A stretch of 64,000 bases of DNA, from assembly GCA_015487555.1 (NCBI GenBank), contig WFPK01000052.1, positions 44,144 through 108,143 on the forward strand, written 5' to 3'. The position numbers were made by a program, and so were the translations under genes. The notes below the pieces were generated by a model that was not told the origin of the DNA, did not search any database, and worked only from the letters and a program-made list of their open reading frames with translations. Positions 1 to 64,000 of the stretch are shown in pieces. Position 1 is the first letter of the stretch. Each line of letters opens with the position of its first letter. Source of the DNA: Phycisphaerales bacterium. GTDB lineage: Bacteria > Planctomycetota > Phycisphaerae > Phycisphaerales > UBA1924.

Positions 1-420
1 ACACATCGAGCAACACAGCGCAAGTGCCAAACCAATATACTTTCCAAGCAAAAGTTCAACACGCGAGATCGGCTGGGCAAGCAAATACAGCAGCGTCCCA
101 CGCTCGCGTTCGCCCGCGATTGAACCCGCACCGGCAATCAGCGCCATCAAAGGCACCACCAGCATAATCAGATTCAAAAGGCCCGCAGTCGTTCGTCCGA
201 ACCCGGCAAACCCATGCGAACCCGAGCCCGCCAACGACATAAACGATACCGCAACCGCCAACACCGTAAAAGCAAGCGTATAAAGAAGAAACCATCGGCT
301 CGCAATCGCATCGCGAAACTCACGCCGGGCAAAGGCGATCACACTCGACACACGAGAGAGATGCGAACCCGATTGGGTTACAGAAGGTGAATCGGTTGCT
401 TCGATTGGAAGGGTGCTCAT
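1..420 (-). CDS. nosY: NosY-like ABC-2 permease, N-terminal part (ORF continues past the left edge)
   Basis: My own translation of the minus strand from ATG 420-418 gives MSTLPIEATDSPSV...RWFLLYTLAFTVLAVAVSFMSLAG...GERERGTLLYLLAQPISRVELLLGKY. This is a hydrophobic ABC-2 permease pattern. The start overlaps the nosF stop (ATGA), and there is no stop before position 1. The listed ORF 56..295 is a different frame. Confidence 0.7.
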   Translation of the reverse strand, partial: MSTLPIEATDSPSVTQSGSHLSRVSSVIAFARREFRDAIASRWFLLYTLAFTVLAVAVSFMSLAGSGSHGFAGFGRTTAGLLNLIMLVVPLMALIAGAGSIAGERERGTLLYLLAQPISRVELLLGKYIGLALALCCSMC

Positions 421-1292
421 GCCTGGTCTCCCTGAACTTCGTCGAGAATCTCGAAATCACGAACCTCTATCTCGGCCCTGGCCAACACCGCCACCGGCTC
501 GGCCTTGCGGTTGCGAGGCACCGAGACGCACAATCCATTCCCATTGAGATTCACCGCATGACCCGCTTCACGAAGCGCAACTGCAGCGGACTCCTCGGTG
601 CCCATACTCAGATACAAACGCATCGTCTGGATCCGTGATTCTGTCGGCCAGAGCTCCGTCGGGGTGATGTCCCTGATGAGCTTGCCCTTCTCCATCACCA
701 ACACACGACCGCCCAAAGCGAGCACCTCGTCGGGGCGATGTGACGCAAAGAGCAGCGTCTTGCCCTCGTCACGAAGCTGGCACAGCGTATCGATCACCTC
801 GCCACGCCCAGACGCATCAAGATTCGAAGTCGGTTCATCGAGCACGATGATCGGCGGATCTGCAATCAACGCAATGGCCAATGCCAGACGCTGCTTCATC
901 CCGCCGGAAAGATCACGCACCCGCTTCTTCTCGTGCCCCTGCAATCCAACCTTGGCAAGAGCAACCGCAGCGTTTCGCCGATTGACCCTTCGCAGATTCG
1001 CAAAGAATAGAATCGAAGCCCCAAGCCGAGCATCATCATGGAAAGCAAGTTCCTGAGGGACATACCCAACAAACGAACGAGCCCGCTTGCCCTGCTTACG
1101 AACATCGACGCCGTGGATAAAAACTGTGCCCGTAGACGGAAATATGCCCAGCAGGCTTCGGATGAGCGTCGTCTTGCCCGCGCCGTTGCTCCCCCAGAGC
1201 GCAATCGACTCGGACTCGGCGAGCTCAAACGAGAGATCGTCAACCGCGACGACACTCCCAAAGCGCTTGGTAACATGCGATGCCTTAATCAT
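417..1292 (-). CDS. nosF: ABC transporter ATP-binding protein NosF
   Basis: 291 aa. Walker A is GSNGAGKTT, the ABC signature is LSGGMKQRLALA, and Walker B is IIVLDEPTSNLD. It overlaps the nosD stop and the nosY start, indicating one operon. Confidence 0.85.
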   Translation of the reverse strand: MIKASHVTKRFGSVVAVDDLSFELAESESIALWGSNGAGKTTLIRSLLGIFPSTGTVFIHGVDVRKQGKRARSFVGYVPQELAFHDDARLGASILFFANLRRVNRRNAAVALAKVGLQGHEKKRVRDLSGGMKQRLALAIALIADPPIIVLDEPTSNLDASGRGEVIDTLCQLRDEGKTLLFASHRPDEVLALGGRVLVMEKGKLIRDITPTELWPTESRIQTMRLYLSMGTEESAAVALREAGHAVNLNGNGLCVSVPRNRKAEPVAVLARAEIEVRDFEILDEVQGDQA

Positions 1293-2701
1293 ACAAATGC
1301 CCTTTGTGAAAGGTCAGAATCCGAAACCACAGGCAGACGAGGTTGATGTGCGATAACCCACCCACCGACCCCCGAAACCAATAGTAACCCAACCGCAAAG
1401 CCAATCATCGGAACCCGTGAACCCCGCTGAGAACTCACAAACAGATCAAGCTCGGGCGGACGCGTCAAAGGCGATGCGTCCACAAAGATCGGCTCGGGGC
1501 TCAAATCCGGAAACGCCCGCGCAGTGAGATCGACTGCTTGCTGAGCAGGGCTGTGAAGAAAAATTTGAAGGTTGGGCTCACGAGCGAGCAAGCTCCGAAA
1601 CAAACTCCGCGGCGCATGAGGAAAATCACCAATCCCATCACCATCCTGGTCAAACCCGGAATAGTTCGACCAGAAGTTCCCCACGCCATCGGCAGAGAAC
1701 TCATTGAGCATCAGCTGACCACGACCATGCACCGTCACCTGCTCCTCATTCTCGACAAAGGCATTGTGCGAAATCACATTATCATGCGTGATCGGCGTCG
1801 CAAGCAGACCGATCTCATTGAATGCGATCTTGTTGTCGATGATGAGCCCATAAGAATCAACCGATGAAGGCGAGTTGTCGATATAAATCCCGACACGGTT
1901 GGCGAGCAACGCATTGTTCTCGACCGTAATCGCATCGCAATCCTTGAGCCCAACCCCATACCCACTTGTCCCACGATTATTGACAATCGAGTTGTGGATC
2001 AGGTGAATCTCGTTGGAATACATCAGGTAGACACCCACCGAGTTGGCGGTGAGCTCGTTGTTCTTGAGCGTAGTGCCATGCGAATACATGAAATGCAGCC
2101 CGTATCGGCTATTGCGAACATGGTTGCGAGTGATCGTCAGGTTCTCAGAGTACCAGAAGACCATATCACGAACGCCATCGATCACATTATCGACGATGAT
2201 GCAATCATCGCTCCACCAGAGCCGAACTCCATCGCCTCGGCGTCCGGGACCGAGCGCCTTGCCAACAATGGTGTTGTTGCGGATGATCGATTCGGGCGCA
2301 GGTCTGAGGTCGATCCCGAAATAAACATCCTCGAAACGATTATGCTCGATAATAACAGGCCCGGCGAAGGCACGAACCCCGGCAGGCTCTTGATCGACTG
2401 TTGAACCAGAGCCTCGGATCGTCAAGCCACGGAGGGTGATGTCCCCAGCACCCAACTCGATGACCGTGCCCTTGCCGAGCCCATCAATCGTTACAACCCC
2501 TTGCCCATCGAGCACAACAGACTTGTCTATGCGCAAGTTGCCCTCATAAACACCCGCGGGGAGAACGATCGTTGAACCCGGATCGGCCAGTTCAATCAAA
2601 CGCGATATCTCATCAACGGATTGAGGTGACTGCTGCGCCTGTGCGCCGAAGGCCGCAGCAAAGAGAACACACAAGGCCGCGATGGTTTGGATGACACTCA
2701 C
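1289..2701 (-). CDS. nosD: NosD, periplasmic parallel beta-helix Cu-maturation protein
   Basis: 470 aa with a signal-like N-terminus (MSVIQTIAALCVLFAAAFGAQAQ). It has repeated beta-helix units (IEHNRF, IRNNTI, ITRNHV, LKNNEL, VENNAL, ISHNAF). It sits between the nosB-like gene and nosF. Confidence 0.85.
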   Translation of the reverse strand: MSVIQTIAALCVLFAAAFGAQAQQSPQSVDEISRLIELADPGSTIVLPAGVYEGNLRIDKSVVLDGQGVVTIDGLGKGTVIELGAGDITLRGLTIRGSGSTVDQEPAGVRAFAGPVIIEHNRFEDVYFGIDLRPAPESIIRNNTIVGKALGPGRRGDGVRLWWSDDCIIVDNVIDGVRDMVFWYSENLTITRNHVRNSRYGLHFMYSHGTTLKNNELTANSVGVYLMYSNEIHLIHNSIVNNRGTSGYGVGLKDCDAITVENNALLANRVGIYIDNSPSSVDSYGLIIDNKIAFNEIGLLATPITHDNVISHNAFVENEEQVTVHGRGQLMLNEFSADGVGNFWSNYSGFDQDGDGIGDFPHAPRSLFRSLLAREPNLQIFLHSPAQQAVDLTARAFPDLSPEPIFVDASPLTRPPELDLFVSSQRGSRVPMIGFAVGLLLVSGVGGWVIAHQPRLPVVSDSDLSQRAFV

Positions 2702-3375
2702 GGCTGAGCTTCTGCCTTCTTTGCTTCCTGCTGCGCCTTGACCAAAGGCGAATACGCCCGCCAGTGGAAGAACAACGCGATAAGAATCACAAACGACGAG
2801 ATCGTCGCCAAGATCAAACCAAGACCAGGCATCGCCACCGTCTTAAACTGCCCCACCATCCCTGTACCCAAAACCGGAGGCACAAACGGCTCGATCGAGT
2901 TCGAAAGCGGCGCATCAGGGTCAAGGTTCTGCCCAAAATAACTCATCCAGAGATGCAAATCTATCAGAAAGACCGCAGGGAACAAAAGCACCGGAAGAAC
3001 CAACAGCACCGTCCATCGGCTATGAATCCAACTCGCCAGCTCAAGCAAAATCACGAACCCAATAAGAAGATACACACCAACAGACCGTTCGATCTGGGCC
3101 GCCTCTTCAAGCGGGCGCATCCCGATATAGTGATTCAGGCTGTCGATCTCGGCAACATCACCCGCAAGATGAGTCACATACGCGATCAAGTGCAGATTCT
3201 CAGGGTACTGCGGGGCGACGAGTTCCATATGCCAAAAGGGCACAAACAACGAAACCAGCAAAAGCACACGGGCAATCAACAACAAGAACCCAGGAGCCCC
3301 ATAGGTCAGGCTGTTCTTTTCAAGTTCCGATTGGTCAACACGCGGACCGATCACTTTTTCGAGGAATGGGGACAT
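2698..3375 (-). CDS. nosB: NosB-like polytopic membrane protein (start trimmed to MSPFLEK)
   Basis: Several hydrophobic helices. It lies directly downstream of nosZ, as the nosB gene does in clade II nos clusters. AGGAGA lies about 9 nt upstream of the ATG at 3375. The assignment rests on position and topology only. Confidence 0.55.
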   Translation of the reverse strand: MSPFLEKVIGPRVDQSELEKNSLTYGAPGFLLLIARVLLLVSLFVPFWHMELVAPQYPENLHLIAYVTHLAGDVAEIDSLNHYIGMRPLEEAAQIERSVGVYLLIGFVILLELASWIHSRWTVLLVLPVLLFPAVFLIDLHLWMSYFGQNLDPDAPLSNSIEPFVPPVLGTGMVGQFKTVAMPGLGLILATISSFVILIALFFHWRAYSPLVKAQQEAKKAEAQP

Positions 3376-3463
3376 AAAGCGTATCTCCTGGGTGCGTATC
3401 CTGCATGAATCTCGGGTTTGAAAACGCCACACACGCTCTCACGCGTGTGGCATGAAGAGAATA

Positions 3464-5455
3464 TTAATCGCGAGGCTCAACCATAAGGTACCCCATCATC
3501 TCCAAGTGAAGCGCCGAACAGAACTCGGTGCAGTAGAACGGGAAGGTACCCGCAGTATCTGCAACGAACTCGACCGTCGCGGTTTCGCCAGGCTCAAGAC
3601 TCAGTGTGATATTGTACACCGGAATCGAGAACCCGTGGGTCGCGTCAATCGCACGCTCGGTGTTGGTAATCCGCCATTTGACGGTATCGCCCTGCTTGAC
3701 AGTCACATGCTCAGGCGTAAAGTGGCTCCGCATCGCGGTCATAAAGACCTCGACTTCACGATCGCCCTTACGCTCGACACGCTCCATCTTGGCCCGTGGT
3801 GCCCAAGGATCGACCGACTGCGTGTGCGGATCCCAACCAATTTCTGGGTAAACCCACCAAGGATTGAGCTTGTCGGCCTTGATGATCTGAGCATAGTGAG
3901 GCTCACCAATACCCAAAGGCATGTCGTAGATCACAGGCATGTGGGTGCCCTGCTGCGAGATATCAAGGAGCTGGAAGTTCTGAGGAAGCAACGGGCCCAC
4001 ACCGATGAAACGATCGACCGCCCACTTGTTGTACGCAACAAGATACTTGCCGTCAGGATCAACCGTATCGCCCTCGGCTGCGCCAAGATGACCAATGTTA
4101 TAATGCACAGGAGTCTTGGTAACAAGCGTCCAATCTGGCTCTGGATTCAGCTTGCCATACGAGCCCCCCAAGGTCCAACGGGCGACCGCCGAATCAAGGA
4201 AGAGCGAGGTGTAGGCATACCCGTCAGGACCAAACTGCGTGTGCAGCGGGCCAAGCCCAACTTCAACCTGGGCTTCGACAACCGCATCGAAATCGAGCAC
4301 GGGAACGCCGAACTCATCTTTACCCGAGAAGGTCTTGTTGGCGATTGCCTTCTTGATCTTCGCGAACGAATAGATGGTCGTATGCGGATCAAGCTTGCCC
4401 GAAACCACAATAAAGTCACCCTTAGGAGCCACATCAACACCGTGAGGACTCCGAGGCTCGGGGGTCAGGTAAAGAAGCCCCTCAGCGATCGCGGTTTGAA
4501 GCGAGATCACTTCCATACCCTTGATCGTGCTGGTTTTGCCAGCCTCATAAACTTCCGCTGCCTTCTTCCAGTTGATGATGTGCAGATAGTCCGTCGCGTT
4601 CATACTCACGCCGGCTTCAAATGGTGGGTTTTTCTCACCCGCGACACCGATACCCCCAGTCGCCAACTCGGTATTGATCGAGTTGAGGAAGAAATACCCA
4701 TCGCTCTCGAGTTTGCCACAGTCGGCAATATCCTGCCAATATGGTGGCAGCTCGATCGCAAACGATTGATCCACATCAATCCGACCCTTCTTGCGATCAA
4801 ACTTCCACATGGTGACCGCACCACGGAAGTCCTCTTTGTAATCGCTCATCGGCGCATAATCAGCACCCCAAGGCACATTGTATTGTGCCGTTTCAAACAC
4901 ATAATCAGTGTTTGGAGTCACGAACGCACCGCCATGGTCATTGATGAACAGCGGGTTCTTGACGATCTGCTTGGTCTCGAAGTCACGAAGATCAATCACG
5001 GCCATGCGCGCGTTCGATTTATCGTTGACGAAGAGCCATTCCCCGTCATAGTCGCCATTGGTTTCCGAGAGGGCCGGGTGATGGGTATCGCCCCAACGGT
5101 TCTCTTTGCCTTGAACATTGCCCGCATCGAGGATGTCATCGCCCACGCCATATCCATACCCCTGCCAAGGCTCGGGGGTGAAGACAGCGATCGTGCGAAG
5201 AAGTCGCATCGAAGGGACACCGATGACAAAGACTTGCCCCGAGTGTCCACCCGAGGACATAATGACATATTCATCCTTCATGCCTGTCGGGGTGTAGGTC
5301 ATTGCTGCAGCAATGAGGTCTTGAGTGGTCAAGCCCCGTTCCTTTGCAACCTTCTGAACATCGTTCATCGACTGCGCCATGGCCGATGATGCCGTTCCAA
5401 GTGCCACCACCCCTGCTGCGAGCATGAGCTTGGAACTAAATCGCGTGAGTGCCAT
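3464..5455 (-). CDS. nosZ: Nitrous-oxide reductase NosZ, Sec-dependent (clade II type)
   Basis: 663 aa with the C-terminal CuA motif ...HGFSI...FYCTEFCSALHLEMMGYLMV. The N-terminus MALTRFSSKLMLAAGVVALGTASSAMAQS is a signal peptide without a twin-arginine motif. Confidence 0.95.
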   Translation of the reverse strand: MALTRFSSKLMLAAGVVALGTASSAMAQSMNDVQKVAKERGLTTQDLIAAAMTYTPTGMKDEYVIMSSGGHSGQVFVIGVPSMRLLRTIAVFTPEPWQGYGYGVGDDILDAGNVQGKENRWGDTHHPALSETNGDYDGEWLFVNDKSNARMAVIDLRDFETKQIVKNPLFINDHGGAFVTPNTDYVFETAQYNVPWGADYAPMSDYKEDFRGAVTMWKFDRKKGRIDVDQSFAIELPPYWQDIADCGKLESDGYFFLNSINTELATGGIGVAGEKNPPFEAGVSMNATDYLHIINWKKAAEVYEAGKTSTIKGMEVISLQTAIAEGLLYLTPEPRSPHGVDVAPKGDFIVVSGKLDPHTTIYSFAKIKKAIANKTFSGKDEFGVPVLDFDAVVEAQVEVGLGPLHTQFGPDGYAYTSLFLDSAVARWTLGGSYGKLNPEPDWTLVTKTPVHYNIGHLGAAEGDTVDPDGKYLVAYNKWAVDRFIGVGPLLPQNFQLLDISQQGTHMPVIYDMPLGIGEPHYAQIIKADKLNPWWVYPEIGWDPHTQSVDPWAPRAKMERVERKGDREVEVFMTAMRSHFTPEHVTVKQGDTVKWRITNTERAIDATHGFSIPVYNITLSLEPGETATVEFVADTAGTFPFYCTEFCSALHLEMMGYLMVEPRD

Positions 5456-5540
5456 TTTCTTTCCTTTCCTGCTATTTCTATCTGTAAGTCCTGAATTAGC
5501 CTTCTAACAAACGCTGCCTACGAGCAGCGTGATACGATGC

Positions 5541-6359
5541 TCAATCTGCGGTGTCGATTGAGCGGATGTAACTGATAATGTCCTTGAGCTCGTCATCGGT
5601 AATCGCCGGATTCCCACCCTTGGGAGGCATGTCAACCCCGGTGGTATTGGCTGCATCCCAGACAGGACGCCCCATCTTGATCATCGTTAGCAACTCCTTA
5701 TCTGACGCGTCCTTCACAAACTGACTGGTCGTGAATGGTTTGCCCAATCCTTCCATCCCCTCGCCATTGGGCCCATGGCATGTCGAACAGGCCGAGACAA
5801 AGAGATCACGCCCGACGATCTCACCCCCCCCTTCGGGTGTCGCTGGACGCTCGATGATCCATTCGTCCATCGAGGCTCGTGGAGCCGACGGATCCTGAAG
5901 CGTGCGGATATAGGCAATGACATCCATGATCTGCTCGTCGCTGATCCCCTGTGCCCCCCGGGCAGGCATCGGCATCCCGGTGGTATTGGCCGGATCATCG
6001 GGCATACGCCCATTGGCGATATTATTGAACAGTTCGGTATCGTCGTTGTCGAGCACATAGCTCGTGTTGACCAAAGGCTTGCCCAACCCCACAATCCCCT
6101 TGGCATCGGGGCCATGGCAAACCTTGCAGGTGTTCATGTATACCATCTCACCCGGGGACATCGGCTCAACAAGCGATTCATAAGCGACCGCCGAGGCGTC
6201 CTCGGTCTTCTCCGAAACCGGAGGCCCAGCGATAATCACCGCGATGATAATAATCGGAAGTGTGATCATAAAGAGCACATTGACCCCGATCACTTTGAGT
6301 CGTTCGGGATCTGCCCCTGACGGAACTCCTGAACCACCGTGTCCTTGCTGGCTTGTCAT
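5541..6359 (-). CDS. Membrane-anchored dihaem c-type cytochrome (putative electron donor to NosZ)
   Basis: 272 aa with an N-terminal TM helix (VNVLFMITLPIIIIAVIIAG). There are two CxxCH motifs (CKVCH, CSTCH), each followed by GLGKP. It lies directly upstream of nosZ on the same strand. Confidence 0.85.
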   Translation of the reverse strand: MTSQQGHGGSGVPSGADPERLKVIGVNVLFMITLPIIIIAVIIAGPPVSEKTEDASAVAYESLVEPMSPGEMVYMNTCKVCHGPDAKGIVGLGKPLVNTSYVLDNDDTELFNNIANGRMPDDPANTTGMPMPARGAQGISDEQIMDVIAYIRTLQDPSAPRASMDEWIIERPATPEGGGEIVGRDLFVSACSTCHGPNGEGMEGLGKPFTTSQFVKDASDKELLTMIKMGRPVWDAANTTGVDMPPKGGNPAITDDELKDIISYIRSIDTAD

Positions 6360-6654
6360 CGAGTCATCTCCGCATGTGATAAAGTGGATATCCAGATACT
6401 ATTTTCCGGCTATCCAGTGTAATTTCCTGCCACAGTAGAAATCAACCCCCTTTAATGAAAATTTTCAATCTATTCAACCCCATATCGCCTCGCGGTTGAG
6501 AATCAACCGCTTCAAGAGCACTCAAATACACTTTCTCGGAGAGATCGCCATCGAACTTCCGATTCTCGCGGCCTCAAGTTTTTTCGATTCTGGCGCATCA
6601 TCTCTTCAAAATACCCACAACGCCTACCGGGCAGCGCGCCAAACAACGAAGAAG

Positions 6655-8160
6655 ATGGTATCACCCCTCTCCATTTCGGCACCTACTATGTGTGCAATGC
6701 GACCAAATACCGACTCGATCGTGCAACAACTTGCCAACTCAACCGACCCGATCGCCCATGCGGGCGAGATCGCCCACAGGTATGCCCTCTGCGAACACCA
6801 CACCCCTGTGGCCCCCTACCGGCTCCCCGCTGAACTTGAGTCTCAACTTGACCTCGCGATCCATGAGAATGGCGAATCTGCCCTGCAGGTCATGCAGACC
6901 CTTGAACAGCTCCTCAACGCAACGCCTCGGAGCACGAGCACACGATTCTGCAACCAACTCTTCAGCGGCTCAGACCCCATCGCAACCGCTGCCGATATGC
7001 TCGTGCCCGTCATCAACACTTCCCTCTACACATTCAAAGCGGCCGGTCCGATGACCATGATCGAACAGCTGGTTATCGGGCGAATGGCAGAACTCTTGGG
7101 ATTCAAAGACTCCCCAAATAAGCCCGAGGGCATCTTCACCCCAGGTGGTTCCATCTCCAACCTTGTCGCCATGCTCATCGCACGCAATGAAACCTGCCCC
7201 GCGCTCCGCAACGAAGGGGCCCCGAGCAAGAAAATCCTGTGCTATGCCTCGGCCGATGCCCACTACTCCATCGTCAAAAATGCGGGGATTCTGGGGATTG
7301 GTCGCGGCAATGTACGCCAGATTCCGACCGATCGCTCGGGCACCATGGACCTCGACATCCTCGCCCAAAGGCTCCGAGACGATCGCGACGCCGGGCACCT
7401 CCCCAGCGTCATCATCGCCACCGCGGGCACAACAGTCCGTGGCTCGTTTGATCCCATCGACCAGATCATCCCGATCGCGCAGGAGTTTGGGCTTTGGGTG
7501 CATGTCGACGCATGCTTTGGCGGAGCAGCAGCCCTGAGCCCAACGCATCAGCACCTGCTCGCAGGTGTCGAGCTCGCCGACTCGGTCGCATGGAACCCGC
7601 ACAAGGTCATGGGCGTGCCGCTCTCGGCAGCGGCACTCATCACCCGAAAATCCGGATACCTAAGCAAGAACTTTGACGAAACCGCTGATTACCTCTTCCA
7701 AGGCGACGATGATGCCCTGAACCCAGGCACCCGCTCGATCCAATGTGGGCGACGCAACGACGCCCTCAAGGTCTGGGCCGCCTGGAAACACCACGGCGAC
7801 ATCGGATACCGCGATCGCATCGACCGCCTGATGGGCATCGCACGCTACGCAGCCGACGCGATCCAAGCCCACGATGATCTCGTGCTCTCGTGCGATCCTA
7901 TGTATGTCAATGTCTGCTTCGAGGTCCGCAACAAATCGAGCCGAGCGATCTGTGACCTGCTGCGTGAGCGCAACGAACTACTCGTCGGGCACGCCGAGGT
8001 CGAAGGTCGCCGGGTAATCCGCATTCCATTTGTCAACGGCTCACTCACTGACGACGACGCAAACGAGATGCTCGAACTGATTCTCAACGCTGCCGAGACA
8101 CTCCCCGCAGGAGACAACGCGATCGCATCGGCACCGAGCAGCCCAGCCTCGCCCTACTGA
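6655..8160 (+). CDS. Group II pyridoxal-phosphate-dependent decarboxylase (start uncertain: 6496/6655/6688)
   Basis: PLP-lysine motif AWNPHKVMGVPLSAAALI, plus HVDACFGGAA. The overall length is typical of GAD/CSAD/DABA-decarboxylase-like enzymes. Confidence 0.8.
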   Translation: MVSPLSISAPTMCAMRPNTDSIVQQLANSTDPIAHAGEIAHRYALCEHHTPVAPYRLPAELESQLDLAIHENGESALQVMQTLEQLLNATPRSTSTRFCNQLFSGSDPIATAADMLVPVINTSLYTFKAAGPMTMIEQLVIGRMAELLGFKDSPNKPEGIFTPGGSISNLVAMLIARNETCPALRNEGAPSKKILCYASADAHYSIVKNAGILGIGRGNVRQIPTDRSGTMDLDILAQRLRDDRDAGHLPSVIIATAGTTVRGSFDPIDQIIPIAQEFGLWVHVDACFGGAAALSPTHQHLLAGVELADSVAWNPHKVMGVPLSAAALITRKSGYLSKNFDETADYLFQGDDDALNPGTRSIQCGRRNDALKVWAAWKHHGDIGYRDRIDRLMGIARYAADAIQAHDDLVLSCDPMYVNVCFEVRNKSSRAICDLLRERNELLVGHAEVEGRRVIRIPFVNGSLTDDDANEMLELILNAAETLPAGDNAIASAPSSPASPY

Positions 8161-9581
8161 CCAACCGACCGACGCCTTGCAAAGAGCAGCCCCATCCAGG
8201 CGATGAGCAGATTGCCCAAGAAGAACGCGGCGACAAGTCCGCACCCGGCAAGAATGTAGTGATTCGAAGAATCGAGCCACTGCGGCCTGGCGAGCCCGTC
8301 ATACCGCCGAACTGCAGTAATCAATCCCGAAACAGTCAGCCAACCAATCAACGCCACCACGCCCACATTGAATCCAATGATCCATCGACGAAATCGGCAT
8401 GAAGAGAGCACGGTCGGATCTGTACCTCGGCGCGCATAAATCTCGATCACCATCCACGAAATCGCTGCAAAGAGCACCATCGCGTCGATCCCGATCTCCG
8501 CGCCCATCCCATGGGCCATCACCACCGTCGTCCCATGGATCAACGCATTGAGCGGCGGGATCGACATCAGAATCGAAGTCGCCAGGATGTATCCAGTCCA
8601 CCACTTGGCCGAGGCAAGAAAAAGCTTGATCGGGCAAGGCGGCGAAGGGCACCTGCTCTTGACCATCGAGGCGATATCCCAGACTACCCGCGCGAGGATG
8701 ATGATCTCGGTCATCGAAATCACAAAGCTGATCCACTTGACCATATGATTCTGAGGCAGGTGGTAAGTATGATGCCCAAAGTTCGTAAATGAGTTGAGCA
8801 ACCCAACCCCAAAGAGCGCATAGGCCAAACGCGAATGAGCATATGACTCGCACTTGGTGATTTTGACGCCGATATACACCAGACTCCCATACACCAGCAG
8901 ATTGAAGCTCCCCACCAAGGTACCCGTGGCTTTCCACTGCAGCCGAATATCCGTCAGCGGATCGGCAAACACACGCGAAAGCAACCAGGCATGCTGCTCG
9001 ATGAAAGTGTAGACAAAAAACAATACCCCAACCGCCCACATCGAAACATGCACCGGGCGATGGAGCAACCCCTTGCCAAGGATCGCAAAGAAGTTCCAAG
9101 TAAAAAGCAGCCAACCGAGCAGCACAGGGATCGAGAAGATCGGATGGAACCCCAGATATTCACGCCCGGAGAACACGCCAAAGAGCAACGAGCCCAAAAT
9201 CCCCCCCCCCGCGATCGCCCAAAGGATCACCTGAATGCGAAGCCTCCATCGCTCGGCTTGTCCCATCGCCCCCGCAACATCCTCGAAATACCGATGCACG
9301 ACCGCGATGCCGCCGAGGAAGATAAATGCCGCTGCGAATGTCGTGTGGATCGGGCGTAAGGAGGCGAACTGAATCCCAAGCCGTTGCATAACTGATGCGA
9401 TAGCAGGGATGTAATACAGAACCCCCAACACCCCGGCCCCGAGCGCGATGGCCAATGAAACAATCGACCCGCGCATAAATGTAAGTGTGGCATACCGACG
9501 AGACGGATCGACATCTCGAAAATTGGCCCCAAGAACAGGCTCGTCGAAGCGCACAGGCTGGGCATCATCAGATTGCGTCAT
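8154..9581 (-). CDS. Heme-copper oxidase superfamily subunit I-like protein (CcoN/NorB-like, divergent)
   Basis: 475 aa with about 12 TM segments. By eye these motifs align to the CcoN helix II, VI, VII and X motifs: FASLRPIHTTFAAAFIFLGG, IEQHAW, NFGHHTYHLP and NALIHGTTVVMAHGMGAEIG. The start overlaps the upstream cytochrome c stop (ATGA). Confidence 0.6.
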   Translation of the reverse strand: MTQSDDAQPVRFDEPVLGANFRDVDPSRRYATLTFMRGSIVSLAIALGAGVLGVLYYIPAIASVMQRLGIQFASLRPIHTTFAAAFIFLGGIAVVHRYFEDVAGAMGQAERWRLRIQVILWAIAGGGILGSLLFGVFSGREYLGFHPIFSIPVLLGWLLFTWNFFAILGKGLLHRPVHVSMWAVGVLFFVYTFIEQHAWLLSRVFADPLTDIRLQWKATGTLVGSFNLLVYGSLVYIGVKITKCESYAHSRLAYALFGVGLLNSFTNFGHHTYHLPQNHMVKWISFVISMTEIIILARVVWDIASMVKSRCPSPPCPIKLFLASAKWWTGYILATSILMSIPPLNALIHGTTVVMAHGMGAEIGIDAMVLFAAISWMVIEIYARRGTDPTVLSSCRFRRWIIGFNVGVVALIGWLTVSGLITAVRRYDGLARPQWLDSSNHYILAGCGLVAAFFLGNLLIAWMGLLFARRRSVGQ

Positions 9582-10402
9582 TCATACTCCCACCAAGGCA
9601 AAGAGCTCCAGAATGGCTTTGACTCCTCGACCACACGGTCGAGCACACTTTGGCGGCGATCGGCGAGAAAAGAAATAAACGCTTCAACACTCGCCATTTG
9701 ATCCGCCGAGAGCCGAGACGGAGGCATCATCGGCGGACGACCGAACTCGAGCACATCGACAATTTCCTGAGCACTGAGCACCCCCCCCGAGATCGAAAGG
9801 TCAGGCCCGCCAATGGCCGACACCGCATAGAGCGTATGACAGGCCTGGCATGTATTTGTCCGAAAGATTTCGTACCCGGCTTCAACCTCAACATCTCCCG
9901 ATTCGGCGATCACCAACTCGAGGGCTTTGGTTTGAGCACTCTCCCTTGCCTGCCCAATGTGTGGATTCCGCGCCTGCCCGATCCCCGTCTGATCCATCGC
10001 TTCTAGAAACGCCCAGAGCGCATCGACCTCGGCAGTGCCCATTTCATAACGAGGCATCTGCCCTTCGCCAAGCGCCAAGCGGACATCGAGTTGATCGCGT
10101 TCCAAGCGTGCTGCTGCGTTGGTCAGGTCTGGCCCCAGAAATCCACCAAATCCATGGAGCTGATGGCAGGCTTGGCAGTTGTTCTGCATCCAAAGCCCAC
10201 GCCCCACAACCGCCTGTTCATCGAGCTGCACGCTGGATTTGGTATCAGAATACACAAGGACAGTCTGAAGCACAAAGCCCATCGCCAACAAGACAATCAT
10301 GCCCCCCTTCATCTGCGGACTGCACCTCGCTGGCCAATGCTGAGCGTTCCAATGCGAGATGGTCTTGAGGAAACCCATAAGCGACAAGTGTAGCGAACTC
10401 AA
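9578..10402 (-). CDS. Dihaem c-type cytochrome, membrane anchored (start uncertain, possibly 10312)
   Basis: Two CxxCH motifs (CQACHQLHGFGGFLGPDL and CQACHTLYAVSAIGGPDL). N-terminal hydrophobic helix MIVLLAMGFVLQTVLVY. It is translationally coupled to the oxidase-like gene. Confidence 0.8.
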   Translation of the reverse strand: MSSLHLSLMGFLKTISHWNAQHWPARCSPQMKGGMIVLLAMGFVLQTVLVYSDTKSSVQLDEQAVVGRGLWMQNNCQACHQLHGFGGFLGPDLTNAAARLERDQLDVRLALGEGQMPRYEMGTAEVDALWAFLEAMDQTGIGQARNPHIGQARESAQTKALELVIAESGDVEVEAGYEIFRTNTCQACHTLYAVSAIGGPDLSISGGVLSAQEIVDVLEFGRPPMMPPSRLSADQMASVEAFISFLADRRQSVLDRVVEESKPFWSSLPWWEYE

Positions 10403-10435
10403 AGCAAAATGCAGAACCCGCCACCAAACATCCGC

Positions 10436-11482
10436 TCACCTGACTTCCCAAGATTCGTTCCCCGTTACCAGCGATTGCAAATCAGGCCGTCCACCCTTTT
10501 TCTTTGCATCTTTCTTTGCATCATCGAGCTGCTGATAGAGCAGTTGGTCGTAGGTTGGTTTGGATGGGTCGGCATAAAGGATACCCATTGGCTCTGGGAA
10601 CTCCGGATGGGCCATCTGGGCATACATATTGGCAAGGAACCGGTCGGTCTCATCATGGACAATCAGGTCGGATTCGGTGATCCCATCTTCGCCGATGGTC
10701 ACGACCTTGGGGCTCCCACAGTTGAAGATGATCCCCTTATCTCGATCATTCCCAAAGACCAAAGGCTTGCCGTGCTCGAGCTTGACCGTGGTCTCGTACA
10801 TCGTCTCCTTCTGCGATGCATAGAACCATGCTTTGTGATTAAAGATATTGCAATCCTGATACACCTCGACAAACGAAGTGCCCCGGTGGGCCATCGCCCG
10901 CTTGAAGATCGTGTCCAACCCCTTCATATCGACATCGAGAGATCGGGCGATAAAAGTGCATCCTGTTGCCACCGCCACCGCAATCGGGTTGATCGGATAG
11001 TCGATCGACCCGGCAGGAGATGTCGGCGAAATCTTCCCCGTTTCGCTTGTCGGCGAGTACTGTCCCTTGGTAAGTCCATAAATCTTGTTGTTGAGCAACA
11101 GAATCGTAAGATCGACATTGCGTCGCATCGTGTGGATCGTGTGGTTACCTCCGATCGAGAGCAGATCACCATCGCCAGCAACAACGCAAACCTCAAGCTC
11201 GGGATTGGCACACTTGACTCCCGTCGCAACGGCCAATCCACGCCCATGGATCGAATGCACGCCATAGGTTGCCATGTAGTATGGGAACCGCGATGAACAC
11301 CCGATCCCGGAGACGAAGACAAAGTCTTCCTTCTTCTTGCCCATGCTCGGCAGGGCTTTGCGTACCGCCGAGAGCACCGCATAGTCGCCGCACCCCGGGC
11401 ACCATCGGACATCCTGATCGGAGGTGAAATCCTTGGCTGAATAAATGGGAAGCTCGGTGCTCTTTGTGTCTGTCACGCTCAT
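10436..11482 (-). CDS. korB: 2-oxoacid:ferredoxin oxidoreductase beta subunit (TPP-binding)
   Basis: WCPGCGDYAVLSAV and the GDGDLLSIGGNH TPP motif. It overlaps the alpha subunit stop. Confidence 0.85.
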   Translation of the reverse strand: MSVTDTKSTELPIYSAKDFTSDQDVRWCPGCGDYAVLSAVRKALPSMGKKKEDFVFVSGIGCSSRFPYYMATYGVHSIHGRGLAVATGVKCANPELEVCVVAGDGDLLSIGGNHTIHTMRRNVDLTILLLNNKIYGLTKGQYSPTSETGKISPTSPAGSIDYPINPIAVAVATGCTFIARSLDVDMKGLDTIFKRAMAHRGTSFVEVYQDCNIFNHKAWFYASQKETMYETTVKLEHGKPLVFGNDRDKGIIFNCGSPKVVTIGEDGITESDLIVHDETDRFLANMYAQMAHPEFPEPMGILYADPSKPTYDQLLYQQLDDAKKDAKKKGGRPDLQSLVTGNESWEVR

Positions 11483-13359
11483 TGTTCCAGCACCTCCGTG
11501 ATGCGTTCAACCAGTGTATCAACCCGGAAGGGCTGCCCCTTGACGATGTTGATCCCGATCGTTTCAATCAGAAACTTCGACCGGATCAACATGCTCAGCT
11601 GCCCGAGATTGATCTCTGGGATGACGATCTTCTTGAATGATCGCAAAACCTCTTCGGTATTTGATGGGAATGGGTTGAGATATTGCAAGTGGGCCGAGCT
11701 GACGGCATGCCCATTGGCCCGCACCTGATGAACTGCGGTGGTGATCGAGCCATAGGTTCCGCCCCACCCCAGCACGAGCACATCGCCCGATGGATCGCCA
11801 TCGACCTCAAGGAGCGGGATCGACTGGGCTGCCCGTTCGACCTTCTCTGCCCGCAAACGCACCATCATGTCGTGATTGTCTGCGTCATAGGACACATTGC
11901 CAGTCTCTGCATCCTTCTCCAAGCTCCCCACCCGATGCTCGAGCCCGGGTGTGCCTGGGATCGCCCATGGGCGGGCGAGTGTCTCTGGATTGCGGGCATA
12001 GGGAAGGAACTCATGCTCGGCGAAGTCCTCCTGAGTCGGATGCACGACATCGATATCAGGAATATCGCCCACATTGGGCACCTTCCAAGGCTCGGCACCA
12101 TTGGCGATGTAGCCATCGGAAAGATAGATCACCGGGGTCATGAACTCAACCGCAAGTCGAACCGCCTCGATGGCCATATTGAAACAGTCCGACGGGCTTC
12201 GGGGAGCCACGATAATCAACGGGCTCTCGCAATGCCTGCCGTACATCGCCTGGAGCAGGTCGGCCTGCTCGGTCTTGGTCGGAAGCCCGGTCGCCGGGCC
12301 CGCCCGCTGGACATTGACAATGACCAAAGGCAGCTCGAGCATCAATGCCAGCCCCATCGCTTCGCCTTTGAGCGCCAGTCCTGGTCCTGAGGTGCCCGTC
12401 ACCGCCAGATCACCCGCGAAGCTCGCGCCGATGGCGGTACAGATCGCCGCGATCTCATCTTCGGATTGGATCGTCTTGATCCCGAAGCGTTTGAGATGCG
12501 CCAACCCGTGCATCACACTCGACGCCGGGGTGATTGGGTAGCTCGCGTAGACGATCGACTTGTCGGCCTTTTGTGCAGCCGTCACCAACCCCAGGACGGT
12601 TGCCTCGTTGCCACTGATCTGGCGATAGGTTCCCTTTTCCTGTTTGGCAGGCGGAACCCGATACCGTGCCGGGAAGACCTCTGCGGTTTCCCCGAAGTAA
12701 TATCCCGCTTCGAGCGCACGGATGTTGATTTTGGCAACCTCGGGCAACCCCTTCTTCTGGGCAAACTTCTCGGTGAGGTAGGCTTTGGTTTGTTCGATGG
12801 GGCGTTCGTAGAGCCAGTAGACGATTCCGAGTGCGAACATATTTCGGCACCGGTTGATGTCCTTAGCGCCCATCCCCGAATCGGCGAGCGATTCCTTGGT
12901 CAGCCGAGACATCGGCACGCGCACAAGGTGGTACTTGTTGTTGATCTCCTCATCATCGAGCGGGTTGTACCCGTCGATATACCCGCATTTGGCGAGGTTT
13001 CCCTTGGTGAACTCGTCTTCGTTGACAATCACGATCCCACCGGGTTCGACATCACCAATATTCACCTTGAACCCTGCCGGGTTCATCGCGACCATCGCGT
13101 TGACCCGATCGCCTGGGGTGTAGATATGCTCGGAGGAAAAGTGGACCTGGAACCCGGAAACCCCGAAGGTCGTGCCCTTGGGCGCTCGGATTTCTGCGGG
13201 AAAGTCTGGGAAAGTGGCGAAGTCGTTGCCGAAGAGTGCGGAAGTGTCGGCAAACTGTCCGCCGGTGAGTTGCATCCCGTCGCCGGAGTCGCCACAGAAT
13301 CGGATGACGACGGAATCGAGTGTGGTTTCTGGGGTCTCGCTCGCTTGGTCGCTCGTCAT
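11479..13359 (-). CDS. korA: 2-oxoacid:ferredoxin oxidoreductase alpha subunit
   Basis: 626 aa with typical KorA-like N-terminal (gamma-like) and pyrimidine-binding domains. It forms an operon with korB. Confidence 0.85.
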   Translation of the reverse strand: MTSDQASETPETTLDSVVIRFCGDSGDGMQLTGGQFADTSALFGNDFATFPDFPAEIRAPKGTTFGVSGFQVHFSSEHIYTPGDRVNAMVAMNPAGFKVNIGDVEPGGIVIVNEDEFTKGNLAKCGYIDGYNPLDDEEINNKYHLVRVPMSRLTKESLADSGMGAKDINRCRNMFALGIVYWLYERPIEQTKAYLTEKFAQKKGLPEVAKINIRALEAGYYFGETAEVFPARYRVPPAKQEKGTYRQISGNEATVLGLVTAAQKADKSIVYASYPITPASSVMHGLAHLKRFGIKTIQSEDEIAAICTAIGASFAGDLAVTGTSGPGLALKGEAMGLALMLELPLVIVNVQRAGPATGLPTKTEQADLLQAMYGRHCESPLIIVAPRSPSDCFNMAIEAVRLAVEFMTPVIYLSDGYIANGAEPWKVPNVGDIPDIDVVHPTQEDFAEHEFLPYARNPETLARPWAIPGTPGLEHRVGSLEKDAETGNVSYDADNHDMMVRLRAEKVERAAQSIPLLEVDGDPSGDVLVLGWGGTYGSITTAVHQVRANGHAVSSAHLQYLNPFPSNTEEVLRSFKKIVIPEINLGQLSMLIRSKFLIETIGINIVKGQPFRVDTLVERITEVLEQ

Positions 13360-13598
13360 GTGTGTCTCGCTCTCCCATTGAGTTGTTGTCAGTGAGCGGC
13401 CCAGACCGAGCCGGACTGAATGGATATTTTAGGCCTACTGAGAGCAAGATTGCTCGATCTTGGACGAACCAATTCCTATCCGCCCATCAATCTTCCACCC
13501 CACCTTTGGGAAAGATGATTCAGACGATACCTCTCCAAGCCGCGTTGCGCTTGCTATTATGCACCTCAAGCTCCCCAACTCCAACATGAGAGATATCT

Positions 13599-15164
13599 AT
13601 GCGGATTGGAATACCAAAGGAAATTCATCCCGGCGAACGCCGGGTCGCGGGCACCCCCAAGACGGTCAAAAAACTCATCGAGATGGGCTTTGAAGTGGTC
13701 GTCGAGGAGGAGGCAGGGCTGGCAGCTGAACATCACGACGAGATGTACGCCCAGGCGGGCGCCACACTCACCGACGATGTCAAAGCGCTCTGGAGCGAAT
13801 CGGACATCATCCTCAAAGTCCATTCCCCCCAGATTCACCCTACGCTCGGGGTGCATGAGGCGGATTTGATCAAAGAGGGTGGATGCCTGATCGGGTTCAT
13901 CTGGCCCGCCCAGAACCAGGACATCCTCGACAAGCTCAATGCCCGCAAGGCCTCGGTGCTTGCGATGGACTGCGTGCCCCGCATTACCCGTGCCCAGAAG
14001 GTCGATGCGCTCAGCGCGATGGCCAATGCAGCCGGGTATCGCGCCGTGATCGAAGCGGTCAATGTCTATCCCCGGTTCCTCACCGGACAGAGCACGGCTG
14101 CAGGTGCGATCAAGCCCGCCAAGGTGCTTGTGATCGGTGCCGGGGTCGCCGGGCTCGCTGCGATCGGGGCTGCCAAAGCACTGGGCGCGATCGTCCGGGC
14201 CTTTGATACACGCCTCGAAGTCGGCGATCAGGTCCGCTCGATGGGCGCCGAGTTCTTGGAGCTCGACTTCAAAGAAGACGGCTCAGGATCCGGCGGCTAT
14301 GCCAAGGTCATGTCCAAAGAGTTCATCGACGCCGAGATGAAACTCTTTGCCCAGCAAGCGATGGAAGTGGACATCATCATCACCACCGCGCTGATCCCGG
14401 GCAAACCCGCCCCATTGTTGATTACCGCGGGGATGGTCGAGTCCATGCGCGAGGGCGGCGTGATTGTCGATCTCGCTGCCCAGCAAGGCGGCAACTGTGC
14501 CCTGACCAAAGCCGACGAGCTCGTCATCCACAAAGGCGTCCGCATTGTCGGGTACACCGACCTGCCGAGCCGCATGGCGATCCAGACGAGCTGGCTCTAC
14601 GCTTCGACCTTGGTCAATATGCTTGACGAGATGGGCGGGGCCGAGCACTTTACGATTGATCTCGACAATGAAATTATCCGTGGCTCGCTCGTGTGTCATC
14701 ATGGCGAAACCACCTGGCCTCCGCCTGAGATTCCTGCTCCAGTCGTCGCGACTTCGCCCGACCAACCAAGGGCAGTAGAAACCCAGACGCCCAGTGCAAC
14801 CCAAGAACCCAAGAGAAAGTCCAAAGCCCTGAGTTCCATCATCATGCTCGTTGCTGTGATCGCTCTTTTCGGGCTCGGGCGGGTTGCTCCGAGCGATTTC
14901 CTCGATCACTTCACCGTGTTCGTGCTCGCGTGCTTCGTGGGATGGCAGGTCGTGTGGAATGTGACCCCGGCGTTGCATACGCCTTTGATGAGCGTCACCA
15001 ACGCCATCAGCGGGATCATCCTGATCGGGGGGATGTTCCATCTTTCCGGTGCTCCCACCGCTGCGATCACGCTCTTGGGGACCGCTGCGGTGTTCCTGGC
15101 AGCGATCAATATCTCAGGCGGGTTCCTCGTGACACGCCGAATGCTCTCGATGTTCCATAAGTAA
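13599..15164 (+). CDS. pntA: NAD(P) transhydrogenase alpha subunit (dI plus membrane part)
   Basis: AlaDH/PNT fold with VLVIGAGVAGLAAIGAAKALGA, and C-terminal TM helices. Confidence 0.9.
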   Translation: MRIGIPKEIHPGERRVAGTPKTVKKLIEMGFEVVVEEEAGLAAEHHDEMYAQAGATLTDDVKALWSESDIILKVHSPQIHPTLGVHEADLIKEGGCLIGFIWPAQNQDILDKLNARKASVLAMDCVPRITRAQKVDALSAMANAAGYRAVIEAVNVYPRFLTGQSTAAGAIKPAKVLVIGAGVAGLAAIGAAKALGAIVRAFDTRLEVGDQVRSMGAEFLELDFKEDGSGSGGYAKVMSKEFIDAEMKLFAQQAMEVDIIITTALIPGKPAPLLITAGMVESMREGGVIVDLAAQQGGNCALTKADELVIHKGVRIVGYTDLPSRMAIQTSWLYASTLVNMLDEMGGAEHFTIDLDNEIIRGSLVCHHGETTWPPPEIPAPVVATSPDQPRAVETQTPSATQEPKRKSKALSSIIMLVAVIALFGLGRVAPSDFLDHFTVFVLACFVGWQVVWNVTPALHTPLMSVTNAISGIILIGGMFHLSGAPTAAITLLGTAAVFLAAINISGGFLVTRRMLSMFHK

Positions 15165-15236
15165 TCCAGAAACAGCTCGTTTCATCTGTTTTCCATTGCT
15201 CCATCCAAACCACAAACAGGTTCATGCAGGTTCACG

Positions 15237-16637
15237 ATGCCCAACAACATTGCCACTGTCGCCTACATCATCGCTGCGGCGTTGTTCATTCTGAGTCTTT
15301 CCGGGCTCGCTCATCCCAAAACCTCCCGGCGAGGTAATCTCTTCGGAATCATCGGGATGCTCGTTGCGCTGATCGCGACCGCGTTTCATCTCAATGCGTC
15401 TGGATGGATGATGTTCCTGATCGCCCTGATCCCCGCGGCCATCATCGGTGCGACCTTGGCGAGCCGGGTGAAGATGACCGAGATGCCTCAGCTCGTCGCG
15501 ATGCTTCACAGCTTCGTAGGTGCCGCAGCGGTGCTCGTCGGGTTTGCCACGCTGCTCGATCCACACGCCCAACTCGCTGGCAGCGAGCTACTGATCCACA
15601 ACATCGAAATCTACATCGGGGTGTGTATCGGGTCGATCACATTCACCGGCTCGATCATCGCCTTTGCCAAGCTCCACGGGATGATCGGAGGCAAGCCTCT
15701 GATCCTGCCTGCGAGACACCTGCTCAATATCATCGTCATCCTCATCACCATCGTGCTCGGCGTGATGTTCACGCAGGCTGTGGGCGATCATGACATGACC
15801 AAGGCGCTCTGGGTGCTGGGGATCGCCACCGTCATCACCGGACTCCTCGGAGTTCACATGGTCATGGCCATCGGCGGGGCGGATATGCCCGTGGTGGTCT
15901 CGATGCTCAATAGCTACTCCGGGTGGGCTGCAGCAGCGGCCGGGTTTATGCTCTCCAATGACCTGCTGATTATCACCGGCGCCCTGGTGGGCTCGAGCGG
16001 TGCGATCCTGAGCTACATCATGTGCAGGGGAATGAACCGCTCATTTATCAGTGTGATCCTCGGTGGATTCGGTGCTGCCGAGGGGACCGCAGTGGCGGTT
16101 GAAGGCGAACATACCGAGATCAAGGTCGATGGCACCGTCGATCTGATCCGCAATGCCAAGAGCATTGTCATCGTGCCCGGATACGGCATGGCGGTGGCGC
16201 AGGCCCAGCACACACTCTCCGAGATTGTCAAAGAACTCGAAGCGGCTGGCACCAAGGTTCGATTTGCAATCCATCCGATCGCCGGTCGGCTCCCCGGGCA
16301 TATGAATGTGCTCCTCGCCGAGGCCAATGTCTCCTACGACATCGTGCTCGAGATGGACGAGATCAACGAAGACTTCCCCGAAACCGACCTGGTGCTCGTC
16401 ATCGGTGCCAACGATATCGTCAACCCCAGCGCCCTCGATGACCCCGCCAGCCCGATCGCCGGGATGCCCGTGCTCGAAGTCTGGAAGGCCAAGGATGTCA
16501 TTGTGATGAAGCGGAGCATGGCCAGCGGATACGCCGGGATCGGCAACCCGCTGTTCGTCAAGGAGAACACCAAGATGCTCTTCGGCGATGCGAAGAAAAA
16601 TGTCGATGCCATCCTCACCGCCTACCGCACCGGATGA
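15237..16637 (+). CDS. pntB: NAD(P) transhydrogenase beta subunit
   Basis: Multi-TM N-terminal half plus a dIII NADP(H) domain ([27 protein letters not shown]). Confidence 0.9.
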
Positions 16638-16671
16638 TCTCGCCCGAGTTTCACCCGATCGCCCACATAAA

Positions 16672-16702
16672 AACGCCCCGGATCAAAGCGATCCGGGGCG
16701 TT
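16672..16702. terminator. Bidirectional stem-loop between convergent pntB and the P-II-like gene
   Basis: AACGCCCCGGATC-aaagc-GATCCGGGGCGTT is a perfect 13-bp stem. It is followed by GTCTTTG on the plus strand and preceded by AAAA. Confidence 0.6.
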
Positions 16703-16743
16703 GTCTTTGAGTTCAAGCGATCTCACATGATCGAACACATGAT

Positions 16744-17076
16744 CTAAATCGCGTTCACGCCCGATTCACCCGTGCGGATGCGGACGACGGTATCGAGGGT
16801 CTGGACGGTGATCTTGCCGTCACCGGGCCTGCCGGTGTGGGCGTGCTCTTGGATTACGCCCAGCACCTCTTGGCACTGATCGTCACGAACAATACATTCG
16901 AGCTTGACCATTTCAATGGCTCCAAAGCCCACGGCATCTTCAGAATCGCGCCCAACAACCCTGCCCATCCCGCGCACCTTCAAGACGGTGACGCCGGGGA
17001 ACTCTGGGTGCTCGTGCATCGCGGTAAGCACCTTATCGAGACAGATTGGCCTGATGAATGCTTTAATTTCTTTCAT
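16744..17076 (-). CDS. P-II (GlnB-fold) family protein linked to the metal efflux operon
   Basis: MKEIKAFIRPICLDKVLTAMHE...GVTVLKVRGMG resembles the P-II N-terminal beta-alpha-beta fold. AAGGAG lies 7 nt upstream of the ATG at 17076. The gene is about 20 nt downstream of czcA. Confidence 0.65.
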   Translation of the reverse strand: MKEIKAFIRPICLDKVLTAMHEHPEFPGVTVLKVRGMGRVVGRDSEDAVGFGAIEMVKLECIVRDDQCQEVLGVIQEHAHTGRPGDGKITVQTLDTVVRIRTGESGVNAI

Positions 17077-17098
17077 CGTCATTCTCCTTTTATGGTGC

Positions 17099-20000
17099 TT
17101 ATACAACGACTTCTGATTTCTTGCCCCCGAACCACGCATAGAGCGTCGGGAGCACGAACAGGGTCAGGATGGTTGAGGTAATCAACCCGCCGATGACCAC
17201 CGTGGCCAATGGACGCTGGACTTCAGAGCCCATGCCGGTGTTGACTGCCATCGGGACGAACCCAAGGCTCGCCACCAACGCGGTCATCAGCACCGGACGC
17301 AATCGAGCAAAGCTGCCCTCGATCACTGCATCGCGGGTTGATTTGCCCGAATCGAGCAGCTCATTGATAAAGGTAATCATCACCACGCCATTGAGCACCG
17401 CGACACCAGAGAGGGCGATAAACCCAACCCCGGCACTGATACTAAAGGGCATCCCACGGAGCCAGAGCCCGAAGACCCCGCCGGTGAGCGCCAAAGGCAC
17501 GCCGGTATACACGATGATCGCATGACGCACATTGCCAAAGGCGGTAAAGAGCATGATGAAGATCAACGACAACGCAATGGGCACCACGATCATCAGACGC
17601 TTGCGCGCCTTGGCGAGGTTCTCGAACTGCCCGCCCCAGGTGATGTAGTACCCCTCGGGGAGCTTGACCATCGCATCGAGCTTCTCCTGGGCCTCGGCAA
17701 CAAATGAGCCCATATCACGCCCGCGGATGTTGGCCTGCACCACGATCCGGCGTTTGGCGTTCTCCCGGCTGATCTGGTTGGGTCCTTCAGCGATCTCGAT
17801 ATCGGCAACCGCTTCGAGCGGGATGTACCGGATTTCCGATCCCATCTCGCCCATTGTCCCGCCCATGTCCTGATCTGGAGCGGTGCTCTCGGGGAGCGGG
17901 ATCGGAACCTGACTCACAAGATCCACCTTGCCTCGAATCTCTTCAGGCAATCGAACAATGATCGGGAATCGGCGATCACCCTGATAGAGCGTGCCGGCCT
18001 CCTCGCCACCAAAGGCGATCGAGACAACCTCTTGCACATCGCTGACATTGAGCCCGTACCGAGCGATCCGCTCACGATCAATATCAATCGTGAGTACCGA
18101 GAGCCCGGAAACCTGCTCAACCTTCACATCCGATGCCCCTTGAATCCCGGTGAGCACCTCGGCGATTTCATTGCCCGATTGAAGCAGCAGGTCCAGATCG
18201 TCGCCGAAGATTTTGACCGCCAGGTCACTTCGGACACCACTGATGAGCTCATTGAACCGGAGTTCGATGGGCTGGGAAATCTCGAAGTTCTGCCCGGGGA
18301 TGGTTTCGAGGAACTCCTCGATCTCGCTGGCAAGCTCTTCTTGAGTCTTGGCCCGCGTCCATTCCTTTCTGGGATACAACATCAGGTAGGTATCACTGAC
18401 ATTGGGCCCCATCGGATCGGTCGCGACCTCAGCCGTCCCTGTTCGAGCAAAGATACTCTGAATCTCGTCGGGGAACTCTTCGACGAGTGCCTTTTCCAGA
18501 TCTTTCTGCATCTCGATACTCGTCGTGATCCCGATGCTGGGAATCCGCGCTGGCTGAACCGCCAAAGCACCTTCGCCAAGCTGAGGCACAAACTCGCTGC
18601 CGAGCCCTGATGCGATGTACCCGGAAAATGCAAGAACAAGCGAGGCAACCCCGATGGTGAGCCAACGCATACGCATCGCAACAAGCAAAGCTGGTTTGTA
18701 TGAATTCTTGATCCAGCGAATGACAAAACTCTCCTTTTCGGAGAACTTGCCTCGCAGAAACACCGCACACGCAGCAGGCACAAAGGTAAAAGTCAAAATC
18801 AATGCGCCGGTCAGTGCCATGAGCACCACAAGCGACATCGGCTTGAACATCTTGCCCTCGATCCCGGTGAGGGTCAGGATCGGGAGGTACACGATCATGA
18901 TAATCAGAATACCAAAGAGCGTGGGCTTGGCGACCTGCTTACCAGCTGCGGAGATCACATTGATTCGCTCCTCGTTGGTCAGCTTCCTACCCTTCTTCTC
19001 CTGCTCTTCAGATGCCCTTCGGACAATATTCTCGACGAACACCACCGCGCCGTCGACAATAATCCCAAAGTCCACCGCCCCCAGACTCAATAAGTTTGCA
19101 CTGACCTTATTCTCGACCATGCCCGTGACGGCAAAGAGCATCGAGAGCGGAATCGCGCACGCAACAATGACAGCTGCGCGAAGATTCCCAAGGAGCAAAA
19201 GCAAAATCACAACCACAAGAATCGCCCCTTCGACGAGGTTCTTCTCAATGGTGTGAAGGGTTGCATCAACCAGATAGGTCCGGTTGTAGAGCGTCTTGAC
19301 CTCAATGTTCTCGGGGAGCGTCTTGCCGACCTCCTCCATCCGATCATGGACGCCTTCGGAGACGGTTCGGCTGTTGGCTCCAAGGAGCATCATCGCGGTC
19401 CCGATGACCACTTCTTCGCCATCGTGTGTGCCGGCACCGGTGCGGAGTTCCTTGCCGATGACAATCTCGGCAACATCCCGGATATACACCGGCACGCCAT
19501 CGACACTCTTGACCTTGATATTCTCGATATCTTCGATACTACCGATGAGCCCGGTCGCACGAACAAGGTATGCCTCGCCAGCATGCTCGATAAATCCGCC
19601 GCCTGCGTTGGCATTGTTCTCAGCGATCGCCTGCATCAGGTCGCGGAGCGTAAGCCCGTAGGCCATGAGTTTGGCGGTGTCGGGGTTGATATGGAACTGT
19701 TGTTCATATCCACCGATGCTGTTGACCTCGGTGACACCTGCAACGGTGCGAAGCTGTGGACGGATGATCCAGTCCTGAACCGTTCGCAAATCCTGCTGGG
19801 TATATTCAGTCCCATCAGGACGAGGCCCGACCGCTTCGACCGACCACATATAGATCTCGCCGAGTCCTGTCGAGATCGGGCCCATCTGAGGCTCAGCAAG
19901 CCCCTCGGGCAACGACTCACGGGCTTCGGTCAGACGCTCGCCAACAAGCTGACGGGCCCAGAAGATATCCGTCCCGTCTTCAAAGATCACCGTGACCTGC

Positions 20001-20272
20001 GAAAGCCCGTACCGAGAGATCGAACGGATTTGCTCGACCTTAGGCAGCCCCCCCATCGACCATTCGATCGGAAAGGTGATTTGTTGTTCGATCTCGACAG
20101 GCGAGAGCGCCGCCACATTGGTGTTGATCTGGACCTGCACATTGGTGATGTCGGGAACGGCATCAATCGGCAGGCGTGTGAAGCTATATATCCCGATACC
20201 CGCAAGGGCAATCGTCGCCAAGAGCACGACCGCACTCTGGCGGATCGAAAACTCAATAATTTTTTCGAGCAT
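17099..20272 (-). CDS. czcA: CzcA/CusA-family heavy-metal efflux RND transporter
   Basis: 1057 aa with a 12-TM RND architecture and the HME-type motif DFGIIVDGAVVFVENI. Confidence 0.9.
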   Translation of the reverse strand: MLEKIIEFSIRQSAVVLLATIALAGIGIYSFTRLPIDAVPDITNVQVQINTNVAALSPVEIEQQITFPIEWSMGGLPKVEQIRSISRYGLSQVTVIFEDGTDIFWARQLVGERLTEARESLPEGLAEPQMGPISTGLGEIYMWSVEAVGPRPDGTEYTQQDLRTVQDWIIRPQLRTVAGVTEVNSIGGYEQQFHINPDTAKLMAYGLTLRDLMQAIAENNANAGGGFIEHAGEAYLVRATGLIGSIEDIENIKVKSVDGVPVYIRDVAEIVIGKELRTGAGTHDGEEVVIGTAMMLLGANSRTVSEGVHDRMEEVGKTLPENIEVKTLYNRTYLVDATLHTIEKNLVEGAILVVVILLLLLGNLRAAVIVACAIPLSMLFAVTGMVENKVSANLLSLGAVDFGIIVDGAVVFVENIVRRASEEQEKKGRKLTNEERINVISAAGKQVAKPTLFGILIIMIVYLPILTLTGIEGKMFKPMSLVVLMALTGALILTFTFVPAACAVFLRGKFSEKESFVIRWIKNSYKPALLVAMRMRWLTIGVASLVLAFSGYIASGLGSEFVPQLGEGALAVQPARIPSIGITTSIEMQKDLEKALVEEFPDEIQSIFARTGTAEVATDPMGPNVSDTYLMLYPRKEWTRAKTQEELASEIEEFLETIPGQNFEISQPIELRFNELISGVRSDLAVKIFGDDLDLLLQSGNEIAEVLTGIQGASDVKVEQVSGLSVLTIDIDRERIARYGLNVSDVQEVVSIAFGGEEAGTLYQGDRRFPIIVRLPEEIRGKVDLVSQVPIPLPESTAPDQDMGGTMGEMGSEIRYIPLEAVADIEIAEGPNQISRENAKRRIVVQANIRGRDMGSFVAEAQEKLDAMVKLPEGYYITWGGQFENLAKARKRLMIVVPIALSLIFIMLFTAFGNVRHAIIVYTGVPLALTGGVFGLWLRGMPFSISAGVGFIALSGVAVLNGVVMITFINELLDSGKSTRDAVIEGSFARLRPVLMTALVASLGFVPMAVNTGMGSEVQRPLATVVIGGLITSTILTLFVLPTLYAWFGGKKSEVVV

Positions 20273-20283
20273 CTCGTCCTCCT

Positions 20284-21789
20284 TTAGTGATCGTGTCCTG
20301 CCGAGCCCTTACCGAGCTCCGCCTTCATCAAAAAGCTATTGGTCACAACGATCGGGGTGCCGATCGCAACATCATCGCCGAGCAACTCGACGCTCACATC
20401 ATTCTTCCGTCCAAGCGTCACCTTCACCGGCTCGATGCCGTCGGCGTCTTGAATGAAGACCACCGTGTTACCCTCAAAGGTCTGGATGGCATCAACGGGA
20501 ACAATCCGCTTAGCGTGCGACTTATCCGTCTCGACACGCACGGTCACAAACACGCCGGGCTTCCATGAACCATCCGCGTTGTCGAGCACCACACGGGCAG
20601 CGACTGTCCGCGATGACTCGGAAACAATGGCACTGATGTAATCCACAACACCCGATGCGGTGCGGTCTCCGACATGCACCGTCACATGCTGCCCTTCCTC
20701 GATTATCCCGGCATACTGCGAGTAGATCGAGATATTGAGCCACACCGTGCTCAGGTCTGCGATGGTATAGACCGATGCGTCGGCCCCGACCTTCTCGCCC
20801 GGCGTGATGTGCTTGGCGACAATCCGACCACGAATCGGAGCGGTCAGTTCATACCGTGCAACATCGGTATCAGGCTCGGTCGCCACCCGCTCGACCTGCT
20901 CTTGGGTGAGCCCGAGCAGGTGCAATCGGCGCTCGGCGTTGTCCACACCAGACGAGGCGATCATCGCTGCCTGCTGCGCGGATTGAAGCTTGAGCCGGAA
21001 CGAGAAATCGACATCCTCAAACGCCGCCATGTATTCTGCCTGGGCGCTGTTGAACAGCTCCTGGGCCGCGAGCAAATCGGCCTGCGTCGAGAGCCCCTTG
21101 GCATCGAGCTCCTGCTCGCGGGCGTAGTTGGCCGCCCCGGCCTTCATCTGGGCATACGCCGAGAGCAGCCGACCTTTGTTTACACCGATCCGAAGATGAT
21201 CCGCCTTTTTCCTCAGCTCATCGGGCGATGGGTCCTCGCGGAGCACATCAAGAAGCTTGGCGGTATTCTCGCTGATCGTCGTCTGACGCGCAAGCTCGGC
21301 ATCGGCGATGATCTTGGCCTGGATCGCTTGAAGATAATTTATCTTCGCCTCACCAAGCTCGGGACTCTCAAGCACCGCCAACAAATCCCCTGCTTCGACA
21401 TTGTGCCCAAGGTACCCCTCGACACTGGCGACGATCCCCGGCACGCGAGGAGTCACATGGAGGACCGCATCCTGGTTCAAGCCCACTTCCGCCGGGAGCA
21501 TGATATGAGTCGCGATCTCCCCACCACCGAGCGGCTCGATGACCACGCCAGCGCGCCTGAGCTGGGCGTCGGTAAGCTTGACGACTTCCTCGCCATGCTC
21601 ATCGCCACCCTCGTCGCCATGACCACCATGGTCGTCATGGTCGTCATGTCCGCCGCCGGTTTCTTCGTGCCCATGCCCATCATCTTCTTGATGCTGAGCA
21701 TTTCCTGCGTCCACACCGCCGCCACAACCATTCATCACAACCAGCGATGGGGCAAGAACTGCGAGCAAAAGTAATCTTTGAATATCCAT
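20284..21789 (-). CDS. czcB: Efflux RND periplasmic adaptor (CzcB/CusB-like) with a His/Asp-rich N-terminal tract
   Basis: 501 aa with the membrane-fusion protein fold. Tract HQEDDGHGHEETGGGHDDHDDHGGHGDEGGDEHGEE. There is a 1-nt overlap with czcC. Confidence 0.85.
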   Translation of the reverse strand: MDIQRLLLLAVLAPSLVVMNGCGGGVDAGNAQHQEDDGHGHEETGGGHDDHDDHGGHGDEGGDEHGEEVVKLTDAQLRRAGVVIEPLGGGEIATHIMLPAEVGLNQDAVLHVTPRVPGIVASVEGYLGHNVEAGDLLAVLESPELGEAKINYLQAIQAKIIADAELARQTTISENTAKLLDVLREDPSPDELRKKADHLRIGVNKGRLLSAYAQMKAGAANYAREQELDAKGLSTQADLLAAQELFNSAQAEYMAAFEDVDFSFRLKLQSAQQAAMIASSGVDNAERRLHLLGLTQEQVERVATEPDTDVARYELTAPIRGRIVAKHITPGEKVGADASVYTIADLSTVWLNISIYSQYAGIIEEGQHVTVHVGDRTASGVVDYISAIVSESSRTVAARVVLDNADGSWKPGVFVTVRVETDKSHAKRIVPVDAIQTFEGNTVVFIQDADGIEPVKVTLGRKNDVSVELLGDDVAIGTPIVVTNSFLMKAELGKGSAGHDH

Positions 21790-23189
21790 TATTGGTTCAC
21801 CTCCGCCTGGGGCTGATCCTCATTGCGAGGACTCCGCCAAGGAGCATTTGTTTGTGAAAGTTCGTTGAGCAACGCCGCTGCAGTGTGCAACTGTTGCAAT
21901 GTGTTGACATACGCGATGCGAGACTCGACCACGACCTGCTGGGCATCGAGCAAACGCAGATAATCCGCCTTGCCACTCTGATACGCCTGGCGAGTCAGAT
22001 CAAGTGTCCGCTCCGCCTTGGGCAAAAGCTGCTCCCGATACCGACCCGCTGCCGAATACGCCGATTGATAAATCGCCCACGCCTCGGATACCTCGGCGAG
22101 CAACTCGAGCTGCACGCTGCGAAGCTGCGACGAAGCCGACAACCGCTCGGCCAACGCTGCCTGAATCTCGCCTTGATTACGATCAAAGAGCGGAATCTCG
22201 AGCGCGAGCCCAATGTCAAGCGTCGATTCATTGTCAATATCCGAATACCGAGGACCAACCGAGGCAACAAGGTTCGGCACCGCCTGCGATTTGGCAAGTT
22301 GATGCGAACGCCTTGCCCGCTCGACCGCAATACGCGCCAACGACATTCGGCTGTTCGCTTCGAGCGTTGCTGCCTGCAACGCTTCAAGATCAGGCAGATC
22401 GGGTAAATCATCCACCGCCGAAACCAGCGGAAGCTCGATCTCACCCTCGATCCCGATCGCCGAGGCAAGCGCCCGCCTTGCCGCATCAAACTCAAGCCGA
22501 GCGGCATCAAGCTCGATCTGCGCCTGCTCATAGACCACCTCGGCGCGAAGCCGATCAGGCTGTGTCGCCGAACCCGCTTCTACCCGCGAGCTGGCAGCTT
22601 CGAGAAGCTGCGATGCCAACGCAGCGAGTTCTTCGCGTTTGATCAGCCGCTCTTGGGCCGATACCCCGGCGAAATACGCCTGGGTTACACTCGATGCGAC
22701 ACCATATTCCTCAGCGACAAACTCTGCCCGCGCTGCGAGCCGATCAGACTCGGCCACATTGCGTGCCTTTTCGAGCTTGCCCCCGAGCACAATCTCCTGC
22801 TCAACGACATATGTCGTCTCGCCGCCGCTGCCGGCATCCGAGCCAAGCGCCTCGCCGCCAAAGCTCAATGATGGATTGGGATACAACCCCGCCTGGAGCA
22901 CACGCCCCGAAGCCGCGTCGATCCGATACCCCGCCGAACGCAATCGCGGGCTATGCTCGATCGCCATCCGAATCGCATCCTCAACACTCAATACATCGAG
23001 CGTATCGAGCCCGAATCTCGGGAGCGAATGAGGCTCGTTCGGCAAATCGGCAAGGTGCCGCTCGTGCTCAATATATCGACCCTGGATCGAGCGATACACG
23101 GGATCATCCCATCGCTTCTCCAACGGGCCAGCACACCCGGAAACCAGCGCGACACTGATACCCGATAAAAACCATATTTTCGTATTCAT
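21789..23189 (-). CDS. czcC: TolC-family outer membrane factor (CzcC-like lipoprotein)
   Basis: The start is trimmed to MNTKIWFLSGISVALVSGC (lipobox). It shows the duplicated alpha-barrel pattern of outer membrane efflux proteins. Confidence 0.85.
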   Translation of the reverse strand: MNTKIWFLSGISVALVSGCAGPLEKRWDDPVYRSIQGRYIEHERHLADLPNEPHSLPRFGLDTLDVLSVEDAIRMAIEHSPRLRSAGYRIDAASGRVLQAGLYPNPSLSFGGEALGSDAGSGGETTYVVEQEIVLGGKLEKARNVAESDRLAARAEFVAEEYGVASSVTQAYFAGVSAQERLIKREELAALASQLLEAASSRVEAGSATQPDRLRAEVVYEQAQIELDAARLEFDAARRALASAIGIEGEIELPLVSAVDDLPDLPDLEALQAATLEANSRMSLARIAVERARRSHQLAKSQAVPNLVASVGPRYSDIDNESTLDIGLALEIPLFDRNQGEIQAALAERLSASSQLRSVQLELLAEVSEAWAIYQSAYSAAGRYREQLLPKAERTLDLTRQAYQSGKADYLRLLDAQQVVVESRIAYVNTLQQLHTAAALLNELSQTNAPWRSPRNEDQPQAEVNQ

Positions 23190-23271
23190 CTTTTTTAAAT
23201 CCTTGAGAAGTCCGAAACTACATTGGCCTTCGCACAACGCGAGGGCAACCGTTCGAGATCAACCCAAAGAT

Positions 23272-23721
23272 TTACAAGTTCAAAACAGTCGAACGAATCC
23301 GCACCTGCTGATCGATAAGCAAAAGCCCATCGGTAGATCGCGAGGCAACCACCACCGATTCAACTTCGGCAGCAGGCAGCGTCCATGGCATTGCAGCCAA
23401 GGACCCCACATGAACAACGCCCAACGCATGCCCGTGCTCGATATCGCGAACTCGAACAATCGTATACCCGACACTCAAAAGCTCGTCGACACACGGGGCA
23501 TCCGAACAACTACTCAACTTCGCCTGAGGCGAAGTCGCGTCGGGAAGCTCACAAACACCCGCCCGAACCGCTTCTGTCACATACTCACCGACAAGCTCGA
23601 TGTGCGAAGACCCATTGGCCTTGTGGCAAATCACCATCTGCCCCTGGCTGAGCCCAACGACAAGCAGCTGGGCGACAATCAGTGCCCAAGCGAGTGCAGA
23701 ATGTATTCGTGTCTTGATCAT
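23272..23721 (-). CDS. Hypothetical secreted protein upstream of czcC
   Basis: 149 aa with a signal-like N-terminus (MIKTRIHSALAWALIVAQLLVV) and Cys/His-containing segments (ICHKANGSSHIE, CELPD, CSDAPC). No family was recognised. Confidence 0.4.
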   Translation of the reverse strand: MIKTRIHSALAWALIVAQLLVVGLSQGQMVICHKANGSSHIELVGEYVTEAVRAGVCELPDATSPQAKLSSCSDAPCVDELLSVGYTIVRVRDIEHGHALGVVHVGSLAAMPWTLPAAEVESVVVASRSTDGLLLIDQQVRIRSTVLNL

Positions 23722-23905
23722 TGGTGGTTCATAGTCTAGCCGGGCCTTGCCAAGAATCCAACACTTGCCCCCACCTCTCTATTCACTCATCGGCCCAATC
23801 GGTATGCCAAACACCACATTTGCACGCCCTCTCATGCACTTATCGGCCTGCCATTGCCCGCCTCCCCCCATGAACTTCCGCACTGACTCTCCTACCCTCT
23901 CTTCC

Positions 23906-25066
23906 ATGACCAACGATCCCACCAGTGCCCACGCCATCGTTCTCGCAGGCATTCCCCAAACCAACCTCTCCCTCTTCCACAAAATCCGCTTCTCCGTCGG
24001 CGATCCCACCGTCTACATCCAACTCCCCACCGGCAAGCGAATCCTCATCCTCCGCGACATCGAAATCGCCCGCGCCAAGCAATCCGCCCGGGCTGACGAG
24101 TTCTATTCCAACGCAGACTTCGCCCCAGAATCCGGGCTCTCGGGCGATCGAGAAACCGCCACCGCCCAGGCGCTTGCCGAGTGCCTCAGGCGAAACGGGA
24201 TCACCCAAGTCACTGCCGATCGGACGCTGCCGTTGATTTATGCCCACATGATCGAACACGCCGGCATCAAACTCGCCTGCGATCTTGAGATGGGCATCAT
24301 GGAACGCCGAGCCAAGGACGAAACCGAACTGGCCCATCTCCGCAACGCCCAGAGCATCACCGAAGAAGTCATGCGCTATGCCTGCGAGCTCATCTTCAAC
24401 ACCGCTGCCGACAAAGATGGACAGCTCGTCCACGAGGGCACGCCGCTGACCTCCGAGCACATGATCTCTCTCATCGACATCGCCTTCCTCCAACGCGGCG
24501 CGTCCACGCCTCACGGCTCAATCGTCGCCGGCGGGCCCATCGGCAGCGATTGCCACCATCGAGGCGCCGGCGTCCTCCACACCTCCCAGCCCATCATCAT
24601 CGACCTCTTCCCCCACATCCGTGCCACCGGCTACCACGGCGACTGCACCCGCACCATCTGCCATGGCGAGATCCCCGACCAACTCGCCAAGATGCACGCC
24701 GCCGTCTTCGAAGCCAAAGCGGCAGCCCAAAGCGCAACCAAACCCGGAGCCACCGGCGAAGATGTCCACAAAGCCGCCATCAATGTCATCCAGGATCATG
24801 GCTACTCCTTCGGCGTCGCCAAAGAAACCAACCCAGACACCCACACCACCATGGCCCACGGCACAGGGCACGGGATCGGACTCGATGTCCACGAACCACC
24901 ACTACTCGATTTCAAAGGCCCACCACTCATCGTCGGCGATGTCATCACCATCGAACCCGGTCTCTACTGCAAATCCATCGGCGGCTTACGCATCGAAGAC
25001 ATGGTCGCCGTCACCGAGACCTGCTCCGAAAACTTCAACACCCTCCCAACAACACTGCACTGGTAG
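23906..25066 (+). CDS. M24-family Xaa-Pro peptidase (start uncertain: 23747/23870/23906)
   Basis: Pita-bread metal-ligand pattern: DLFPHIRATGYHGDCTRT, HGTGHGIGLDVHEPP, EPGLY, IEDMV. Confidence 0.8.
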   Translation: MTNDPTSAHAIVLAGIPQTNLSLFHKIRFSVGDPTVYIQLPTGKRILILRDIEIARAKQSARADEFYSNADFAPESGLSGDRETATAQALAECLRRNGITQVTADRTLPLIYAHMIEHAGIKLACDLEMGIMERRAKDETELAHLRNAQSITEEVMRYACELIFNTAADKDGQLVHEGTPLTSEHMISLIDIAFLQRGASTPHGSIVAGGPIGSDCHHRGAGVLHTSQPIIIDLFPHIRATGYHGDCTRTICHGEIPDQLAKMHAAVFEAKAAAQSATKPGATGEDVHKAAINVIQDHGYSFGVAKETNPDTHTTMAHGTGHGIGLDVHEPPLLDFKGPPLIVGDVITIEPGLYCKSIGGLRIEDMVAVTETCSENFNTLPTTLHW

Positions 25067-25073
25067 CATGCCG

Positions 25074-25150
25074 GTGGCCCGGTTCGCCGAACCGGGTTTC
25101 TTTGAATATGCATCCGTTTTCTCAAGACCCGGTTCGGCGAACCGGGCCAC
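25074..25150. repeat. 24-bp perfect inverted repeat pair; each arm is itself palindromic. Lies between convergent genes.
   Basis: GTGGCCCGGTTCGCCGAACCGGGT at 25074..25097 has its exact reverse complement at 25127..25150. The internal palindrome is CCCGGTTCG-C-CGAACCGGG. TTTCTTTG follows the first arm. Confidence 0.6.
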
Positions 25151-25159
25151 CGAGGGGAC

Positions 25160-25897
25160 TTACTTCGCTTTCCCCTGGTTCGCCACCGCTGCCATCGCCG
25201 CTTCAACCGCTGAGGCATCCCCAAGGTACCGCTTCGAGATCGGATTCATCTCCGCATCGAGCTCATAGACCAAAGGCATCCCCGTCGGGATATTCACCCC
25301 GACGATATCTTCATCAGAAATCCCATCGAGATGCTTGACCAGCCCCCGCAACGAGTTGCCATGGGCAGCGACCAGCACCCGCTTGCCCGCTTTGATCTCA
25401 GGAACGATCTCTGATTCCCAATACGGCACCACCCGCTCGACCGTATCCTTGAGGCATTCAGTGCTCGGCACATCAATCCCGGCGTAGCGCGGATCATGGC
25501 AAGGATGCCGCTCGTCATCCCGTGACAACTCCGGCGGCGGCGTGTCGTAGCTCCGACGCCACACCAATACCTGATCCTCACCGTGCTTGGCTGCGGTCTC
25601 CGCCTTGTTCAATCCTTGGAGCGCACCATAATGCCGCTCGTTGAGCTTCCATGATCGAACCACCGGGATCCACATCAGATCCATCTCCTCCATCACATAC
25701 CACAGCGTGCGAATCGCCCGCTTGAGCACCGAGGTGTAGGCGATATCAAAGTGAAACCCCTCATCACGGAGCAACTGACCAGCCGCAGCTGCCTCTTCAT
25801 GCCCCTTGGGCGAAAGCGGCACATCCTTCCACCCAGTAAATCGGTTCTCTTTGTTCCAGGTGCTCTCGCCGTGACGGATCAATACAAGTGTGTACAC
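25160..25897 (-). CDS. gpmA: 2,3-bisphosphoglycerate-dependent phosphoglycerate mutase (GTG start)
   Basis: [27 protein letters not shown] and HGNSLRGL motifs. The long N-terminal extension in the ORF track was trimmed. Confidence 0.9.
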
Positions 25898-25946
25898 AAT
25901 GCGCTCCTCGATGGGGGTGAATGACGGGTGTGAATGGAGTTGTATT

Positions 25947-26663
25947 CTAGTCCGCCAGAATCTCCCCAACACCCGAATCAAACATCGGCACCACCGAACT
26001 CGTTCCGATCTGACATGCAAACGCCACATCATCTTCGAATCCAAGTTCAATCAGCCGTTTGGCATGAAAACTCGACTCGACCGCATAGCGCAACCCACCA
26101 AACCGCTCGATGGCTCCCTCCATCGCATGGAACATCATCGCGGCACTATCCGAAGCAACAAACCCAAGCCGATCCACAATCAACCCCGCCCCAAGGCAAT
26201 CCTCGAACGACACCCGCCCATCCGTCCCCGAACACACCAAGACCACATCGCGCCCGTCGGCTCGAATCCAATCACACACCGCATCCACATTCGTGATCGC
26301 CCCAGCAAGCACCTCGTCAGCCTGCGTCGCCAAGTGCAGCGCCCGCGTCCCATTGGTCGTCGTCAGCACACAATCCAACCCACCAACCACATCACCCGTA
26401 TATTCGAGCGGGCTATTGCCCAACGAGAACCCTTCGGGCTTGACCCCGCCTCGCTCGCCACAGAGCAACGCCCCATCCCGATCATGGGCCATCACCCGCG
26501 CCCCATCGACACTCGCCACCGGCACCACACATCGCGCACCATGCCCCAATGCCTCGACAATCGTCGTCGTGGCGCGCAGCACATCAATCACCACCGCGAT
26601 CCTCCCACGAAGCTGGTCATCCACAAGATAGTCCGGCAAGGCAACCGCGTCGATTCTGGGCAT
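25947..26663 (-). CDS. 2-phosphosulfolactate phosphatase (ComB) family protein
   Basis: [26 protein letters not shown] and TTTNGT motifs. The start is trimmed to MPRIDAV. Confidence 0.75.
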
Positions 26664-26671
26664 GACGCATC

Positions 26672-29215
26672 TTATCCGCCAAACCACCCCCAAAGCACAT
26701 CCATCGGCATCGCCTGAGGCTTGATCCGAGCAAACAACGCCCCCTTCGCCCGGTCAATCTCCAAAGGCGTCAACTCAAGAAGCTCAATCGCATCGAGCAC
26801 ACGCATAACCTGCCCAAGCACCTCAAACCCCGCAGGATCATGCTCGATGGCATAGGCAAAGACCGATTCAATCTCACGCCCATTGGTCTGCATCCAAAGC
26901 CACCCGATCGCCTGCTGCACCTGCGCATCACGACTCCGCACCATCGAATCCGCGGATTCCCGCGTCCCGAGCAACCCGACATACGCATCAGTCAGCCGGG
27001 CAACACTCGACCGCGAGAGCCGATCAATCGTGATCCCAAAGCTCGCAGCTCCGGCTTCATCAAAACGCAACACCCCATCGCGTACGCCATCTCGGCTCAC
27101 CCGCGCAGCTGGATCACGCGGGTTCAACCCCAACTCAACAAGCACCTGCCGACCCGCCAGATATGGCTCGTCCGCCCGAAACTCCACGCCCCCCTCGTCG
27201 GCAAACGAACGGGCCAGATCGGCCAACGAATCATCTGGACCAGCAGCCGCCGGCAACGCCAGATCATACGGATACAACAAATCGCCCGTCCCCGAGAGCA
27301 CCCCTCGGAACAAATCCAACGACACGCCGCCGGGGAAGATTCCGATCTCCAGCCCGGCCCCATCGCCAGCTCCGGTGTTATTGAGCAGCACCACATCGCC
27401 CGCGCCAAGCGTCACATCGTTGCTGAATACCAACTCGCCATCGAGCGTAATCGAACCCGATGCGATCAGCTCTGTCCCGCCGTCCACCAGCCCGTCGGCT
27501 TCGCGATCCGCTTCATTGCCCGAATAATCAACCTCGCCGCCCACCCGGTCGAGCAAACGGATAATCCCTCCGCCTCGTCCTTGCGAGATCACCCGCAGAT
27601 CGCCGAGCACATTGAGATCACCGATCTCGACGAGTGTCGATCCATTGCCCTTGGCATTGAGCGAGAGCGATCCAAACGAGAGCATCTTCTGCCCCTGCCC
27701 CATCACGATCGACTCGCGGGCCAAGACCTGGAAGTGATACCCCAGATCAACCGAATCCGCGTTCATCAACTCGAGCCCAGCCATCGCCCCAGTCCCAAAC
27801 AGAAACGCACTCACCCGCGACGGATCATTCAGATCGCCACCAAATCGGATATTCCCAAACGCGCCGCTCGCCGAACTGCCAGAGAGCGCAGACCCAACCC
27901 CGATCCCCGCCCGGAACTGGAACGGCGTCCTGGCCTCCCCATTGCCCACCCACGCATCGCCGTCATACACAAACGCGACATCACTGGCCCCATCCACCGA
28001 CGAATACACATTGTCCGCAAATAGCGCGCTGCCGAACCCCACATCAAAGACCGTCGAATCACCCATCACCGCAACGGGCGCATAGAAGTTCATCTCCTGA
28101 TTCACCGCCACATCGCCAAACACCTCGACACGCCCCGCCGAGACATCAAGCACACCCAGGCGCGAACCGCCCCCGACCGCATCACGCAAGCGCACCACCC
28201 CATCGCCCGCATCAATCACCAGATCGCGTTCTTCACCCGCTGCCGAATCGACCGTGCCATTGAAATCAACAACACCCGATCCACCCGTGAGCGTCATCGC
28301 CACATCATCGGTCAATACCAGATCACCATCGACGAAAATGCCATCGCCGTCGGCGTTCAGATTCGCCCCAAGCTCGATCCACGAATCCCCCTGCGCCATC
28401 AGCGTGATATCACCCGCCGAGATCGAAGAATCAATCGCCCCATGACCCGCGCTGACCGCGATCGTAGTGCTCGTCGCATCAATCGTCCCCGTATTCCACG
28501 CTGCCAGCGAGAACACATCGCCCGCTGCCAAGTCCAACCCTTCATACCCCGGATCACTCAACTGATCCGTATTGGCCAAATCTGTAGGCCTCTCCAGCTG
28601 CACAAATACATGCCCAAGGTGCTCACCAATCAACACCTGTTCACCCGCAGCCATAATCACCGTCCCACCAGGCGCCGAGATCGTCCCATGATTGGCAACC
28701 CGCCCCCCAATCAGCGCAATCAGATCCCCTTGAAGCAAACCCCGATTCTCCACCACCCCACGCGCATCGGTAAACCGGTACACGCCGTTCATGAAGTCAT
28801 TGGTCGAGATATTCCCTGCTGCTGCATAGAGCGCCCCGACATTGACCACCGCGCCTTGCCCGAAGATCACGCCCGATGGATTCACCAGGAAAATCTGCCC
28901 GTTGCCGATCAGCGACCCCATGATCTCGGTGGGCACCCCCGAGTTGATCAGATTCAGCACCCGCGAGGTCTCGCTGGGCATGATGAACTCGACCGTTTCA
29001 CCCGCTGCGATCTGAAACGAGAGCCACTGAATCACCGTGATCTCGCCAGTAATCACCCGCGTCCAATCGCCATAATCAATATCCGCTTCCCCCTCAACCA
29101 CATCGCCGCCCTCAGGTGCTGCCAGAGCAACCCCTGTCATCGTCCCAGCAGCTGCAAGCAGCACCATCATCATCCGCCACGCGTTCTTCTTCTCTTGAGT
29201 TGTCTGCCTGTTCAT
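26672..29215 (-). CDS. Two-partner secretion exoprotein (TpsA) with a haemagglutination-activity (TPS) domain
   Basis: The start is trimmed to MNRQTTQEKK..., with AGGAG 8 nt upstream. Signal peptide, then the TPS domain ...IQWLSFQIAAGETVEF...VLNLINSGVPTEIMGSLIGNGQIFLVNPSGVIFG. This is followed by Gly/Asp-rich beta-helix-like repeats and a roughly 170-aa helical C-terminus of unknown type. Confidence 0.85.
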   Translation of the reverse strand: MNRQTTQEKKNAWRMMMVLLAAAGTMTGVALAAPEGGDVVEGEADIDYGDWTRVITGEITVIQWLSFQIAAGETVEFIMPSETSRVLNLINSGVPTEIMGSLIGNGQIFLVNPSGVIFGQGAVVNVGALYAAAGNISTNDFMNGVYRFTDARGVVENRGLLQGDLIALIGGRVANHGTISAPGGTVIMAAGEQVLIGEHLGHVFVQLERPTDLANTDQLSDPGYEGLDLAAGDVFSLAAWNTGTIDATSTTIAVSAGHGAIDSSISAGDITLMAQGDSWIELGANLNADGDGIFVDGDLVLTDDVAMTLTGGSGVVDFNGTVDSAAGEERDLVIDAGDGVVRLRDAVGGGSRLGVLDVSAGRVEVFGDVAVNQEMNFYAPVAVMGDSTVFDVGFGSALFADNVYSSVDGASDVAFVYDGDAWVGNGEARTPFQFRAGIGVGSALSGSSASGAFGNIRFGGDLNDPSRVSAFLFGTGAMAGLELMNADSVDLGYHFQVLARESIVMGQGQKMLSFGSLSLNAKGNGSTLVEIGDLNVLGDLRVISQGRGGGIIRLLDRVGGEVDYSGNEADREADGLVDGGTELIASGSITLDGELVFSNDVTLGAGDVVLLNNTGAGDGAGLEIGIFPGGVSLDLFRGVLSGTGDLLYPYDLALPAAAGPDDSLADLARSFADEGGVEFRADEPYLAGRQVLVELGLNPRDPAARVSRDGVRDGVLRFDEAGAASFGITIDRLSRSSVARLTDAYVGLLGTRESADSMVRSRDAQVQQAIGWLWMQTNGREIESVFAYAIEHDPAGFEVLGQVMRVLDAIELLELTPLEIDRAKGALFARIKPQAMPMDVLWGWFGG

Positions 29216-29225
29216 CGCCGATCTC

Positions 29226-31148
29226 CTAATACACAAACTGTGCTGAGAAATGAAGTCGGGTATCACCGACATTTGTTGTCTGAGCCGCCCCTTCACCGAT
29301 ATTCGTCAGCGCCATCCCATAATCAAGCCGAAGCGTCAGGTTTGACCTGAGCTGCGCCTCAACGCCAACCCCCGCCCCCACCAACAGCTCCGATTGTTCA
29401 AAGAACGGCGCGTCGTTGACACTCAGCTGCGCCACATCCACAAACCCCTTGAGAATCACATCCCAATCCGCCCGCCCATAAGGCCTCGTCCTTGCCGTGC
29501 GGAACGGCTTACCGAACACCGTCATCGTGTCCGAACTCGCAGGCATCGAACGCCCAAGGTGGAACCGATACTCGACCGACCCCAGAATCGCATCATCACC
29601 CACCGCTGCCGACTCGGGATATCCACGAACCGTATAAAACCCACCCGCAACAAACTCGTAGTTGGGCACCAATCGACTCTCAAAGCTGTACTGCCCGCGC
29701 AGATTGATCGCCAACTCATGGGCCAGCGTCATCTCGTCAGGCCCTTTGTCGCCTCGGAATCCATCAGGGTTGAAGATCGGCTCGAGATAAAACGAATGCG
29801 TCAGCTGCCCGCGCAGAATCGTAAAATCATCATCGGCTCCAAACCGCCCAAGCCGTTGGACCTCTTCTTTGCTCGATCCAATAACCGATCCCCAATTCGA
29901 TTCGAGAATCAACTCACCAAACGCCGAATGCACCGGCGTGCGCTTCTCAAACCGCACCCCCACATAAGGCAAAAGGAAATCATCCTCCCCCTCGATCAAA
30001 AACAACCGATTCTCCACCTGAATCCGCTCAACCTTCGCCCCCAAAACCACATCGACAAACTTGGCCCCATCCTGCCAGACATTGATCGCCAGCTCCGAAC
30101 CAATCGCATACCCCTCGCCCTTGAAGTTCTCGAACCCCAACCCCACATCCGTCGCGGTATATTCATTCCACCGCCCATACAACTTGAGCCGAGCCTTGGG
30201 CCCGACATCAAACGCATACGACGCCAAGAGCGCATGGGTCGCATCAAACTCCGTCGTGATATAGTCCAGCGAGAGCACATCATCGCGACCAGTCAGCTGA
30301 CGATTCACAAACCCAAACCGCTGCTGCCACTGCCCGGTGCTTTCTGTCCCGGTGTTGCTCGTCTGGGCATACACACTCCAGACCCTCGGCTCAGTAATCA
30401 GATAATCAACAATCACCTCGCCAGGCTGATCCGTCGGCCCGATCGCCGCATCCACCCGCCGACCCGGGTGCCGATTGAGCCGATAGACCTCATCATCAAC
30501 CTTCTGACGCGTCAACAACGCCCCGGGCTCGAGGCGCAGCCGATCCCGAAGCCGTTGATGCTCCTTGCGATTCACATTCGATTCCGGATCATCCGCATCC
30601 ACCTTCTCCGCCAGCCGATCACCATGGGCGACCGTCCGCACCTGCCCAACCACCGCCCGCCACACCAGAATCGTCAGCGTCGTATCCTCCGGCGATCGCA
30701 AATCCGCCCGTGTCGTGCGATACGCAATCTCCGAAGCATCAGGCGTCACCAGATGCCCGATCAACCCGTACTCGGCTTCGAGATAATCCCGGATCGCCTG
30801 ATTGATCACCGCCAACGCGCTGCCATAGATCACCTCAACGCCGTGGGCCCCAAGATCACCAAGCCGAACCGCCACCACATCCGCATCCTCAATCGGCAAG
30901 ACCCATCCATCTTCAGCCGGGCTCAGCAACACCACGAGATCATCGAGCACATCAAGATCAGGCAAATCCGGGTGCGCAAACGGATACGCATATTCCAGAT
31001 CACTCACCCGATACCCGATCCCATCACGCTGGGCATCAACAACTGCATACCGGGCAACAGGCGCGCCAGGCTCGGCATCCATCTGCTGAGCATGCGCACC
31101 AAACCCGATCGCGAGCACCAAAGCACACACCATACATCGCATCTTCAT
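29226..31148 (-). CDS. ShlB/FhaC/HecB-family TpsB outer membrane transporter
   Basis: The start is trimmed to MKMRCMVCALVLAIGFGAHA. It has a POTRA-like N-terminal region and an Omp85-type barrel ending in ...HFSAQFVY. It lies 10 nt upstream of tpsA. Confidence 0.85.
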   Translation of the reverse strand: MKMRCMVCALVLAIGFGAHAQQMDAEPGAPVARYAVVDAQRDGIGYRVSDLEYAYPFAHPDLPDLDVLDDLVVLLSPAEDGWVLPIEDADVVAVRLGDLGAHGVEVIYGSALAVINQAIRDYLEAEYGLIGHLVTPDASEIAYRTTRADLRSPEDTTLTILVWRAVVGQVRTVAHGDRLAEKVDADDPESNVNRKEHQRLRDRLRLEPGALLTRQKVDDEVYRLNRHPGRRVDAAIGPTDQPGEVIVDYLITEPRVWSVYAQTSNTGTESTGQWQQRFGFVNRQLTGRDDVLSLDYITTEFDATHALLASYAFDVGPKARLKLYGRWNEYTATDVGLGFENFKGEGYAIGSELAINVWQDGAKFVDVVLGAKVERIQVENRLFLIEGEDDFLLPYVGVRFEKRTPVHSAFGELILESNWGSVIGSSKEEVQRLGRFGADDDFTILRGQLTHSFYLEPIFNPDGFRGDKGPDEMTLAHELAINLRGQYSFESRLVPNYEFVAGGFYTVRGYPESAAVGDDAILGSVEYRFHLGRSMPASSDTMTVFGKPFRTARTRPYGRADWDVILKGFVDVAQLSVNDAPFFEQSELLVGAGVGVEAQLRSNLTLRLDYGMALTNIGEGAAQTTNVGDTRLHFSAQFVY

Positions 31149-31364
31149 CTCACAGACATATTTGCCCAAAGATCGGTTCCTTGATCTCGTCCCCAACCTC
31201 AGTGTACCACAAAATCATCCCGCGGCCGCCGATGCGTCCGAGAACCAGACCGCTTTTCTCAGATCATGCCCGAAGATGATCTGGAAGCCCTCATATCCTC
31301 ACTTTTTTGCGCATCTTCAAGGGTTCAGATCATCGTGGACAAAACGCACCCGATCCACATCCAC

Positions 31365-31709
31365 ATGACCAAGCATCGCATCATCGCCCCCATCACCGCC
31401 CTCCCCATGCTCATGATCGGGTGCGCGCACCAAAGCCAACAAGTCCTCAACCCCAACGAGCCCGGGCACACCTCCCCAAGCCTGATCGCCGATGTCAACC
31501 CGTCAGCTCAGTCTGCACAGGTCCTCTCCGAACTCTCGATGTCCTCCCTGATTTGGCAAAATACCAATCCAACACCATCCATCACCCCCCAGCTCGTCGC
31601 AGGCGACTGGCTCGCCTGGCAATGCGCCATCGCGGGGAGCTACTGGGACATGCCATTCAAAAACGCCCCGGCCTATGCCGAAGCGTTCGATACTCCACCA
31701 ATCGACTAA
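31365..31709 (+). CDS. Hypothetical lipoprotein
   Basis: MTKHRIIAPITALPMLMIGC lipobox. No family was recognised. Confidence 0.45.
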   Translation: MTKHRIIAPITALPMLMIGCAHQSQQVLNPNEPGHTSPSLIADVNPSAQSAQVLSELSMSSLIWQNTNPTPSITPQLVAGDWLAWQCAIAGSYWDMPFKNAPAYAEAFDTPPID

Positions 31710-31712
31710 AAC

Positions 31713-32654
31713 TCAGCTCCCCGACCGCGTCACCATATCCCGATACGCAATCAAATCCTGCAGATCGACCACCCCATCACGATTCACATCCGCGCGGGGA
31801 TCGCTGTTGTTGTAATCGGTGACAAACGCATCGTAATCACCCGATCCCATGCGCCCATCGCCATCCGAATCGTACCGGTTGACAAATCGATCAATCTCGC
31901 GTTGCTCGAAGAACGCATTGATCGCGTTCTGCTGTTCTTCAATATTGAGCACCCCATCGCCATCAGCGTCGAACTCGTTCGTAGCGTCCTCCCTCATCGA
32001 CTCCCACCGAGCCTGTCGCTCATCGCGCTGGACTTGTCTTTCCTCTTGCGAGAGTTCACCATCGCCGTCGGCATCATACTGGGCAAGCTGCTCTGCTCGC
32101 CGAGCATCCTGCTGCTCCTGGATATAGGCATCCATCGCCGCTTGCTCGGTTTCATCGAGCACCCCATCGCCGTCAGCATCAAACCGGCGCATCAGCTCCT
32201 GCCCACGATCCGAATCCTCGAACCGCGACTGCCGGGCTGCCAGGCGCTCTTCGCGTGAAATCTCGCCATCCCCATCGAGATCAAACCGAGCGAGCATCTC
32301 CGCCCGCCGGGCCTGCCGCATCGCTTCGCGTTCTTCATCGGAGAGGAATCCATCGCCATCGAGATCAAACCGGACCATCCGGGCAGCGAAATCGCCGCGT
32401 CCAAACCCGCCAGTGTCCCGTTGTCCGCCCCGTTTCCAGCTCTGCTGCTGAGCCTCAGGCACCCGCCGCTCCGCTGCTTGAACCTCGATAGGCACAAACG
32501 AATCCGCATCAACACGAGGCTCCTGGGCCATCGCATAGCGCGCCTCCGAGTCCTCATCCGCCGGAGCATCCCCCCCACCAATGAAGAAATACACCCCACC
32601 AAGAGCCGACGCGCTCACGACCAGCACGCCACCAATGATCAGCCTCGTTTGCAT
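31713..32654 (-). CDS. Secreted/anchored multi-EF-hand Ca-binding protein
   Basis: The start is trimmed to MQTRLIIGGVLVV (GGAGG upstream), because the longer ORF runs across tRNA-Met. It has at least six DxDxDG loops (DLDGDGFLS, DLDGDGEIS, DADGDGVLD, DADGDGELS, DADGDGVLN, DSDGDGRMG) plus DVNRDGVVD. Confidence 0.75.
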   Translation of the reverse strand: MQTRLIIGGVLVVSASALGGVYFFIGGGDAPADEDSEARYAMAQEPRVDADSFVPIEVQAAERRVPEAQQQSWKRGGQRDTGGFGRGDFAARMVRFDLDGDGFLSDEEREAMRQARRAEMLARFDLDGDGEISREERLAARQSRFEDSDRGQELMRRFDADGDGVLDETEQAAMDAYIQEQQDARRAEQLAQYDADGDGELSQEERQVQRDERQARWESMREDATNEFDADGDGVLNIEEQQNAINAFFEQREIDRFVNRYDSDGDGRMGSGDYDAFVTDYNNSDPRADVNRDGVVDLQDLIAYRDMVTRSGS

Positions 32655-32771
32655 CGCAATACCTCCACCGAGCACGGGCACAACGCACCAGATTGCCCAG
32701 TATGACAGAAATGCCATAAAAACAACGCGTTGACCGTGATATCGGCCAGCGCGTCGTTTGTTGCAAATAAA

Positions 32772-32845
32772 TGGCGAGAGAGAGACTTGAACTCTCGACC
32801 TATGGGTTATGAATCCATCGCTCTGACCGACTGAGCTACCTCGCC
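32772..32845 (-). tRNA. tRNA with anticodon CAT (Met; an Ile2/lysidine identity cannot be excluded)
   Basis: The reverse complement GGCGAGGTAGCTCAGTCGGTCAGAGCGATGGATTCATAACCCATAGGTCGAGAGTTCAAGTCTCTCTCTCGCCA folds as a cloverleaf. The acceptor stem is GGCGAGG/TCTCGCC, the T-loop is TTCAAGT, and the anticodon loop is TTCATAA. No CCA is encoded. Confidence 0.8.
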
Positions 32846-32920
32846 AATTGGCTCCAATCATAGCCAAGAAATACCCAATATCGAGCATTTCATCCAACCA
32901 ATCATCACCCAATCAACCCA

Positions 32921-33238
32921 TCACTCGTCCCCAGAGCCCTCTTTGACCTCAACCTTCTCCGCAGGAGCCGTCGAAGTCGTATGCGCCGAACTCAACATAT
33001 CCGGATTCTTCGGCGGCTTGGCCGAGTCAAACTTCGCCCCCCCAGACCCCGCTTCCGAGCCCTCCGCCTTGATGTCATCCGTCACATCCTTGAGCCCCTT
33101 CTTGAACTCAACAATCCCTTGCCCAAGACTCCTCCCAACTTCGGGAAGCCGACGCCCAAAGAGAAGCAAGAGAATAACCCCGATGACGATCGTCTCGGTC
33201 GTACCCAACGGGCCGATGAGCGCAAGTGTGTATTCCAT
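32921..33238 (-). CDS. tatA: Twin-arginine translocase TatA/E family protein
   Basis: TM helix plus hinge plus amphipathic helix: ETIVIGVILLLLFGRRLPEVGRSLGQGIVEFKKGL. Confidence 0.85.
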   Translation of the reverse strand: MEYTLALIGPLGTTETIVIGVILLLLFGRRLPEVGRSLGQGIVEFKKGLKDVTDDIKAEGSEAGSGGAKFDSAKPPKNPDMLSSAHTTSTAPAEKVEVKEGSGDE

Positions 33239-33290
33239 ACCCTGATTCAATGGTGCAACCTCCCCAGAGTCAAACGAAAAACGCCAGACC

Positions 33291-34163
33291 TTATTTCATT
33301 TGGGCACGATCCTGGGCAACCTCGATCACATTATGGAGCAGCACCGCCACGGTCATCGGCCCAACCCCGCCAGGAACTGGACTGATCCACCCCGCAACCG
33401 CCCTGACCCCCTCAAAATCAGTATCGCCTACGGTTTTGGACTTCCCTTCATCGTTCTTGATCCGGTTGACCCCCACATCAACCACCAACGCCCCCTCACG
33501 CACCATATCGCCCGTAATCAGCCCCGCCACACCCGCTGCCGGAATCAGCACATCCGCTGACAAACACAGCTCCTTGAGCCCCCCGGTAAACTTATTACAG
33601 CTTACCACCGTCGCCTCACGCTGCATCAAAAGCACCGCGATCGGCCTGCCCACCACCGCCGACGCACCCACCACCACGCACATCTTGCCCTTGAGCTCAA
33701 TCCCCGTCGAATCAATCAGCTTGAGCGTCGCCAGCGCGGTACACGGCGCCCGCATCGAGCGCCCATAGACCACATTGCCGATATTCGCCGGGTTCACGCC
33801 CTCGACATCCTTCACCGGGTCAATCAACTCCTGAATCCGATATGCATCGACCCCCTCAGGCAGTGGCATATGCACCATCATCGCATGGACCGAATCATCC
33901 GCATTGAGCTCTCGAACCTTCGCTTCGATCACTGCCTGATCCGACCCGACGGCGAGTGTATGAAGCTGATAATCAATCCCGAGCGTCTCACAGGTCTTGG
34001 CCTGATTCTGGGCATACACCCGCGCCCCATTATCCCCAGATTCCACCAGAATCGCATCGAGCTTGGGCACGAATCCTCGATCTCGCAGAACGGAGGCACG
34101 ATCGGCCACCTGCTCACGAAACTGATGTGCCAACGCCTTCCCATCAATGATCTCTGCACTCAT
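33291..34163 (-). CDS. folD: Bifunctional methylenetetrahydrofolate dehydrogenase/cyclohydrolase
   Basis: 290 aa. MSAEIIDGKALA..., VGASAVVGRPIAVLL and PVPGGVGPMTVA motifs. Confidence 0.92.
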   Translation of the reverse strand: MSAEIIDGKALAHQFREQVADRASVLRDRGFVPKLDAILVESGDNGARVYAQNQAKTCETLGIDYQLHTLAVGSDQAVIEAKVRELNADDSVHAMMVHMPLPEGVDAYRIQELIDPVKDVEGVNPANIGNVVYGRSMRAPCTALATLKLIDSTGIELKGKMCVVVGASAVVGRPIAVLLMQREATVVSCNKFTGGLKELCLSADVLIPAAGVAGLITGDMVREGALVVDVGVNRIKNDEGKSKTVGDTDFEGVRAVAGWISPVPGGVGPMTVAVLLHNVIEVAQDRAQMK

Positions 34164-34189
34164 ACCCCATCATAGCCAACCAACTCCGG

Positions 34190-36484
<2,295 letters not shown>

Positions 36485-36504
36485 TATCACCGATAGATCG
36501 GGCA

Positions 36505-37062
36505 ATGAAGAACCTCGAACTCAAAGCCGAGCTCCGCGATCCCAACCTCGCCCGCCTGATCTGTAAAAAGATCGGCGCTTCGCCCGTCGTCAAGCTCCGC
36601 CAGACTGACACCTATTACGATGTCGCCCGAGGCCGACTCAAAAAACGCGTCTCCATCGCTGTCGATCGGGCGGTCGGCTCACCCGAACCCGTCGAATACA
36701 TCTTCTACGAACGCGAAAACCGCACCGATGCCAAGCTCTCCGACTACCACCTCTACACCCACGCCCAGGTCCAAGAACGCTTCGGCCAAGCCCCACTGCC
36801 CGTCTGGCTCGAAGTCGAAAAGACCCGCGAGTTGTACCTCTACGACTCCGTCCGCATCCACATCGACGATGTGATCGACCTGGGCTGGTTTTTCGAGTTC
36901 GAGATCCTCATCGACGACAACACCGATATGGACAAAGCCAACCAGCAGGCAACCGACCTCAAGGCGACCTTCTTGCCCGCATTGGGTGAGCCTGTAGCGA
37001 CTTCCTATTCCGATCTGCTCGCCCAGCACCAGGGCATCGCTGAAGACCAGCAAACATCATGA
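36505..37062 (+). CDS. CYTH-domain protein (class IV adenylate cyclase / triphosphatase family)
   Basis: The N-terminal strand MKNLELKAEL resembles the ExExK signature. The size (about 185 aa) and alternating acidic/basic beta-strands are typical of CyaB-like proteins. Confidence 0.65.
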   Translation: MKNLELKAELRDPNLARLICKKIGASPVVKLRQTDTYYDVARGRLKKRVSIAVDRAVGSPEPVEYIFYERENRTDAKLSDYHLYTHAQVQERFGQAPLPVWLEVEKTRELYLYDSVRIHIDDVIDLGWFFEFEILIDDNTDMDKANQQATDLKATFLPALGEPVATSYSDLLAQHQGIAEDQQTS

Positions 37063-37089
37063 TTCTGTCGACGGTTGAGTAGGGAAAAA

Positions 37090-37974
37090 CTAAGTCGCCC
37101 CGCCCTCAAACACAATCCGCTCGATCTTCCGATGCGGATCAGGCTCGGGCACCGCAGACAACAGCGACTGCGTGTACCGATGCTGAGGATTATCAATAAT
37201 CTCGTCGCGGGTTCCCTCTTCGACAATCTTGCCCTTATACATCACCGCGATCCGTTCGCACACATGCTGAATCACCGCCATGTCGTGCGAGATAAACAGA
37301 TAGCTCAGCTGGAACTCTTCCTGCAAATCCATCAGCAGATTAATCACCTGCGCCTGGATCGACACATCGAGCGCACTCGTCGGCTCATCGCACACAATAA
37401 ACTTGGGCTCCAATGCCAATGCACGAGCAATCCCGATCCGTTGCCGTTGACCACCAGAGAACTCATGGGGATACCGATCCGCAGCCGCCTTGGGCATCCC
37501 GCACCGCACCAGAATATTCTCGACCCGCTCGCGAAGCTCTGCCTTCGACGAAACCATCCCATGAATCACCAAAGGCTCGCCCACAATCGCCGCGATCCGC
37601 ATCCGAGGATTCAACGATCCCGCCGGGTCTTGGAATACAATCTGCATATCCCGGCGCAGCCGCTGGAGCTCTTGCCCCGAAGCAGCAAAGACATCGTGCC
37701 CATCAAAGATCACTCGGCCGCCCGAGTGAGGTTGAAGCCGAAGGATCGTCCGACCAATCGTGGTCTTGCCACACCCCGACTCGCCCACCAGCCCAAGCGT
37801 CTCGCCTGGCTTGATATGGAATGACACCCCATCGACCGCCTTGAAGTGACTCGTCACCCGCTGGAGCAGCCCCGACCGGATCGGAAAGTAAGTCTTCAAA
37901 TCATCAACCACCAGCAACGGCTTCTCGGGCGTTGAATCGGGGGTCATCGACGCACTATCGTTGGTATCACTCAT
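37090..37974 (-). CDS. Oligopeptide/dipeptide-type ABC transporter ATP-binding protein (OppF/DppF-like)
   Basis: Walker A GESGCGKTT, signature FSGGQRQRIGIARAL, and Walker B FIVCDEPTSALD. It has the C-terminal oligopeptide-type extension. There are no adjacent permease or binding-protein genes. Confidence 0.85.
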   Translation of the reverse strand: MSDTNDSASMTPDSTPEKPLLVVDDLKTYFPIRSGLLQRVTSHFKAVDGVSFHIKPGETLGLVGESGCGKTTIGRTILRLQPHSGGRVIFDGHDVFAASGQELQRLRRDMQIVFQDPAGSLNPRMRIAAIVGEPLVIHGMVSSKAELRERVENILVRCGMPKAAADRYPHEFSGGQRQRIGIARALALEPKFIVCDEPTSALDVSIQAQVINLLMDLQEEFQLSYLFISHDMAVIQHVCERIAVMYKGKIVEEGTRDEIIDNPQHRYTQSLLSAVPEPDPHRKIERIVFEGGAT

Positions 37975-38133
37975 GCAACCATCTTAGCCAATCCATCCGC
38001 CGTCCGAAAGCCTCCCCCCAAAGAATGAATCCCCCACTTTGACACGCAAATGAGTTGACGCGTCCCCATTCTCGGGTATCCTTACCCCCGTGAGGCCCGC
38101 CTCACCCGAAAACGCTCCCGCAAGGAAGCAGTC

Positions 38134-38206
38134 GGGCATATAGCTCAGTTGGTAGAGCACGGCATTGAAAATGCCGGTGTCCGTGGTTCAAGTCCGCGTA
38201 TGCCCA
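38134..38206 (+). tRNA. tRNA-Phe (GAA)
   Basis: GGGCATATAGCTCAGTTGGTAGAGCACGGCATTGAAAATGCCGGTGTCCGTGGTTCAAGTCCGCGTATGCCCA. The acceptor stem is GGGCATA/TATGCCC, the anticodon stem-loop is CGGCA-TTGAAAA-TGCCG, and the T-loop is GGTTCAAGTCC. Confidence 0.9.
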
Positions 38207-39497
38207 TTGATTGGTTCTGCAAAGAACCGCAAAGACCAGAAGGGATCAGCATAAGTGCTGGTTCCTTTTTAGTTTGCGCTCCGTTTTGATCTTCTTTGCC
38301 GGTTGTTGCGGATTGCTGCTGCGCTGCCATTTGCGCCCCAAGTGCGCCGCATTCTGCGCCGCTTTTTTCAGTCTGCTTCATCGCTATCGGTGTTGATGCA
38401 GCACGCTCATAATCCTCATCACGAACCATGTGGTAGTGAGCCTCAGCGATCGCCTGGGAGTGCCCCATCCATGCTGTGCATTGAGCCGACGGATATACGG
38501 CCGCCAACTCGGTCGCCCTGCTTGCCCGCATGTTATTGAACAAATTAGGCCATGCGTTCAAGCCAGCCCGCTCGATGAGCCGCCGCATGTGCGTGCCCAG
38601 ATTCGACCCCAAGTCCCGATACCGCCCCACGACGAACTCAGCACCATCGGGGGCACACTCATATGCCTGCATCAACACCTCTCGAAGCTCAGGAAACAAC
38701 GGCACCATTCGCTCTGCCTTGCCCTGATGATGCTCGGTCTTTGGCGATCGAACCCTAAATCGGTTGTTTGCCCAGTCAATATCCGCCCAGCGAACCCCCA
38801 ACACTTCCGATGGGCAACGCAACCCACCAAATCGAGCCAGTGCCACAATGCACCGCCAGTCAGCATCCGGGCATGCCTCCATGACCTTGAAGATGGCCTC
38901 TGGAGTGATAAAGAATGCCTTTTCCCTGTTTGTTTTTCGCCCGGCTTTCACATCTTCAAACGGATTGCTCGGGATCATCCCCCACTTCACTGCTTTCTTG
39001 AAGAACATCCGCGCCCCGCGAATATCGCGTCCGATTGTGGCCTCGGCGTATTTCTTCCCACACAACCATGCCCGCCATTTGTCACCTTCGAGTGAAGTAA
39101 TCGAATCGAGTTGGCGTGAATCGCCAAAGTATGCAATGAGCCGCCGTTGAGTTTGGGCATATCGGATGCGAGTTGATTCCTTCACGCTTACCGTGGCGAA
39201 ATACTCATCAAGCATCCCACCAAGCGTGCGGGTCTTGGCCGCCTCTCTTGGCTCTGCAAGACCTGCCAATACCAGCTTGGCGTAGGTGTCGTCTGGAAGG
39301 TCTGCAAGCCATTCGGCGGTCTGTGGGTTGATCGGTGTGTTGAGTCTGACCGAATCAATCAGCGATTCCACCCGAACCTTGAACGCCTCGGCTGCCTTGA
39401 CATTGATCTTGCCGAGCCGAATCGTGCGCCGATTACCTTTGGAAATCATGAACTGGATGCGTTTGGAGCCGTCTTTGTCGCGAATGAGTGATGCCAT
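38145..39497 (-). CDS. int: Tyrosine site-specific integrase (integrated-state reading frame ends inside tRNA-Phe)
   Basis: 450 aa. It has an N-terminal arm/SAM-like region and a catalytic domain with ...GLRCPSEV..., ...NMRASRATELA..., ...WMGHSQAIAEAHYHMV (catalytic Tyr). The last 14 codons (EPRTPAFSMPCSTN) are antisense of the tRNA body. Confidence 0.9.
   Translation of the reverse strand: MASLIRDKDGSKRIQFMISKGNRRTIRLGKINVKAAEAFKVRVESLIDSVRLNTPINPQTAEWLADLPDDTYAKLVLAGLAEPREAAKTRTLGGMLDEYFATVSVKESTRIRYAQTQRRLIAYFGDSRQLDSITSLEGDKWRAWLCGKKYAEATIGRDIRGARMFFKKAVKWGMIPSNPFEDVKAGRKTNREKAFFITPEAIFKVMEACPDADWRCIVALARFGGLRCPSEVLGVRWADIDWANNRFRVRSPKTEHHQGKAERMVPLFPELREVLMQAYECAPDGAEFVVGRYRDLGSNLGTHMRRLIERAGLNAWPNLFNNMRASRATELAAVYPSAQCTAWMGHSQAIAEAHYHMVRDEDYERAASTPIAMKQTEKSGAECGALGAQMAAQQQSATTGKEDQNGAQTKKEPALMLIPSGLCGSLQNQSMGIRGLEPRTPAFSMPCSTN
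38191..38208 (+). repeat. attL core (3' end of tRNA-Phe)
   Basis: AGTCCGCGTATGCCCATT, identical to 47923..47940. Confidence 0.8.
38340..38360 (+). repeat. 21-bp repeat copy 1 (inside the element, 131 bp from the attL core)
   Basis: AAGTGCGCCGCATTCTGCGCC, identical to 47853..47873. Confidence 0.9.
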
Positions 39498-41602
39498 TAT
39501 TTTCTACCTTCCTGATCCGAGTCTACCGGATTCGTATCGCCGATGCGAGGTTCATTGTTCAGATTGGGGCCGCGAAGATCCACCGGGGGTATCCTGTTCA
39601 GTTGCTCTGAATCACATACACCGCCATTGTCCGCCACATCTCCCTCTATGGCAAAGTTGGCGGGCTTTGGTTCATCTTGGCGGTCTATGGTGGGCATTGC
39701 CCACATCCAGCGACCACTACTTGAGAATCCCTCGCGGATTGCTGTTGCCTTGATTCGCTTCTTGGCACGCTCGATCGTGCGCCATGCAAGCCCGTCCTGC
39801 TCGCCCATTCTCCTGATGTCACTTGATGCCATCGGGCCGTCACTGAGCACATCGCGGAGCCATTTCCCGGCTTCATCACCCGCGCTGCTCCCACCGGTGC
39901 TGTTAGCCAGCACCTCGGATGCTGTGATACTCACTGAATCGGCTTCCCACTGGACCCGAGCAGGATCATCGCCGATCGTGAATGCCAAACCCGGCGAGGG
40001 GATGGACAGGTTCATCTTGCCGGGGAGTAAAAACCGCCGATCTTCATCATCGGGATCACGCATCAAATGGAGCACCGATCGGGCAAGCCCAGTGAATGCC
40101 CTTGAGCCGAGCACCATGTCATCTGGGTTCGCCGCTGCGCCCTTGCGTTGGTGGGCTACCAGCACCACCGCTGCGCCTGTTTCTTGGGCGAGGGCAGCCA
40201 GTGGAGCCAACACCGCACGCACTTCATTGTCCCGATGTGCATCTACGCGCCCGCCCATATATGAGCCGATCGGATCAATCACGATCAGCCGCACATCGCC
40301 GATAGTTCTGAGGGCTTGGTGGAGTGGATCAATATCGGCCAGAGTGAATGCGCCCTCAAGCATGTTGCCATGCTTGCCCTGTGCGTGAACACCCTTGAGC
40401 ATATGAATCTGCTCAGAATCAGCATTATGGGCATCGAGCCGAGGGCGGATGGTGTCTCCTGGATCGTCCTCAGCCGAAACCAGTAGCACGCTCCCCGCTT
40501 CGCACGATGCTCCATCGGGCCAGTCCTGCCCGGTGCTCACTCTCGCTGCCCAATCGAGCGTAGCGAACGATTTGCCCTCGCCGGGTCGGCCAACCAGTAG
40601 GCTCAATCGACCCAAGGGCAGCCGTCCAGCCCAAAGCCAACTCACCTTCTGCGCTTGCACATCGGCCATACGCAAGAGCACCGGGCTGCCACATTGGGGA
40701 GCGGATTGCAACTTCTTGGGCGCACACGCCTTTGCGAGTGCCTCAACTGCTTCACGCACCGCGCCCGTGTCACCTTGGGTAAGTTCCAGCACATCGGCCA
40801 TGTCTCCGCCCTTGGGCAACTCAGGCCAACGCTCGATCAAATGCACGATCTTCACCGATGCTGCGCCCGCTTCGCGTGCAAGCTGATGCACACCATCGGC
40901 ATATTTCTCACCTGGCTCATCGTGATCGGGAAGGATCACCACTTCGCGCCCGGCCAATGGTGTCCAGTCCGCATTGCCTGCGCTCTTGCTCCCATGTGGG
41001 CTTGTGGTGGCGATCAGCCCGCACGCTCGGGCCGCGTCCGCAGCCTTCTCGCCCTCACACACATACACCACGCCCTCGGCTTTGAGCAACTCAGCAAGCC
41101 CATACAAGGGCCTCGGTTCAGGCATCCCGCCGATGAACCAACCCGCACCGTTTCGGGACACCGGGCGCATCTTCTTGCCAGATTCAGTATCCCACCGCAC
41201 CATCACCCCCACCGGTTCACCTTGAGCATCGTGGTATGTCCATGCCTTCGATCTTGGGCCGTGTTTGCGCTCCAACGCCTCAACCGCTTGGTGAGCCGTG
41301 GAGTATGTGACTTTTTGGGGCCTCGGGTGTCTGGTGTGGGGTGTTGGATGCTCTTCTGGGAACAAATTACGCATCTCCAATCCAATCGCCTCAATCACTG
41401 ATTCGGTGGTGCAACCAGCATGGCACTTGAGCAATGCCCGTCCATCATCGCCGGGGGTGATGCTCAGGCTCGGGTTCCGATCATCATGGGCCGGGCATCG
41501 ACACATCCAGCCAGTGCCAGATTGTTTGGGTTCGTGTCCAATGACTCTGAGCGCATCGAGCACACGCTGGATGGGATTCGAGGTATTCGTGTTGATGCTC
41601 AT
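39497..41602 (-). CDS. Bifunctional DNA primase / replicative helicase-like ATPase (zinc-binding + Toprim + RecA-like AAA_25)
   Basis: CRCPAHDDRNPSLSI...LKCHAGC zinc motif. Toprim VYVCEGEKAADA...ILPDHDEPG. Walker A GRPGEGKS and Walker B VLLVSAEDD. There is a 1-nt overlap with the int start. Confidence 0.85.
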   Translation of the reverse strand: MSINTNTSNPIQRVLDALRVIGHEPKQSGTGWMCRCPAHDDRNPSLSITPGDDGRALLKCHAGCTTESVIEAIGLEMRNLFPEEHPTPHTRHPRPQKVTYSTAHQAVEALERKHGPRSKAWTYHDAQGEPVGVMVRWDTESGKKMRPVSRNGAGWFIGGMPEPRPLYGLAELLKAEGVVYVCEGEKAADAARACGLIATTSPHGSKSAGNADWTPLAGREVVILPDHDEPGEKYADGVHQLAREAGAASVKIVHLIERWPELPKGGDMADVLELTQGDTGAVREAVEALAKACAPKKLQSAPQCGSPVLLRMADVQAQKVSWLWAGRLPLGRLSLLVGRPGEGKSFATLDWAARVSTGQDWPDGASCEAGSVLLVSAEDDPGDTIRPRLDAHNADSEQIHMLKGVHAQGKHGNMLEGAFTLADIDPLHQALRTIGDVRLIVIDPIGSYMGGRVDAHRDNEVRAVLAPLAALAQETGAAVVLVAHQRKGAAANPDDMVLGSRAFTGLARSVLHLMRDPDDEDRRFLLPGKMNLSIPSPGLAFTIGDDPARVQWEADSVSITASEVLANSTGGSSAGDEAGKWLRDVLSDGPMASSDIRRMGEQDGLAWRTIERAKKRIKATAIREGFSSSGRWMWAMPTIDRQDEPKPANFAIEGDVADNGGVCDSEQLNRIPPVDLRGPNLNNEPRIGDTNPVDSDQEGRK

Positions 41603-42006
41603 GCCTCACCCCCTACATGCTGCCCGACGGCGACCCACACAGCTGCGGGGCATCCGCGTTGGGTGAGCCGTCGATTCCCTGTATCTCGGATCAAACCCAG
41701 CTTCGCAAGCTCTCCGCGACGGGCGGAATAACTTGCAGCGAATATGTCGAGTTGAGTTTCGCCCTCATCGTCAGTGAGTCCATGCGCCCCACTTGCCAAG
41801 ATCGCTCGATAGATTCGTGCCCGTTGGGTGGGCGTGCGGGCCGCGATCATCATGGCTGCCACTTCCGAGGTGCCTTTGGGCGCATTGTGTCGGAATGGTG
41901 GGCGCAGGTCTTGGGCCGAGGGTGTATGCTTAGCATGTTGTGAGTTTTCGGCATCGCCACCAATGGCAGGTGTGGGCGTGCCATTTCCAAATAGATCATT
42001 TTGCAT
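41599..42006 (-). CDS. Hypothetical protein, possible winged-helix DNA-binding protein
   Basis: The start is trimmed to MQNDLFG. The C-terminal part RIYRAILASGAHGLTDDE...ARRGELAKLGLIRDTG resembles a wHTH. It overlaps its neighbours within the operon. Confidence 0.4.
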   Translation of the reverse strand: MQNDLFGNGTPTPAIGGDAENSQHAKHTPSAQDLRPPFRHNAPKGTSEVAAMMIAARTPTQRARIYRAILASGAHGLTDDEGETQLDIFAASYSARRGELAKLGLIRDTGNRRLTQRGCPAAVWVAVGQHVGGEA

Positions 42007-42226
42007 CGGTCTGCCCTCCCTTGCGGGCAATGAACGCCTCCAACTCGGCAACTGGGATCAGCACGATTCGATCGAGCTTGAATGATCCGATCTGCCCGGA
42101 TTTGAGCAGTGTGTGCAATGTTCGCTCAGACACGCCAAGGGCATTGGCGGCTTCCCGCTTGCGGAGGGTGAGCCGAAGATCGGATGGGGGATTGGGGGTC
42201 GGTGCGGGTGGTTGCCAGTTATTCAC
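41996..42226 (-). CDS. Helix-turn-helix (excisionase/AlpA-like, HTH_17) protein
   Basis: LTLRKREAANALGVSERTLHTLLKSGQIGSFKLDRIVLIPVAELEAFI. Confidence 0.7.
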   Translation of the reverse strand: MNNWQPPAPTPNPPSDLRLTLRKREAANALGVSERTLHTLLKSGQIGSFKLDRIVLIPVAELEAFIARKGGQTDAK

Positions 42227-42423
42227 TCGGCACCCCCTTCACGCTCGGCATATTCGGCGAGTTTGATTCGGGCGCGTTCGAGGTGAACCAGCCACCGCCG
42301 CCCGGCTTTGATTGCAGGGATGCGCCCGGCCTCCGCTTCAGATTGAAGCCATGCGATTGGGACCCCCAAGTTTGACGCTGCACGCCTGATGGGAACAAAT
42401 GTTGTTTGTGTTTCTTGGCTCAT
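42223..42423 (-). CDS. Helix-turn-helix (excisionase/AlpA-like, HTH_17) protein
   Basis: The start is trimmed to MSQETQ. Sequence FVPIRRAASNLGVPIAWLQSEAEAGRIPAIKAGRRWLVHLERARIKL. Confidence 0.65.
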   Translation of the reverse strand: MSQETQTTFVPIRRAASNLGVPIAWLQSEAEAGRIPAIKAGRRWLVHLERARIKLAEYAEREGGAE

Positions 42424-42468
42424 ACTGCGAGCATTGCAGCATTTTGAGCAAGACCAAACCAATCCAAT

Positions 42469-43806
42469 TCAGTTCTTCGGTTTGCTTACGGCCCCTTCGC
42501 TTTCCTTCGCCCGTTTGATAGCCGTTTTGTATTCAGGATACCTTTCATAGACTTCAATGATGGAATGATGCCAGCGGTCGGACACCTTCAAACTTCTCTT
42601 CAATCGTCCATCATTCGCGGCAACTCGTAATAAGTCTGCGTATAAGCCTCCATCAGTCGCTGAAGAAAACCATGCGGCATTTCTTCTCTCGACCGCAGAC
42701 GATGAAAATAGCCTTTCCGAACCAGAAGTAGCCTTTTTTTGTTCTTCTACTGTCCCGTCAATATACAATGCCAACCCCACAATCAACTCCTCGATAGGCC
42801 GATAGGCCTCGGAAATCGCTTTTTGTGGATATACAGAATGCCCCTCTCTATCGCAGCGGAGTGCCCCTCTTTTGAGCAAATGGTCACCAGGCAGCTCGTT
42901 TTTCATTCCCATCAATGGGGGAGGAAATATATTGAGGGCGAGCGTGTTCATACCATCCATTGCTGCCCGTATGCGATCTTGTAGCTCTGGGCGGTGTATT
43001 TGAAATGTTGCGTCTCTCGCCCTTCGAAGAGCTGGCTCCCATGTCGCCCACCATTTTCGATTGTCCTCAAGCAACTCTATTTTCTTTGCCTTCAAATCTT
43101 CGCCATGTTCATGCTGAATCACATCAGCCCATTCAGACGCATTGCCTTGGAATACGCGAATATGCCGTTGCACATCACGCATCGCTCTACTCAGCTCGTC
43201 ATACGGGTTGATTCCCGGCTCATCGCACGGCTGCCCATCACCAGTTGGAATCGTCATTCCCACTGGCATCACTTCCCCCGTCCGAGCACTCCATGTTGCT
43301 CGCTCAAGCAGATCCAACACCTCGCCGGGAGGGCTATCGACGCTGTTGTGTTCACTGTTTTCCCAACAAATCATGCCACGCCCAAGTAATCCGGGGACTT
43401 CCTCACCGAACTGCCAAGGCAACGCTGCAAACGGACACATTGATTTTGAAATATATTCATTGGCATTGGGATCAATCGCCAGCACAAGGGTGAGCACAAC
43501 CATGCTCGCAGCGAGTTTTCGCTCCTCGTGCGGCATAGGCTCCTCGAATCGCATGTCAGAATACCCATTTGGGTACTCATCAGAGACTACGGCAACCTTG
43601 GCGCGGTCTAGCCGAGGAAAGATCAACTCTTCCGATGATTTTTCGGCCCATTTGCCATCATGGTCATCTTGTTTCAGATGATTCTCAGAGAAGATTTCTG
43701 TGAGCCGTTTCCCTGCTTCGGTAAAGACCTCACGATTGGCCTCGATCACTTTTCGAGTTGCACGAAGTAAGCCCTCTCGCCGGGCTGGGGTTGCATTTGA
43801 TGCCAT
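42469..43806 (-). CDS. Orphan 445-aa cytoplasmic protein, no recognisable family (island cargo)
   Basis: Long uninterrupted ORF, AT-richer than its surroundings. The start is trimmed to MASNATPARREG, with GGAAGGTGA 5-8 nt upstream of the ATG at 43806. No TM or signal sequence, and no motif that I recognise. Confidence 0.6.
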   Translation of the reverse strand: MASNATPARREGLLRATRKVIEANREVFTEAGKRLTEIFSENHLKQDDHDGKWAEKSSEELIFPRLDRAKVAVVSDEYPNGYSDMRFEEPMPHEERKLAASMVVLTLVLAIDPNANEYISKSMCPFAALPWQFGEEVPGLLGRGMICWENSEHNSVDSPPGEVLDLLERATWSARTGEVMPVGMTIPTGDGQPCDEPGINPYDELSRAMRDVQRHIRVFQGNASEWADVIQHEHGEDLKAKKIELLEDNRKWWATWEPALRRARDATFQIHRPELQDRIRAAMDGMNTLALNIFPPPLMGMKNELPGDHLLKRGALRCDREGHSVYPQKAISEAYRPIEELIVGLALYIDGTVEEQKKATSGSERLFSSSAVERRNAAWFSSATDGGLYADLLRVAANDGRLKRSLKVSDRWHHSIIEVYERYPEYKTAIKRAKESEGAVSKPKN

Positions 43807-44143
43807 CTTGTTCACCTTCCTCGGGCCGAGCGAGCGCGGCTGGGTCGGAAGGTGAATGACCCCGCCGCGTTCGCTCATCGTCGGAGCAACCCGACAAACC
43901 CGTATTTGATGTAGATCATACCACACCGAACAAAGATGCGACAAAGCGGGCCCTCCATGATTTCGCAAAGACCCCCAAAATCATCATTTTCCCTGTTTTT
44001 TCCCTGTTTACCCAACAATCCATAGGAAACACTGGGAGCAGTACGCGCGCGTGCGCGAGGGGATGCCTCAAATCTACCCGCCTATGAATATCTCCCACCT
44101 GAAGAATGGACAAATCCGTCCAGATACACGATGATCTAGACAC

Positions 44144-47100
44144 ATGGATACACCCACATTTATCGCCAAATGGTCAAAGGCCCAGCTCTCCGAGCGGGCC
44201 GCCTCGCAAGAACATTTTATCGACCTCTGCCGCCTCCTCGGCGTGAAGACACCCGCCGAACTCGATCCCACGGGCGATACCTTTACATTCGAGAAGGGAG
44301 CGAAGGTCTCAGGGCCCGCCTCGATCGGCTCGAAGGGGGCCCACGGGTGGGCGGATGTGTGGTACAAAGGGCGGTTCGCTTGGGAATACAAACGCAAGGA
44401 CAAATACAAGAACTTGGCCGAGGCCTACCGCCAGCTCCAGCAATACCGCGAAGACCTGGGCAACCCGCCGCTGATGATCGTCAGCGACATCACCAACTAC
44501 GAAATCCATACCAACTTCACCGGCTACAAGCCCGAGGTCTTCACCTTCACCCTCGATCAACTCTCCGACCCCGGCACCCTCACCCTCCTCAAACGGGTCT
44601 TCACCGATCCCGAGTCCTTCAAGCCCACCGAGACCGTCGCCGCCATCACCGAGAAGATCGCCGCCAAGATCGGTACCATCGCCCAGCACCTCCGCGATCG
44701 CGGGCATGAGCCGCACGATGCCGCCCATTTTCTGATGAAGGTCATGTTCTGCCTCTTCGCTGAGGATGTGGAACTCCTCCCCAAGGGGCTCTTTGAGCGT
44801 GTCCTCATCAAATCCAAGGACGATCCAGCCCGGCTCAAGAAACAAATGGACGCGATCTTCGATGCTATGCGCACCGGCGGGGACTTCGGCGTAGACGAAA
44901 TCAGCTACTTCAATGGCGGGCTCTTCGACAACGCCGAATCCATCGAACTCACCACCGACGAAATCGAAATCCTCATCGACGCGGCCATCCAAGATTGGTC
45001 GGTCATCGAACCCTCGATCCTCGGCACCCTCTTTGAACGCTCGCTCGATCCCTCAAAGCGATCGCAGATCGGGGCGCACTACACATCCCGCGAAGACATC
45101 ATGCTCGTCATCGAGCCGGTCATTGTCCGCCCGCTTCGCAAGCAGTGGGAAGAGACCAAAGCGCAGATCGAAGACCAGCTCGAACGCCGACGCAAGGGGA
45201 AGACATCGGCCACCAAGAAAAAGGCCGATGCCGAAATCGCCAACCTGCTCGATGGGTTCCAAACCAAGCTCTCCTCCGTTCGCGTCCTCGATCCCGCCTG
45301 CGGCTCGGGCAACTTCCTCTATGTCGCCATCCAGCAACTCCTCTTCCTCGAAAAAGAAGTCATCCTCTACGCATCCCGTGAAGAACTCGGGGTCGGCGGG
45401 TTGCTCCCCCGCGTGCGCCCAACCCAACTCCTCGGCATCGAAATCAACCCCTACGCCTCCGAACTCGCCCAAGTCGCCATCTGGATCGGATACCTCCAAT
45501 GGATGCGAGACAACGGCTTCAACGCCCCCAGAGACCCCATCCTCGAACCCATCGACACCATCGAAAACCGAGACGCGATCCTGGCGTGGGCCGATGAGGA
45601 TGGCGAGCGGATCAGCGTGTGGCGTGAGGGTGCGAAGTGCTTGGGCCAAGCCAAATGGCCCGAGGCGGATTTCATTGTGGGGAATCCGCCGTTTTTGGGG
45701 TCTCGTAAAGCACGAATGGAACTTGGTGATGAGTATGTGGATGCATACCAATCAGCATTTTCCACGACTCCCGAAGGCGTAGATTTATGCTGCTATTGGT
45801 TTGAACTAGCTGGTGCGCAAGTAGTTCAGCATCCCACCTTGCGGGCGGGATTGTTGGCGACACAAGGAATCCGCGGTGGGTCAAGCAGATCAGTATTGCA
45901 ACGAATCGAATCTAGATCAACAATCTTCTTTGCTATATCTGACAGAGTTTGGGAACTGGATGGAGCAACAGTACACATCTCAGTCGTGGGCTTTACTTTA
46001 GATTCTGACGAGCAATATATTTTGGATTGCCTGCCTGTTGACGGCATCAACTCCGATCTCACAGAGGGCGTAAATCTTACTAAAGCGACCAAAAAACCAG
46101 AAAACGCATCCATTTCTTTTCAAGGTACTATCAACAGTGGATCATTTGATCTCTCATATACCGAAGCGTGTCGCATGCTAACTATCCCAAACCCTATCCA
46201 AGCAAATAACGCAGATGTACTCAGGCCTTGGTGCAATGGTCGTGATTTGACTAAAAGAACAAGGGGGCAATGGATTGTAGATTTTGGTGTTGATCGTGAT
46301 GAAAAAGAATGCGCTCAGTACGAAGAGCCATTTGATTATGTTGTGAATCATATAAAACCTCAACGAGACAAGCTGAAAGATGGAAAGCAAAAATACGCGC
46401 ATTCATCGAAATATCCATTTTGGCAAATGTGGAATCCTCGCCCAGAAATGCGAAAAACGCTGCCCGCCGATAGCCGCTATGTCGGCACGCCAAGAGTCAC
46501 AAAATATAGATTGTTCAAATGGATGGATTCAACTCATCTTCCTGACGCACAGATTATTGTCTTCGCCCGTTCTGACGATTATTTTTTCGGCACCCTCCAC
46601 AGCAGCATCCACGAACTCTGGGCACGCCGGCTTGGGTCACAACTCCGAGACGCTGAATCAGGTTTCCGCTACACACCCACTACTTGCTTCGAGACCTTCC
46701 CCCTCCCGTGGTCGCCGGGGCATGAGCCGGGCGAGGGTGAGCCTCAGCGTCCGCTCCACGATGCCATCGGCGAGGCCGCCGCAACCCTCAACGAACAGCG
46801 CGAGCGATGGCTCAACCCGCCCGAGTGGGTGCAACCGATCGCCGACCGGATTGATGCCGAGGATGATTTCGCCGATGTGCTCGCCGTCAGTGGCGAGGAG
46901 GCCCAACGCTTGATCCGCCAGAGCGCGATTGATGCCGCCTGCGCCAAAGACCCCAAACTCAAGAAACGCACCCTCACCAACCTCTACAACGAACGCCCGA
47001 CTTGGTTGAGACTCGCCCACAAAGCCCTCGACCAAGCCGTGATTGCCGCCTACGCCGCCGTTGATCCCGATGGCGATTGGGACACCGCTTGGGCTGAGGT

Positions 47101-47221
47101 CTTCGAGGAAACCGGAGCCGGTCAACCCTTGCCCGAGGGGCATGAGTTGATAGAACGCCGGGAAGAGGTGGAGCAGTTGATTTTGGGGAATCTGCTTCGG
47201 ATGAACCAAGCGCGGGCGTGA
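44144..47221 (+). CDS. MmeI-family Type IIL restriction-modification enzyme (fused endonuclease + N6-adenine methyltransferase + TRD)
   Basis: 1025 aa. The N-terminal nuclease motif is D71-X9-E81-X-K83 (ADVWYKGRFAWEYKRK, 44354..44392). SAM motif I is VLDPACGSGNFL, and motif IV is NPPF (45683..45694). The long C-terminal TRD and helical region are as in MmeI-like enzymes. Confidence 0.85.
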   Translation: MDTPTFIAKWSKAQLSERAASQEHFIDLCRLLGVKTPAELDPTGDTFTFEKGAKVSGPASIGSKGAHGWADVWYKGRFAWEYKRKDKYKNLAEAYRQLQQYREDLGNPPLMIVSDITNYEIHTNFTGYKPEVFTFTLDQLSDPGTLTLLKRVFTDPESFKPTETVAAITEKIAAKIGTIAQHLRDRGHEPHDAAHFLMKVMFCLFAEDVELLPKGLFERVLIKSKDDPARLKKQMDAIFDAMRTGGDFGVDEISYFNGGLFDNAESIELTTDEIEILIDAAIQDWSVIEPSILGTLFERSLDPSKRSQIGAHYTSREDIMLVIEPVIVRPLRKQWEETKAQIEDQLERRRKGKTSATKKKADAEIANLLDGFQTKLSSVRVLDPACGSGNFLYVAIQQLLFLEKEVILYASREELGVGGLLPRVRPTQLLGIEINPYASELAQVAIWIGYLQWMRDNGFNAPRDPILEPIDTIENRDAILAWADEDGERISVWREGAKCLGQAKWPEADFIVGNPPFLGSRKARMELGDEYVDAYQSAFSTTPEGVDLCCYWFELAGAQVVQHPTLRAGLLATQGIRGGSSRSVLQRIESRSTIFFAISDRVWELDGATVHISVVGFTLDSDEQYILDCLPVDGINSDLTEGVNLTKATKKPENASISFQGTINSGSFDLSYTEACRMLTIPNPIQANNADVLRPWCNGRDLTKRTRGQWIVDFGVDRDEKECAQYEEPFDYVVNHIKPQRDKLKDGKQKYAHSSKYPFWQMWNPRPEMRKTLPADSRYVGTPRVTKYRLFKWMDSTHLPDAQIIVFARSDDYFFGTLHSSIHELWARRLGSQLRDAESGFRYTPTTCFETFPLPWSPGHEPGEGEPQRPLHDAIGEAAATLNEQRERWLNPPEWVQPIADRIDAEDDFADVLAVSGEEAQRLIRQSAIDAACAKDPKLKKRTLTNLYNERPTWLRLAHKALDQAVIAAYAAVDPDGDWDTAWAEVFEETGAGQPLPEGHELIERREEVEQLILGNLLRMNQARA

Positions 47222-47307
47222 TCTGCCAGAAGCATTGATTCTTCGCCCCATTGAGGCCACGACACGCCGCTCGCGTGCGATGCGCGGGGTTTGCTAGAAA
47301 CGGGTAT

Positions 47308-47679
47308 TCAAAGTTCAGTAGCACATAAAGCGTGTTTTCGATCTGGATTGAGTTGCTCGATATGCCGCTGAAGTTTTTGTTTTTCTTCTTCAAGATGAGC
47401 GAAAACTTCGTCATTCAGATCATCGCTGTAAAGCAGCTCAAAGAACTCTTTGATTTCCCGTTTGGTCAGAAAAGCAACCCACCCCGCCCAATCTGTCTGA
47501 ACTGCATGAATCTTTCCTGATTCTCTCCATTGGTGAAAGAGCGTCCACGCATTGCGCCCATCACGAAAGAATGGACTTTTCCGCTTCGGAGTCTTGGTAG
47601 CCAGCCCATTTTCGTCGGGTTCAGAATCATCCATGTTTGAGATGTATACATCGAGATATGGCATTGTGATTGCTTCCAT
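47308..47679 (-). CDS. Orphan small protein (about 119-140 aa; start 47730/47679/47664 uncertain), island cargo
   Basis: AT-rich ORF ...MPYLDVYISNMDDSEPDENGL...WTLFHQWRESGKIHAVQTDWAGWVAFLTKREIKEFFELLYSD... No family was recognised. The upstream alternative TTG start overlaps the stop of the int-tail segment. Confidence 0.45.
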   Translation of the reverse strand: MEAITMPYLDVYISNMDDSEPDENGLATKTPKRKSPFFRDGRNAWTLFHQWRESGKIHAVQTDWAGWVAFLTKREIKEFFELLYSDDLNDEVFAHLEEEKQKLQRHIEQLNPDRKHALCATEL

Positions 47680-47726
47680 GAAAAGATAGGCCTTTGAATC
47701 GAATGGTTCTATCAATCCGTAGGTCC

Positions 47727-47939
47727 TCAATGTTCTCCACCGCTGATCAACTCCAGAATCTTCCCTCGCACATCTTCACAAAGCGTTGGCCAGACTCGGA
47801 GAACCTGATCGAGGTCGGGATCGGCTGAGCTGGATTGGGGCGAATCGCCAGAAAGTGCGCCGCATTCTGCGCCCCCACTCTCTGAAATCGGCGTTTCTAT
47901 ATGCGCCAGTGCGGTATGTTTGAGTCCGCGTATGCCCAT
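47727..47939 (-). other. Displaced 3' segment of the integrase reading frame (it would be fused in-frame to int across the att core in the excised circle)
   Basis: The minus strand reads MGIRGL-KHTALAHIETPISESGGAECGALSGDSPQSSSADPDLDQVLRVWPTLCEDVRGKILELISGGEH*. The MGIRGL codons are the att core, read in the same phase as in int (ATG at 38207 and 47939, both in phase with their ORFs). Confidence 0.5.
47853..47873 (+). repeat. 21-bp repeat copy 2 (inside the element, 49 bp from the attR core)
   Basis: AAGTGCGCCGCATTCTGCGCC, identical to 38340..38360 and in the same orientation. Confidence 0.9.
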
Positions 47940-47940
47940 T
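47923..47940 (+). repeat. attR core (displaced copy of the tRNA-Phe 3' end)
   Basis: AGTCCGCGTATGCCCATT. The flanking 5' bases (TGTTTG) only partly match the T-arm (GGTTCA). Confidence 0.8.
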
Positions 47941-47950
47941 CCCAATCAAG

Positions 47951-47982
47951 AAAAGCCTCGGGTCAAACCCGAGGCTTTTTTT
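47951..47982 (+). terminator. Rho-independent terminator, probably the original tRNA-Phe terminator now downstream of attR
   Basis: AAAAGCCTCGGG-tcaaa-CCCGAGGCTTTT, followed by a T-run. It starts 10 nt after the attR core. Confidence 0.7.
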
Positions 47983-48077
47983 CATCGACCACCTCAACCA
48001 ACTCCACAGACTCCATCGAAAAACACCCCAAGCCAAAGCCAGGGGTGCCATTGAGTGTGTAAAGCTTCGCACCTGCC

Positions 48078-49352
48078 CTATGGACAGCCGGCACTAAACG
48101 CCGCGAGGAACGCCGAGATATCGAAGAAGTTCCATGTGCCATTGTTATCAAAGTCCGCTCCCGGATCCTGAGCAGCGAACAAAGAAAGAAACTCCGAAAT
48201 ATCAAAGAAGTTCAGGGCCCCGTCACAGTTGATATCCGCAGGGCAACAATCGAAACCACTTGGCCCATAAAGCACATGCTCGAACGAAGCCATCGGGGTG
48301 TAGCTCAGGCCTTCACATGCGAATCCGCCGAACCAGAAGAGCCCAGCGTGGAGGGTCTCGCCGTCTGAACCACCGGGTAGTGGTGCGTAGATTGCGAATG
48401 CATCTTCCTGACCAGTTGCACCCGGTATCGCGGTATCGAGGTCCCAGGTCCAAGTGCCGTCGCCGTTGTCGATCGCAGTCCCCTCGCCAACACCAAAATT
48501 GATGCCGATTGTTTTGAATGAGTCCGCAAGATCACCATCGATCACACCATCACCATCATGATCGGCTGTTCCGGGCTGGAAAAACCGAACCGACCAACCC
48601 CAATCAAACAACCCATCCTGGTCGAAGTCTGTGTCGGGGAAGCCATCGAAATCATGGTCGCCAAGCCAATACCCAGGCGTATAAAACGCAGCCCCCTGAG
48701 AGTCGCTATCCGTATCCCCAAGCTCAAAGGTCATCGAACTTGAGAACGAACCAGCAAGGTCAATGTCTGCGCTGTAGCCTGCCAATGCGCCATCGTCGAA
48801 GGGTGTGCCGGGCAAATCAGTGAGCCGAAACGAAACCAATGGGAAGCGGTCGCAACGATCACTTCGTCCATTTTCCCCGTCCCAATAAGTCCACTCACCC
48901 GCAAGCCCAACAACCCCATCGCCGACGCCATCGGAATCAGAATCCGTATCAATGTGCCCGGTCACCCAGTTGATATGCACCATATCAACAACCGTATCCA
49001 CAGCCACATCGCCAAAGTCAAGAACAGTAATGCCAGTCGCCAACGAAGTTGTATCAGCGTTATTGTCAACCCCATAGAAAAACTCCGTGGTATACCCCGC
49101 ACCCGCGCACGGATTCGACACCAACGATGACCAGATCGGCCCACTCATCCCAGCAGCAGGTGCTACCTGCTCGTCACCGAGCACCGTCACCACCCGCTCG
49201 CCACTCATGATGTTGTAGTAAATATGAGCAACATCAACCACCTGACCATGCGTCGGCGATAAAGTCACCGGCGATTCCGCAGCCTCAGCAACACCGCCGA
49301 TACCACCGGCACAAAGACAAATCAAAAGAACGCCACTTCCTACACTTTTCAT
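48078..49352 (-). CDS. Secreted Asp-rich Ca-binding-like protein with a C-terminal GC-type dockerin-like domain (paralog 1)
   Basis: The start is trimmed to MKSVGSGVLLICLCAGG (GGGAG upstream), which is a signal peptide. It has DxDxDG-type stretches (DTDSDSDGVGDGV, DHDGDGVIDGD). The C-terminus has two repeats, INCDGALNFFDISEFL and DNNGTWNFFDISAFL, and ends in AGCP. Confidence 0.75.
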   Translation of the reverse strand: MKSVGSGVLLICLCAGGIGGVAEAAESPVTLSPTHGQVVDVAHIYYNIMSGERVVTVLGDEQVAPAAGMSGPIWSSLVSNPCAGAGYTTEFFYGVDNNADTTSLATGITVLDFGDVAVDTVVDMVHINWVTGHIDTDSDSDGVGDGVVGLAGEWTYWDGENGRSDRCDRFPLVSFRLTDLPGTPFDDGALAGYSADIDLAGSFSSSMTFELGDTDSDSQGAAFYTPGYWLGDHDFDGFPDTDFDQDGLFDWGWSVRFFQPGTADHDGDGVIDGDLADSFKTIGINFGVGEGTAIDNGDGTWTWDLDTAIPGATGQEDAFAIYAPLPGGSDGETLHAGLFWFGGFACEGLSYTPMASFEHVLYGPSGFDCCPADINCDGALNFFDISEFLSLFAAQDPGADFDNNGTWNFFDISAFLAAFSAGCP

Positions 49353-49584
49353 TTCATAGCTCCCATTTCCACTGCATTTCCCAAGCAATCCCCAAAAAAC
49401 AGATCGCCGATAACCCGAGCAGGCCGTTGCCCCCTATCCGCACCGCTGAGAAAGCAGTTGCATCAATCTGTTCGATATCAATATATTCATCCTGCACAAC
49501 ATCGCCAATCTCTCACGCATATTCATAGAAAAACACCCGAAAAGGCTCGGGTGTTGAAGGATGATCGTGGAACAATGCCCACAC

Positions 49585-50895
49585 TCATGGGCAGCCTGTA
49601 TTGAACGCCGAGAGGAATGCGGAAATGTCAAAGAAGTTCAACTTGCCATCACCTGTAAAGTCCGCCTGCAAATCCCCAGCTGCAAACAACTCGAGGAACT
49701 TCGAAATATCAAAGAAATTCAACTCGCCATCACAGTTGATATCCACCGGGCAACAGCCGCTCCCGCCGCCAGGCCCAACAAGCTGAGCCCGGAACTGCCC
49801 CAGTGGCGTAAACCCCTCGGAGGTGCATGACAGGATTCCAAAGAGCATTCCCGCGTGCAAGCCATCAAAGTACAGCGCAACCCCCTCCTCCGCACCGTAC
49901 CCGTAATCCCCTGGAGCAGGTATTGGCATCTCCCAAGTCCACGATCCATTTCCTTGCTCAACCCAAACCCCCGCAGGACGAGCAAAGCTGACTCCAATTG
50001 GCTTTTGCGAATCCGCAAAGTCGCCATCAATCACCCCATCACCATCGAGATCGGCCGTACCCGGCTGATAGAACCGCACCGACCAACCCCAGTCAAACAA
50101 CCCATCGCCATCAAGATCCGAATCGGGCAATCCGTCAAAATCACGATCGGCATTGGCAATCGAAACCCCATCGCCAATCCCATCACCATCGGTATCCACA
50201 TCATTGTGGAAATAAGTCGCAGTCGAGACGCCATCGGAATCGCCAATCTCAAAGGTCAGCGAATCCTCGGGCAGAATACTCCTGAGGTCAATGTCGGCTG
50301 TATACCCGGCGAAGAACCCATCTCCGAAAATATTTCCCGGAAGGTTCGCAAACAGAACTGAAATCAAAGGCAGCCGTGTCGAGACATTGATCGCCCGGCC
50401 ATTGTCCGCATCCCAATAAGTCCACTGCCCACCAAGCCCGACAACACCATCGCCGATCCCGTCCGAATCTTCATCTGTGTCATTGTGCCCGGTGATCCAC
50501 TCAATATGAACCATGTCAACCACGCTATCAAGGGCGATATCACCAAAGTCAAGAACCTCAAAACCGGTCATCCCCCCCGGCGAGTTATCGTCCACAACAA
50601 AGAACGGACTCCCACCATCGCTCACCGCAGGGCACGGATCATCCGACATCACCGACCAGATCGGCCCGCTCGACCAGTCTGCCCCCGCAGGGTCGGCCTG
50701 GTCGGGCAAAGAATCGTCCCCTGCCAGTGTAATCACCCGCTCACCGCTGGCCACATGATAATAGATATGCGCGACCTGAACAACCTGCCCACGCGCAACC
50801 GGAAGCTGGCTCGGCGAATCCTCGCCACGAGCAACTCCACAAACAACACCTGCTGAAAGGACCAAAATCAAAGCACTGCTACTTGCGTTTTTCAT
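49585..50895 (-). CDS. Secreted Asp-rich protein with a GC-type dockerin-like C-terminus (paralog 2)
   Basis: 436 aa, collinear with paralog 1 (for example VVDMVHIEWITGHNDTDEDSDGIGDGVVGLGGQWTYWD versus VVDMVHINWVTGHIDTDSDSDGVGDGVVGLAGEWTYWD). It ends ...INCDGELNFFDISKFL...GDGKLNFFDISAFLSAFNTGCP. Confidence 0.75.
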   Translation of the reverse strand: MKNASSSALILVLSAGVVCGVARGEDSPSQLPVARGQVVQVAHIYYHVASGERVITLAGDDSLPDQADPAGADWSSGPIWSVMSDDPCPAVSDGGSPFFVVDDNSPGGMTGFEVLDFGDIALDSVVDMVHIEWITGHNDTDEDSDGIGDGVVGLGGQWTYWDADNGRAINVSTRLPLISVLFANLPGNIFGDGFFAGYTADIDLRSILPEDSLTFEIGDSDGVSTATYFHNDVDTDGDGIGDGVSIANADRDFDGLPDSDLDGDGLFDWGWSVRFYQPGTADLDGDGVIDGDFADSQKPIGVSFARPAGVWVEQGNGSWTWEMPIPAPGDYGYGAEEGVALYFDGLHAGMLFGILSCTSEGFTPLGQFRAQLVGPGGGSGCCPVDINCDGELNFFDISKFLELFAAGDLQADFTGDGKLNFFDISAFLSAFNTGCP

Positions 50896-50925
50896 CGCAT
50901 TTCTCCTTATCCAAAAACCAAACGA

Positions 50926-51249
50926 CTACGGGCAACCCGCACTAAACTCGGCCAAGAACGCCGAGATATCGAAAAAGCCAAAAGTGCCGCTGTGATCAAA
51001 ATCCGCCCGCGGATCACCAGCGTCAAACAACACCAAAAACGCTGAAATATCAAAGAAGCCCAACACCCCATCACCCCTCAGCGTCTCCACCCGCTCGACC
51101 GTCACGATATTGAAAGAGATATGCGCCGCATCAACCACCCGCCCCCGGCTCGCTTCAAGCGCCACCAAAGGCTCATCACCCGCAAGCAAACTCCCCGCAC
51201 CGCCCGCACACAGACACACACCCAAAATCGCATTCCCTGCACTCTTCAT
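50926..51249 (-). CDS. Internally deleted paralog: signal peptide plus about 45 N-terminal residues fused to the dockerin-like C-terminus (107 aa)
   Basis: MKSAGNAILGVCLCAGG...RGRVVDAAHISFNIVTVERVETLRGDGVLGFFDISAFLVLFDAGDPRADFDHSGTFGFFDISAFLAEFSAGCP. The junction GD|GVLGFFDIS corresponds to LGDEQ... and CDGALNFFDIS in paralog 1. Confidence 0.6.
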   Translation of the reverse strand: MKSAGNAILGVCLCAGGAGSLLAGDEPLVALEASRGRVVDAAHISFNIVTVERVETLRGDGVLGFFDISAFLVLFDAGDPRADFDHSGTFGFFDISAFLAEFSAGCP

Positions 51250-51250
51250 T

Positions 51251-51306
51251 CCCCTGCTCCAAATCCCCTGCTCCAAATCCCCTGCTCCAAATCCCCTGCT
51301 CCAAAC
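51251..51306. repeat. Tandem repeat, 14 bp x 4 (CCCCTGCTCCAAAT; the last unit ends in C)
   Basis: Units lie at 51251-64, 51265-78, 51279-92 and 51293-306. The repeat lies immediately 5' of the ATG (51249) of the truncated dockerin gene. On the coding strand each unit reads ATTTGGAGCAGGGG, which contains GGAG. Confidence 0.9.
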
Positions 51307-51372
51307 CTCACCGCCAACACTCGGCCAGACACCAACAACATCCGCATCCTACACCAAACAGTTTCGCATGTA

Positions 51373-51396
51373 TATCAATTTTATTGCAAATTGATA
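51373..51396. promoter_or_regulatory. Palindrome TATCAATTT-N6-AAATTGATA in an AT-rich divergent intergenic region (candidate operator)
   Basis: Perfect 9-bp arms at 51373..51381 and 51388..51396. This is the only strongly AT-rich stretch between the dockerin-like genes and the mutase gene. Confidence 0.35.
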
Positions 51397-51751
51397 CAAA
51401 ATATTTTCTCGCTGTAATAAATAACACCGCCTGCTTTCGCCACACGATTTATCGCCCCGCACGCCACACAAACGCCATATTTGACCTCCAAAACCACCCA
51501 GCCCCTCTTTTGCCCAACAGCAACAAGTGTAATTAAACACAACTCCTGCCACCCAGGCCAATCTGCGCACATCTCTCAATTGTAATATGTTACACTTCGC
51601 CCCACAAACCACCCACCTGCCAAACCCGCCGCTGCCCATCCGCACCGATCGCCACCTTCGCCACCCTCGGTTTGTGCTTGGTTATTCGTCCCCCTCGCGA
51701 TATAATCAGGCTCCAGAGCATCCTCTCCTCAACCCAACCGGGAGCCACCAA

Positions 51752-53488
51752 ATGACCACCAAAGCAACATCAACTCCAAACACCACCATCTCAGGCCCCG
51801 GCGTTGACCCTCAAACCGGGAAAGTCGATCCACACGCCGTCACCATCTCAGGCATCGCCCTCGACACCGCCTACACACCCGACAACCTCCCCACCTCGCT
51901 CGCCCACTACGACCGCGACATCAACAACCCCGGCCAATTCCCCTACACCCGAGGGCTCTTCCCCCAAGGCTACCGCACACGCCTCTGGACCATGCGCCAG
52001 TTCGCAGGCTTTGGCTCCGCAGACGACACCAACGAACGCTTCAAATACATCCTCGCCCAGACCAAAACCAAAACCGCAGCCAACACCGGGCTCTCCACCG
52101 CCTTCGATCTCCCAACACTCATGGGCAGAGACTCCGACGATGTCCTCTCGCTTGGCGAAGTCGGAAAGTGCGGCGTCGCCATCGACACCATCGAAGATAT
52201 GCACCGCCTCTACGCCGACATCCCCATCGACCAAGTCACCGTCTCCCAAACCATCAACGCACCCGCCGCCGTCATCTGGGCCATGTACCTCGCCATGGCC
52301 AAACAACGCAACATCCCCTGGGACACACTCGGAGGCACACTCCAAAACGACATCCTCAAAGAGTTCCACGCCCAAAACGAGTTCGTCTACCCACCCGAAG
52401 CCTCCACCAAACTCGTCGTCGATACCATCGAGTTCCAATCCAAATATGTCCCCAAATGGAACTCCGTCTCCATCTCAGGCTACCACATCCGCGAAGCCGG
52501 CTCATCCGCAACACAAGAGCTCGCCTTCACCCTCCGCGACGGCATGGAATATGTCGAAGCCTGCCTCGTCCGCGGGCTTGACATCGAAGACTTCGCCCCA
52601 CGCCTCTCCTTCTTCTTCAACGCGCACAACGAGTTCTTCGAAGAAATCGCCAAACTCCGCGCCGCACGAAGAATCTGGGCACGCATGATGAAGGATCGCT
52701 ACGGCGCCAAGAACAAACGCTCATGGTTCATGAAAACCCATGTCCAAACCGCAGGCTGCTCCCTCACCGAGCAACAACCATACAACAACATCGTCCGCGT
52801 CGCCTACCAAGCCATGGCCGGCGTCTTGGGCGGATGCCAATCACTCCACACCGACTCGATGGACGAAACCCTCGGGCTCCCAACAGAACAAGCCGTCACC
52901 ATCGCCCTGCGCACCCAACAAATCCTCGCCCACGAAACCGGCGTCACAAGAACCACCGACCCCCTCGGCGGCTCATACTTCATCGAAGCACTCACCGACA
53001 AGGTCGAAGCCGAAGCACTCGCCTACATCGAAGAAATCGACAACATGGGCAGAGGCCCATGGAAACCAGAACACGCCACAACCTCAACAATCGACGACGG
53101 CGGGTGCGTCCAAGGCATCCACAAAGGCTACTTCCGAAGAAAAATCGCCGAGGCCTCCTACCGCTTCTCCGAAGAATGCGAAGCCGGCGACCGAATCATC
53201 GTCGGCGTCAACGAATACATCGACCCCAACGAAGACCGCCAGGTCGAAATCCTGACCATCTCCGAAGAAGTCGAAACCACCCAGGTCGAAACCCTCAAAG
53301 CCTTCAAGTCCAAACGCGACCAAGCCGGCGTCCAAACCGCCCTCGAAGCCATCCGCGAAGCCGCCCGAAACAACGAAAATGTCATGCCAAGCCTCATCGA
53401 AGGCGCCCTCGCCAACTGCACCCTCGGCGAAATGGTCCAAGCCATGGCCGACATCTACGGGCGGTATACGGGTGGCCCAGAGTGGTGA
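51752..53488 (+). CDS. Methylmalonyl-CoA mutase family large (catalytic, TIM-barrel) subunit without a B12-binding domain
   Basis: The start is trimmed to MTTKATST (GGGAG upstream). Typical MCM motifs are present: FPYTRG, RTRLWTMRQFAGFG, NTGLSTAFDLPT, and TNGT-like regions. The protein ends at ...YGRYTGGPEW, before any DxHxxG cobalamin domain. Confidence 0.88.
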   Translation: MTTKATSTPNTTISGPGVDPQTGKVDPHAVTISGIALDTAYTPDNLPTSLAHYDRDINNPGQFPYTRGLFPQGYRTRLWTMRQFAGFGSADDTNERFKYILAQTKTKTAANTGLSTAFDLPTLMGRDSDDVLSLGEVGKCGVAIDTIEDMHRLYADIPIDQVTVSQTINAPAAVIWAMYLAMAKQRNIPWDTLGGTLQNDILKEFHAQNEFVYPPEASTKLVVDTIEFQSKYVPKWNSVSISGYHIREAGSSATQELAFTLRDGMEYVEACLVRGLDIEDFAPRLSFFFNAHNEFFEEIAKLRAARRIWARMMKDRYGAKNKRSWFMKTHVQTAGCSLTEQQPYNNIVRVAYQAMAGVLGGCQSLHTDSMDETLGLPTEQAVTIALRTQQILAHETGVTRTTDPLGGSYFIEALTDKVEAEALAYIEEIDNMGRGPWKPEHATTSTIDDGGCVQGIHKGYFRRKIAEASYRFSEECEAGDRIIVGVNEYIDPNEDRQVEILTISEEVETTQVETLKAFKSKRDQAGVQTALEAIREAARNNENVMPSLIEGALANCTLGEMVQAMADIYGRYTGGPEW

Positions 53489-53692
53489 GCATAAACAACT
53501 TGCACATTTTGGCTAGGTGCCCCGACGGAGCCGTCTTCGGCGAAGGAGGTCTTCAAACAACCATAACCACCAAATCCTCCTTTCCCCTTCGGGGTAAAGG
53601 AGGGCACCACTGCCACCTCTTCCGAATCTCAATCACACCCAGCCGCTATACTGATCCGCCGGGCTGGCATGTCTCCCAAGAGGATGGTGCGA

Positions 53693-54715
53693 ATGCGAAA
53701 ACGGGTGTATCTTCATATCGGGTGGGAGAAGACCGGCACCAGTGCGATCCAAGTCTTCTGCGCACGCAATCAAGATTGGCTCAACGAGCGAAACATCCAC
53801 TACCCGCTGATGGGCAAGCTGCCTCAGCATGTGGATTTGTATACTGACCTCAAAGACGCGAACGCTTCGCGGATTCGGCGATCATGCGAAGCCGTCCGTG
53901 CCGAGATTGCACGCTGCGAACAAGAATCACTCATCTTCTCCCACGAAAGCCTGCACCTCTGTAGCCCCGCAATCTTCGCCGACATCTTCAAAGGCTGCGA
54001 TGTCCGCATCATCGCCTACCTCCGCCGACCCGACGAAGCCTTCATCTCCTTCTTCGTCACCATGGCCCGCTACGGGCTGATCCCCGTCGATAACCTGCAC
54101 CGTTCGATCCGCAAGTTCTCGCACGATCATATCAACCGATTCGAGTACAAGCACACATTGGCCAGATTCGCCTGGGAGTTTGGCCGCGACATGCTCACAG
54201 TGCGCCACTATCACCCCGATGATCTGATCGGTCGCCAAACCCTCACGGATTTCATGCACCAGTTGGGAATCGAGGATCTGGAAAACTCGAAATGGCCTGA
54301 AGATCATTCAAACCTGTCGCTCGATGCCGATCAGTTCGCGATCGTGCTCCGCCTGGCCCGTTCACTCCGAGCCCTCCCCAAAGCTCGGGTCTGCGAACTC
54401 ACGCGCCAACTCAGCGATGCAATGATCCTGCATGGATCACCCAACCATGCAAGAAGCGTCGTGCGCTTTGTCCCCGCCTCGCTCCGCCATCGGCTCTTGG
54501 CACACTGGAAGGATTCATTCGAAGCGTTGTACGCCGAGTATTTCGATGGACGAGCGATTTTCGACGACGAATCATGGGCAAAAATCAGCAAGCCCTCCCC
54601 AGCAATGACACCCGAGCGACTCGACGAGCTTATCGCCATCGTACACCAAGCCGATGTGCTGTCCGCACCAGAGAGCACCCAGTTTCTTGATTCGTTGCAC
54701 CAGCTGACGCATTGA
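53693..54715 (+). CDS. Hypothetical protein with a sulfotransferase-like P-loop (putative sulfotransferase fold)
   Basis: The N-terminus MRKRVYLHIGWEKTGTSAIQ resembles the 5'-PSB motif (xKxGTT/S) of sulfotransferases. AAGAGGA lies 9 nt upstream. The family assignment is tentative. Confidence 0.4.
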   Translation: MRKRVYLHIGWEKTGTSAIQVFCARNQDWLNERNIHYPLMGKLPQHVDLYTDLKDANASRIRRSCEAVRAEIARCEQESLIFSHESLHLCSPAIFADIFKGCDVRIIAYLRRPDEAFISFFVTMARYGLIPVDNLHRSIRKFSHDHINRFEYKHTLARFAWEFGRDMLTVRHYHPDDLIGRQTLTDFMHQLGIEDLENSKWPEDHSNLSLDADQFAIVLRLARSLRALPKARVCELTRQLSDAMILHGSPNHARSVVRFVPASLRHRLLAHWKDSFEALYAEYFDGRAIFDDESWAKISKPSPAMTPERLDELIAIVHQADVLSAPESTQFLDSLHQLTH

Positions 54716-54930
54716 GCACCCAAACACACAAAATCTCCTCCCCTCATTCCACCCCCCCATATCCCGTGAGATATGAAACTTTTTCCGCAATACAAGTCAG
54801 CCCCCGCATCCCCCGAGCCGATAATTGACCCTGTGTATACTTCGTCATCTCACGCCAACAGGGCGCTCAAGCTGCTGAGTTGACATGACTTTGAAAACTC
54901 CAAAGAACTCGGAGGGGGAAGCGTATTTCG

Positions 54931-57543
54931 ATGATCGGCCAGGAGCAACAAACCGCCGAGCTCTGGTGGGCCAAGCCGCACGATCCGTCGATGTCGCTGC
55001 GGTCTCAGATTCGAGTAATACGAGATCAGCACGCCGATCGTCCCGCTGTGCTGATCGGCGACGACGAATGGCTCACCCACGGCGAGCTCCATCGCCGGGC
55101 CCAGAGATTGGCCCGGGCCATCAACGCTGCCCGCAAAGCCAACCCCGGCCCCATCGTCTGCCTTGTGGGCACCAACGCCTCGCTCTATGTCTGCCTGATC
55201 TGTGTCATCAACGCCGACAGCGACTTCTCCATGCTCGACCCCGCATCACCACCCAAACGCAACAAGCTGGCAGCCCAAAGCATCGACGCCCAGGTCGTGC
55301 TCGTCGATCACACCACCGCCCACCTCGCCCAGGACATCGTCGCCGAGTCCGGATCAATCATCAACATCGACACCGACGAATCCGATCAGCCCGATACCGA
55401 GCCCGACAATGACAACAGCAATAACGATCCCTCCCAACCCAGAGCCTTCATCTTCACCTCAGGCTCAACAGGCCAACCAAAGGGTGTCATCCGCTCATTC
55501 TCGAGCATACTCCATTCCCAATACAACATCTCCGCCCGGCTGAGCTACGAACCAACCGACACCCTGCTCTACATGGGCTCGCCCGGACATGTCGGCACAC
55601 TCAACGATGCCCTGAGCGTGCTACTCAACGGGCACGCCTCGGTCGCGCTGAGCCTCGAGAACCTCGACATCAGCGCCGTCTGGAAAGCCATCGTCAAACA
55701 CCAGATCACCAAAGCCTCCCTCGCCCCATCACTCATGCGCGTCTGCCTCCGCTATGGCGCCGAGCACGAAAAAGCGACGAGCATGAAGTGCGTCGCATCA
55801 AGCGGCGAGCCCCTGCTCCGAAGCGATATCGCCTTGTTTTATAGCCTCTTCGACAAATCCGTCCAACTCTGGCAGAGCTATGGGTCCACCGAATGCGGGC
55901 ATATGTGCGCCGGGTACTACTCACCTGAAGACGCCATCGGCATCGGCCCGCTCCCGCTGAGCAAACCCGCCAGCAGCGTCCGCATCGAAGTCCTCGACGA
56001 AAACCAAACCCCCGTGCTCCCCGGAAACGAAGGCGCAATCCGCGTCCGCACACCCGGGCTCGCCGAGGGCTACACCGCGGCATATCAATCCTCCGAGTCC
56101 GGGTTTGGATGCGATGAAGACGGACGCTATTTCATCACCGGCGACCGCGCTCAACTCCTCAACGATCAAAGAATCATCATCATCGGACGCGCAGACCGCC
56201 AGATCAATATCCACGGACGAAGACTCGAACTCTCCGAAGTCGAATCCGCGATCCTCTCGACCCCAGGCTGGGCCGACGCATCAGTCGTCCTTCTCAACCC
56301 AGACGACCACTCGCCACAGATCGCCGCGATGGTCAGCCCAAGCACCAAAAGCGACGCAGACCTGCAAAGACTCAACGCCGAGCTCCGCGACCTGCTCCCC
56401 CAATCCGCGCTCCCCAAACTCATCAAAGTGGTCGATCATCTCCCCAAAACAATCACCGGCAAAACAGACCTCCAAGCAATCACCAACACACTGCAACAAG
56501 AACAACTTCAATCCGCCACCAACCCCCCACCTGATACCCAAATGCCCATCGGCCCAACCGAAAACTGGATCGCAGACGCCTGGCAAGAGGTGATGCGCGC
56601 AAAGCAACGCCCAGGCAGGAACATCGGATTCGATGAGTTCGGCGGCGACTCACTCAACGCCATCAACCTCTGCCTCACCCTAGGACAACAGTTCGGCATC
56701 GAAGTCGGACTCGACTTCATCACCGATCACCCCACCATCGCCATCCAGGCAACATTCCTGCAACAGGAAAACCGAGTAATACAGCGAAATCGCTTTGTGC
56801 CGTTGCAAAGCACAGGGAACGGCCCGGTGATCTTCCTCTTCCCAGGACTCGGCGGGCACGCCTGGGTCTACCGCGCCTTTGCCAGAGAACTCTGCGAAAA
56901 GAACTGCGATCTTGTCGCCATCAACTACCTCATCACAGACGACTCGAACAAATCGAGTTTGCACCCGCACCTCCTCGCCAAAGAAGTGACAGAGCATATC
57001 CGCTTGAATCAAATGGAAAATCGCCAACTGATCTTCGCTGGATATTCGCTCGGCTCACTCGTCGCTACAGGCGTAGCCAATGCAATCAATCAGACAGAAT
57101 CCCCCCCGACGATCCAGGCCCTCCTGCTGCTCGACCCATCCCCGGTGTCCTCGCCAAGCCCACTCAAGCGCGGGCTCCATCTTCTCAAATCAAAGGCGAG
57201 ACAGATCAAATCAGGAAAGCCAAAGGGGGCCCGCCAGGAAATCGCCCGCCGACGCCTCGATCGCGATATCCAGCACACGACAAAGGCCCTCAAAAAACAC
57301 TATCGCCCAAACACAACCCGCCTGGCTGCCCACGATTTCCGGGTCATATTCACCCAAGAAGGATACCGGGAACTCACTCCAAACAAGGACTTGTTTGATC
57401 GCTGCCTGGATGCGGATGACTTTATCCTCCTCGACGACCTCAACCACCTCGATCTACTCCGATCCAAAGGCGTCGCGCGGTGCGCCCAGTGGGTCTGGGA
57501 GCAAGTCGAAGGGCTCAATACCAAGCAAGATATCCCCTCCTAA
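54931..57543 (+). CDS. Stand-alone NRPS-like enzyme: adenylation - thiolation (PCP) - thioesterase
   Basis: A-domain cores are FIFTSGSTGQPKGV, SYGSTECG, GDRAQL, GRADRQINIHGRRLELSEVE and LPKTITGKTD. The carrier motif is FGGDSLNAINL. The alpha/beta-hydrolase nucleophile is GYSLGS, within a C-terminal domain of about 250 aa. There is no condensation domain. Confidence 0.85.
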   Translation: MIGQEQQTAELWWAKPHDPSMSLRSQIRVIRDQHADRPAVLIGDDEWLTHGELHRRAQRLARAINAARKANPGPIVCLVGTNASLYVCLICVINADSDFSMLDPASPPKRNKLAAQSIDAQVVLVDHTTAHLAQDIVAESGSIINIDTDESDQPDTEPDNDNSNNDPSQPRAFIFTSGSTGQPKGVIRSFSSILHSQYNISARLSYEPTDTLLYMGSPGHVGTLNDALSVLLNGHASVALSLENLDISAVWKAIVKHQITKASLAPSLMRVCLRYGAEHEKATSMKCVASSGEPLLRSDIALFYSLFDKSVQLWQSYGSTECGHMCAGYYSPEDAIGIGPLPLSKPASSVRIEVLDENQTPVLPGNEGAIRVRTPGLAEGYTAAYQSSESGFGCDEDGRYFITGDRAQLLNDQRIIIIGRADRQINIHGRRLELSEVESAILSTPGWADASVVLLNPDDHSPQIAAMVSPSTKSDADLQRLNAELRDLLPQSALPKLIKVVDHLPKTITGKTDLQAITNTLQQEQLQSATNPPPDTQMPIGPTENWIADAWQEVMRAKQRPGRNIGFDEFGGDSLNAINLCLTLGQQFGIEVGLDFITDHPTIAIQATFLQQENRVIQRNRFVPLQSTGNGPVIFLFPGLGGHAWVYRAFARELCEKNCDLVAINYLITDDSNKSSLHPHLLAKEVTEHIRLNQMENRQLIFAGYSLGSLVATGVANAINQTESPPTIQALLLLDPSPVSSPSPLKRGLHLLKSKARQIKSGKPKGARQEIARRRLDRDIQHTTKALKKHYRPNTTRLAAHDFRVIFTQEGYRELTPNKDLFDRCLDADDFILLDDLNHLDLLRSKGVARCAQWVWEQVEGLNTKQDIPS

Positions 57544-58397
57544 ACCTCTTCCCCCTCCACCGTCAGCTCCACCCGATCCTTGTGCCCGAACCAGGTGTTG
57601 CGATCTGGACGCTCGCTCGCATCCTTCCCAATCCCATACTTCTCCTCGAGCAGTTTCGTCACATCCTCCATCGTGGCATCATCAGCCACCCATCGCCAGA
57701 TGTCCGGAAAATCCACCGAGCAGTTCGCACACTTATTCGTATCCGAAAACCGGATCGGGCACCAGAACGATTCGACATTGCGAAGCATCTCCGACCCCAG
57801 CGACCACACACCCGTCATCCAATCACAATACAAGCACCAGATCAGATCATGCCCAACCAACCCATCAAACTTCTGGCGTGACACATTCACCCACTCCCCC
57901 TGCTTATGCCTGGGAAACCGAAGCAACCAAATCAAGAGCGGATAAATCAACAGCTCACCCAGCCGAACCGTCCAAAACAACGGCACCGCCAACGCCGAAA
58001 CCCACAACGCCCCATGATTCCGCCATCGCCCGACAAGTTTGTTGAGCACCTTGACAATCCGAGGCCCCTTGACCGCCTTGCGATGGGCAAGCTCGTGCCC
58101 CCACCCCCACACAACCAATCCGATCATCTGCCCGATGATTCCGCCGAGCAACCCCCGCCAGCCAAAGGCGATCAGACCCGCAATCGCAGGCCCAACCGTG
58201 AACCACGCCACCACCACATCAAGCCCGGGTGCCTTGCGACACACCTCCATCGCCCACTTCCCAAAGCCCCCCATCTTGGCCACCATATGAAGCACCACCG
58301 CCCCACCAACGACCGCCACAAACCCGACGCCAACCATCATCAAAAAGTCACCCACGATCGCCTCCATTTCAACGCCAAAGATCAGCCCCAACACCAC
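57540..58397 (-). CDS. Polytopic membrane protein with an HExxH motif and a C-terminal 4-Cys domain
   Basis: GWGHELAHRK (58083..58097) sits at the end of a hydrophobic helix. The C-terminal part has CLYC...CPIRF...CANC. No family was recognised. Confidence 0.5.
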   Translation of the reverse strand: MVLGLIFGVEMEAIVGDFLMMVGVGFVAVVGGAVVLHMVAKMGGFGKWAMEVCRKAPGLDVVVAWFTVGPAIAGLIAFGWRGLLGGIIGQMIGLVVWGWGHELAHRKAVKGPRIVKVLNKLVGRWRNHGALWVSALAVPLFWTVRLGELLIYPLLIWLLRFPRHKQGEWVNVSRQKFDGLVGHDLIWCLYCDWMTGVWSLGSEMLRNVESFWCPIRFSDTNKCANCSVDFPDIWRWVADDATMEDVTKLLEEKYGIGKDASERPDRNTWFGHKDRVELTVEGEEV

Positions 58398-58447
58398 AGC
58401 AAGACAATCGAGCTCCCCCCACCTTTATTCGATCGTTCATTGACAAA

Positions 58448-58726
58448 CTAACGCGTCGCAATCCACATCAACACAAACCACCCCAGCGCATGCACCCCCG
58501 CGATGCCATAGAGCATCCACATATACCTCGGCTTGGCGACCTTGTGATTGATCGCCCGTGTCACCAAAATCGCCCCGGGCCAACCACCCAACAACTCGAA
58601 CGAGTGCAGCGTCTTCTCCTTGACCCGCCAGCGCCCACGCACCGCCTGGTGCTTATCCCAGATGTGCATCGCTGCACAGAGCACACTTAGCCCGAGATAG
58701 TAGAAGAAGAATACTTTCCAGAGCAT
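58448..58726 (-). CDS. DUF1294-family small membrane protein
   Basis: MHIWDKHQAVRGRWRVKEKTLHSFELLGGWPGAILVTRAINHKVAKPRY matches the DUF1294 pattern (DK..A..g.wRi.E..L......GG..GA......rHK..K). Confidence 0.7.
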   Translation of the reverse strand: MLWKVFFFYYLGLSVLCAAMHIWDKHQAVRGRWRVKEKTLHSFELLGGWPGAILVTRAINHKVAKPRYMWMLYGIAGVHALGWFVLMWIATR

Positions 58727-60540
58727 ACCGGGTCATCCTCACCATTCTCGCCATCGCCAAACTGCGACTCACCCCACAGCATCAGGTTCATCATCGGCCA
58801 GGCCATGTGCCAATAGCTCGCCGGACGGGCGCAGACCATGCCCAAAGCCTGCTCGGTAAAAAACTCTCGCGCAATCGGCGAATCAAAGAGCCGATCCGTC
58901 ATCGACCCCATCCAATGCTGGAACGGGAGCGGGAAACTCGCCTTGGGACGGTTGACGATCTCGGGGGGCAACTCATCTTTGAAAGCCTGGCGAAGCGCGA
59001 TCTTGGTCTGCTCATGCTCACCCGCGACATACTTCTGATCCATCGGCAGGTTCTCAGCACAGATCGCCACCTCAATATCCGCATACGGCGTCCGCCCCTC
59101 GACCCCGGCGAGCATCGTCGAAGTATCAAGCCTCTGAAGCAAGTTCGGCAGGTTCATCCGGCGCTGAAAACGCACATGCGCCTGCAGCGCCGAGTCATTG
59201 GGCCCTTGAGATCGTACCTCATCGAAGACCTGCTGATAGTGCGCCTTGAGCTCCGCATCCCCATTGGCACCGTGATACCAAGGCTCACGCAGCACCCCGG
59301 GCTTGAGCTCGTCGGATATCCACGCATTGGCAGCGAGGTTGAAAAGCCCACCTTCGGTATCGTCATTTGCGTTCAAACCCGCGATGTGTCCTTGGGCTTG
59401 CTGCATGATCGGCCCATACCCACCGAAAAGCTCATCCGCCCCCTCGCCAGAGATCGCCACGATGTGCCCCTGCTTGCGCAAAGCCTCAGCCACCTCATAA
59501 ATCGCCACCTCATTGGGCGTCGATAAAGGCACACCAAGCCGAGCAACCATCCACCGCCACCGATCAACAAACCCCGCCTCAGTCATCTCGACCTCGGTAT
59601 GGTTCGTGCCCAGCTCCTTGGCCAACGAGTTCGCAAACGAAAAATCATCCGAAAAACCATCCACCTTCGCCCCGGCGCAATAGGTATGGAGCTCTCCGAG
59701 CGACCGCTTGGCCAAAAGTGTCGTGATCGCCGAGTCCAACCCACCCGAAAGAAGCGTACACATCGGCACATCCGTGCGAAGGTGCCGATGGATCGAATCC
59801 TCGATCGTCTGGCGAACACCCTGCGTGGGCGCACGCAAAGCCCCACTCCACCAGTTCCCCGTCGCGGTCTGCTCCGGCGAATCAAGCGGTATCGTGATCC
59901 ATTGCCCGGGTATCAGCGTCGAGACCCCCGCAAACATCGTCCGCTGCCCGAGTGTCGTGCGGATCGAAGAAAGATACGCCGACACTGTCACCGGATCGGG
60001 CTTGCGCTCAACTTCTGGATGTTCAAGAATCGCCGGGATCTCAGAAGCAACAACCAGCTGCCGCCCAGCGTCCCCCTCAACCATCGCATAATACACCGGC
60101 TTGATCCCCATCGGATCACGCGCAATGATCGCCATGCGATTCTGCGTATCAAGAAAGACAAAGCTGAACATCCCCCGAAGCTTCTCAATCGCCCCTTCAC
60201 CCCAGGTAATCAGCGCGTGCAAGAGCGTCTCGGTATCACAGCTCGATCGAAAAACACACCCGAGAGACGCAAGCTCGGAACGCAGATCGTGATCGTTATA
60301 AAGCTCCCCGTTATACGCCAGAACATACCGCTGATCGGGCGAAAGCATCGGCTGATGCCCCGCCAAGGTCGGATCAATCACCGACAACCGACAATGCCCG
60401 ATCGACCCGAGCTGCCCTTCCCAAACCCCGCTGTCATCAGGCCCCCGATGAATAAGCCGATCGCGCATGCGCTCGATCAGAGCACGAGGGATCCCAATTT
60501 GGCGAGCATCGAGATTGAGAACAGAAACAATTCCACACAT
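58687..60540 (-). CDS. Asparagine synthase (glutamine-hydrolysing) family amidotransferase
   Basis: The start is trimmed to MCGIVSVLN (N-terminal nucleophile Cys2). It has the Ntn glutaminase domain and the PP-loop SGGLDS. Confidence 0.85.
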   Translation of the reverse strand: MCGIVSVLNLDARQIGIPRALIERMRDRLIHRGPDDSGVWEGQLGSIGHCRLSVIDPTLAGHQPMLSPDQRYVLAYNGELYNDHDLRSELASLGCVFRSSCDTETLLHALITWGEGAIEKLRGMFSFVFLDTQNRMAIIARDPMGIKPVYYAMVEGDAGRQLVVASEIPAILEHPEVERKPDPVTVSAYLSSIRTTLGQRTMFAGVSTLIPGQWITIPLDSPEQTATGNWWSGALRAPTQGVRQTIEDSIHRHLRTDVPMCTLLSGGLDSAITTLLAKRSLGELHTYCAGAKVDGFSDDFSFANSLAKELGTNHTEVEMTEAGFVDRWRWMVARLGVPLSTPNEVAIYEVAEALRKQGHIVAISGEGADELFGGYGPIMQQAQGHIAGLNANDDTEGGLFNLAANAWISDELKPGVLREPWYHGANGDAELKAHYQQVFDEVRSQGPNDSALQAHVRFQRRMNLPNLLQRLDTSTMLAGVEGRTPYADIEVAICAENLPMDQKYVAGEHEQTKIALRQAFKDELPPEIVNRPKASFPLPFQHWMGSMTDRLFDSPIAREFFTEQALGMVCARPASYWHMAWPMMNLMLWGESQFGDGENGEDDPVCSGKYSSSTISG

Positions 60541-60795
60541 GACCATATCTATCGGTAATGTGAGCCCGTCAAGAACAAACTCGGACACCGACGCGCCAGC
60601 CAAAAAGCAAGCCGCCGCACACCTCACAACACTCTGCAAAATAAAGACTTCCAACTCGCAAACAAACAACCCACGATGCAGAAAGACCCAAATCGCTGGT
60701 GAACGCGCAGAATCGAAGTACACTCAAAGAAGAATCATAGATTCTTGGGGACACACATCATCAACTCAACACCAACTTCATACAAGGATACCAAT

Positions 60796-61467
60796 ATGAC
60801 CAAATCCGTCGCCATCGTTGCCCTGCTATCGACAGCCGCATGCACAGCCTCCGCTTCACTCACACAGTTTGCAACGCGAAGCGACTTCAACACCGCCTTC
60901 ACCAACGCATTGTTTGAAGACTTCGAAGAGGCCAACATCCCCGACGGCTCTGCCGGAACGACCTCCGAGCTCATCCTCGACTCAAACACTTCAAACGGAA
61001 TCTTCTCGACAGGAGATATCGTCGAAGGACTACGCCTGACCATCGCTGATGCACCAGCCGGAGGCCCATCCGACAACCTCTTCGTATCGAGCCTGGACTT
61101 TGCCAACTATACCTCGCACGCGATCTCGTATAACTACAACGACACGGTCGGCCCTGAGATCACAATCGACCTCACCAACAACAATGTCTTCGGATTCGCA
61201 ATGGATGTCACCGGCAATCCGGAAAACACACTCGTCGCAGTCGATGTCTATGCTGACGACATGCTTCTTGGCTCTTTCGAACTCGCAGGCACCGGCGCAG
61301 GAACATTCCTCGGCTTCTCCTCCGACACCAACATCATCACCCGGGTCACACTCACCGGTATCGACGACTACTTTGGCGTCGATAACATCGCCTTCGCAGT
61401 CCCCGCTCCGGGAACCGCCGGAATCATCGGCATCGGGCTCCTCTCAGCGATTCGCCGACGCCGATAA
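60796..61467 (+). CDS. PEP-CTERM sorting-signal protein
   Basis: Signal peptide MTKSVAIVALLSTAACTASA. The C-terminus is VPAPGTAGIIGIGLLSAIRRRR (PEP-like motif + TM + Arg cluster). Confidence 0.8.
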   Translation: MTKSVAIVALLSTAACTASASLTQFATRSDFNTAFTNALFEDFEEANIPDGSAGTTSELILDSNTSNGIFSTGDIVEGLRLTIADAPAGGPSDNLFVSSLDFANYTSHAISYNYNDTVGPEITIDLTNNNVFGFAMDVTGNPENTLVAVDVYADDMLLGSFELAGTGAGTFLGFSSDTNIITRVTLTGIDDYFGVDNIAFAVPAPGTAGIIGIGLLSAIRRRR

Positions 61468-61499
61468 TCCAAACATTCCCACTCGCACAGCACCTCGCC

Positions 61500-61527
61500 A
61501 AGCCGCCCACAAGGGCGGCTTGTTTCA
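61500..61527 (+). terminator. Stem-loop terminator after the first PEP-CTERM gene
   Basis: AAGCCGCCC-acaa-GGGCGGCTT, followed by GTTTCAT. Confidence 0.55.
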
Positions 61528-61684
61528 TGCCCACCCCCCCCCTACCTCCAAAGCATCGCTTGGAGACGATTCTTTGAAATTCCATACCAATTGGATGACT
61601 TTGGGATTGACACGATACAGGATATCCCTATCCTTATTGCAGGAGAGCGTTTTTTTACTCACAGAGAGACAGAGAGAAGAACAC

Positions 61685-62278
61685 ATGAACACCCCATTGA
61701 TCGCCCTTGTTGGCGTCGCTGCCTGCGCAGGCCTGGCGACCGCCTCACAGAGTACCCCCACCAATACCCCGCAACTCCAAGAATCTGCCCCTGCGGGCCC
61801 CTTCGCAACACTGACCATCGACCTCTCAGGCGTTGAATCCTGGGACTGGTTCAATGATCCAGACAACTACTACGCCTCGTACAACCTCATGCCAGATGCC
61901 CACATCGTCGGCGTCGGGTGGGACCTCACCATCGAAACCGCCGGGGCATCATGGATGTCCGAAGTCTTCATCGACATCCGAAACACCAACAGCACCGGAG
62001 GCGTCTCGCTCAACCCAGGGTTCAACGCCGCATACCCGGGCATAGAATCATTCTCCTCCGACGGCATCATCAGCATCGTCGGCAACGGTGACTTCTTCCT
62101 CAACAACAACGGCATGCTCCACCTCACCGTCTACGAAGGATGGGATGATAATGATGATGCTGTCGACGCAACCTTCCTCGCAGGCTCGGTGCTCTATGTC
62201 CAATATGTCGTCCCCGCCCCCGCCACACTGACCATGCTGGGCTTAGGCGGATTCATGGCCACACGCCGACGACGCTAA
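61685..62278 (+). CDS. PEP-CTERM sorting-signal protein
   Basis: The start is trimmed to MNTPLIALVGVAACAGLATA. The longer ORF from 61049 overlaps the previous gene and is Pro/Ser/Thr-rich. The C-terminus is VPAPATLTMLGLGGFMATRRRR. Confidence 0.8.
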   Translation: MNTPLIALVGVAACAGLATASQSTPTNTPQLQESAPAGPFATLTIDLSGVESWDWFNDPDNYYASYNLMPDAHIVGVGWDLTIETAGASWMSEVFIDIRNTNSTGGVSLNPGFNAAYPGIESFSSDGIISIVGNGDFFLNNNGMLHLTVYEGWDDNDDAVDATFLAGSVLYVQYVVPAPATLTMLGLGGFMATRRRR

Positions 62279-62324
62279 ACGACGACGCTCAACAAAATAC
62301 CGAGCACACCACGCTCTCACGCCC

Positions 62325-63170
62325 TTAGGTGTCCCCTCCTGAGGCGTCATCAGGCTTGCAGGTCTTGCAAGGCGCGTGGGTTTCTTTGACTTCTTCGCGG
62401 GTCGCTGGGCTTTGTGTGTCGGTCAGGTGCGGACAATCCTTGGCGTGATACTTCGACCCAAACTTGGTGATATACACCACCAAACTTGAAGGCGAAACAC
62501 CCGGATTCGCACCGGGCTTGCCCTCTGGTTTGTCAAGCGATTGGTCAAAAGGCTCGCCAGAGATCTTGGCAGGCTCATCCGATGGCGTTGACCAAACCAA
62601 AGGCTCACCCTGAGGATCCCAGATACCCTTGCCCAACCGCTCGGCCCTGGCTCCATAGAACGCGAAGCTCTTGCTATAGAGCGCACCATGCCGAGGATCA
62701 TGCCTGGCATACCCCTGACGGACAAGCTCCAGATTGACCAAAAGCATATCCGGAGCCCGAAAGAGATACCCCCAAACCCGATTCAATCCATCACGATCAA
62801 CGCTCGGATCATGCTGGATATAGACCGTTTCATCCAGAAGAAGCTGCTCGATGAACCGCCGAGCATTGATCGAATGCGGATCAGGAGCCCGATCTCGAGG
62901 GCTCAACTCCGGCGCATCAGCCCCCAAAAGCTGATACCGACGCGTTTTCTCCCCAATCTTGACCAAAATCGTGTCCCCGTCGATAACGCGAACAACCACC
63001 CCCAAGACAAGCTCGGACCGATCGGGGAGCTCGAGAACCGGGAGCGTGTCGATGAGCGTGTCAACCTCTGCGCCACCCGTTGGAGTCGGCCCTAAACCCA
63101 ACAAAGCAACCAGAAAAAAGGCACAGGCACACACAATCATCACCAGATGCACCCGCGCCCATAAAAACAT
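62325..63170 (-). CDS. Thermonuclease (SNase) family protein with an N-terminal TM and a C-terminal Cys/His motif
   Basis: VVRVIDGDTILVKIGEKTRRYQLLGADAPE is the SNase core. The C-terminus is KYHAKDCPHL...APCKTCKP. GGAG lies 6 nt upstream of the ATG at 63170. Confidence 0.8.
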   Translation of the reverse strand: MFLWARVHLVMIVCACAFFLVALLGLGPTPTGGAEVDTLIDTLPVLELPDRSELVLGVVVRVIDGDTILVKIGEKTRRYQLLGADAPELSPRDRAPDPHSINARRFIEQLLLDETVYIQHDPSVDRDGLNRVWGYLFRAPDMLLVNLELVRQGYARHDPRHGALYSKSFAFYGARAERLGKGIWDPQGEPLVWSTPSDEPAKISGEPFDQSLDKPEGKPGANPGVSPSSLVVYITKFGSKYHAKDCPHLTDTQSPATREEVKETHAPCKTCKPDDASGGDT

Positions 63171-63249
63171 ACCTGCTCCAACCTGCTCCAATACGACCCA
63201 ACACCAACTGCTTCAAAGAGCTCCCCGCCCCCTGCCTCCTGCCCGGTGT

Positions 63250-63705
63250 TTAGACCCAGACATTGAGGATCAGATTGGGTTCTTTGTTCTTTCCCGTCCA
63301 TGTCCCAATTGAGGAAGTCACATGCTTGACCTCATACTGCGGATGCGCATCGAGCCATTCATTGACTTGCTGATCCAGAAACTCGAGCGAATCCCCAGTG
63401 AGCTTGCAATGAAAACTCTTGACATGGATCGCCCCCGTGCCATTGGCATTGGGCGTGCGACTCCATGAGTCCTCATGACGAACAGACCGAAGCTTTTGCT
63501 CGAAGGTCCGAATCTTGGGCGGCGATGCCCCTCCCGATCCCGCCGGATCAGGCCCGAGATCAAGCGGAAGGGTGTCATCAAGCGATTGCTCACCCTCGTC
63601 AGATGAAGCTTTGGACTTCTTCTTATCTTCAGGCGGCTCAGACGCCGGCCCAGAATACCCCGGTGGTAACGGATGTCTATACAGTCCCCGCATCATGGTC
63701 TCCAA
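63250..63705 (-). CDS. Hypothetical protein
   Basis: 151-aa ORF with a low-complexity N-terminal half and a structured-looking C-terminal half (IHVKSFHCKLTGDSLEFLDQQVNEWLDAHPQYEVKHV). No family was recognised. Confidence 0.4.
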   Translation of the reverse strand: METMMRGLYRHPLPPGYSGPASEPPEDKKKSKASSDEGEQSLDDTLPLDLGPDPAGSGGASPPKIRTFEQKLRSVRHEDSWSRTPNANGTGAIHVKSFHCKLTGDSLEFLDQQVNEWLDAHPQYEVKHVTSSIGTWTGKNKEPNLILNVWV

Positions 63706-63766
63706 ATCAAATAAGTGAGTTTATCAGCACAATACACTACCATAAACAGACTCCCCCGTCCAGCGC

Positions 63767-64000
63767 TCAATCACCCTGATCGGGCACGAAATGCCACATC
63801 CCACCCCCGGCACCATCGAGGTGACCACGATACCCAACAACCCGATCCGCCCACCGAATAACGATCAGCATTGATCCACAAGTCATCTCCAACGCACAAA
63901 CCTCCCCCCGGGCAACCCGCTCAACCAGCCCTCGACCAGGCGCAACAACACCCTCATAGTCCAAGTAATGGGCACGATGATCGGGCAATCGCTGGGCATA
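63767..64000 (-). CDS. C-terminal part of a LigD 3'-phosphoesterase-like (LigD_N family) protein; the ORF is open to the right edge
   Basis: ...DHRAHYLDYEGVVAPGRGLVERVARGEV resembles the HP/R..Y..(F/Y)EG....G.G.V motif of LigD_N proteins. There is no stop between 63988 and 64000 in this frame. Confidence 0.4.
   Translation of the reverse strand, partial: YAQRLPDHRAHYLDYEGVVAPGRGLVERVARGEVCALEMTCGSMLIVIRWADRVVGYRGHLDGAGGGMWHFVPDQGD

Follow-up and report, generated by a model that had tools for sequence, protein, structure and literature searches.

The integrated element and its operon

The analysed window, a stretch of 64,000 nucleotides from contig WFPK01000052.1 (Phycisphaerales bacterium), contains an integrated element of about 9.75 kb. 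Its features are as follows.

38186–47940, no strand: integrated element, with a 23-nt direct repeat at its ends
38134–38206: tRNA-Phe
38186–38208: attL, in the 3' end of the tRNA-Phe
47918–47940: attR
42469–43806, minus: CDS of a 445-aa three-module protein (the head gene; ATG at 43806, stop codon at 42471–42469)
42223–42462, minus: first HTH_17/excisionase-like small gene (weak Pfam HTH_17, PHROG RDF/excisionase; conserved ATG at 42423)
41996–42226, minus: second HTH_17 gene, AlpA/excisionase-type (Pfam PF12728 at 1.5e-9)
38145–42051, minus: rest of the operon (ORFs, Pfam), made up of the next three genes
41599–42051, minus: 150-aa protein
39497–41602, minus: primase/AAA_25 helicase
38145–39497, minus: tyrosine integrase
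44144–47221, plus: MmeI-like type IIG restriction-modification (RM) gene, on the cargo side (MmeI domains, PADLOC type IIG match)
47308–47730, minus: 140-aa orphan, on the cargo side

The operon genes abut or overlap, and no terminator-like site was found within the scanned interval 41500–44300. The second HTH_17 gene was present in all of the first eight related loci searched with tblastn (8/8). In PADLOC, the MmeI-like neighbour matched type IIG RM models by itself, without the 445-aa protein, and none of the P4-like satellite genes psu, sid, delta or other capsid-hijack genes was detected by PHROG or Pfam among the unknown element genes scanned.

The preliminary description of this DNA had read a 445-aa ORF from the ATG at 43806 on the minus strand, preceded by a Shine-Dalgarno (SD) sequence, and this reading held: the SD GGAAGGTGA was found at 43820–43812, 5 nt ahead of the ATG. 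The spacing of 45 nt to the first HTH_17-like gene (from the stop at 42469 to the conserved ATG at 42423) and the 337-bp divergent intergenic region separating it from the type IIG RM gene (start at 44144) were both recovered, as was the AT-richer composition of the ORF (GC 0.48–0.53 vs 0.57–0.62 in the HTH_17/replicase module), the integrase gene having a GC of 0.54–0.57. A dN/dS near 1 had been named as evidence against the gene; the ratio against the closest relative was 0.17, well below 1, with per-module values of 0.14–0.32, and the ORF is a real gene under purifying selection. A longer reading from a TTG start (499 aa; 491 aa in some gene calls) was dropped, as frame-breaking 1–2-nt indels occur between loci upstream of the ATG. 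The apparent conservation of the upstream 'translation' arises because the leader is kept only as nucleotide sequence and RNA structure.

A recurrent three-module protein family

The 445-aa protein belonged to no curated family in Pfam, NCBIfam, PHROGs or PADLOC. Profile searches against Pfam, PHROGs and NCBIfam returned 0 families, and the sole PADLOC line (ZorA, E = 0.029 over 32 residues) was not a meaningful match. Likewise, no significant match was obtained among PDB sequences with phmmer (best E = 0.53), nor with Foldseek for the full AF2 model (pLDDT 91.2; best E = 0.43 in the PDB and 0.37 in the BFVD viral predicted structures). The protein had been described as lacking any recognisable catalytic, membrane or nucleotide-binding signature, in agreement with these empty profile searches, and a confident match to a known family, which would have spoken against that description, appeared in neither the remote homology nor the structure searches. 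Its conserved residues were mostly structural, along with Arg/Asp pairs.

The label 'orphan' was apt insofar as the protein had no annotated or characterised relatives, but it did not capture the existence of a recurrent unnamed family, for which an exhaustive search yielded 83 cluster representatives. Eleven close relatives were found at 36–83% identity, and a second word-indexed homolog search with an 88-sequence alignment as query added only three proteins, all already known. The AF2 model contained three confident domains with low-confidence linkers at residues 187–189 and 362–370, and the corresponding stretches (N, M and C) occurred separately among relatives according to hmmsearch stretches and module HMMs. 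The protein has three independently shuffled modules:

43237–43806, minus: N module, aa 1–190, the most conserved part, found alone or with other partners in relatives
42712–43236, minus: M module, aa 191–365, a long four-helix bundle by secondary structure, with stand-alone M and M–C proteins known
42472–42711, minus: C module, aa 366–445, winged-helix-like (predicted topology, 28-sequence alignment), an exchangeable slot in the family

This architecture had not been seen in the preliminary description.

The N module (domain model pLDDT 92.5, pTM 0.90) was best conserved at R18, F28, R65, A100, D112, W148, P159 and A170. Searched alone against the PDB with Foldseek, it had no fold analogue (best E = 0.9, TM below 0.26), and the haemoglobin and TetR rows in that search were discarded as noise (TM below 0.26). 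The M module possessed a conserved loop, E-x-P-G-D-H-L, and conserved residues D203, E204, R207, W253, W256, R262, G307, H309 and L310. Its Foldseek matches were weak, generic four-helix bundles only; those to the Tar and Vc1313 ligand-binding domains (probability 0.6–0.77, target TM 0.44–0.49, E≥1) were at the level expected of any long four-helix bundle, and no 4HB_MCP/Tar-like sensor profile in Pfam matched the module. A HEPN-like R-x4-6-H motif was also considered for M and rejected, the conserved His309 in 'PGDHL' not being preceded by a conserved Arg at the required spacing.

The C module was modelled with the order β-α-α-β-β-α (E374–376, H377–383, H390–398, E406–408, E411–415, H416–422; pLDDT above 90, AF2) and ended in a conserved tail, …ESEGxVSxPKN. 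This predicted order would be shared with the excisionase/MerR winged-helix proteins (HTH_17, PF12728), as would a wing-like conserved 'G-R-L…S-x-K…R-W' segment. Unlike those proteins, the C module is preceded in one chain by 365 residues of unrelated sequence (N and M), ends in a conserved acidic/lysine tail and lacks sequence-profile similarity to the HTH_17 family. Its assignment to HTH_17 (PF12728) by sequence was unsupported, as no HTH family was detected by Pfam at E≤1 on 28 C-module sequences and hhalign against the element's own HTH_17 proteins gave a probability of 3.8%. A PDB profile search with the module returned nothing, and its Foldseek neighbours comprised only phage MerR-like/HTH proteins, all weak and non-significant (E>0.9). 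Relatives with the same N–M body carry other DNA-binding domains in the C slot, as judged from sequence profiles: HTH_24 at residues 424–453 of P0006, above Pfam's cut-off, together with a weak HTH_23 match in P0013 and a weak KfrA_N match (0.015) at the C-terminus of P0012. By analogy with these and from its modelled topology, the C module of the 445-aa protein itself may bind DNA.

Across the 88 family members, curated-profile matches were scattered and of HTH type only, and those to PHROGs were all regulators (MarR ×3, excisionase, MerR-like, repressor). PADLOC gave no meaningful match for 87 of the 88 members and one weak mad1 match (2.5e-5) for the remaining one. Most members came from marine or environmental metagenomes. 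Relatives were absent from 2.9 million viral contigs (IMG/VR) and 50,697 phage genomes, and tblastn against phage and plasmid collections found none.

In every locus with a readable neighbourhood, the gene lay just upstream of one or more HTH_17 genes, a replicase (PrimHel, DUF3987 or other) and a tyrosine integrase, and a tRNA came next wherever the stretch extended to the element end. Loci resembling that of the window had the order cargo, head gene, HTH_17, replicase, integrase and then tRNA (Ile, Phe or Val), and the same order was found in relatives at 26–31% identity and in variants with M–C only, N plus another module, or another module plus C. The cargo differed by locus, being a type IIG RM, a type I RM, an AbiH-like gene or nothing recognisable. 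The head gene thus holds a fixed position in the element backbone. Replicases beside the N–M body were of several types (primase-AAA_25, DUF3987, a 259-aa protein and an HTH_36 protein); a matching of N or M to one replicase type was looked for across loci, and no correlation was found. DUF3987 was present in the relatives L002, L009, L011 and L013. The element ends of L002, L005 and L008 could not be defined, as exact repeats of at least 14 nt were absent there.

A structured leader RNA ahead of the head gene

Three features were located between the head gene and the type IIG RM gene:

43801–43913, minus: structured 5' leader RNA of ~113 nt, conserved across loci (covariation, covariance model)
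43915–43944, minus: promoter-like site TTGTCG-18 nt-TATGAT with a TG extension (pattern scan; conserved across loci)
43987–44058, no strand: operator-like candidate motifs in the divergent region (repeat finder, cross-locus alignment)

The leader (MFE −50.8 kcal/mol, z −3.24) folds into a closing stem, a short hairpin and a 19-bp hairpin with a 13-nt apical loop. This loop contains an anti-SD, UCACCUUCC (43855–43847, letters also given as CACCUUCC), complementary to the SD GGAAGGUGA (43820–43812). In an alignment of seven sequences, 91.7% of cells were paired in the leader helices, with 16 pairs showing compensatory changes; none of 500 shuffles reached this value, and slid controls gave 34–44%. 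In the loop–SD pairing, 88.7% of cells were paired (7 sequences), with one compensatory change from U-A to C-G. The leader structure and its complementarity to the SD exist, and the pairing, at the ribosome-binding site (RBS), may repress translation. The preliminary description had missed the structured leader, whose conserved anti-SD loop has the reported SD as its 3' partner.

The covariance model matched every close locus as well as the distant L011 (50.8 bits). The leader was undetected in L002, L009, L010 and L012–L014, and so is not universal in the wider family. Rfam at E≤1 across 37900–48300 returned the tRNA only, with no family for the leader; in viral contigs, 115 pattern matches to the leader motif were found, approximately the number expected by chance on a rough estimate, and none fitted the covariance model.

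The c4/CI immunity RNAs of phages P1, P7 and P4 (Rfam C4, RF01695) are likewise structured and encoded in the leader of an operon. In both cases a loop is complementary to the region where ribosomes bind on the operon's own first downstream gene, so that repression of translation is possible. The leader described here differs in having no Rfam match at E≤1 and in showing one evident complementary loop vs two target boxes; unlike the trans-acting C4/CI RNAs, it may be confined to action in cis, as a pseudoknot that sequesters the SD.

Further upstream, two conserved candidate motifs were recognised, one a tandem 11-nt repeat (AACAGGGAAAA ×2, 44008–43987), the other CG-rich (TCGCGCACGCGCGCGTA, 44058–44042) and present, duplicated, even in the distant locus L009. 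A link between the AACAGnGA repeats and the C-module type was rejected, since L007 has a different C module with the same repeats and L008 the same C module without them.

Possible roles of the head gene and comparison with known systems

Our tentative reading, to which we give somewhat less than an even chance, is that the head gene, itself translationally gated, codes for a modular protein that binds DNA and regulates or switches the induction operon of the element. The backbone of this small tRNA-integrating element would consist of the integrase, replicase, HTH_17 proteins and head protein. From the conserved extended −10 promoter, one transcript would cover the head gene, the two HTH_17 genes and the genes for the 150-aa protein, primase-helicase and integrase. 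The ~113-nt leader would then fold and, since its apical loop is able to pair with the SD, translation of the first cistron is proposed to be normally held down. Once made, the head protein would bind element DNA via its putative C-terminal winged-helix module, and N (a new fold) and M (a four-helix bundle) could mediate oligomerisation, receive a signal or partner protein, or do both. In this way the programme of excision and replication would be switched on or off, or else the promoter of the adjacent cargo; either might be the regulatory target of the head protein. Because neither N nor M has an analogue of known function, their putative role as a sensor is purely something that we infer.

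Of the three roles suggested in the preliminary description, that of regulator now has the most support, from the winged-helix-like C module and from the other DNA-binding domains carried in the C slot by relatives (HTH_24, and MarR, MerR and excisionase matches in PHROGs). Backbone position, modularity, the lack of an enzyme or defence signature, tight expression control, operon layout and purifying selection also argue for this reading as a whole. Several observations argue against it. The window-type C module has no sequence similarity to any HTH family, and its structural matches to HTH proteins are non-significant; no operator is linked to the head protein, as the AACAGnGA repeats do not follow the C-module type; and three small wHTH/HTH_17-type proteins already present in the element could regulate. 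In addition, classical master repressors of elements are transcribed divergently from the operon that they control, whereas the head gene is co-directional with its operon and first in it.

Alternatively, the product could be an infection sensor or an abortive-infection/defence protein, in which N and M detect some component of a phage and the protein then acts against the phage or the cell; the leader is proposed to silence it because the product is toxic. Module shuffling at a fixed locus beside restriction-type cargo is typical of conflict systems, tight translational gating fits a dosage-sensitive or toxic product, and the AT-richer composition relative to the HTH_17/replicase module and the single weak mad1 match point the same way. 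This explanation is nonetheless unlikely: the protein has no effector-type domain, catalytic motif or transmembrane segment, nearly the whole family is without a meaningful PADLOC match, and the gene is kept while the cargo changes or is missing, and would be co-transcribed with the excision/replication genes rather than with cargo. The earlier suggestion of a defence effector, taken as cargo, is weakened, the gene being fixed backbone beside truly variable cargo. We consider it similarly improbable that the protein is a replication or maintenance accessory, binding an origin or partition site (as an initiator-helper, KfrA-like) and bringing the replicase to the excised circle. Its position upstream of the replicase within one operon would suit such a role, as would a C-terminal DNA-binding slot that in P0012 weakly matches KfrA_N, a DNA-binding domain of plasmid replication regions, and the upstream tandem repeats and CG-rich motif could be iterons. 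However, the N–M body persists across changes of replicase type and so is not specific to any one of them, the repeats and the C type show no covariation, and P4-type and DUF3987-type replicases usually bind their origin by themselves.

A still less probable explanation is exploitation of a helper phage by a minimalist satellite, through redirection of packaging or as an antirepressor or activator of the helper. In P1 and P4, genes of this kind follow an immunity RNA, and the loop predicted to mask the RBS of the operon's first gene recalls the c4–icd/ant arrangement, which has an RBS-masking RNA. The set of int, HTH_17/AlpA and primase that defines minimalist satellites (PMC10803314) is present, and marine or environmental metagenomes, settings rich in such satellites (PMC9618062), supplied most family members. 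Against this, neither a relative nor a leader copy occurred in the 2.9 million viral contigs or the 50,697 phage genomes, the head protein has no capsid, terminase or packaging similarity, and there is no known helper. The satellite-specific function suggested in the preliminary description, on which the absence of relatives and leader copies from viral contigs bears, was neither supported nor contradicted.

In a bolder and improbable form of the regulator reading, the head gene and leader would constitute an undescribed induction circuit of a new minimalist defence-carrying island/satellite family in Planctomycetota-like marine bacteria. The leader would be an RNA immunity element, its loop mimicking the 16S anti-SD and masking the RBS, and would silence a modular sensor protein made up of the new-fold N module and the four-helix M module. 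After translation this protein would use its exchangeable C module to bind DNA and would set off excision and replication; module shuffling would then reflect an arms race over the phage or cell signals that induce the element. If the head gene is a regulator, the control point of the element family is defined by it; if not, module shuffling beside restriction cargo would indicate a new conflict protein. The family marks a fixed, modular and probably tightly gated position at the head of an early operon, and contributes new objects: a confidently modelled domain without a PDB analogue, an exchangeable DNA-binding slot and a covarying leader RNA that would mask the RBS. Small islands built around integrase, AlpA and primase are increasingly recognised both as phage satellites and as plentiful carriers of anti-phage systems; to our knowledge, no such elements have been studied so far in this lineage.

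Among known systems, the Stl repressors of SaPIs combine a DNA-binding domain with a variable partner-sensing domain. The head protein resembles these Stl-type master regulators in its exchangeable DNA-binding module, its shuffled, fast-diversifying, non-enzymatic modules and its fixed regulatory position. It differs in that its DNA-binding module is C-terminal rather than N-terminal, its gene points the same way as the operon, which it opens, instead of being divergent from it, and it has neither sequence nor structural similarity to Stl, nor a known partner.

At the level of the whole element, the closest parallels are the minimalist satellites defined by co-localised integrase, AlpA/HTH_17 and primase (DUF3987/DUF5906), including the PICMIs of Vibrionaceae (PMC10803314), for which the switch-on of the 'early' operon has been raised as a question (PMC10803314), and the marine VEIMEs, related islands with integrase, AlpA/HTH_17 and primase that are abundant in marine settings (PMC9618062). 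The PICMI-type gene set was found in the window (integrase, two HTH_17 genes, primase-AAA_25). As in PICMIs and VEIMEs (PMC10803314, PMC9618062), the elements described here are small (6–10 kb) and integrated, encode a tyrosine integrase, HTH_17/AlpA and a primase (DUF3987 in several relatives, primase-AAA_25 in the window element), and have few unknown genes, a defence-type cargo gene and no capsid genes. Compared with both groups, no sign of phage induction or packaging was seen for the element of the window, relatives being absent from the IMG/VR contigs and phage genomes searched. Unlike PICMIs, which lie beside fis, it is integrated in tRNA-Phe (its relatives in tRNA-Ile, -Phe or -Val), its genes are in reverse order, the integrase closing the operon, and its host lineage is Phycisphaerales-like rather than Vibrionaceae; it further possesses the three-module head gene and the structured leader, both undescribed for PICMIs.

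Reading frame and modules of the 445-aa protein

The ORF proposed in the preliminary description was recovered, along with the start codon, ribosome-binding site, gene spacing and AT-richer composition attributed to it.

42469–43806 (−), ORF of the 445-aa protein (target gene), ATG at 43806
43820–43812, Shine-Dalgarno (SD) sequence GGAAGGTGA
42423, conserved ATG of the next gene, after a gap of 45 nt from the target stop
44144–47221, MmeI-like type IIG restriction–modification (RM) gene, divergent from the target, its start at 44144 leaving a spacer of 337 bp

GC content was 0.48–0.53 in the ORF, lower than in the HTH_17/replicase module (0.57–0.62) and the integrase gene (0.54–0.57). Other gene calls are 491 aa long, and a TTG start extends the mechanical ORF to 499 aa. 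This longer TTG-start frame was rejected: because 1- or 2-nt indels between loci and compensatory base-pair changes occur upstream of the ATG, the stretch 5' of it is a conserved non-coding leader and translation starts at 43806. Against the closest relative (locus L003, 76% identity), dN/dS was 0.17 (0.15, 0.14 and 0.32 for the N, M and C modules, respectively). The feature is real, and more structured than first seen.

The protein lies outside all curated families, with no match in Pfam, PHROGs, NCBIfam, PADLOC or PDB sequences. A word-indexed search gave 11 relatives (36–83% identity), none of them named, and an exhaustive HMM search, run on 1.84 billion representatives, gave 83, including 19 at E≤1e-30. 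No tblastn match was obtained in phage and plasmid collections, and no relative was found in IMG/VR contigs.

Matched stretches and module-specific HMMs delimited three independently occurring units, N (aa 1–190), M (191–365) and C (366–445), in the combinations N–M–C, N–C, M–C, N + other, other + C, and other + N + other. In an AlphaFold2 model based on an 88-sequence alignment (mean pLDDT 91.2), low-confidence linkers coincided with the module borders, at 187–189 and 362–370. Modelled by itself, N reached pLDDT 92.5 and pTM 0.90, and no analogue could be detected in the PDB (best E 0.9, TM below 0.26). M was modelled as a long four-helix bundle with a conserved E-x-P-G-D-H-L loop, and its structural neighbours were generic bundles only. 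The C module, which by sequence is not HTH_17, has a β-α-α-β-β-α topology, and its sole structural neighbours, all non-significant, were phage MerR-like or HTH proteins. The extreme C-terminus …AKESEGAVSKPKN (window 42472–42510) is kept in many otherwise divergent C-module proteins of a 28-sequence alignment (A6), in the form …SEGxVSxxK[NGA]; a role in partner binding or as a degradation tag is possible.

A structured leader and the divergent control region

The divergent region upstream of the target is conserved across loci and contains the following features.

43913–43801 (−), structured leader of about 113 nt
43944–43915, promoter-like site TTGTCG-18-TATGAT with TG extension
43987–44058, operator-like motifs: tandem AACAGGGAAAA ×2, upstream of the promoter, and CG-rich TCGCGCACGCGCGCGTA

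A motif of the GCGCGCGTAGTGGTC type occurs twice in L003, L007, L001 and even in L009 (4890–4975), a distant locus in which the CG-rich motif recurs in duplicate. Copies of the leader lie in L001 (10007–10120), L003 and L007 (9893–10006), L005 (3564–3675), L008 (9892–10006) and L011 (1064–1177); none was detected in L002, L009, L010 or L012–L014, and Rfam gave no match.

The structure predicted by RNAalifold comprises a closing stem and two hairpins, one short and one of 19 bp. Trained on six sequences, a covariance model matched the distant L011 at 50.8 bits, just upstream of its family gene, where both hairpins are rebuilt from different sequence. In the resulting alignment, which holds only seven sequences and was fitted to the covariance model, the paired fraction of cells is 91.7% and compensatory changes occur at 16 of 40 pairs; none of 500 shuffles reached the observed pairing and slid controls gave 34–44%. 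The many G·U pairs indicate that the RNA is in the sense orientation. The single-sequence fold has an energy of −50.8 kcal/mol (z −3.24). Within the apical loop of 13 nt, UCACCUUCC is complementary to the SD GGAAGGUGA, with at least 6 bp kept in every sequence and one compensatory U-A to C-G change (L011); since most of this helix is invariant, covariation cannot prove it. The leader is possibly an SD-sequestering pseudoknot or a C4/CI-like immunity RNA, and translation of the target appears to be gated by it.

A fixed slot in tRNA-inserted islands

38134–38206, tRNA-Phe
47918–47940, 23-nt repeat of the tRNA-Phe 3' end
47308–47730 (−), 140-aa orphan ORF between the RM gene and attR (GC 0.47)

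The recurrence of the 23-nt repeat delimits a 9.75-kb island. Its minus-strand genes, which overlap or abut, run from the target through two HTH_17/excisionase-like genes, a 150-aa gene and a primase-helicase (Zn-ribbon/Toprim/AAA_25) to a tyrosine integrase, and a scan of 41500–44300 showed no terminator-like site. On the other arm lie the type IIG RM gene and the 140-aa orphan, for which Pfam, NCBIfam and PADLOC gave nothing and PHROGs just a non-significant line.

Within the RM gene, GC dips to 0.44–0.46 at 45750–46500 (about 0.60 elsewhere in the gene); the MmeI target-recognition domain aligns here, and a swap of the specificity domain would fit the dip. The integrase frame enters the tRNA-Phe gene and its stop codon lies inside the tRNA/att region (38145–38206), so that the gene acquires its end through integration. 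Beside attR lies an integrase C-terminus-like remnant (47727–47945), which shares 21 identical nt with the resident gene (47853–47873 and 38340–38360). L001, L004 and L006 each hold two integrase-like remnants (around 700–980 and 6290–6555); elements may thus have integrated into these tRNA sites repeatedly or in tandem. Close by, outside the element, two paralogous 436-aa secreted-looking proteins (48078–49388 and 49585–50895, −) and a 116-aa truncated copy (50926–51276, −) end in a dockerin/EF-hand-like repeat, 'CCPxDINCDGxLNFFDISxFL…AGCP', as does an ORF at the start of L010.

Genome and metagenome scans gave eight loci. Each has a tRNA (Ile, Phe or Val) 4–5 kb downstream and the order family gene, HTH_17, replicase, integrase. 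Distant and partial relatives keep this arrangement.

Gene order in loci of distant or partial relatives (X, family gene)
L009, P0013: type I RM cargo – X – 69 aa – HTH_17 – DUF3987 – integrase
L010, P0026 (M–C only): X – 66 aa – HTH_17 – …
L011, P0028 (N + other): X – HTH_17 ×2 – … – DUF3987 – integrase
L012, P0074 (other + C): X – … – integrase fragment
L013, P0034: type I RM + AAA_13 cargo – X – HTH_17 ×3 – DUF3987
L014, P0062 (other + C): MmeI_N remnant – X – HTH_17 – HTH_36 – HTH – integrase

Replicase type differs between loci, and cargo ranges from type IIG RM and type I RM to unknowns with an AbiH-like gene (L008) or nothing recognisable (L002). As the slot of the modular protein stays constant throughout, its gene belongs to the backbone and not to the cargo. 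The L008 cargo arm (3568–9547), without an RM gene, encodes unknown proteins of 517, 223, 226 and 130 aa beside the weak AbiH-like gene, and is a candidate uncharacterised defence cassette.

Possible role and relation to known systems

We infer, tentatively, that the modular protein binds DNA and regulates, or acts as a switch for, the excision–replication operon or the adjacent cargo promoter. This reading is supported by the backbone position at the head of the induction operon, the non-enzymatic character of the protein, the exchangeable DNA-binding C slot, the shuffling of modules that do not bind DNA, and the apparent gating by the leader. P0006, with the N–M body of the target, carries HTH_24 in the C slot above Pfam's cut-off, other relatives sharing this body have weak HTH_23 or KfrA_N matches there, and the few PHROG matches across the 88 members are all regulators. 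Weak points are that DNA binding by the C type of the target is predicted from its topology only, that no operator could be tied to the protein, that the element has other small HTH proteins, and that the orientation of the gene is unlike that of classical master repressors.

Beside the RM gene, a defence or abortive-infection sensor is conceivable and unlikely; a catalytic pattern is absent among the conserved residues of the family. An accessory role in replication or partition, within the operon of the primase-helicase, is likewise improbable. Exploitation of a helper by a satellite is very doubtful. PHROG and Pfam scans of unknown genes of the element gave no P4-type hijack genes, and no sign of phage mobilisation was seen.

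On paper, the leader would work like c4/CI immunity RNAs, and in the Rfam comparison it is not a member of the c4/CI family. Both this conserved RNA and the family of modular backbone proteins found in a small family of elements are new. PICMIs are defined by int, AlpA/HTH_17 and primase (PMC10803314), all present in the window element, and its content resembles that of marine VEIMEs (PMC9618062); it integrates in tRNAs, and its gene order differs.

Follow-up and report, generated by a model that had tools for sequence, protein, structure and literature searches.

The integrated element and its attachment sites

The DNA analysed here, called the window in what follows, is a stretch of 64,000 nt from a Phycisphaerales bacterium (GCA_015487555.1, contig WFPK01000052.1, positions 44,144 to 108,143 of the forward strand). 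It harbours an element of 9.75 kb integrated in a tRNA-Phe gene, the 3′ part of which is regenerated by the element's own DNA (Table 1). Genes for an integrase (int), a primase/helicase, orf150, two excisionase-like HTH_17 proteins, orf499, orf140 and a severed int tail lie on the minus strand, while an MmeI-like restriction-modification gene occupies the plus strand; gene order is the same in L009, the closest relative. The ends of the element are marked by an exact repeat of 18 bp, AGTCCGCGTATGCCCATT, and identity extends to 21 of 23 positions when the flanks are included (38186-38208 against 47918-47940). By our own arithmetic, chance would provide about 0.03 repeats of 18 bp, and about 0.0005 repeats of 21 bp, within 64 kb. 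Excision through this core is predicted to leave the attP joint GCAGAACCAATC/AATGGGCATACGCGGACT/CAAACATACCGCA in the circle and a repaired attB, GGTTCA/AGTCCGCGTATGCCCATT/CCCAATCAAG, in the chromosome.

Table 1. Features of the integrated element and of its borders (positions in the window).
Feature	Position	Strand	Basis or remark
tRNA-Phe (GAA)	38134-38206	+	ARAGORN
int, prophage form, 450 aa	38145..39497	-	ORF call; Pfam PF00589, PF13102; AlphaFold; Foldseek
Integrated element, attL core to attR core	38191..47940	-	Direct repeats, ORFs, Pfam, PHROGs
attL core	38191-38208	.	Exact 18-bp repeat; encodes MGIRG(L) on the int strand
Probable intrinsic terminator of the regenerated tRNA-Phe	38238..38275	+	Hairpin and TTTTT, antisense inside the int ORF
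P3, putative arm-type site, weaker motif copy CAAAACGGAGCGCA	38275..38288	-	82 nt from the tRNA 3′ end
P2, putative arm-type site CAAATGGCAGCGCA	38320..38333	-	Other frame (QMAAQ); 23 bp downstream of P1
P1, putative arm-type Int site CAGAATGCGGCGCA	38343..38356	-	Read as AECGA; exact 21-bp repeat D11
Catalytic Tyr355 codon, in AEAHYHMV	38433-38435	-	75 codons upstream of the core
Two HTH_17 genes, excisionase/recombination-directionality-factor-like	41996-42226 and 42223-42462	-	Pfam PF12728; PHROGs excisionase and directionality-factor families
orf140, would directly follow long int after excision	47308..47730	-	ORF call
int tail severed by integration, 64 codons and stop	47727..47922	-	Joins the int frame after excision (attP) only
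Conserved C-terminal helical hairpin PDLDQVLRVWPTLCEDVRGKILELIS, residues 471-496 of the 500-aa form	47742..47819	-	Alignments, AlphaFold, codon-position pattern
P′1, putative arm-type site identical to P1	47856..47869	-	Exact repeat
attR core, displaced tRNA 3′ fragment	47923-47940	.	Exact repeat, identical 18 bp
Original host tRNA-Phe terminator, displaced right of attR	47945..47985	+	Inverted repeat I9, then T-run

The product of orf140 has no Pfam or PHROG match, and the gene is kept at 95% DNA identity in L089. A first-pass annotation of this DNA had placed it directly behind int in the excised form, joined to it by overlapping stop and start codons. The overlap with the stop of the int tail is there, but the TTG 'start' is merely the mechanical first start codon of the ORF.

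An integrase gene that reads through its own attachment core

The integrase (Int) is recognized by PF00589 (33 bits for a cut-off of 27.1, residues 200-355), by the SAM-like domain PF13102 (26.1 for a cut-off of 22.3) and by PHROG 1, 'integrase' (E = 2.7e-36). Residues R227, K253, R324, H354 and Y355 do not vary among the 20 family members of alignment A2, and it is from these positions that we infer their catalytic roles. An AlphaFold model built from the same alignment is confident for residues 1-355, with an N-terminal domain made of strands 2-6, 12-17 and 23-29 and a helix at 33-52 (pLDDT ~89). Residues 358-469 are predicted to be disordered (pLDDT ~30), and two helices follow at 471-482 and 485-496 (pLDDT ~70-82). 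The top Foldseek match is full-length lambda Int (1z1b_A, E = 2e-10, 397 columns aligned). A further alignment (A4), which combined 24 orphan tail ORFs with full-length integrases, was dropped for structure prediction because most fragments were misplaced.

In the prophage, int meets no stop before the attL core and reads ...QNQSMGIRGL-EPRTPAFSMPCSTN, its last 14 codons and stop being antisense inside tRNA-Phe. The ATG of MGIRGL lies at 38207 in attL and at 47939 in attR, in phase with the ORF on both sides. When excision is simulated, int continues via the core into 47922..47727 and encodes exactly 500 aa, ending in ...DPDLDQVLRVWPTLCEDVRGKILELISGGEH at the TGA of 47727-47729; the Leu codon that straddles the edge of the core is CTT at attL and CTC at attR and attP, hence Leu both ways. 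The attP core is found inside the int ORF, 3′ of Tyr355, and is read in frame without any intervening stop. Integration swaps a tail of 64 aa for the 14-aa EPRTPAFSMPCSTN, encoded by the antisense of the tRNA, and the prophage ORF retains residues 1-436, with every catalytic residue included. The first-pass annotation had proposed this reading, from the position of the core downstream of the catalytic Tyr to an in-frame fusion of roughly 500 aa, and it holds throughout.

How much of this could be accidental? In mononucleotide shuffles, the frame of the 64-codon tail survives in 6% of trials and that of the 75 codons from Tyr to core in 3%, and for this reason the window locus, taken alone, is only suggestive. 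The other two reading frames of the tail contain stops. What makes the case decisive is the behaviour of the tail in related elements.

The tail in related elements

Six homologues (P0007, P0020, P0048, P0084, P0089 and P0119, 41-61% identity) have the tail contiguous with the catalytic domain in one ORF, which favours the reading of the first-pass annotation by a check that it had itself proposed, and their contigs are without tRNA. Four of these contigs carry signatures of circular assembly, with a terminal overlap of 141 bp in L001 (a k141 assembly) and of 30 bp in L003, L006 and L007 (k31 assemblies). Once circularised, L001 consists of an HTH gene, a primase gene, int plus tail, and a gene for a product of 488 aa; in L003, a terminase gene lies downstream of int. 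The long form is also present on phage-sized IMG/VR contigs (L101, L102, L103, L105 and L106).

Integrated copies tell the other half of the story. Of the 68 genomic loci that contain an int ORF, an antisense tRNA is situated where the ORF ends in 55; the int stop falls inside the tRNA in 50 of these 55, and ten tRNA types are used. Simulated excision, with its crossover in the core, produced an in-frame tail with the motif DPDL..W..L..I..L in nine of the 11 credible relatives that have both ends in reach, a set that uses six different tRNA types (the nine being L009, L017, L020, L033, L034, L062, L076, L085 and the window itself). In the remaining two, L016 and L086, the tail is in frame and degenerate or short. 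The 'second core' of L058 (13 bp) was set aside as a chance match, and the tail that it would create is without the motif. Four homologues of about 44% identity (L093, L095, L097 and L099), together with all the more distant ones, end 19-31 residues after Tyr, and the tail must therefore be dispensable for the basic chemistry. A scan of species-representative genomes gave at least 566 relatives of the integrase, nearly all of those listed belonging to Planctomycetota; the carriers are mostly small primase-encoding elements of 5-12 kb, together with some phages. On this comparative evidence, an int gene that spans its own attP is the rule in a large clade of integrases carried by phages and small integrative elements of Planctomycetota.

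It might be objected that the family architecture is real while the window copy has lost the ability to excise and is now a fixed island, and that the long forms may in part be tandem arrays or remnants. A metagenome scan with a degenerate pattern for attL, attR, attP and attB of the window element indeed found three loci, all of the attL type, with no attP circle of this element and no empty attB bearing its right flank. Moreover, L089, L090 and L091 are attP-like junctions without an int body, and the related hosts L140 and L141 keep just a remnant of some 75 bp of the int 3′ end beside tRNA-Phe, from which it follows that decay is common at this site. Against this, all the parts are intact in the window (int, the pair of 18-bp cores, the repeated sites P1 and P′1, the two excisionase-like genes and the open tail), while overlaps of k or k-1, in contigs that end far from the core, argue that L001, L003, L006 and L007 are true circles. 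We consider a dead island unlikely.

The tail itself has no Pfam match and no match in a PDB sequence search. Its W and L are invariant (alignments A1, A3 and A5), the W being residue 480 of the long form, with its codon at 47790-47792. Comparison of 15 elements gives a mean pairwise identity of 0.45, 0.57 and 0.35 for the first, second and third codon positions, and in the hydrophobic columns the second base is T in 100% of cases while the third is at ~0.3. As read from these alignments, such a pattern is that of selection at the protein level, in keeping with the coding role that the first-pass annotation had assigned to 47727-47922. An exhaustive search with a tail profile extends the family to 10,546 cluster representatives at E <= 1e-3, the best 150 of which consist for the most part of orphan ORFs (60-140 aa), many with their start at the core.

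This last observation invites another interpretation, in which the tail is an independent small gene of that orphan family, in frame with int in the circle merely by coincidence. Gene callers do annotate it as a separate ORF, as they do for nearly all of the best 150 of the 10,546 matches; many of these ORFs have M, V or L as their first residue, at the core, and the window has an ATG within its core. However, the starts of the orphan ORFs are not conserved and fall in tRNA-derived core or in host DNA, and the ATG of the window stands right behind the displaced terminator hairpin, with no well-spaced ribosome-binding site discernible by eye. An independent gene has no need to be in phase with int, yet phase is kept across different att cores in the nine relatives out of 11 already mentioned, and every circular or phage-borne copy is without a stop between int and tail. 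A separate gene is accordingly the least credible of the explanations that we weighed.

Putative arm-type sites and a probable tRNA terminator inside int

The region between Tyr355 and the hairpin is also remarkable as DNA. A motif of 14 nt, CARAAWGCGGCGCA, recurs there and is read by int sometimes in frame 1 (AECGA), sometimes in frame 0 (QNAAQ or QMAAQ). We had considered 'AECGAL' as a protein repeat; this had to be given up, since the same motif is read in two frames, both within one ORF and between elements. The P1 sequence, of which the 64-kb window has only two exact copies, lies 150 nt from the tRNA 3′ end, a position that is kept in relatives, and in many family loci sites are found at -150 and -127 from the end of the tRNA. 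The spacing of P1 and P2 is 21-23 bp in five of the six comparison contigs that carry the contiguous long form, and a site at -82 or -83, corresponding to P3, is also seen in L009, L011 and L012. After excision P′1 would lie 196 bp from P2, start to start; the seven attP forms examined all have a distance of 195-196 bp here, which six simulated excisions recreate. A motif read in two frames and held at a fixed spacing (196 bp across the core) is therefore probably a set of arm-type Int sites, to which the N-terminal domain would bind.

A second DNA feature lies in the same region. At 38238-38275 the stems GGGATCAGCA and TGCTGGTTCC, separated by a TAAG loop and followed by TTTTT, form a hairpin that int reads as KKEPALMLIPSG (RNA fold z-score -3.45). 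A hairpin with a T-run is present in 27 of 56 family loci, and L140, a related host without int, keeps it with a compensatory change. A consensus terminator scan did not list the hairpin at these positions; on the strength of its folding and of its relatives, it is the probable terminator of tRNA-Phe. A strong hairpin thus placed inside the int ORF, 20 codons before the core, could also limit the amount of full-length int message or protein.

Constraints of this kind offer yet another way to account for an open frame. The tail would be no working part of Int and the enzyme would end soon after Tyr355, the frame staying open as a by-product of what the DNA must do: a fixed spacing of arm sites forbids insertions and deletions, and the G+C content gives few stops. 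The putative arm sites are indeed constrained as DNA and rigidly spaced, AlphaFold predicts disorder for residues 358-469, a short C-terminus suffices for several homologues and, as noted above, 6% of shuffles leave the tail open. Yet the linker past P′1 differs in length from element to element and the frame is open nonetheless, while both other frames of the tail have stops. The hairpin motif is still present at 35-40% identity of Int and with six different tRNA targets; in its codons, the third positions vary freely where the second positions of hydrophobic columns are fixed, which is what selection on a protein produces. We find this by-product explanation very improbable, if a shade less so than the separate small gene, and we are confident that the architecture is real and that the tail is a genuine part of Int.

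An enzyme probably rewritten by its own reaction

Taken as a whole, the data are best explained by a tyrosine integrase of the lambda type that has distinct domains for binding arm and core sites and whose entire attP sits inside the 3′ third of its own ORF; we regard this joint proposal as probable. Along the int strand, the gene would first encode the catalytic domain, which ends just past Tyr355. There would follow about 110 codons for a predicted disordered segment, the DNA of which holds P1, P2, P3, the probable antisense terminator, the 18-bp core and P′1. Last would come a helix-turn-helix-like hairpin of about 26 residues (DPDL..L..W..L.......I..LI), and then the stop. Simulated recombination shows that the excised, episomal gene would encode the 500-aa Int with its hairpin, and that integration at the tRNA core would move P′1 and the hairpin 9.7 kb away, leaving a gene for the 450-aa Int.

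The two forms presumably differ in activity. Full-length Int, made from the episome, would be the efficient integrase (attP x attB). The truncated prophage Int, keeping its catalytic parts, would with the help of the two HTH proteins still be able to excise, but its capacity to re-integrate or to recombine spontaneously would be dampened. With every round of recombination, the enzyme responsible would thus be rewritten, as reported for the IntP and IntX forms of phage Mx8. That the tail swap acts as a switch of Int stability or directionality, an idea already put forward in the first-pass annotation, is plausible by analogy; the specific direction of change just described we would put a little short of an even chance.

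A bolder extension, possible and somewhat more doubtful, is that the hairpin, carried on its attP-encoded linker of some 110 residues, is a sensor of the state of integration throughout the family. Int with a hairpin could come only from episomal DNA, and integration would either require the hairpin or be strongly favoured by it, perhaps because it links protomers or touches the excisionase-like proteins. From the prophage, only hairpin-less Int would be made, competent for excision and poor at integration. Were this true, control of directionality would be written in the topology of a gene, across thousands of Planctomycetota phages and small elements, and more than 10,000 clusters of orphan small ORFs would be explained as severed integrase tails.

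There are practical consequences as well. Small ORFs at the ends of islands, which form a very large family and carry no annotation, become explainable as severed tails of integrases; software that maps islands must allow int to cross attP; and integrase entries derived from prophages carry, in databases, artefactual C-termini encoded by tRNA antisense. For the genetics of Planctomycetota, it is the long form, and not the annotated prophage form, that may be the efficient integrase. The family further provides a compact set of comparable natural variants for probing the role of the tail. It is also a clear case of overprinting, where putative arm sites, core, probable antisense tRNA terminator and ORF all share one stretch of DNA.

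Comparison with known systems

In the 'suicidal' integrases of the SSV type (SSV1, pTN3, pT26-2), the att site lies within the integrase gene, which is altered by integration (PMC8371274). There an N-terminal and a catalytic C-terminal fragment of the gene result, both inactive, whereas here the split falls 75 codons past Tyr and leaves the prophage recombinase intact. The families differ as well, PF16795 in the one case, PF00589 with PF13102 in the other, and a Pfam search of the window Int returned no PF16795 match. A review has it that self-disrupting integrases are known only from archaea (PMC8371274), and the present case is no contradiction. Our literature searches met no relevant prior description in Planctomycetes, nor of arm sites within int.

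Mycobacteriophages such as BPs and Brujita have attP inside a coding region, with the result that the protein loses a C-terminal segment on integration and behaves differently. In their immunity system the protein that is cut is a repressor, which loses a degradation tag; in the present element it is the integrase that is cut, and a repressor plays no part.

The sib element of lambda, a 3′ element governing Int output across attP, is uncoupled from int by integration and recoupled to it by excision. It acts at the RNA level, via RNase III processing of the int message, and outside the ORF, while the part uncoupled here is coding. There is likeness, too, with lambda Int and the related Tn1549/Tn916 Int, which bind core as well as arm sites: the fold agrees over the N-terminal arm-binding, core-binding and catalytic domains (Foldseek, 1z1b_A), and the attP described here, of about 235 bp with repeated putative arm-type motifs on both sides of the core, would be of the same kind. 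However, lambda Int ends 14 residues after Tyr, with attP outside the gene, whereas here about 145 residues follow Tyr, encoded by attP and by the DNA beyond it.

The first-pass annotation had looked to SSV-type integrases and mycobacteriophage immunity for precedents; the closest one is instead phage Mx8, whose attP is part of int and whose integration gives the gene a new 3′ end, with altered properties of the enzyme as a consequence, IntP becoming IntX (PMC6070905, PMC4383910). As here, attP falls past the catalytic Tyr codon within the coding sequence, and the core corresponds to a tRNA 3′ end in antisense: Mx8 Int reads ...DAYTT...STGLEPV... and goes on for about 110 further residues, where the window has MGIRGL.... 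In both, the C-terminal segment is replaced by a short tRNA-antisense peptide (about 110 aa are lost in Mx8 and 64 aa in the present element), the catalytic domain is left untouched and an excisionase gene is nearby. Magrini et al. reportedly found, in 1999, arm sequences on both sides of the core within the int gene of Mx8, IntX being the less active form. The difference in activity has been measured in Mx8 and is presumed here. The hosts belong to different phyla, Myxococcota for Mx8 and Planctomycetota here, and, unlike that of Mx8, the present tail ends in a conserved two-helix motif common to thousands of elements. BLASTP of Mx8 Int against the window Int detects no similarity, tails included (E = 0.38), and a tblastn search of 50,697 phage records with the 500-aa form returned distant integrases only, with no Mx8 at 1e-3. 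The window Int would therefore work like Mx8 Int while standing outside its sequence family.

Until now, a single phage, Mx8, had been the main basis for the notion that an integrase can rewrite its own C-terminus. The principle was thus already known; what the comparisons presented here add is the same architecture in an unrelated lineage of integrases, that of Planctomycetota, and this absence of sequence similarity suggests that the solution either arose more than once or is very old.

An integrase gene that runs through its attachment core

The 9.75-kb segment delimited by the two copies of an exact 18-bp repeat (AGTCCGCGTATGCCCATT; 21/23 identity over 23 bp) is an integrated element, since the left copy forms the 3' end of an intact tRNA-Phe gene and the right copy is directly followed by a hairpin with a T-run, the original terminator of this tRNA, displaced by the insertion. 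Besides a tyrosine integrase (Int), the element codes for a primase/helicase (AAA_25), two HTH_17 proteins with matches among excisionase and directionality-factor families, a 499-aa ORF with no assigned function, ORFs of 150 and 140 aa and, on the strand opposite to int, an MmeI-like restriction-modification enzyme. This cargo protein displays the MmeI helicase-spacer, methyltransferase, target-recognition and C-terminal domains, and the closest related element (L009) keeps it at 77% identity. Just right of attR, a host protein ends with ...NFFDISAFLAAFSAGCP; an FG-GAP repeat protein of a related host (contig L140) has the same C-terminal motif (...NFFDISEFLAAYAAGCP), which resembles a dockerin-type signal for anchoring or sorting.

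From the catalytic Tyr355 (AEAHY) the int frame is free of stops down to the core, read as MGIRGL, and it terminates 14 codons further, inside the antisense of the tRNA. The first-pass annotation had proposed that the ATG of MGIRGL is in phase at both 38207 and 47939, and that recombination in the core would fuse int to the segment adjoining the right copy. The reading frames do agree, and simulated joining creates an in-frame product of 500 aa ending with ...DPDLDQVLRVWPTLCEDVRGKILELISGGEH; its 64-residue tail is severed by integration. In shuffled sequences the 64 codons of the tail were open in 6% of trials and the 75 codons from Tyr to core in 3%, and stops are present in the other frames of the tail. 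The observation at this single locus is accurate; taken alone, it is no more than suggestive.

Coordinates of features in the window and in comparison contigs
Feature	Sequence	Position	Strand	Remark
tRNA-Phe (GAA)	window	38134-38206	+	ARAGORN
int ORF	window	39497..38145	-	450 aa
Codon of Tyr355	window	38433-38435		
Core, left copy (attL)	window	38191-38208		
Core, right copy (attR)	window	47923-47940		
Tail segment	window	47922..47727		joined to int in simulation
Strong hairpin, then TTTTT	window	38238-38275	+ (tRNA strand)	RNA fold z = -3.45
Displaced tRNA-Phe terminator	window	47945-47985		hairpin and T-run
Exact 21-bp repeat	window	38340-38360; 47853-47873		one each side of core
MmeI-like enzyme	window	44144-47221	+	1,025 aa
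Host protein	window	48078-49388	-	
FG-GAP repeat protein	L140	8870-11233	-	787 aa
tRNA-Phe site with int 3' remnant	L140	4954-5074		
Hairpin within remnant site	L140	5030-5065		
tRNA-Phe site with int 3' remnant	L141	1870-1988		
attP-like junction	L089	1865-2308		metagenome contig
attP-like junction	L090	2287-2544		metagenome contig
attP-like junction	L091	1263-1520		metagenome contig

Homologues with a contiguous tail

Used as a query, the simulated 500-aa Int retrieved 2,711 matches. Most of them, at 435-455 aa, align with about 87% of the query and hence stop at the core or shortly after; tRNA-antisense peptides such as ...GLEPRTPAFSMPCSTN or ...GLEPVTS... terminate many of these. In a check called for in the first-pass annotation, full-length homologues with the tail contiguous do exist: six proteins (P0007, P0020, P0048, P0084, P0089, P0119; 96-100% query coverage) share the tail pattern SGGA[EK][SC]GAL ... 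DPDL..[LV][IV]..W..L.......I..[LI]. No tRNA was found in the three long-form contigs scanned (L001-L003). Terminal overlaps of 141 bp in L001 (a k141 assembly) and of 30 bp in L003, L006 and L007 (k31 assemblies), with contig ends far from the core, are what would be expected of circular molecules assembled through attP. Closed, L001 is a 5.5-kb circle with HTH, primase, int plus tail and a 488-aa gene, in that order. In L003 a terminase gene lies downstream of int, and phage-sized IMG/VR contigs of 23-44 kb (L101, L102, L103, L105, L106) code for the long form with its motif. Next to its long-form int, the apparently circular L007 (12.3 kb) encodes a histidine kinase, a sigma-54 response regulator and a pilin-like protein whose N terminus bears a methylation motif, a cargo unusual for its small size.

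Not every member of the family shows this trait: in part of the homologues at about 44% identity, and in all more distant ones, the protein stops 19-31 residues past the Tyr. Five IMG/VR proteins of the former group (L093, L095, L097, L099, L100) end 29-31 residues past the Tyr, in the conventional layout, which indicates that attP inside int was gained or lost within the family.

Integrated relatives and probable remnants of former insertions

A scan of species-representative genomes revealed at least 566 relatives, and Planctomycetota make up nearly all of the 80 loci listed; the closest among these, L009 (a Planctomycetota MAG, 84% identity), has the gene order and the tRNA-Phe of the window. 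An antisense tRNA is found at the end of the int ORF in 55 of the 68 genomic loci that have this ORF, with the int stop within the tRNA in 50 of the 55, and ten tRNA types are used across loci. A second core copy, sought within a 10-kb flank, was credible in 11 loci, window included. Simulated crossover yields a tail that is in frame and carries the motif in nine of them (L009, L017, L020, L033, L034, L062, L076, L085 and the window), spanning Phe, Val, Tyr, Met, Ile and Ser tRNAs; the tails of L016 and L086 are degenerate.

Neither the attP circle nor the empty attB of the window element was found in a metagenome scan. Three metagenome contigs, L089 (95% identity), L090 and L091, harbour attP-like junctions where 79-107 bp of int 3' end are followed by the core, then the tail. 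Upstream are host-like genes only (an RND efflux pump and a YHS/TRASH-like protein, or deoxyhypusine synthase and DUF305), with no integrase body. These junctions are best explained by a new element inserted beside the int 3' remnant of an older one, i.e. its terminator. Such remnants are directly visible in L140 and L141, from related hosts (80-83% flank identity to the window), where no more than about 75 bp of int-3'-like sequence come after the tRNA-Phe; in L140, genes for a 586-aa secreted protein, a transposase and an FG-GAP repeat protein lie beyond. This site has the appearance of an earlier insertion since decayed, not of an attB that is empty and pristine.

Selection on the severed tail

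Conservation of the tail segment might reflect constraints on the DNA or on the protein. Across 15 elements, mean pairwise identity in the helix region is 0.45 at first, 0.57 at second and 0.35 at third codon positions, and in hydrophobic columns position 2 is T in all, with position 3 near random. This codon-position pattern, which bears out the proposed coding role of the segment, points to selection on the tail protein, not on DNA. AlphaFold predicts two helices there (471-482 and 485-496; pLDDT about 70-82).

A word-indexed search with a tail profile returned small orphan 'hypothetical proteins' only, and none of its 33 matches, the sole ones with precomputed Pfam annotation, had a Pfam domain. 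Exhaustive search gave 10,546 representatives of clusters at 50% identity with E <= 1e-3, and 1,663 with E <= 1e-10. Nearly all of the best matches are annotated as orphan ORFs, 60-140 aa in length, many starting directly at the core as (M/V/L)..GLEP.... We read these orphans as severed tails at attR ends of integrated elements; this large unannotated family of small proteins is probably an artefact of integration.

Putative recombination signals and a probable terminator within the reading frame

In the 64-kb window there are exactly two copies of the core of the 21-bp repeat, which reads CAGAATGCGGCGCA on the int strand. All attP forms examined contain the consensus CARAAWGCGGCGCA, with two sites (P1 and P2) upstream of the core, 21-23 bp apart, and one (P'1) downstream. 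[quoted passage not shown] A protein repeat, 'AECGAL', was considered and ruled out: within one ORF the motif is read as AECGA in frame 1 and as QNAAQ or QMAAQ in frame 0, making CARAAWGCGGCGCA a DNA signal. The motifs are probably arm-type Int-binding sites, a reading suggested by the confident N-terminal domain of Int (three strands plus a helix in AlphaFold) and by its best structural match, full-length lambda Int. If so, the whole attP (about 235 bp, P1 to P'1) would lie within the int ORF.

The strong hairpin on the tRNA strand, with its T-run 60 nt past the end of tRNA-Phe, is antisense within the int ORF, which encodes KKEPALMLIPSG there. It is probably a terminator supplied by the element for the regenerated tRNA. 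L140, with int absent from the site, keeps the hairpin, in which a compensatory change turned a G-C pair into A-T, and a hairpin plus T-run occupies the corresponding place in 27 of 56 family loci. Int residues 358-469, disordered in the AlphaFold model (pLDDT about 30), coincide exactly with the part of Int that the putative arm sites, the probable terminator, the core and P'1 encode.

Two forms of Int and known systems

The initial observation is thus confirmed and its interpretation supported: the episomal form encodes Int with a C-terminal hairpin, the prophage Int is devoid of it and retains all catalytic and DNA-binding domains, and this arrangement is conserved and under selection. Were the two forms to differ in activity, as we infer, recombination itself would switch the enzyme. 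By analogy with phage Mx8, and with somewhat less than an even chance of being right, the full-length form may be the efficient integrase, and the truncated one, together with the two excisionase-like proteins, may suffice for excision.

Two types of precedent were ruled out: the SSV-type 'suicidal' integrase, because here the catalytic domain stays connected to the remainder of the protein, and integration-dependent immunity, because the gene involved is an integrase, not a repressor. In the Myxococcus phage Mx8, attP is within int and the new 3' end resulting from integration alters the properties of the enzyme without inactivating it (PMC6070905); the paper on Islander also states that this integrase extends across attP (PMC4383910). 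Mx8 Int shares the layout of the window Int: in Mx8, about 60 aa of linker separate the Tyr from STGLEPV, which the tRNA antisense encodes, and a tail of some 110 aa comes last. There is no significant sequence similarity of Mx8 Int to the window Int or its tail, so the latter would work like Mx8 Int but falls outside the Mx8 sequence family. Magrini et al. reportedly found in 1999 that the Mx8 prophage form, IntX, is less active, limiting excision, and that the full int gene is restored in tandem prophages. The present family is a very widespread new member of this Mx8-type alteration of an integrase gene, and it adds some anatomy to it, namely putative arm sites for which two reading frames are used, a helical hairpin conserved at the C terminus, and an int ORF that harbours a probable tRNA terminator.

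Follow-up and report, generated by a model that had tools for sequence, protein, structure and literature searches.

The 8.6-kb stretch described here is a mosaic of backbone genes and accessory genes and not one pathway. It occupies positions 53693–62278 of the window, that is, of the whole 64,000-nt segment analysed from contig WFPK01000052.1 of a Phycisphaerales bacterium. Among its accessory genes is one for an NRPS-like enzyme of adenylation–carrier–thioesterase architecture (A-T-TE), a member of a rare, undescribed Planctomycetota family, which by analogy may be a fused acyl-activation/transfer enzyme linked to the exosortase/EPS system, functionally comparable to the ligase/ACP/hydrolase set of exosortase A (XrtA) and standing outside it; we hold this reading with evenly balanced confidence. 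The original prediction had tentatively joined all the genes of the stretch into a compact exosortase-type pathway. Its core idea survives for the A-T-TE, which is tied to exosortase, PEP-CTERM and EPS genes in other genomes, while the genes that it listed do not form one pathway.

Every predicted gene was found where it had been placed. On the plus strand, a 340-aa sulfotransferase-fold protein (ST348; 53693–54715), recognized by fold match, precedes the 870-aa A-T-TE enzyme (54931–57543). Convergent to the latter, with overlapping stop codons, a minus-strand gene (57540–58397) encodes a membrane protein identified by its sequence motifs, a HELAH (HExxH) motif and a Cys-rich C-terminal part. 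The same strand carries a small DUF1294 membrane protein (58448–58726; PF06961, 68 bits against a cut-off of 25) and an AsnB-family protein beginning MCGIV (paralogue 1; 58687–60540), the DUF1294 start overlapping the AsnB stop by 40 nt, an overlap that recurs identically in locus L023. Two PEP-CTERM-type secreted proteins are encoded on the plus strand (60796–61467 and 61685–62278). Beyond the stretch, on the minus strand, lie an SNase-domain protein (62325–63191; PF00565, 31 bits) and the 151-aa protein p151 (63250–63705), assigned by synteny.

Comparison with relatives showed that AsnB–DUF1294–(HExxH protein) is the minus-strand unit of a conserved p151–SNase–AsnB–DUF1294 backbone that is independent of the A-T-TE; the SNase and p151 genes complete the block. 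An orthologue of AsnB paralogue 1 occurs within this block in 23 of the 24 genus genomes and DUF1294 adjoins it in most of them, the p151–SNase–AsnB synteny extending genus-wide and p151–AsnB reaching other families. The HExxH membrane protein, which matched no Pfam or NCBIfam family, is encoded in 13 of the 24 genomes and, elsewhere in the order, in three further families, usually 3–5 kb from AsnB. Nearly all of its carriers lack an A-T-TE, and it is part of the conserved backbone, not of the A-T-TE. An A-T-TE orthologue is present in a single one of the 24 genomes, at a different locus. The retention of AsnB–DUF1294 and the HExxH protein in relatives without an A-T-TE does not bear out a single compact pathway.

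The AsnB-family protein had been proposed as an exosortase-type amidotransferase, a role that the curated models do not return. It scores 374.9 bits on TIGR01536 (cut-off 267.1) in a single stretch over model positions 1–517 and 283 bits on TIGR03108, the XrtA/PEP-CTERM amidotransferase (cut-off 816.9); for this gene, assignment to asparagine synthase is the outcome that the original prediction had named as speaking against it. Pfam recovers GATase_7 (128 bits) and Asn_synthase (210 bits) behind an N-terminal nucleophile Cys (MCGIV). The protein thus resembles asparagine synthase (glutamine-hydrolysing) in passing the curated cut-off, in its N-terminal Cys and in both domains, and differs from a plain member of that family in its tight coupling to DUF1294. 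A second AsnB paralogue in the genome behaves alike (338 bits on TIGR01536, above the cut-off; 313.7 bits on TIGR03108, below it) and is equally conserved in the genus. The genome encodes AsnRS, and neither AsnA nor GatB was found when looked for in it; an enzyme of the glutamine-dependent asparagine synthase type is therefore needed. With the TIGR01536 cut-off exceeded by both paralogues and each of them a core gene of the genus, either may fill the housekeeping role. The window AsnB is a core gene unrelated to the XrtA accessory set.

The ORF of ST348 opens at 53669, but its homologues begin at M9, hence the start at 53693. The protein has no Pfam or NCBIfam match and no sequence match in the PDB; one member of its family carries PF00685. 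Two conserved elements, the loop HxGxxKTGT[ST] (H16, G18, K21, T22 and G23 invariant) and the motif R119...S127, resemble the PAPS 5'-PSB and 3'-PB motifs. The AF2 model (pLDDT 88.8) finds its best PDB fold match by Foldseek in the bacterial sulfotransferase 3rnl, a modest one (E = 7e-4), followed by TPST and the heparan-sulfate sulfotransferases NDST and 3-OST (prob ~1.0); the fold match to 3bd9 is likewise modest (TMq 0.46, TMt 0.59). By predicted fold and conserved motifs it is a candidate sulfotransferase. It is present in six of the 24 genus genomes, in none of them together with an A-T-TE. It is absent from L022, L023, L025 and L026 and was not found upstream of the A-T-TE in L023, L025 or L124, the last having the order MCM–77 aa–A-T-TE. 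Absent from A-T-TE relatives and present in genomes without an A-T-TE, ST348 was rejected as a partner of this enzyme. Its insertion between the genes for methylmalonyl-CoA mutase and the A-T-TE, as an accessory gene, is confined to this lineage.

Both PEP-CTERM-type proteins begin with a signal-like segment and end in a VPAP motif, hydrophobic helix and RRRR tail (VPAPGTAGIIGIGLLSAIRRRR in protein 1, VPAPATLTMLGLGGFMATRRRR in protein 2), and score 16.3 and 16.0 bits, respectively, on Pfam PEP-CTERM (PF07589), below the cut-off of 20.7. Protein 2 also matches PepA weakly (NF033554, E = 1.5e-5) and has a 31%-identical homologue upstream of the A-T-TE in L025. In L023, L025, L029 and other relatives the AsnB–SNase interval is free of PEP-CTERM genes, and the pair is a lineage-specific insertion at that point. 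Conservation of the neighbourhood, which the original prediction implied, thus fails for these genes: neither ST348 nor the PEP-CTERM pair stands beside the A-T-TE even in its closest relatives. The absence of an exosortase from the window was confirmed, the two exosortases of the genome lying on contigs C86 and C37. These reach 132 and 102 bits on TIGR03109 (cut-off 208), so that XrtA is absent from the genome by the curated threshold; nor does the genome have a match to TIGR03101. In this genome the A-T-TE is unlinked both to the exosortase loci and to the sulfated-EPS cluster (C3/C26/C73).

The A-T-TE enzyme comprises an adenylation domain (~54931–56520, plus strand as throughout), matched above cut-off by Pfam AMP-binding (174 bits) and AMP-binding_C, a carrier domain with Ser574 in GGDSL (~56566–56742; PF00550, 39.4 bits against 20.8) and a thioesterase (TE) with Ser706, Asp735 and His839 (~56803–57540; PF00975, 43.2 bits against 26.4); the Pfam search returned no condensation (C) domain. 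The nearest solved relatives of its A domain are the NRPSs LgrA (E = 8e-65) and EntF (E = 7e-31), and TIGR01733 is still its best-scoring model, although 223.4 bits fall short of the 317.4-bit cut-off. Adenylation motifs A3, A5, A7, A8 and A10 are present, carrier residues G571, G572, D573 and S574 do not vary among 17 family members, and S706, D735 and H839 of the TE are invariant across the family. The TE model (AF2, pLDDT 86.9) matches 3lcr, 6ecf, 5ja1 and 6ojd in Foldseek (E = 1e-8 to 1e-10, TM 0.58–0.64), its best fold matches being the PKS/NRPS thioesterases TMC TE, Vlm2 TE, EntF TE and NocB TE. The genome carries one PPTase gene. Judged from sequence, all three domains look catalytically competent.

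In amino-acid-activating A domains, Asp235 of the FDxS (A4) motif binds the alpha-amino group of the substrate. The FDxS motif is replaced here by GSPGHVGTLND, invariant or nearly so in 17 family members, and Val221 aligns by HMMER with the Asp of FDGS in LgrA, which is the Asp235 position. Because Asp235 is replaced by Val within this invariant motif, the substrate likely lacks an alpha-amino group, the loss being also compatible with aryl, fatty or beta-amino acids. The specificity code, taken from a single HMMER alignment and motif positions, reads V-G-N-S-x-S-S-H-M-K, a small and polar pocket.

The family is rare, with ~17 protein clusters, mostly in Phycisphaerales. A draw of 400 Planctomycetota genomes yielded no further close member and four distant A-T-TE or NRPS matches, all without the GSPGH motif; a metagenome scan contributed two further usable loci only. 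Our literature search returned nothing relevant on exosortase-linked A-T-TE or planctomycetal NRPS-like enzymes of the GSPGHVGTLND type. The A-T-TE, HExxH, DUF1294 and AsnB genes are adjacent in L023, as are those of the A-T-TE, DUF1294 and AsnB in L025; near the distant A-T-TE genes, AsnB, DUF1294 and the HExxH protein never occur. All-against-all comparison of neighbours, over ten and then 19 loci, left the A-T-TE itself as the only gene common to all, and a conserved partner gene was rejected on this basis. Nor do the small ORFs found upstream in L059, L061, L062 and L025 show any relationship among themselves or to ST348.

What recurs is a type of setting. Exosortase, polysaccharide or PEP-CTERM genes lie within 10 kb of the A-T-TE in nine of 14 distinct arrangements, several family members having PEP-CTERM genes alongside, and an exosortase itself lies within that distance in three separate lineages. 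These are L061 (GT–exosortase–AAA_31–TPR–PEP-CTERM–A-T-TE), L086 from Pirellula (exosortase–PEP-CTERM–x–PEP-CTERM–A-T-TE) and L085, where exosortase, Wzz-like and Bac_transf genes are found 5–9 kb away. In L089, from Aeoliella, the A-T-TE sits inside an EPS locus (Bac_transf, NTP_transferase, A-T-TE, Poly_export), and five loci of one clade abut a sulfated-EPS cluster with UDP-glucose-DH, GT, sulfotransferase and Wzx genes, their upstream flank varying. Such contexts occupy deep branches of both clades of the family. The EPS-adjacent A-T-TE genes are mostly convergent to the cluster and outside its operon. The remaining five of the 14 arrangements (L060/L084, L062, L083, L087/L101 and L122) are without such genes in the available sequence, several flanks being short.

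The closest functional parallel is the XrtA accessory set, which consists of a ligase (TIGR03098), an amidotransferase (TIGR03108), hydrolases (TIGR03100/03101) and a carrier protein. The likeness lies in the joint occurrence of adenylate-forming enzyme, carrier and alpha/beta-hydrolase functions by exosortase/EPS loci. The differences are that in the window one NRPS-type polypeptide combines all three functions, that the scores fall far below the cut-offs (124 vs 592 and 283 vs 817 bits, with none on TIGR03101), and that the accompanying exosortases are not XrtA, the taxonomic range is Planctomycetota and AsnB is an unrelated core gene. The A-T-TE is accordingly not the ligase of an XrtA set, TIGR03098 giving it 123.6 bits, and 124.5 in the search of the whole genome, against 592.35, and no protein in the genome reaching the cut-off; nor is its TE an exosortase A hydrolase, as it matches no exosortase-associated hydrolase model and the genome lacks XrtA. 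The accessory set invoked by the original prediction does correspond to XrtA-associated ligase and amidotransferase families in NCBIfam, but the text of Haft et al. 2006 (PMC1569441), to whose authors it had been credited, mentions no ligase, ACP, hydrolase, AsnB or amidotransferase; the set traces to TIGRFAM/NCBIfam family names.

Terminal NRPS modules with a TE provide the nearest A-domain relatives and the TE fold (LgrA A domain; EntF, Vlm2 and NocB TEs). Compared with these modules and with Dlt systems, the window A-T-TE is without a C domain, Asp235 and DltB/DltD-like partners, scores below TIGR01733 and shares 25–27% identity. A-T-TE NRPS-like synthetases that act on alpha-keto acids include the fungal quinone synthetases of the TdiA/AtrA type and bacterial RalA and EchA. 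Set against the TdiA/AtrA/RalA type by domain order and pocket code, the window enzyme shares the A-T-TE order without a condensation domain and the Asp235-to-Val replacement, and departs from it in a pocket that is small and polar rather than aromatic, in the invariant GSPGHVGTLND and in a surface-polymer rather than a metabolite context.

This second comparison underlies one alternative, which we regard as possible though unlikely: that the A-T-TE decorates no polymer and yields a free small molecule, its TE dimerizing or oligomerizing the acid, or releasing a signal or surfactant co-located with biofilm/exosortase genes. Quinone and furanone synthetases of A-T-TE order dimerize aryl alpha-keto acids, and the EntF and Vlm2 TEs oligomerize via esters. 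The domain order without a C domain and Val235 would match these alpha-keto-acid-activating enzymes, the TE fold is nearest to product-releasing PKS/NRPS TEs, including the oligomerizing Vlm2 and EntF, and the lack of a conserved partner gene is what a self-sufficient synthetase would lead one to expect. Yet the pocket is small and polar and, beyond Val235 and Lys517, unlike the aromatic keto-acid code, and the A-T-TE has no neighbours of the tailoring, export or resistance kind that mark metabolite clusters. A free product made in such a setting would have a precedent in the N-acyl amino acid synthases, which adjoin PEP-CTERM/exosortase genes, including in a planctomycete, according to a passage of PMC7293339 citing Craig et al. 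2011.

We consider it improbable that the setting itself is fortuitous, with the A-T-TE serving a role unrelated to surface polymers, such as activating or turning over a metabolite acid, and its proximities reflecting gene abundance and shared ancestry. Planctomycetota carry many PEP-CTERM genes; in the window genome, ORFs with a VPxP...RRRR tail number 36, spread over ~25 places. As background, taken from this genome alone, the regions reaching 7 kb around PEP-CTERM ORFs cover 12% of the sequence, and those reaching 10 kb around an exosortase cover ~1.5%. Five of the 14 arrangements lack an exosortase, EPS or PEP-CTERM neighbour, orientation is often convergent, and one member, in a MAG labelled Halieaceae, sits amid ordinary housekeeping genes. 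These observations are countered by the three separate lineages with an exosortase within 10 kb, against ~1.5% expected per locus (binomial probability of 3/14 at p = 0.015, ~1e-3, a figure that overstates significance because the contexts are phylogenetically related), by the persistence of the EPS flank while the opposite flank changes and by positive contexts in both deep clades. Least probable is the single pathway of the original prediction, in which sulfotransferase, A-T-TE, HExxH protein, DUF1294, AsnB and PEP-CTERM proteins would jointly carry out an exosortase-associated acyl or aminoacyl modification. The genes do adjoin in the window, with A-T-TE, DUF1294 and AsnB together in L023 and L025 as well, and families of XrtA-associated ligases and amidotransferases do exist in NCBIfam. 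Gene distribution, however, already contradicts it: between 13 and 23 of the 24 relatives retain AsnB, DUF1294 and the HExxH protein, a single one of these relatives having an A-T-TE, and distant A-T-TE genes have none of the three nearby; this lineage alone carries the insertions of ST348 and of the PEP-CTERM pair; and AsnB fails TIGR03108 and the A-T-TE TIGR03098, in a genome without a TIGR03101 match or XrtA.

Under the fused acyl-activation/transfer reading, the A-T-TE would adenylate a small polar carboxylic acid without an alpha-amino group, our best guess being an alpha-keto or alpha-hydroxy acid, and tether it to its own carrier domain in thioester linkage, from which the TE would pass the acyl group on; the acceptor would be a hydroxyl or amine, either on a surface glycan or on cargo processed by exosortase. 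DltA/DltC D-alanylation is the classic transfer of a carrier-bound small acid to a cell-surface polymer, and the A-T-TE would be a one-polypeptide functional analogue both of such Dlt-type decoration and of the exosortase A ligase, ACP and hydrolase sets. More tentatively, we propose that the A-T-TEs bearing GSPGHVGTLND may constitute an accessory family of planctomycetal exosortase/PEP-CTERM systems, in which the TE would act as an acyltransferase and place a small non-amino acid either on a sulfated exopolysaccharide or on the acceptor to which PEP-CTERM cargo is joined by exosortase.

For annotation, the AsnB, DUF1294 and HExxH genes are not EPS-modification genes merely by lying beside PEP-CTERM genes. 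Among environmental bacteria, exosortase/PEP-CTERM systems occur widely, and to our knowledge neither the partner to which exosortase cargo is attached nor the product of the recurrent acyl-activating accessory genes has been established. If the proposed role is true, the A-T-TE would offer a tractable one-gene entry into exosortase-system chemistry, a single polypeptide that could be expressed, loaded and assayed being easier to work with than the multi-gene XrtA cassette.

ORF listing and translation, combined with Pfam and NCBIfam scans, placed every gene of the original prediction where it had been described. On the + strand, a methylmalonyl-CoA mutase-like gene (51587–53488) is followed by ST348, a 340-aa protein without a Pfam or NCBIfam family match (53693–54715), and by A-T-TE, an 870-aa protein (54931–57543) carrying AMP-binding, AMP-binding_C, PP-binding and Thioesterase domains and lacking a condensation domain. 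Convergent with A-T-TE, and sharing overlapping stop codons with it, is the − strand gene of a membrane protein with a HELAH motif and a Cys-rich tail (the HExxH protein, 57540–58397), beside DUF1294 (58448–58726) and an AsnB-family amidotransferase starting with Met-Cys (58687–60540), both also on the − strand; the end of the AsnB gene shares 40 nt with the start of DUF1294, as in the related locus L023. Two PEP-CTERM-type genes follow on the + strand (60796–61467 and 61685–62278), each encoding a signal-like N-terminus and a VPAP-helix-RRRR tail, and then an SNase-domain gene (62325–63191) and p151, encoding a 151-aa protein (63250–63705), both on the − strand. Between 44000 and 64000 the + strand shows strongly negative GC skew (−0.15 to −0.5) and positive AT skew, independent of gene orientation, and alternative frames hold many long spurious ORFs.

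These genes had been proposed to form one compact pathway of exosortase-type acyl or aminoacyl modification. Comparison across genomes instead shows the locus to be a mosaic: AsnB, DUF1294 and the HExxH protein belong to a backbone independent of A-T-TE, and ST348 and the PEP-CTERM pair are insertions. An AsnB orthologue occurs in 23 of 24 same-genus genomes (the exception being 56% complete) and a full-length A-T-TE orthologue in only one (G024; 41% identical, its locus unrelated to that of the window), so AsnB presence does not depend on A-T-TE. Genus AsnB loci are flanked by DUF1294 on one side and by SNase and p151 on the other, and the p151–AsnB adjacency is shared by other families within the order. 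The p151–SNase–AsnB–DUF1294 block (58448–63705; loci L029–L057) is deeply conserved; across its genomes the final ~88 residues of p151, which carries no family assignment, are 57–88% identical. The HExxH protein, matching no Pfam or NCBIfam model, was found in 13 of the 24 genomes and in three further families of the order (loci L110–L121, 51–87% identity), its gene commonly lying 3–5 kb from AsnB without A-T-TE.

AsnB itself belongs to the general asparagine synthase family rather than to the exosortase-type amidotransferases: it passes TIGR01536, the general glutamine-hydrolysing model (374.9 versus a cut-off of 267.1 bits), and fails TIGR03108, the XrtA/PEP-CTERM amidotransferase model (283 versus 816.9 bits). 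AsnRS is present in the window genome and neither AsnA nor GatB was found in a search of it, so that asparagine must come from at least one AsnB. A second AsnB paralogue of this genome (680 aa; G000:C44:27587–29629, equivalent to L004:1225–3267), with a proline-rich insertion within the glutaminase domain, passes TIGR01536 at 338 bits and is present in all 24 genus genomes, conserved equally with the window copy. Whichever paralogue is the housekeeping enzyme, the HMMs assign the window AsnB to the general asparagine synthase family, an outcome that the original prediction had named as counting against it for this gene.

The two PEP-CTERM genes are an insertion between AsnB and SNase, which are directly adjacent in L023, L025, L029 and most other relatives. 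The window genome holds 36 ORFs with the same type of tail in about 25 places, and ~12% of it lies within 7 kb of one. ST348 is likewise sporadic, occurring in six of the 24 genus genomes, some without A-T-TE, and in G024 the two genes lie on different contigs. It is absent upstream of A-T-TE in the closest relatives (L023, L025 and L124), where PntB (L023) or the order methylmalonyl-CoA mutase–77 aa–A-T-TE (L124) was found; this distribution identifies ST348 as an insertion in the window lineage.

Close relatives of ST348 form about 24 protein clusters, all from Phycisphaerales-type sources. Residues invariant in the family alignment (H16, G18, K21, T22 and G23, together with R119 and S127) have the spacing and character expected of PAPS 5′-phosphosulfate and 3′-phosphate binding motifs. 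An AlphaFold model built from this alignment (pLDDT 88.8) matched the bacterial sulfotransferase 3rnl best (E 7e-4), followed by tyrosylprotein and heparan-sulfate sulfotransferases (probability about 1.0), with modest query-normalised TM-scores (0.38–0.46), supporting a predicted sulfotransferase fold. G024 carries two ST348-family genes in divergent orientation (C38:83422–85443; L065/L072), and the window genome has a second paralogue of 44% identity (C77:1353–2237), consistent with a small, expanding family of putative sulfotransferase fold confined to this group.

A-T-TE is closest to NRPS adenylation domains (LgrA, E 8e-65; also tyrocidine, surfactin and EntF modules), scoring below TIGR01733 (223 versus a cut-off of 317) and far below TIGR03098 (124 versus 592). 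Its family is tight, comprising about 17 protein clusters at 30–78% identity, all of 840–885 aa with three domains identical in kind; outside it, identity falls to 28% or less. Family-wide invariants include A3 FTSGSxGxxK, A5 WQxYGSTE, A7 GD, A8 GRxDxQ and A10 Lys511 in the A domain, GGDS574 in the carrier, and PGxGGHAW, GxS706xG, D735 and H839 in the TE. The A4 motif FDxS is replaced throughout by an invariant GSPGHVGTLND. In NRPS A domains, Asp235 binds the substrate α-amino group and is replaced in those activating keto acids and hydroxy acids. HMMER alignment to LgrA places Val221 at Asp235, Gly222 at position 236 and Asn225 at position 239, giving a pocket code of roughly V-G-N-S-x-S-S-H-M-K, its remaining positions hand-read from motif spacing. 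Since Asp235 is absent, a small polar acid lacking an α-amino group is the probable substrate. The TE model (pLDDT 86.9) resembles the PKS/NRPS thioesterases TMC TE, Vlm2, EntF, NocB and RifR (E 1e-8 to 1e-10), with no match to exosortase A-associated hydrolase models; the window genome contains one PPTase gene. Collectively, these motifs and models show A-T-TE to be, by prediction, an enzyme complete in itself for both loading and off-loading, from a rare family whose substrate pocket is non-canonical.

Family contexts were drawn from encoding contigs, species-representative genomes and metagenome contigs, and annotated with Pfam, phmmer against reference proteins and a tail regex for PEP-CTERM; flanking genes were called by a simple longest-ORF rule, and most family members are known from MAGs or short contigs. 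A maximum-likelihood tree resolved two well-supported clades, and 14 distinct genomic arrangements were recognised. The window clade (window, L023, L025 and L124) lies beside the AsnB backbone, with PEP-CTERM genes within 10 kb in two of four loci at differing positions. In L079, L058, L081, L096 and L080, A-T-TE is stop-to-stop (28–93 bp) with a UDP-glucose dehydrogenase/glycosyltransferase/sulfotransferase/Wzx cluster, this EPS flank being kept across two upstream flanks that are unrelated to each other. L088 has a PEP-CTERM gene within 10 kb; L059 has three upstream, with an orphan protein, a sulfotransferase and a glycosyltransferase cluster downstream. L061 shows glycosyltransferase–exosortase–AAA_31–TPR–PEP-CTERM–A-T-TE on one strand plus two further PEP-CTERM genes, and in L086 (Pirellula sp.) A-T-TE follows exosortase–PEP-CTERM–x–PEP-CTERM. 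Exosortase, Wzz-like and Bac_transf genes lie 5–9 kb away in L085; L089 (Aeoliella sp.) combines a sigma-54 activator, Alg14-like, Bac_transf, NTP_transferase, A-T-TE and Poly_export; L082 has a DUF4394 PEP-CTERM protein and a rhomboid. The other five (L060/L084, L062, L083, L087/L101 and L122) have none of these gene kinds within the sequence available.

No neighbour is common to the entire family. Exosortase, PEP-CTERM or EPS genes nevertheless lie within 10 kb in nine of the 14 arrangements, on deep branches of both clades, and the family is enriched beside them; the predicted PEP-CTERM/exosortase link is supported for the A-T-TE family and not for AsnB, DUF1294 and the HExxH protein. Exosortases occur within 10 kb in three of 14 arrangements against ~1.5% of positions expected in a window-like genome, a binomial probability near 1e-3 that overstates the significance, as loci are related and the background derives from the window genome alone. 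The orphan protein of L059 (8412–12245, 1277 aa), encoded between A-T-TE and the sulfotransferase on one strand, has N-terminal membrane helices, a duplicated internal module (WWEAE...GETFGNPxxFR...) and no Pfam match. The L087/L101 member (31% identity) comes from a MAG that bears the label Halieaceae (Gammaproteobacteria), matches a metagenome contig exactly and has Tol-Pal-like and housekeeping neighbours; it could reflect horizontal transfer or a binning error.

The window, on contig C52 of its genome, contains no exosortase; the two exosortase genes of that genome, on contigs C86 and C37, are accompanied by Wzz-like and large TPR genes, as is usual. Neither reaches the XrtA cut-off, and no window-genome protein reaches those of TIGR03098 or TIGR03101. 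A sulfated-EPS cluster (GT2/GT4/sulfotransferase, Wzx and UDP-glucose dehydrogenase), orthologous to that adjoining A-T-TE in other Phycisphaerales, is split over the ends of C3 (9–4720), C26 (7–2492) and C73 (191–1528). A-T-TE is linked neither to the exosortase loci nor to the contigs of this cluster, which is broken at three contig ends.

The main alternative to a role in surface modification is that A-T-TE makes a free small-molecule product. The predicted TE fold is equally compatible with release or oligomerisation, and precedent comes from a passage of PMC7293339, citing Craig et al. 2011, which describes small-molecule synthases beside PEP-CTERM/exosortase genes, a planctomycete among them. 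The favoured reading is a role in surface modification. A-T-TE is not a member of the exosortase A ligase/ACP/hydrolase families, since it fails every curated model tested, but it may work in the manner of those sets, or of Dlt: it would activate a small acid and hand this on to a polymer of the cell surface or to the exosortase acceptor.
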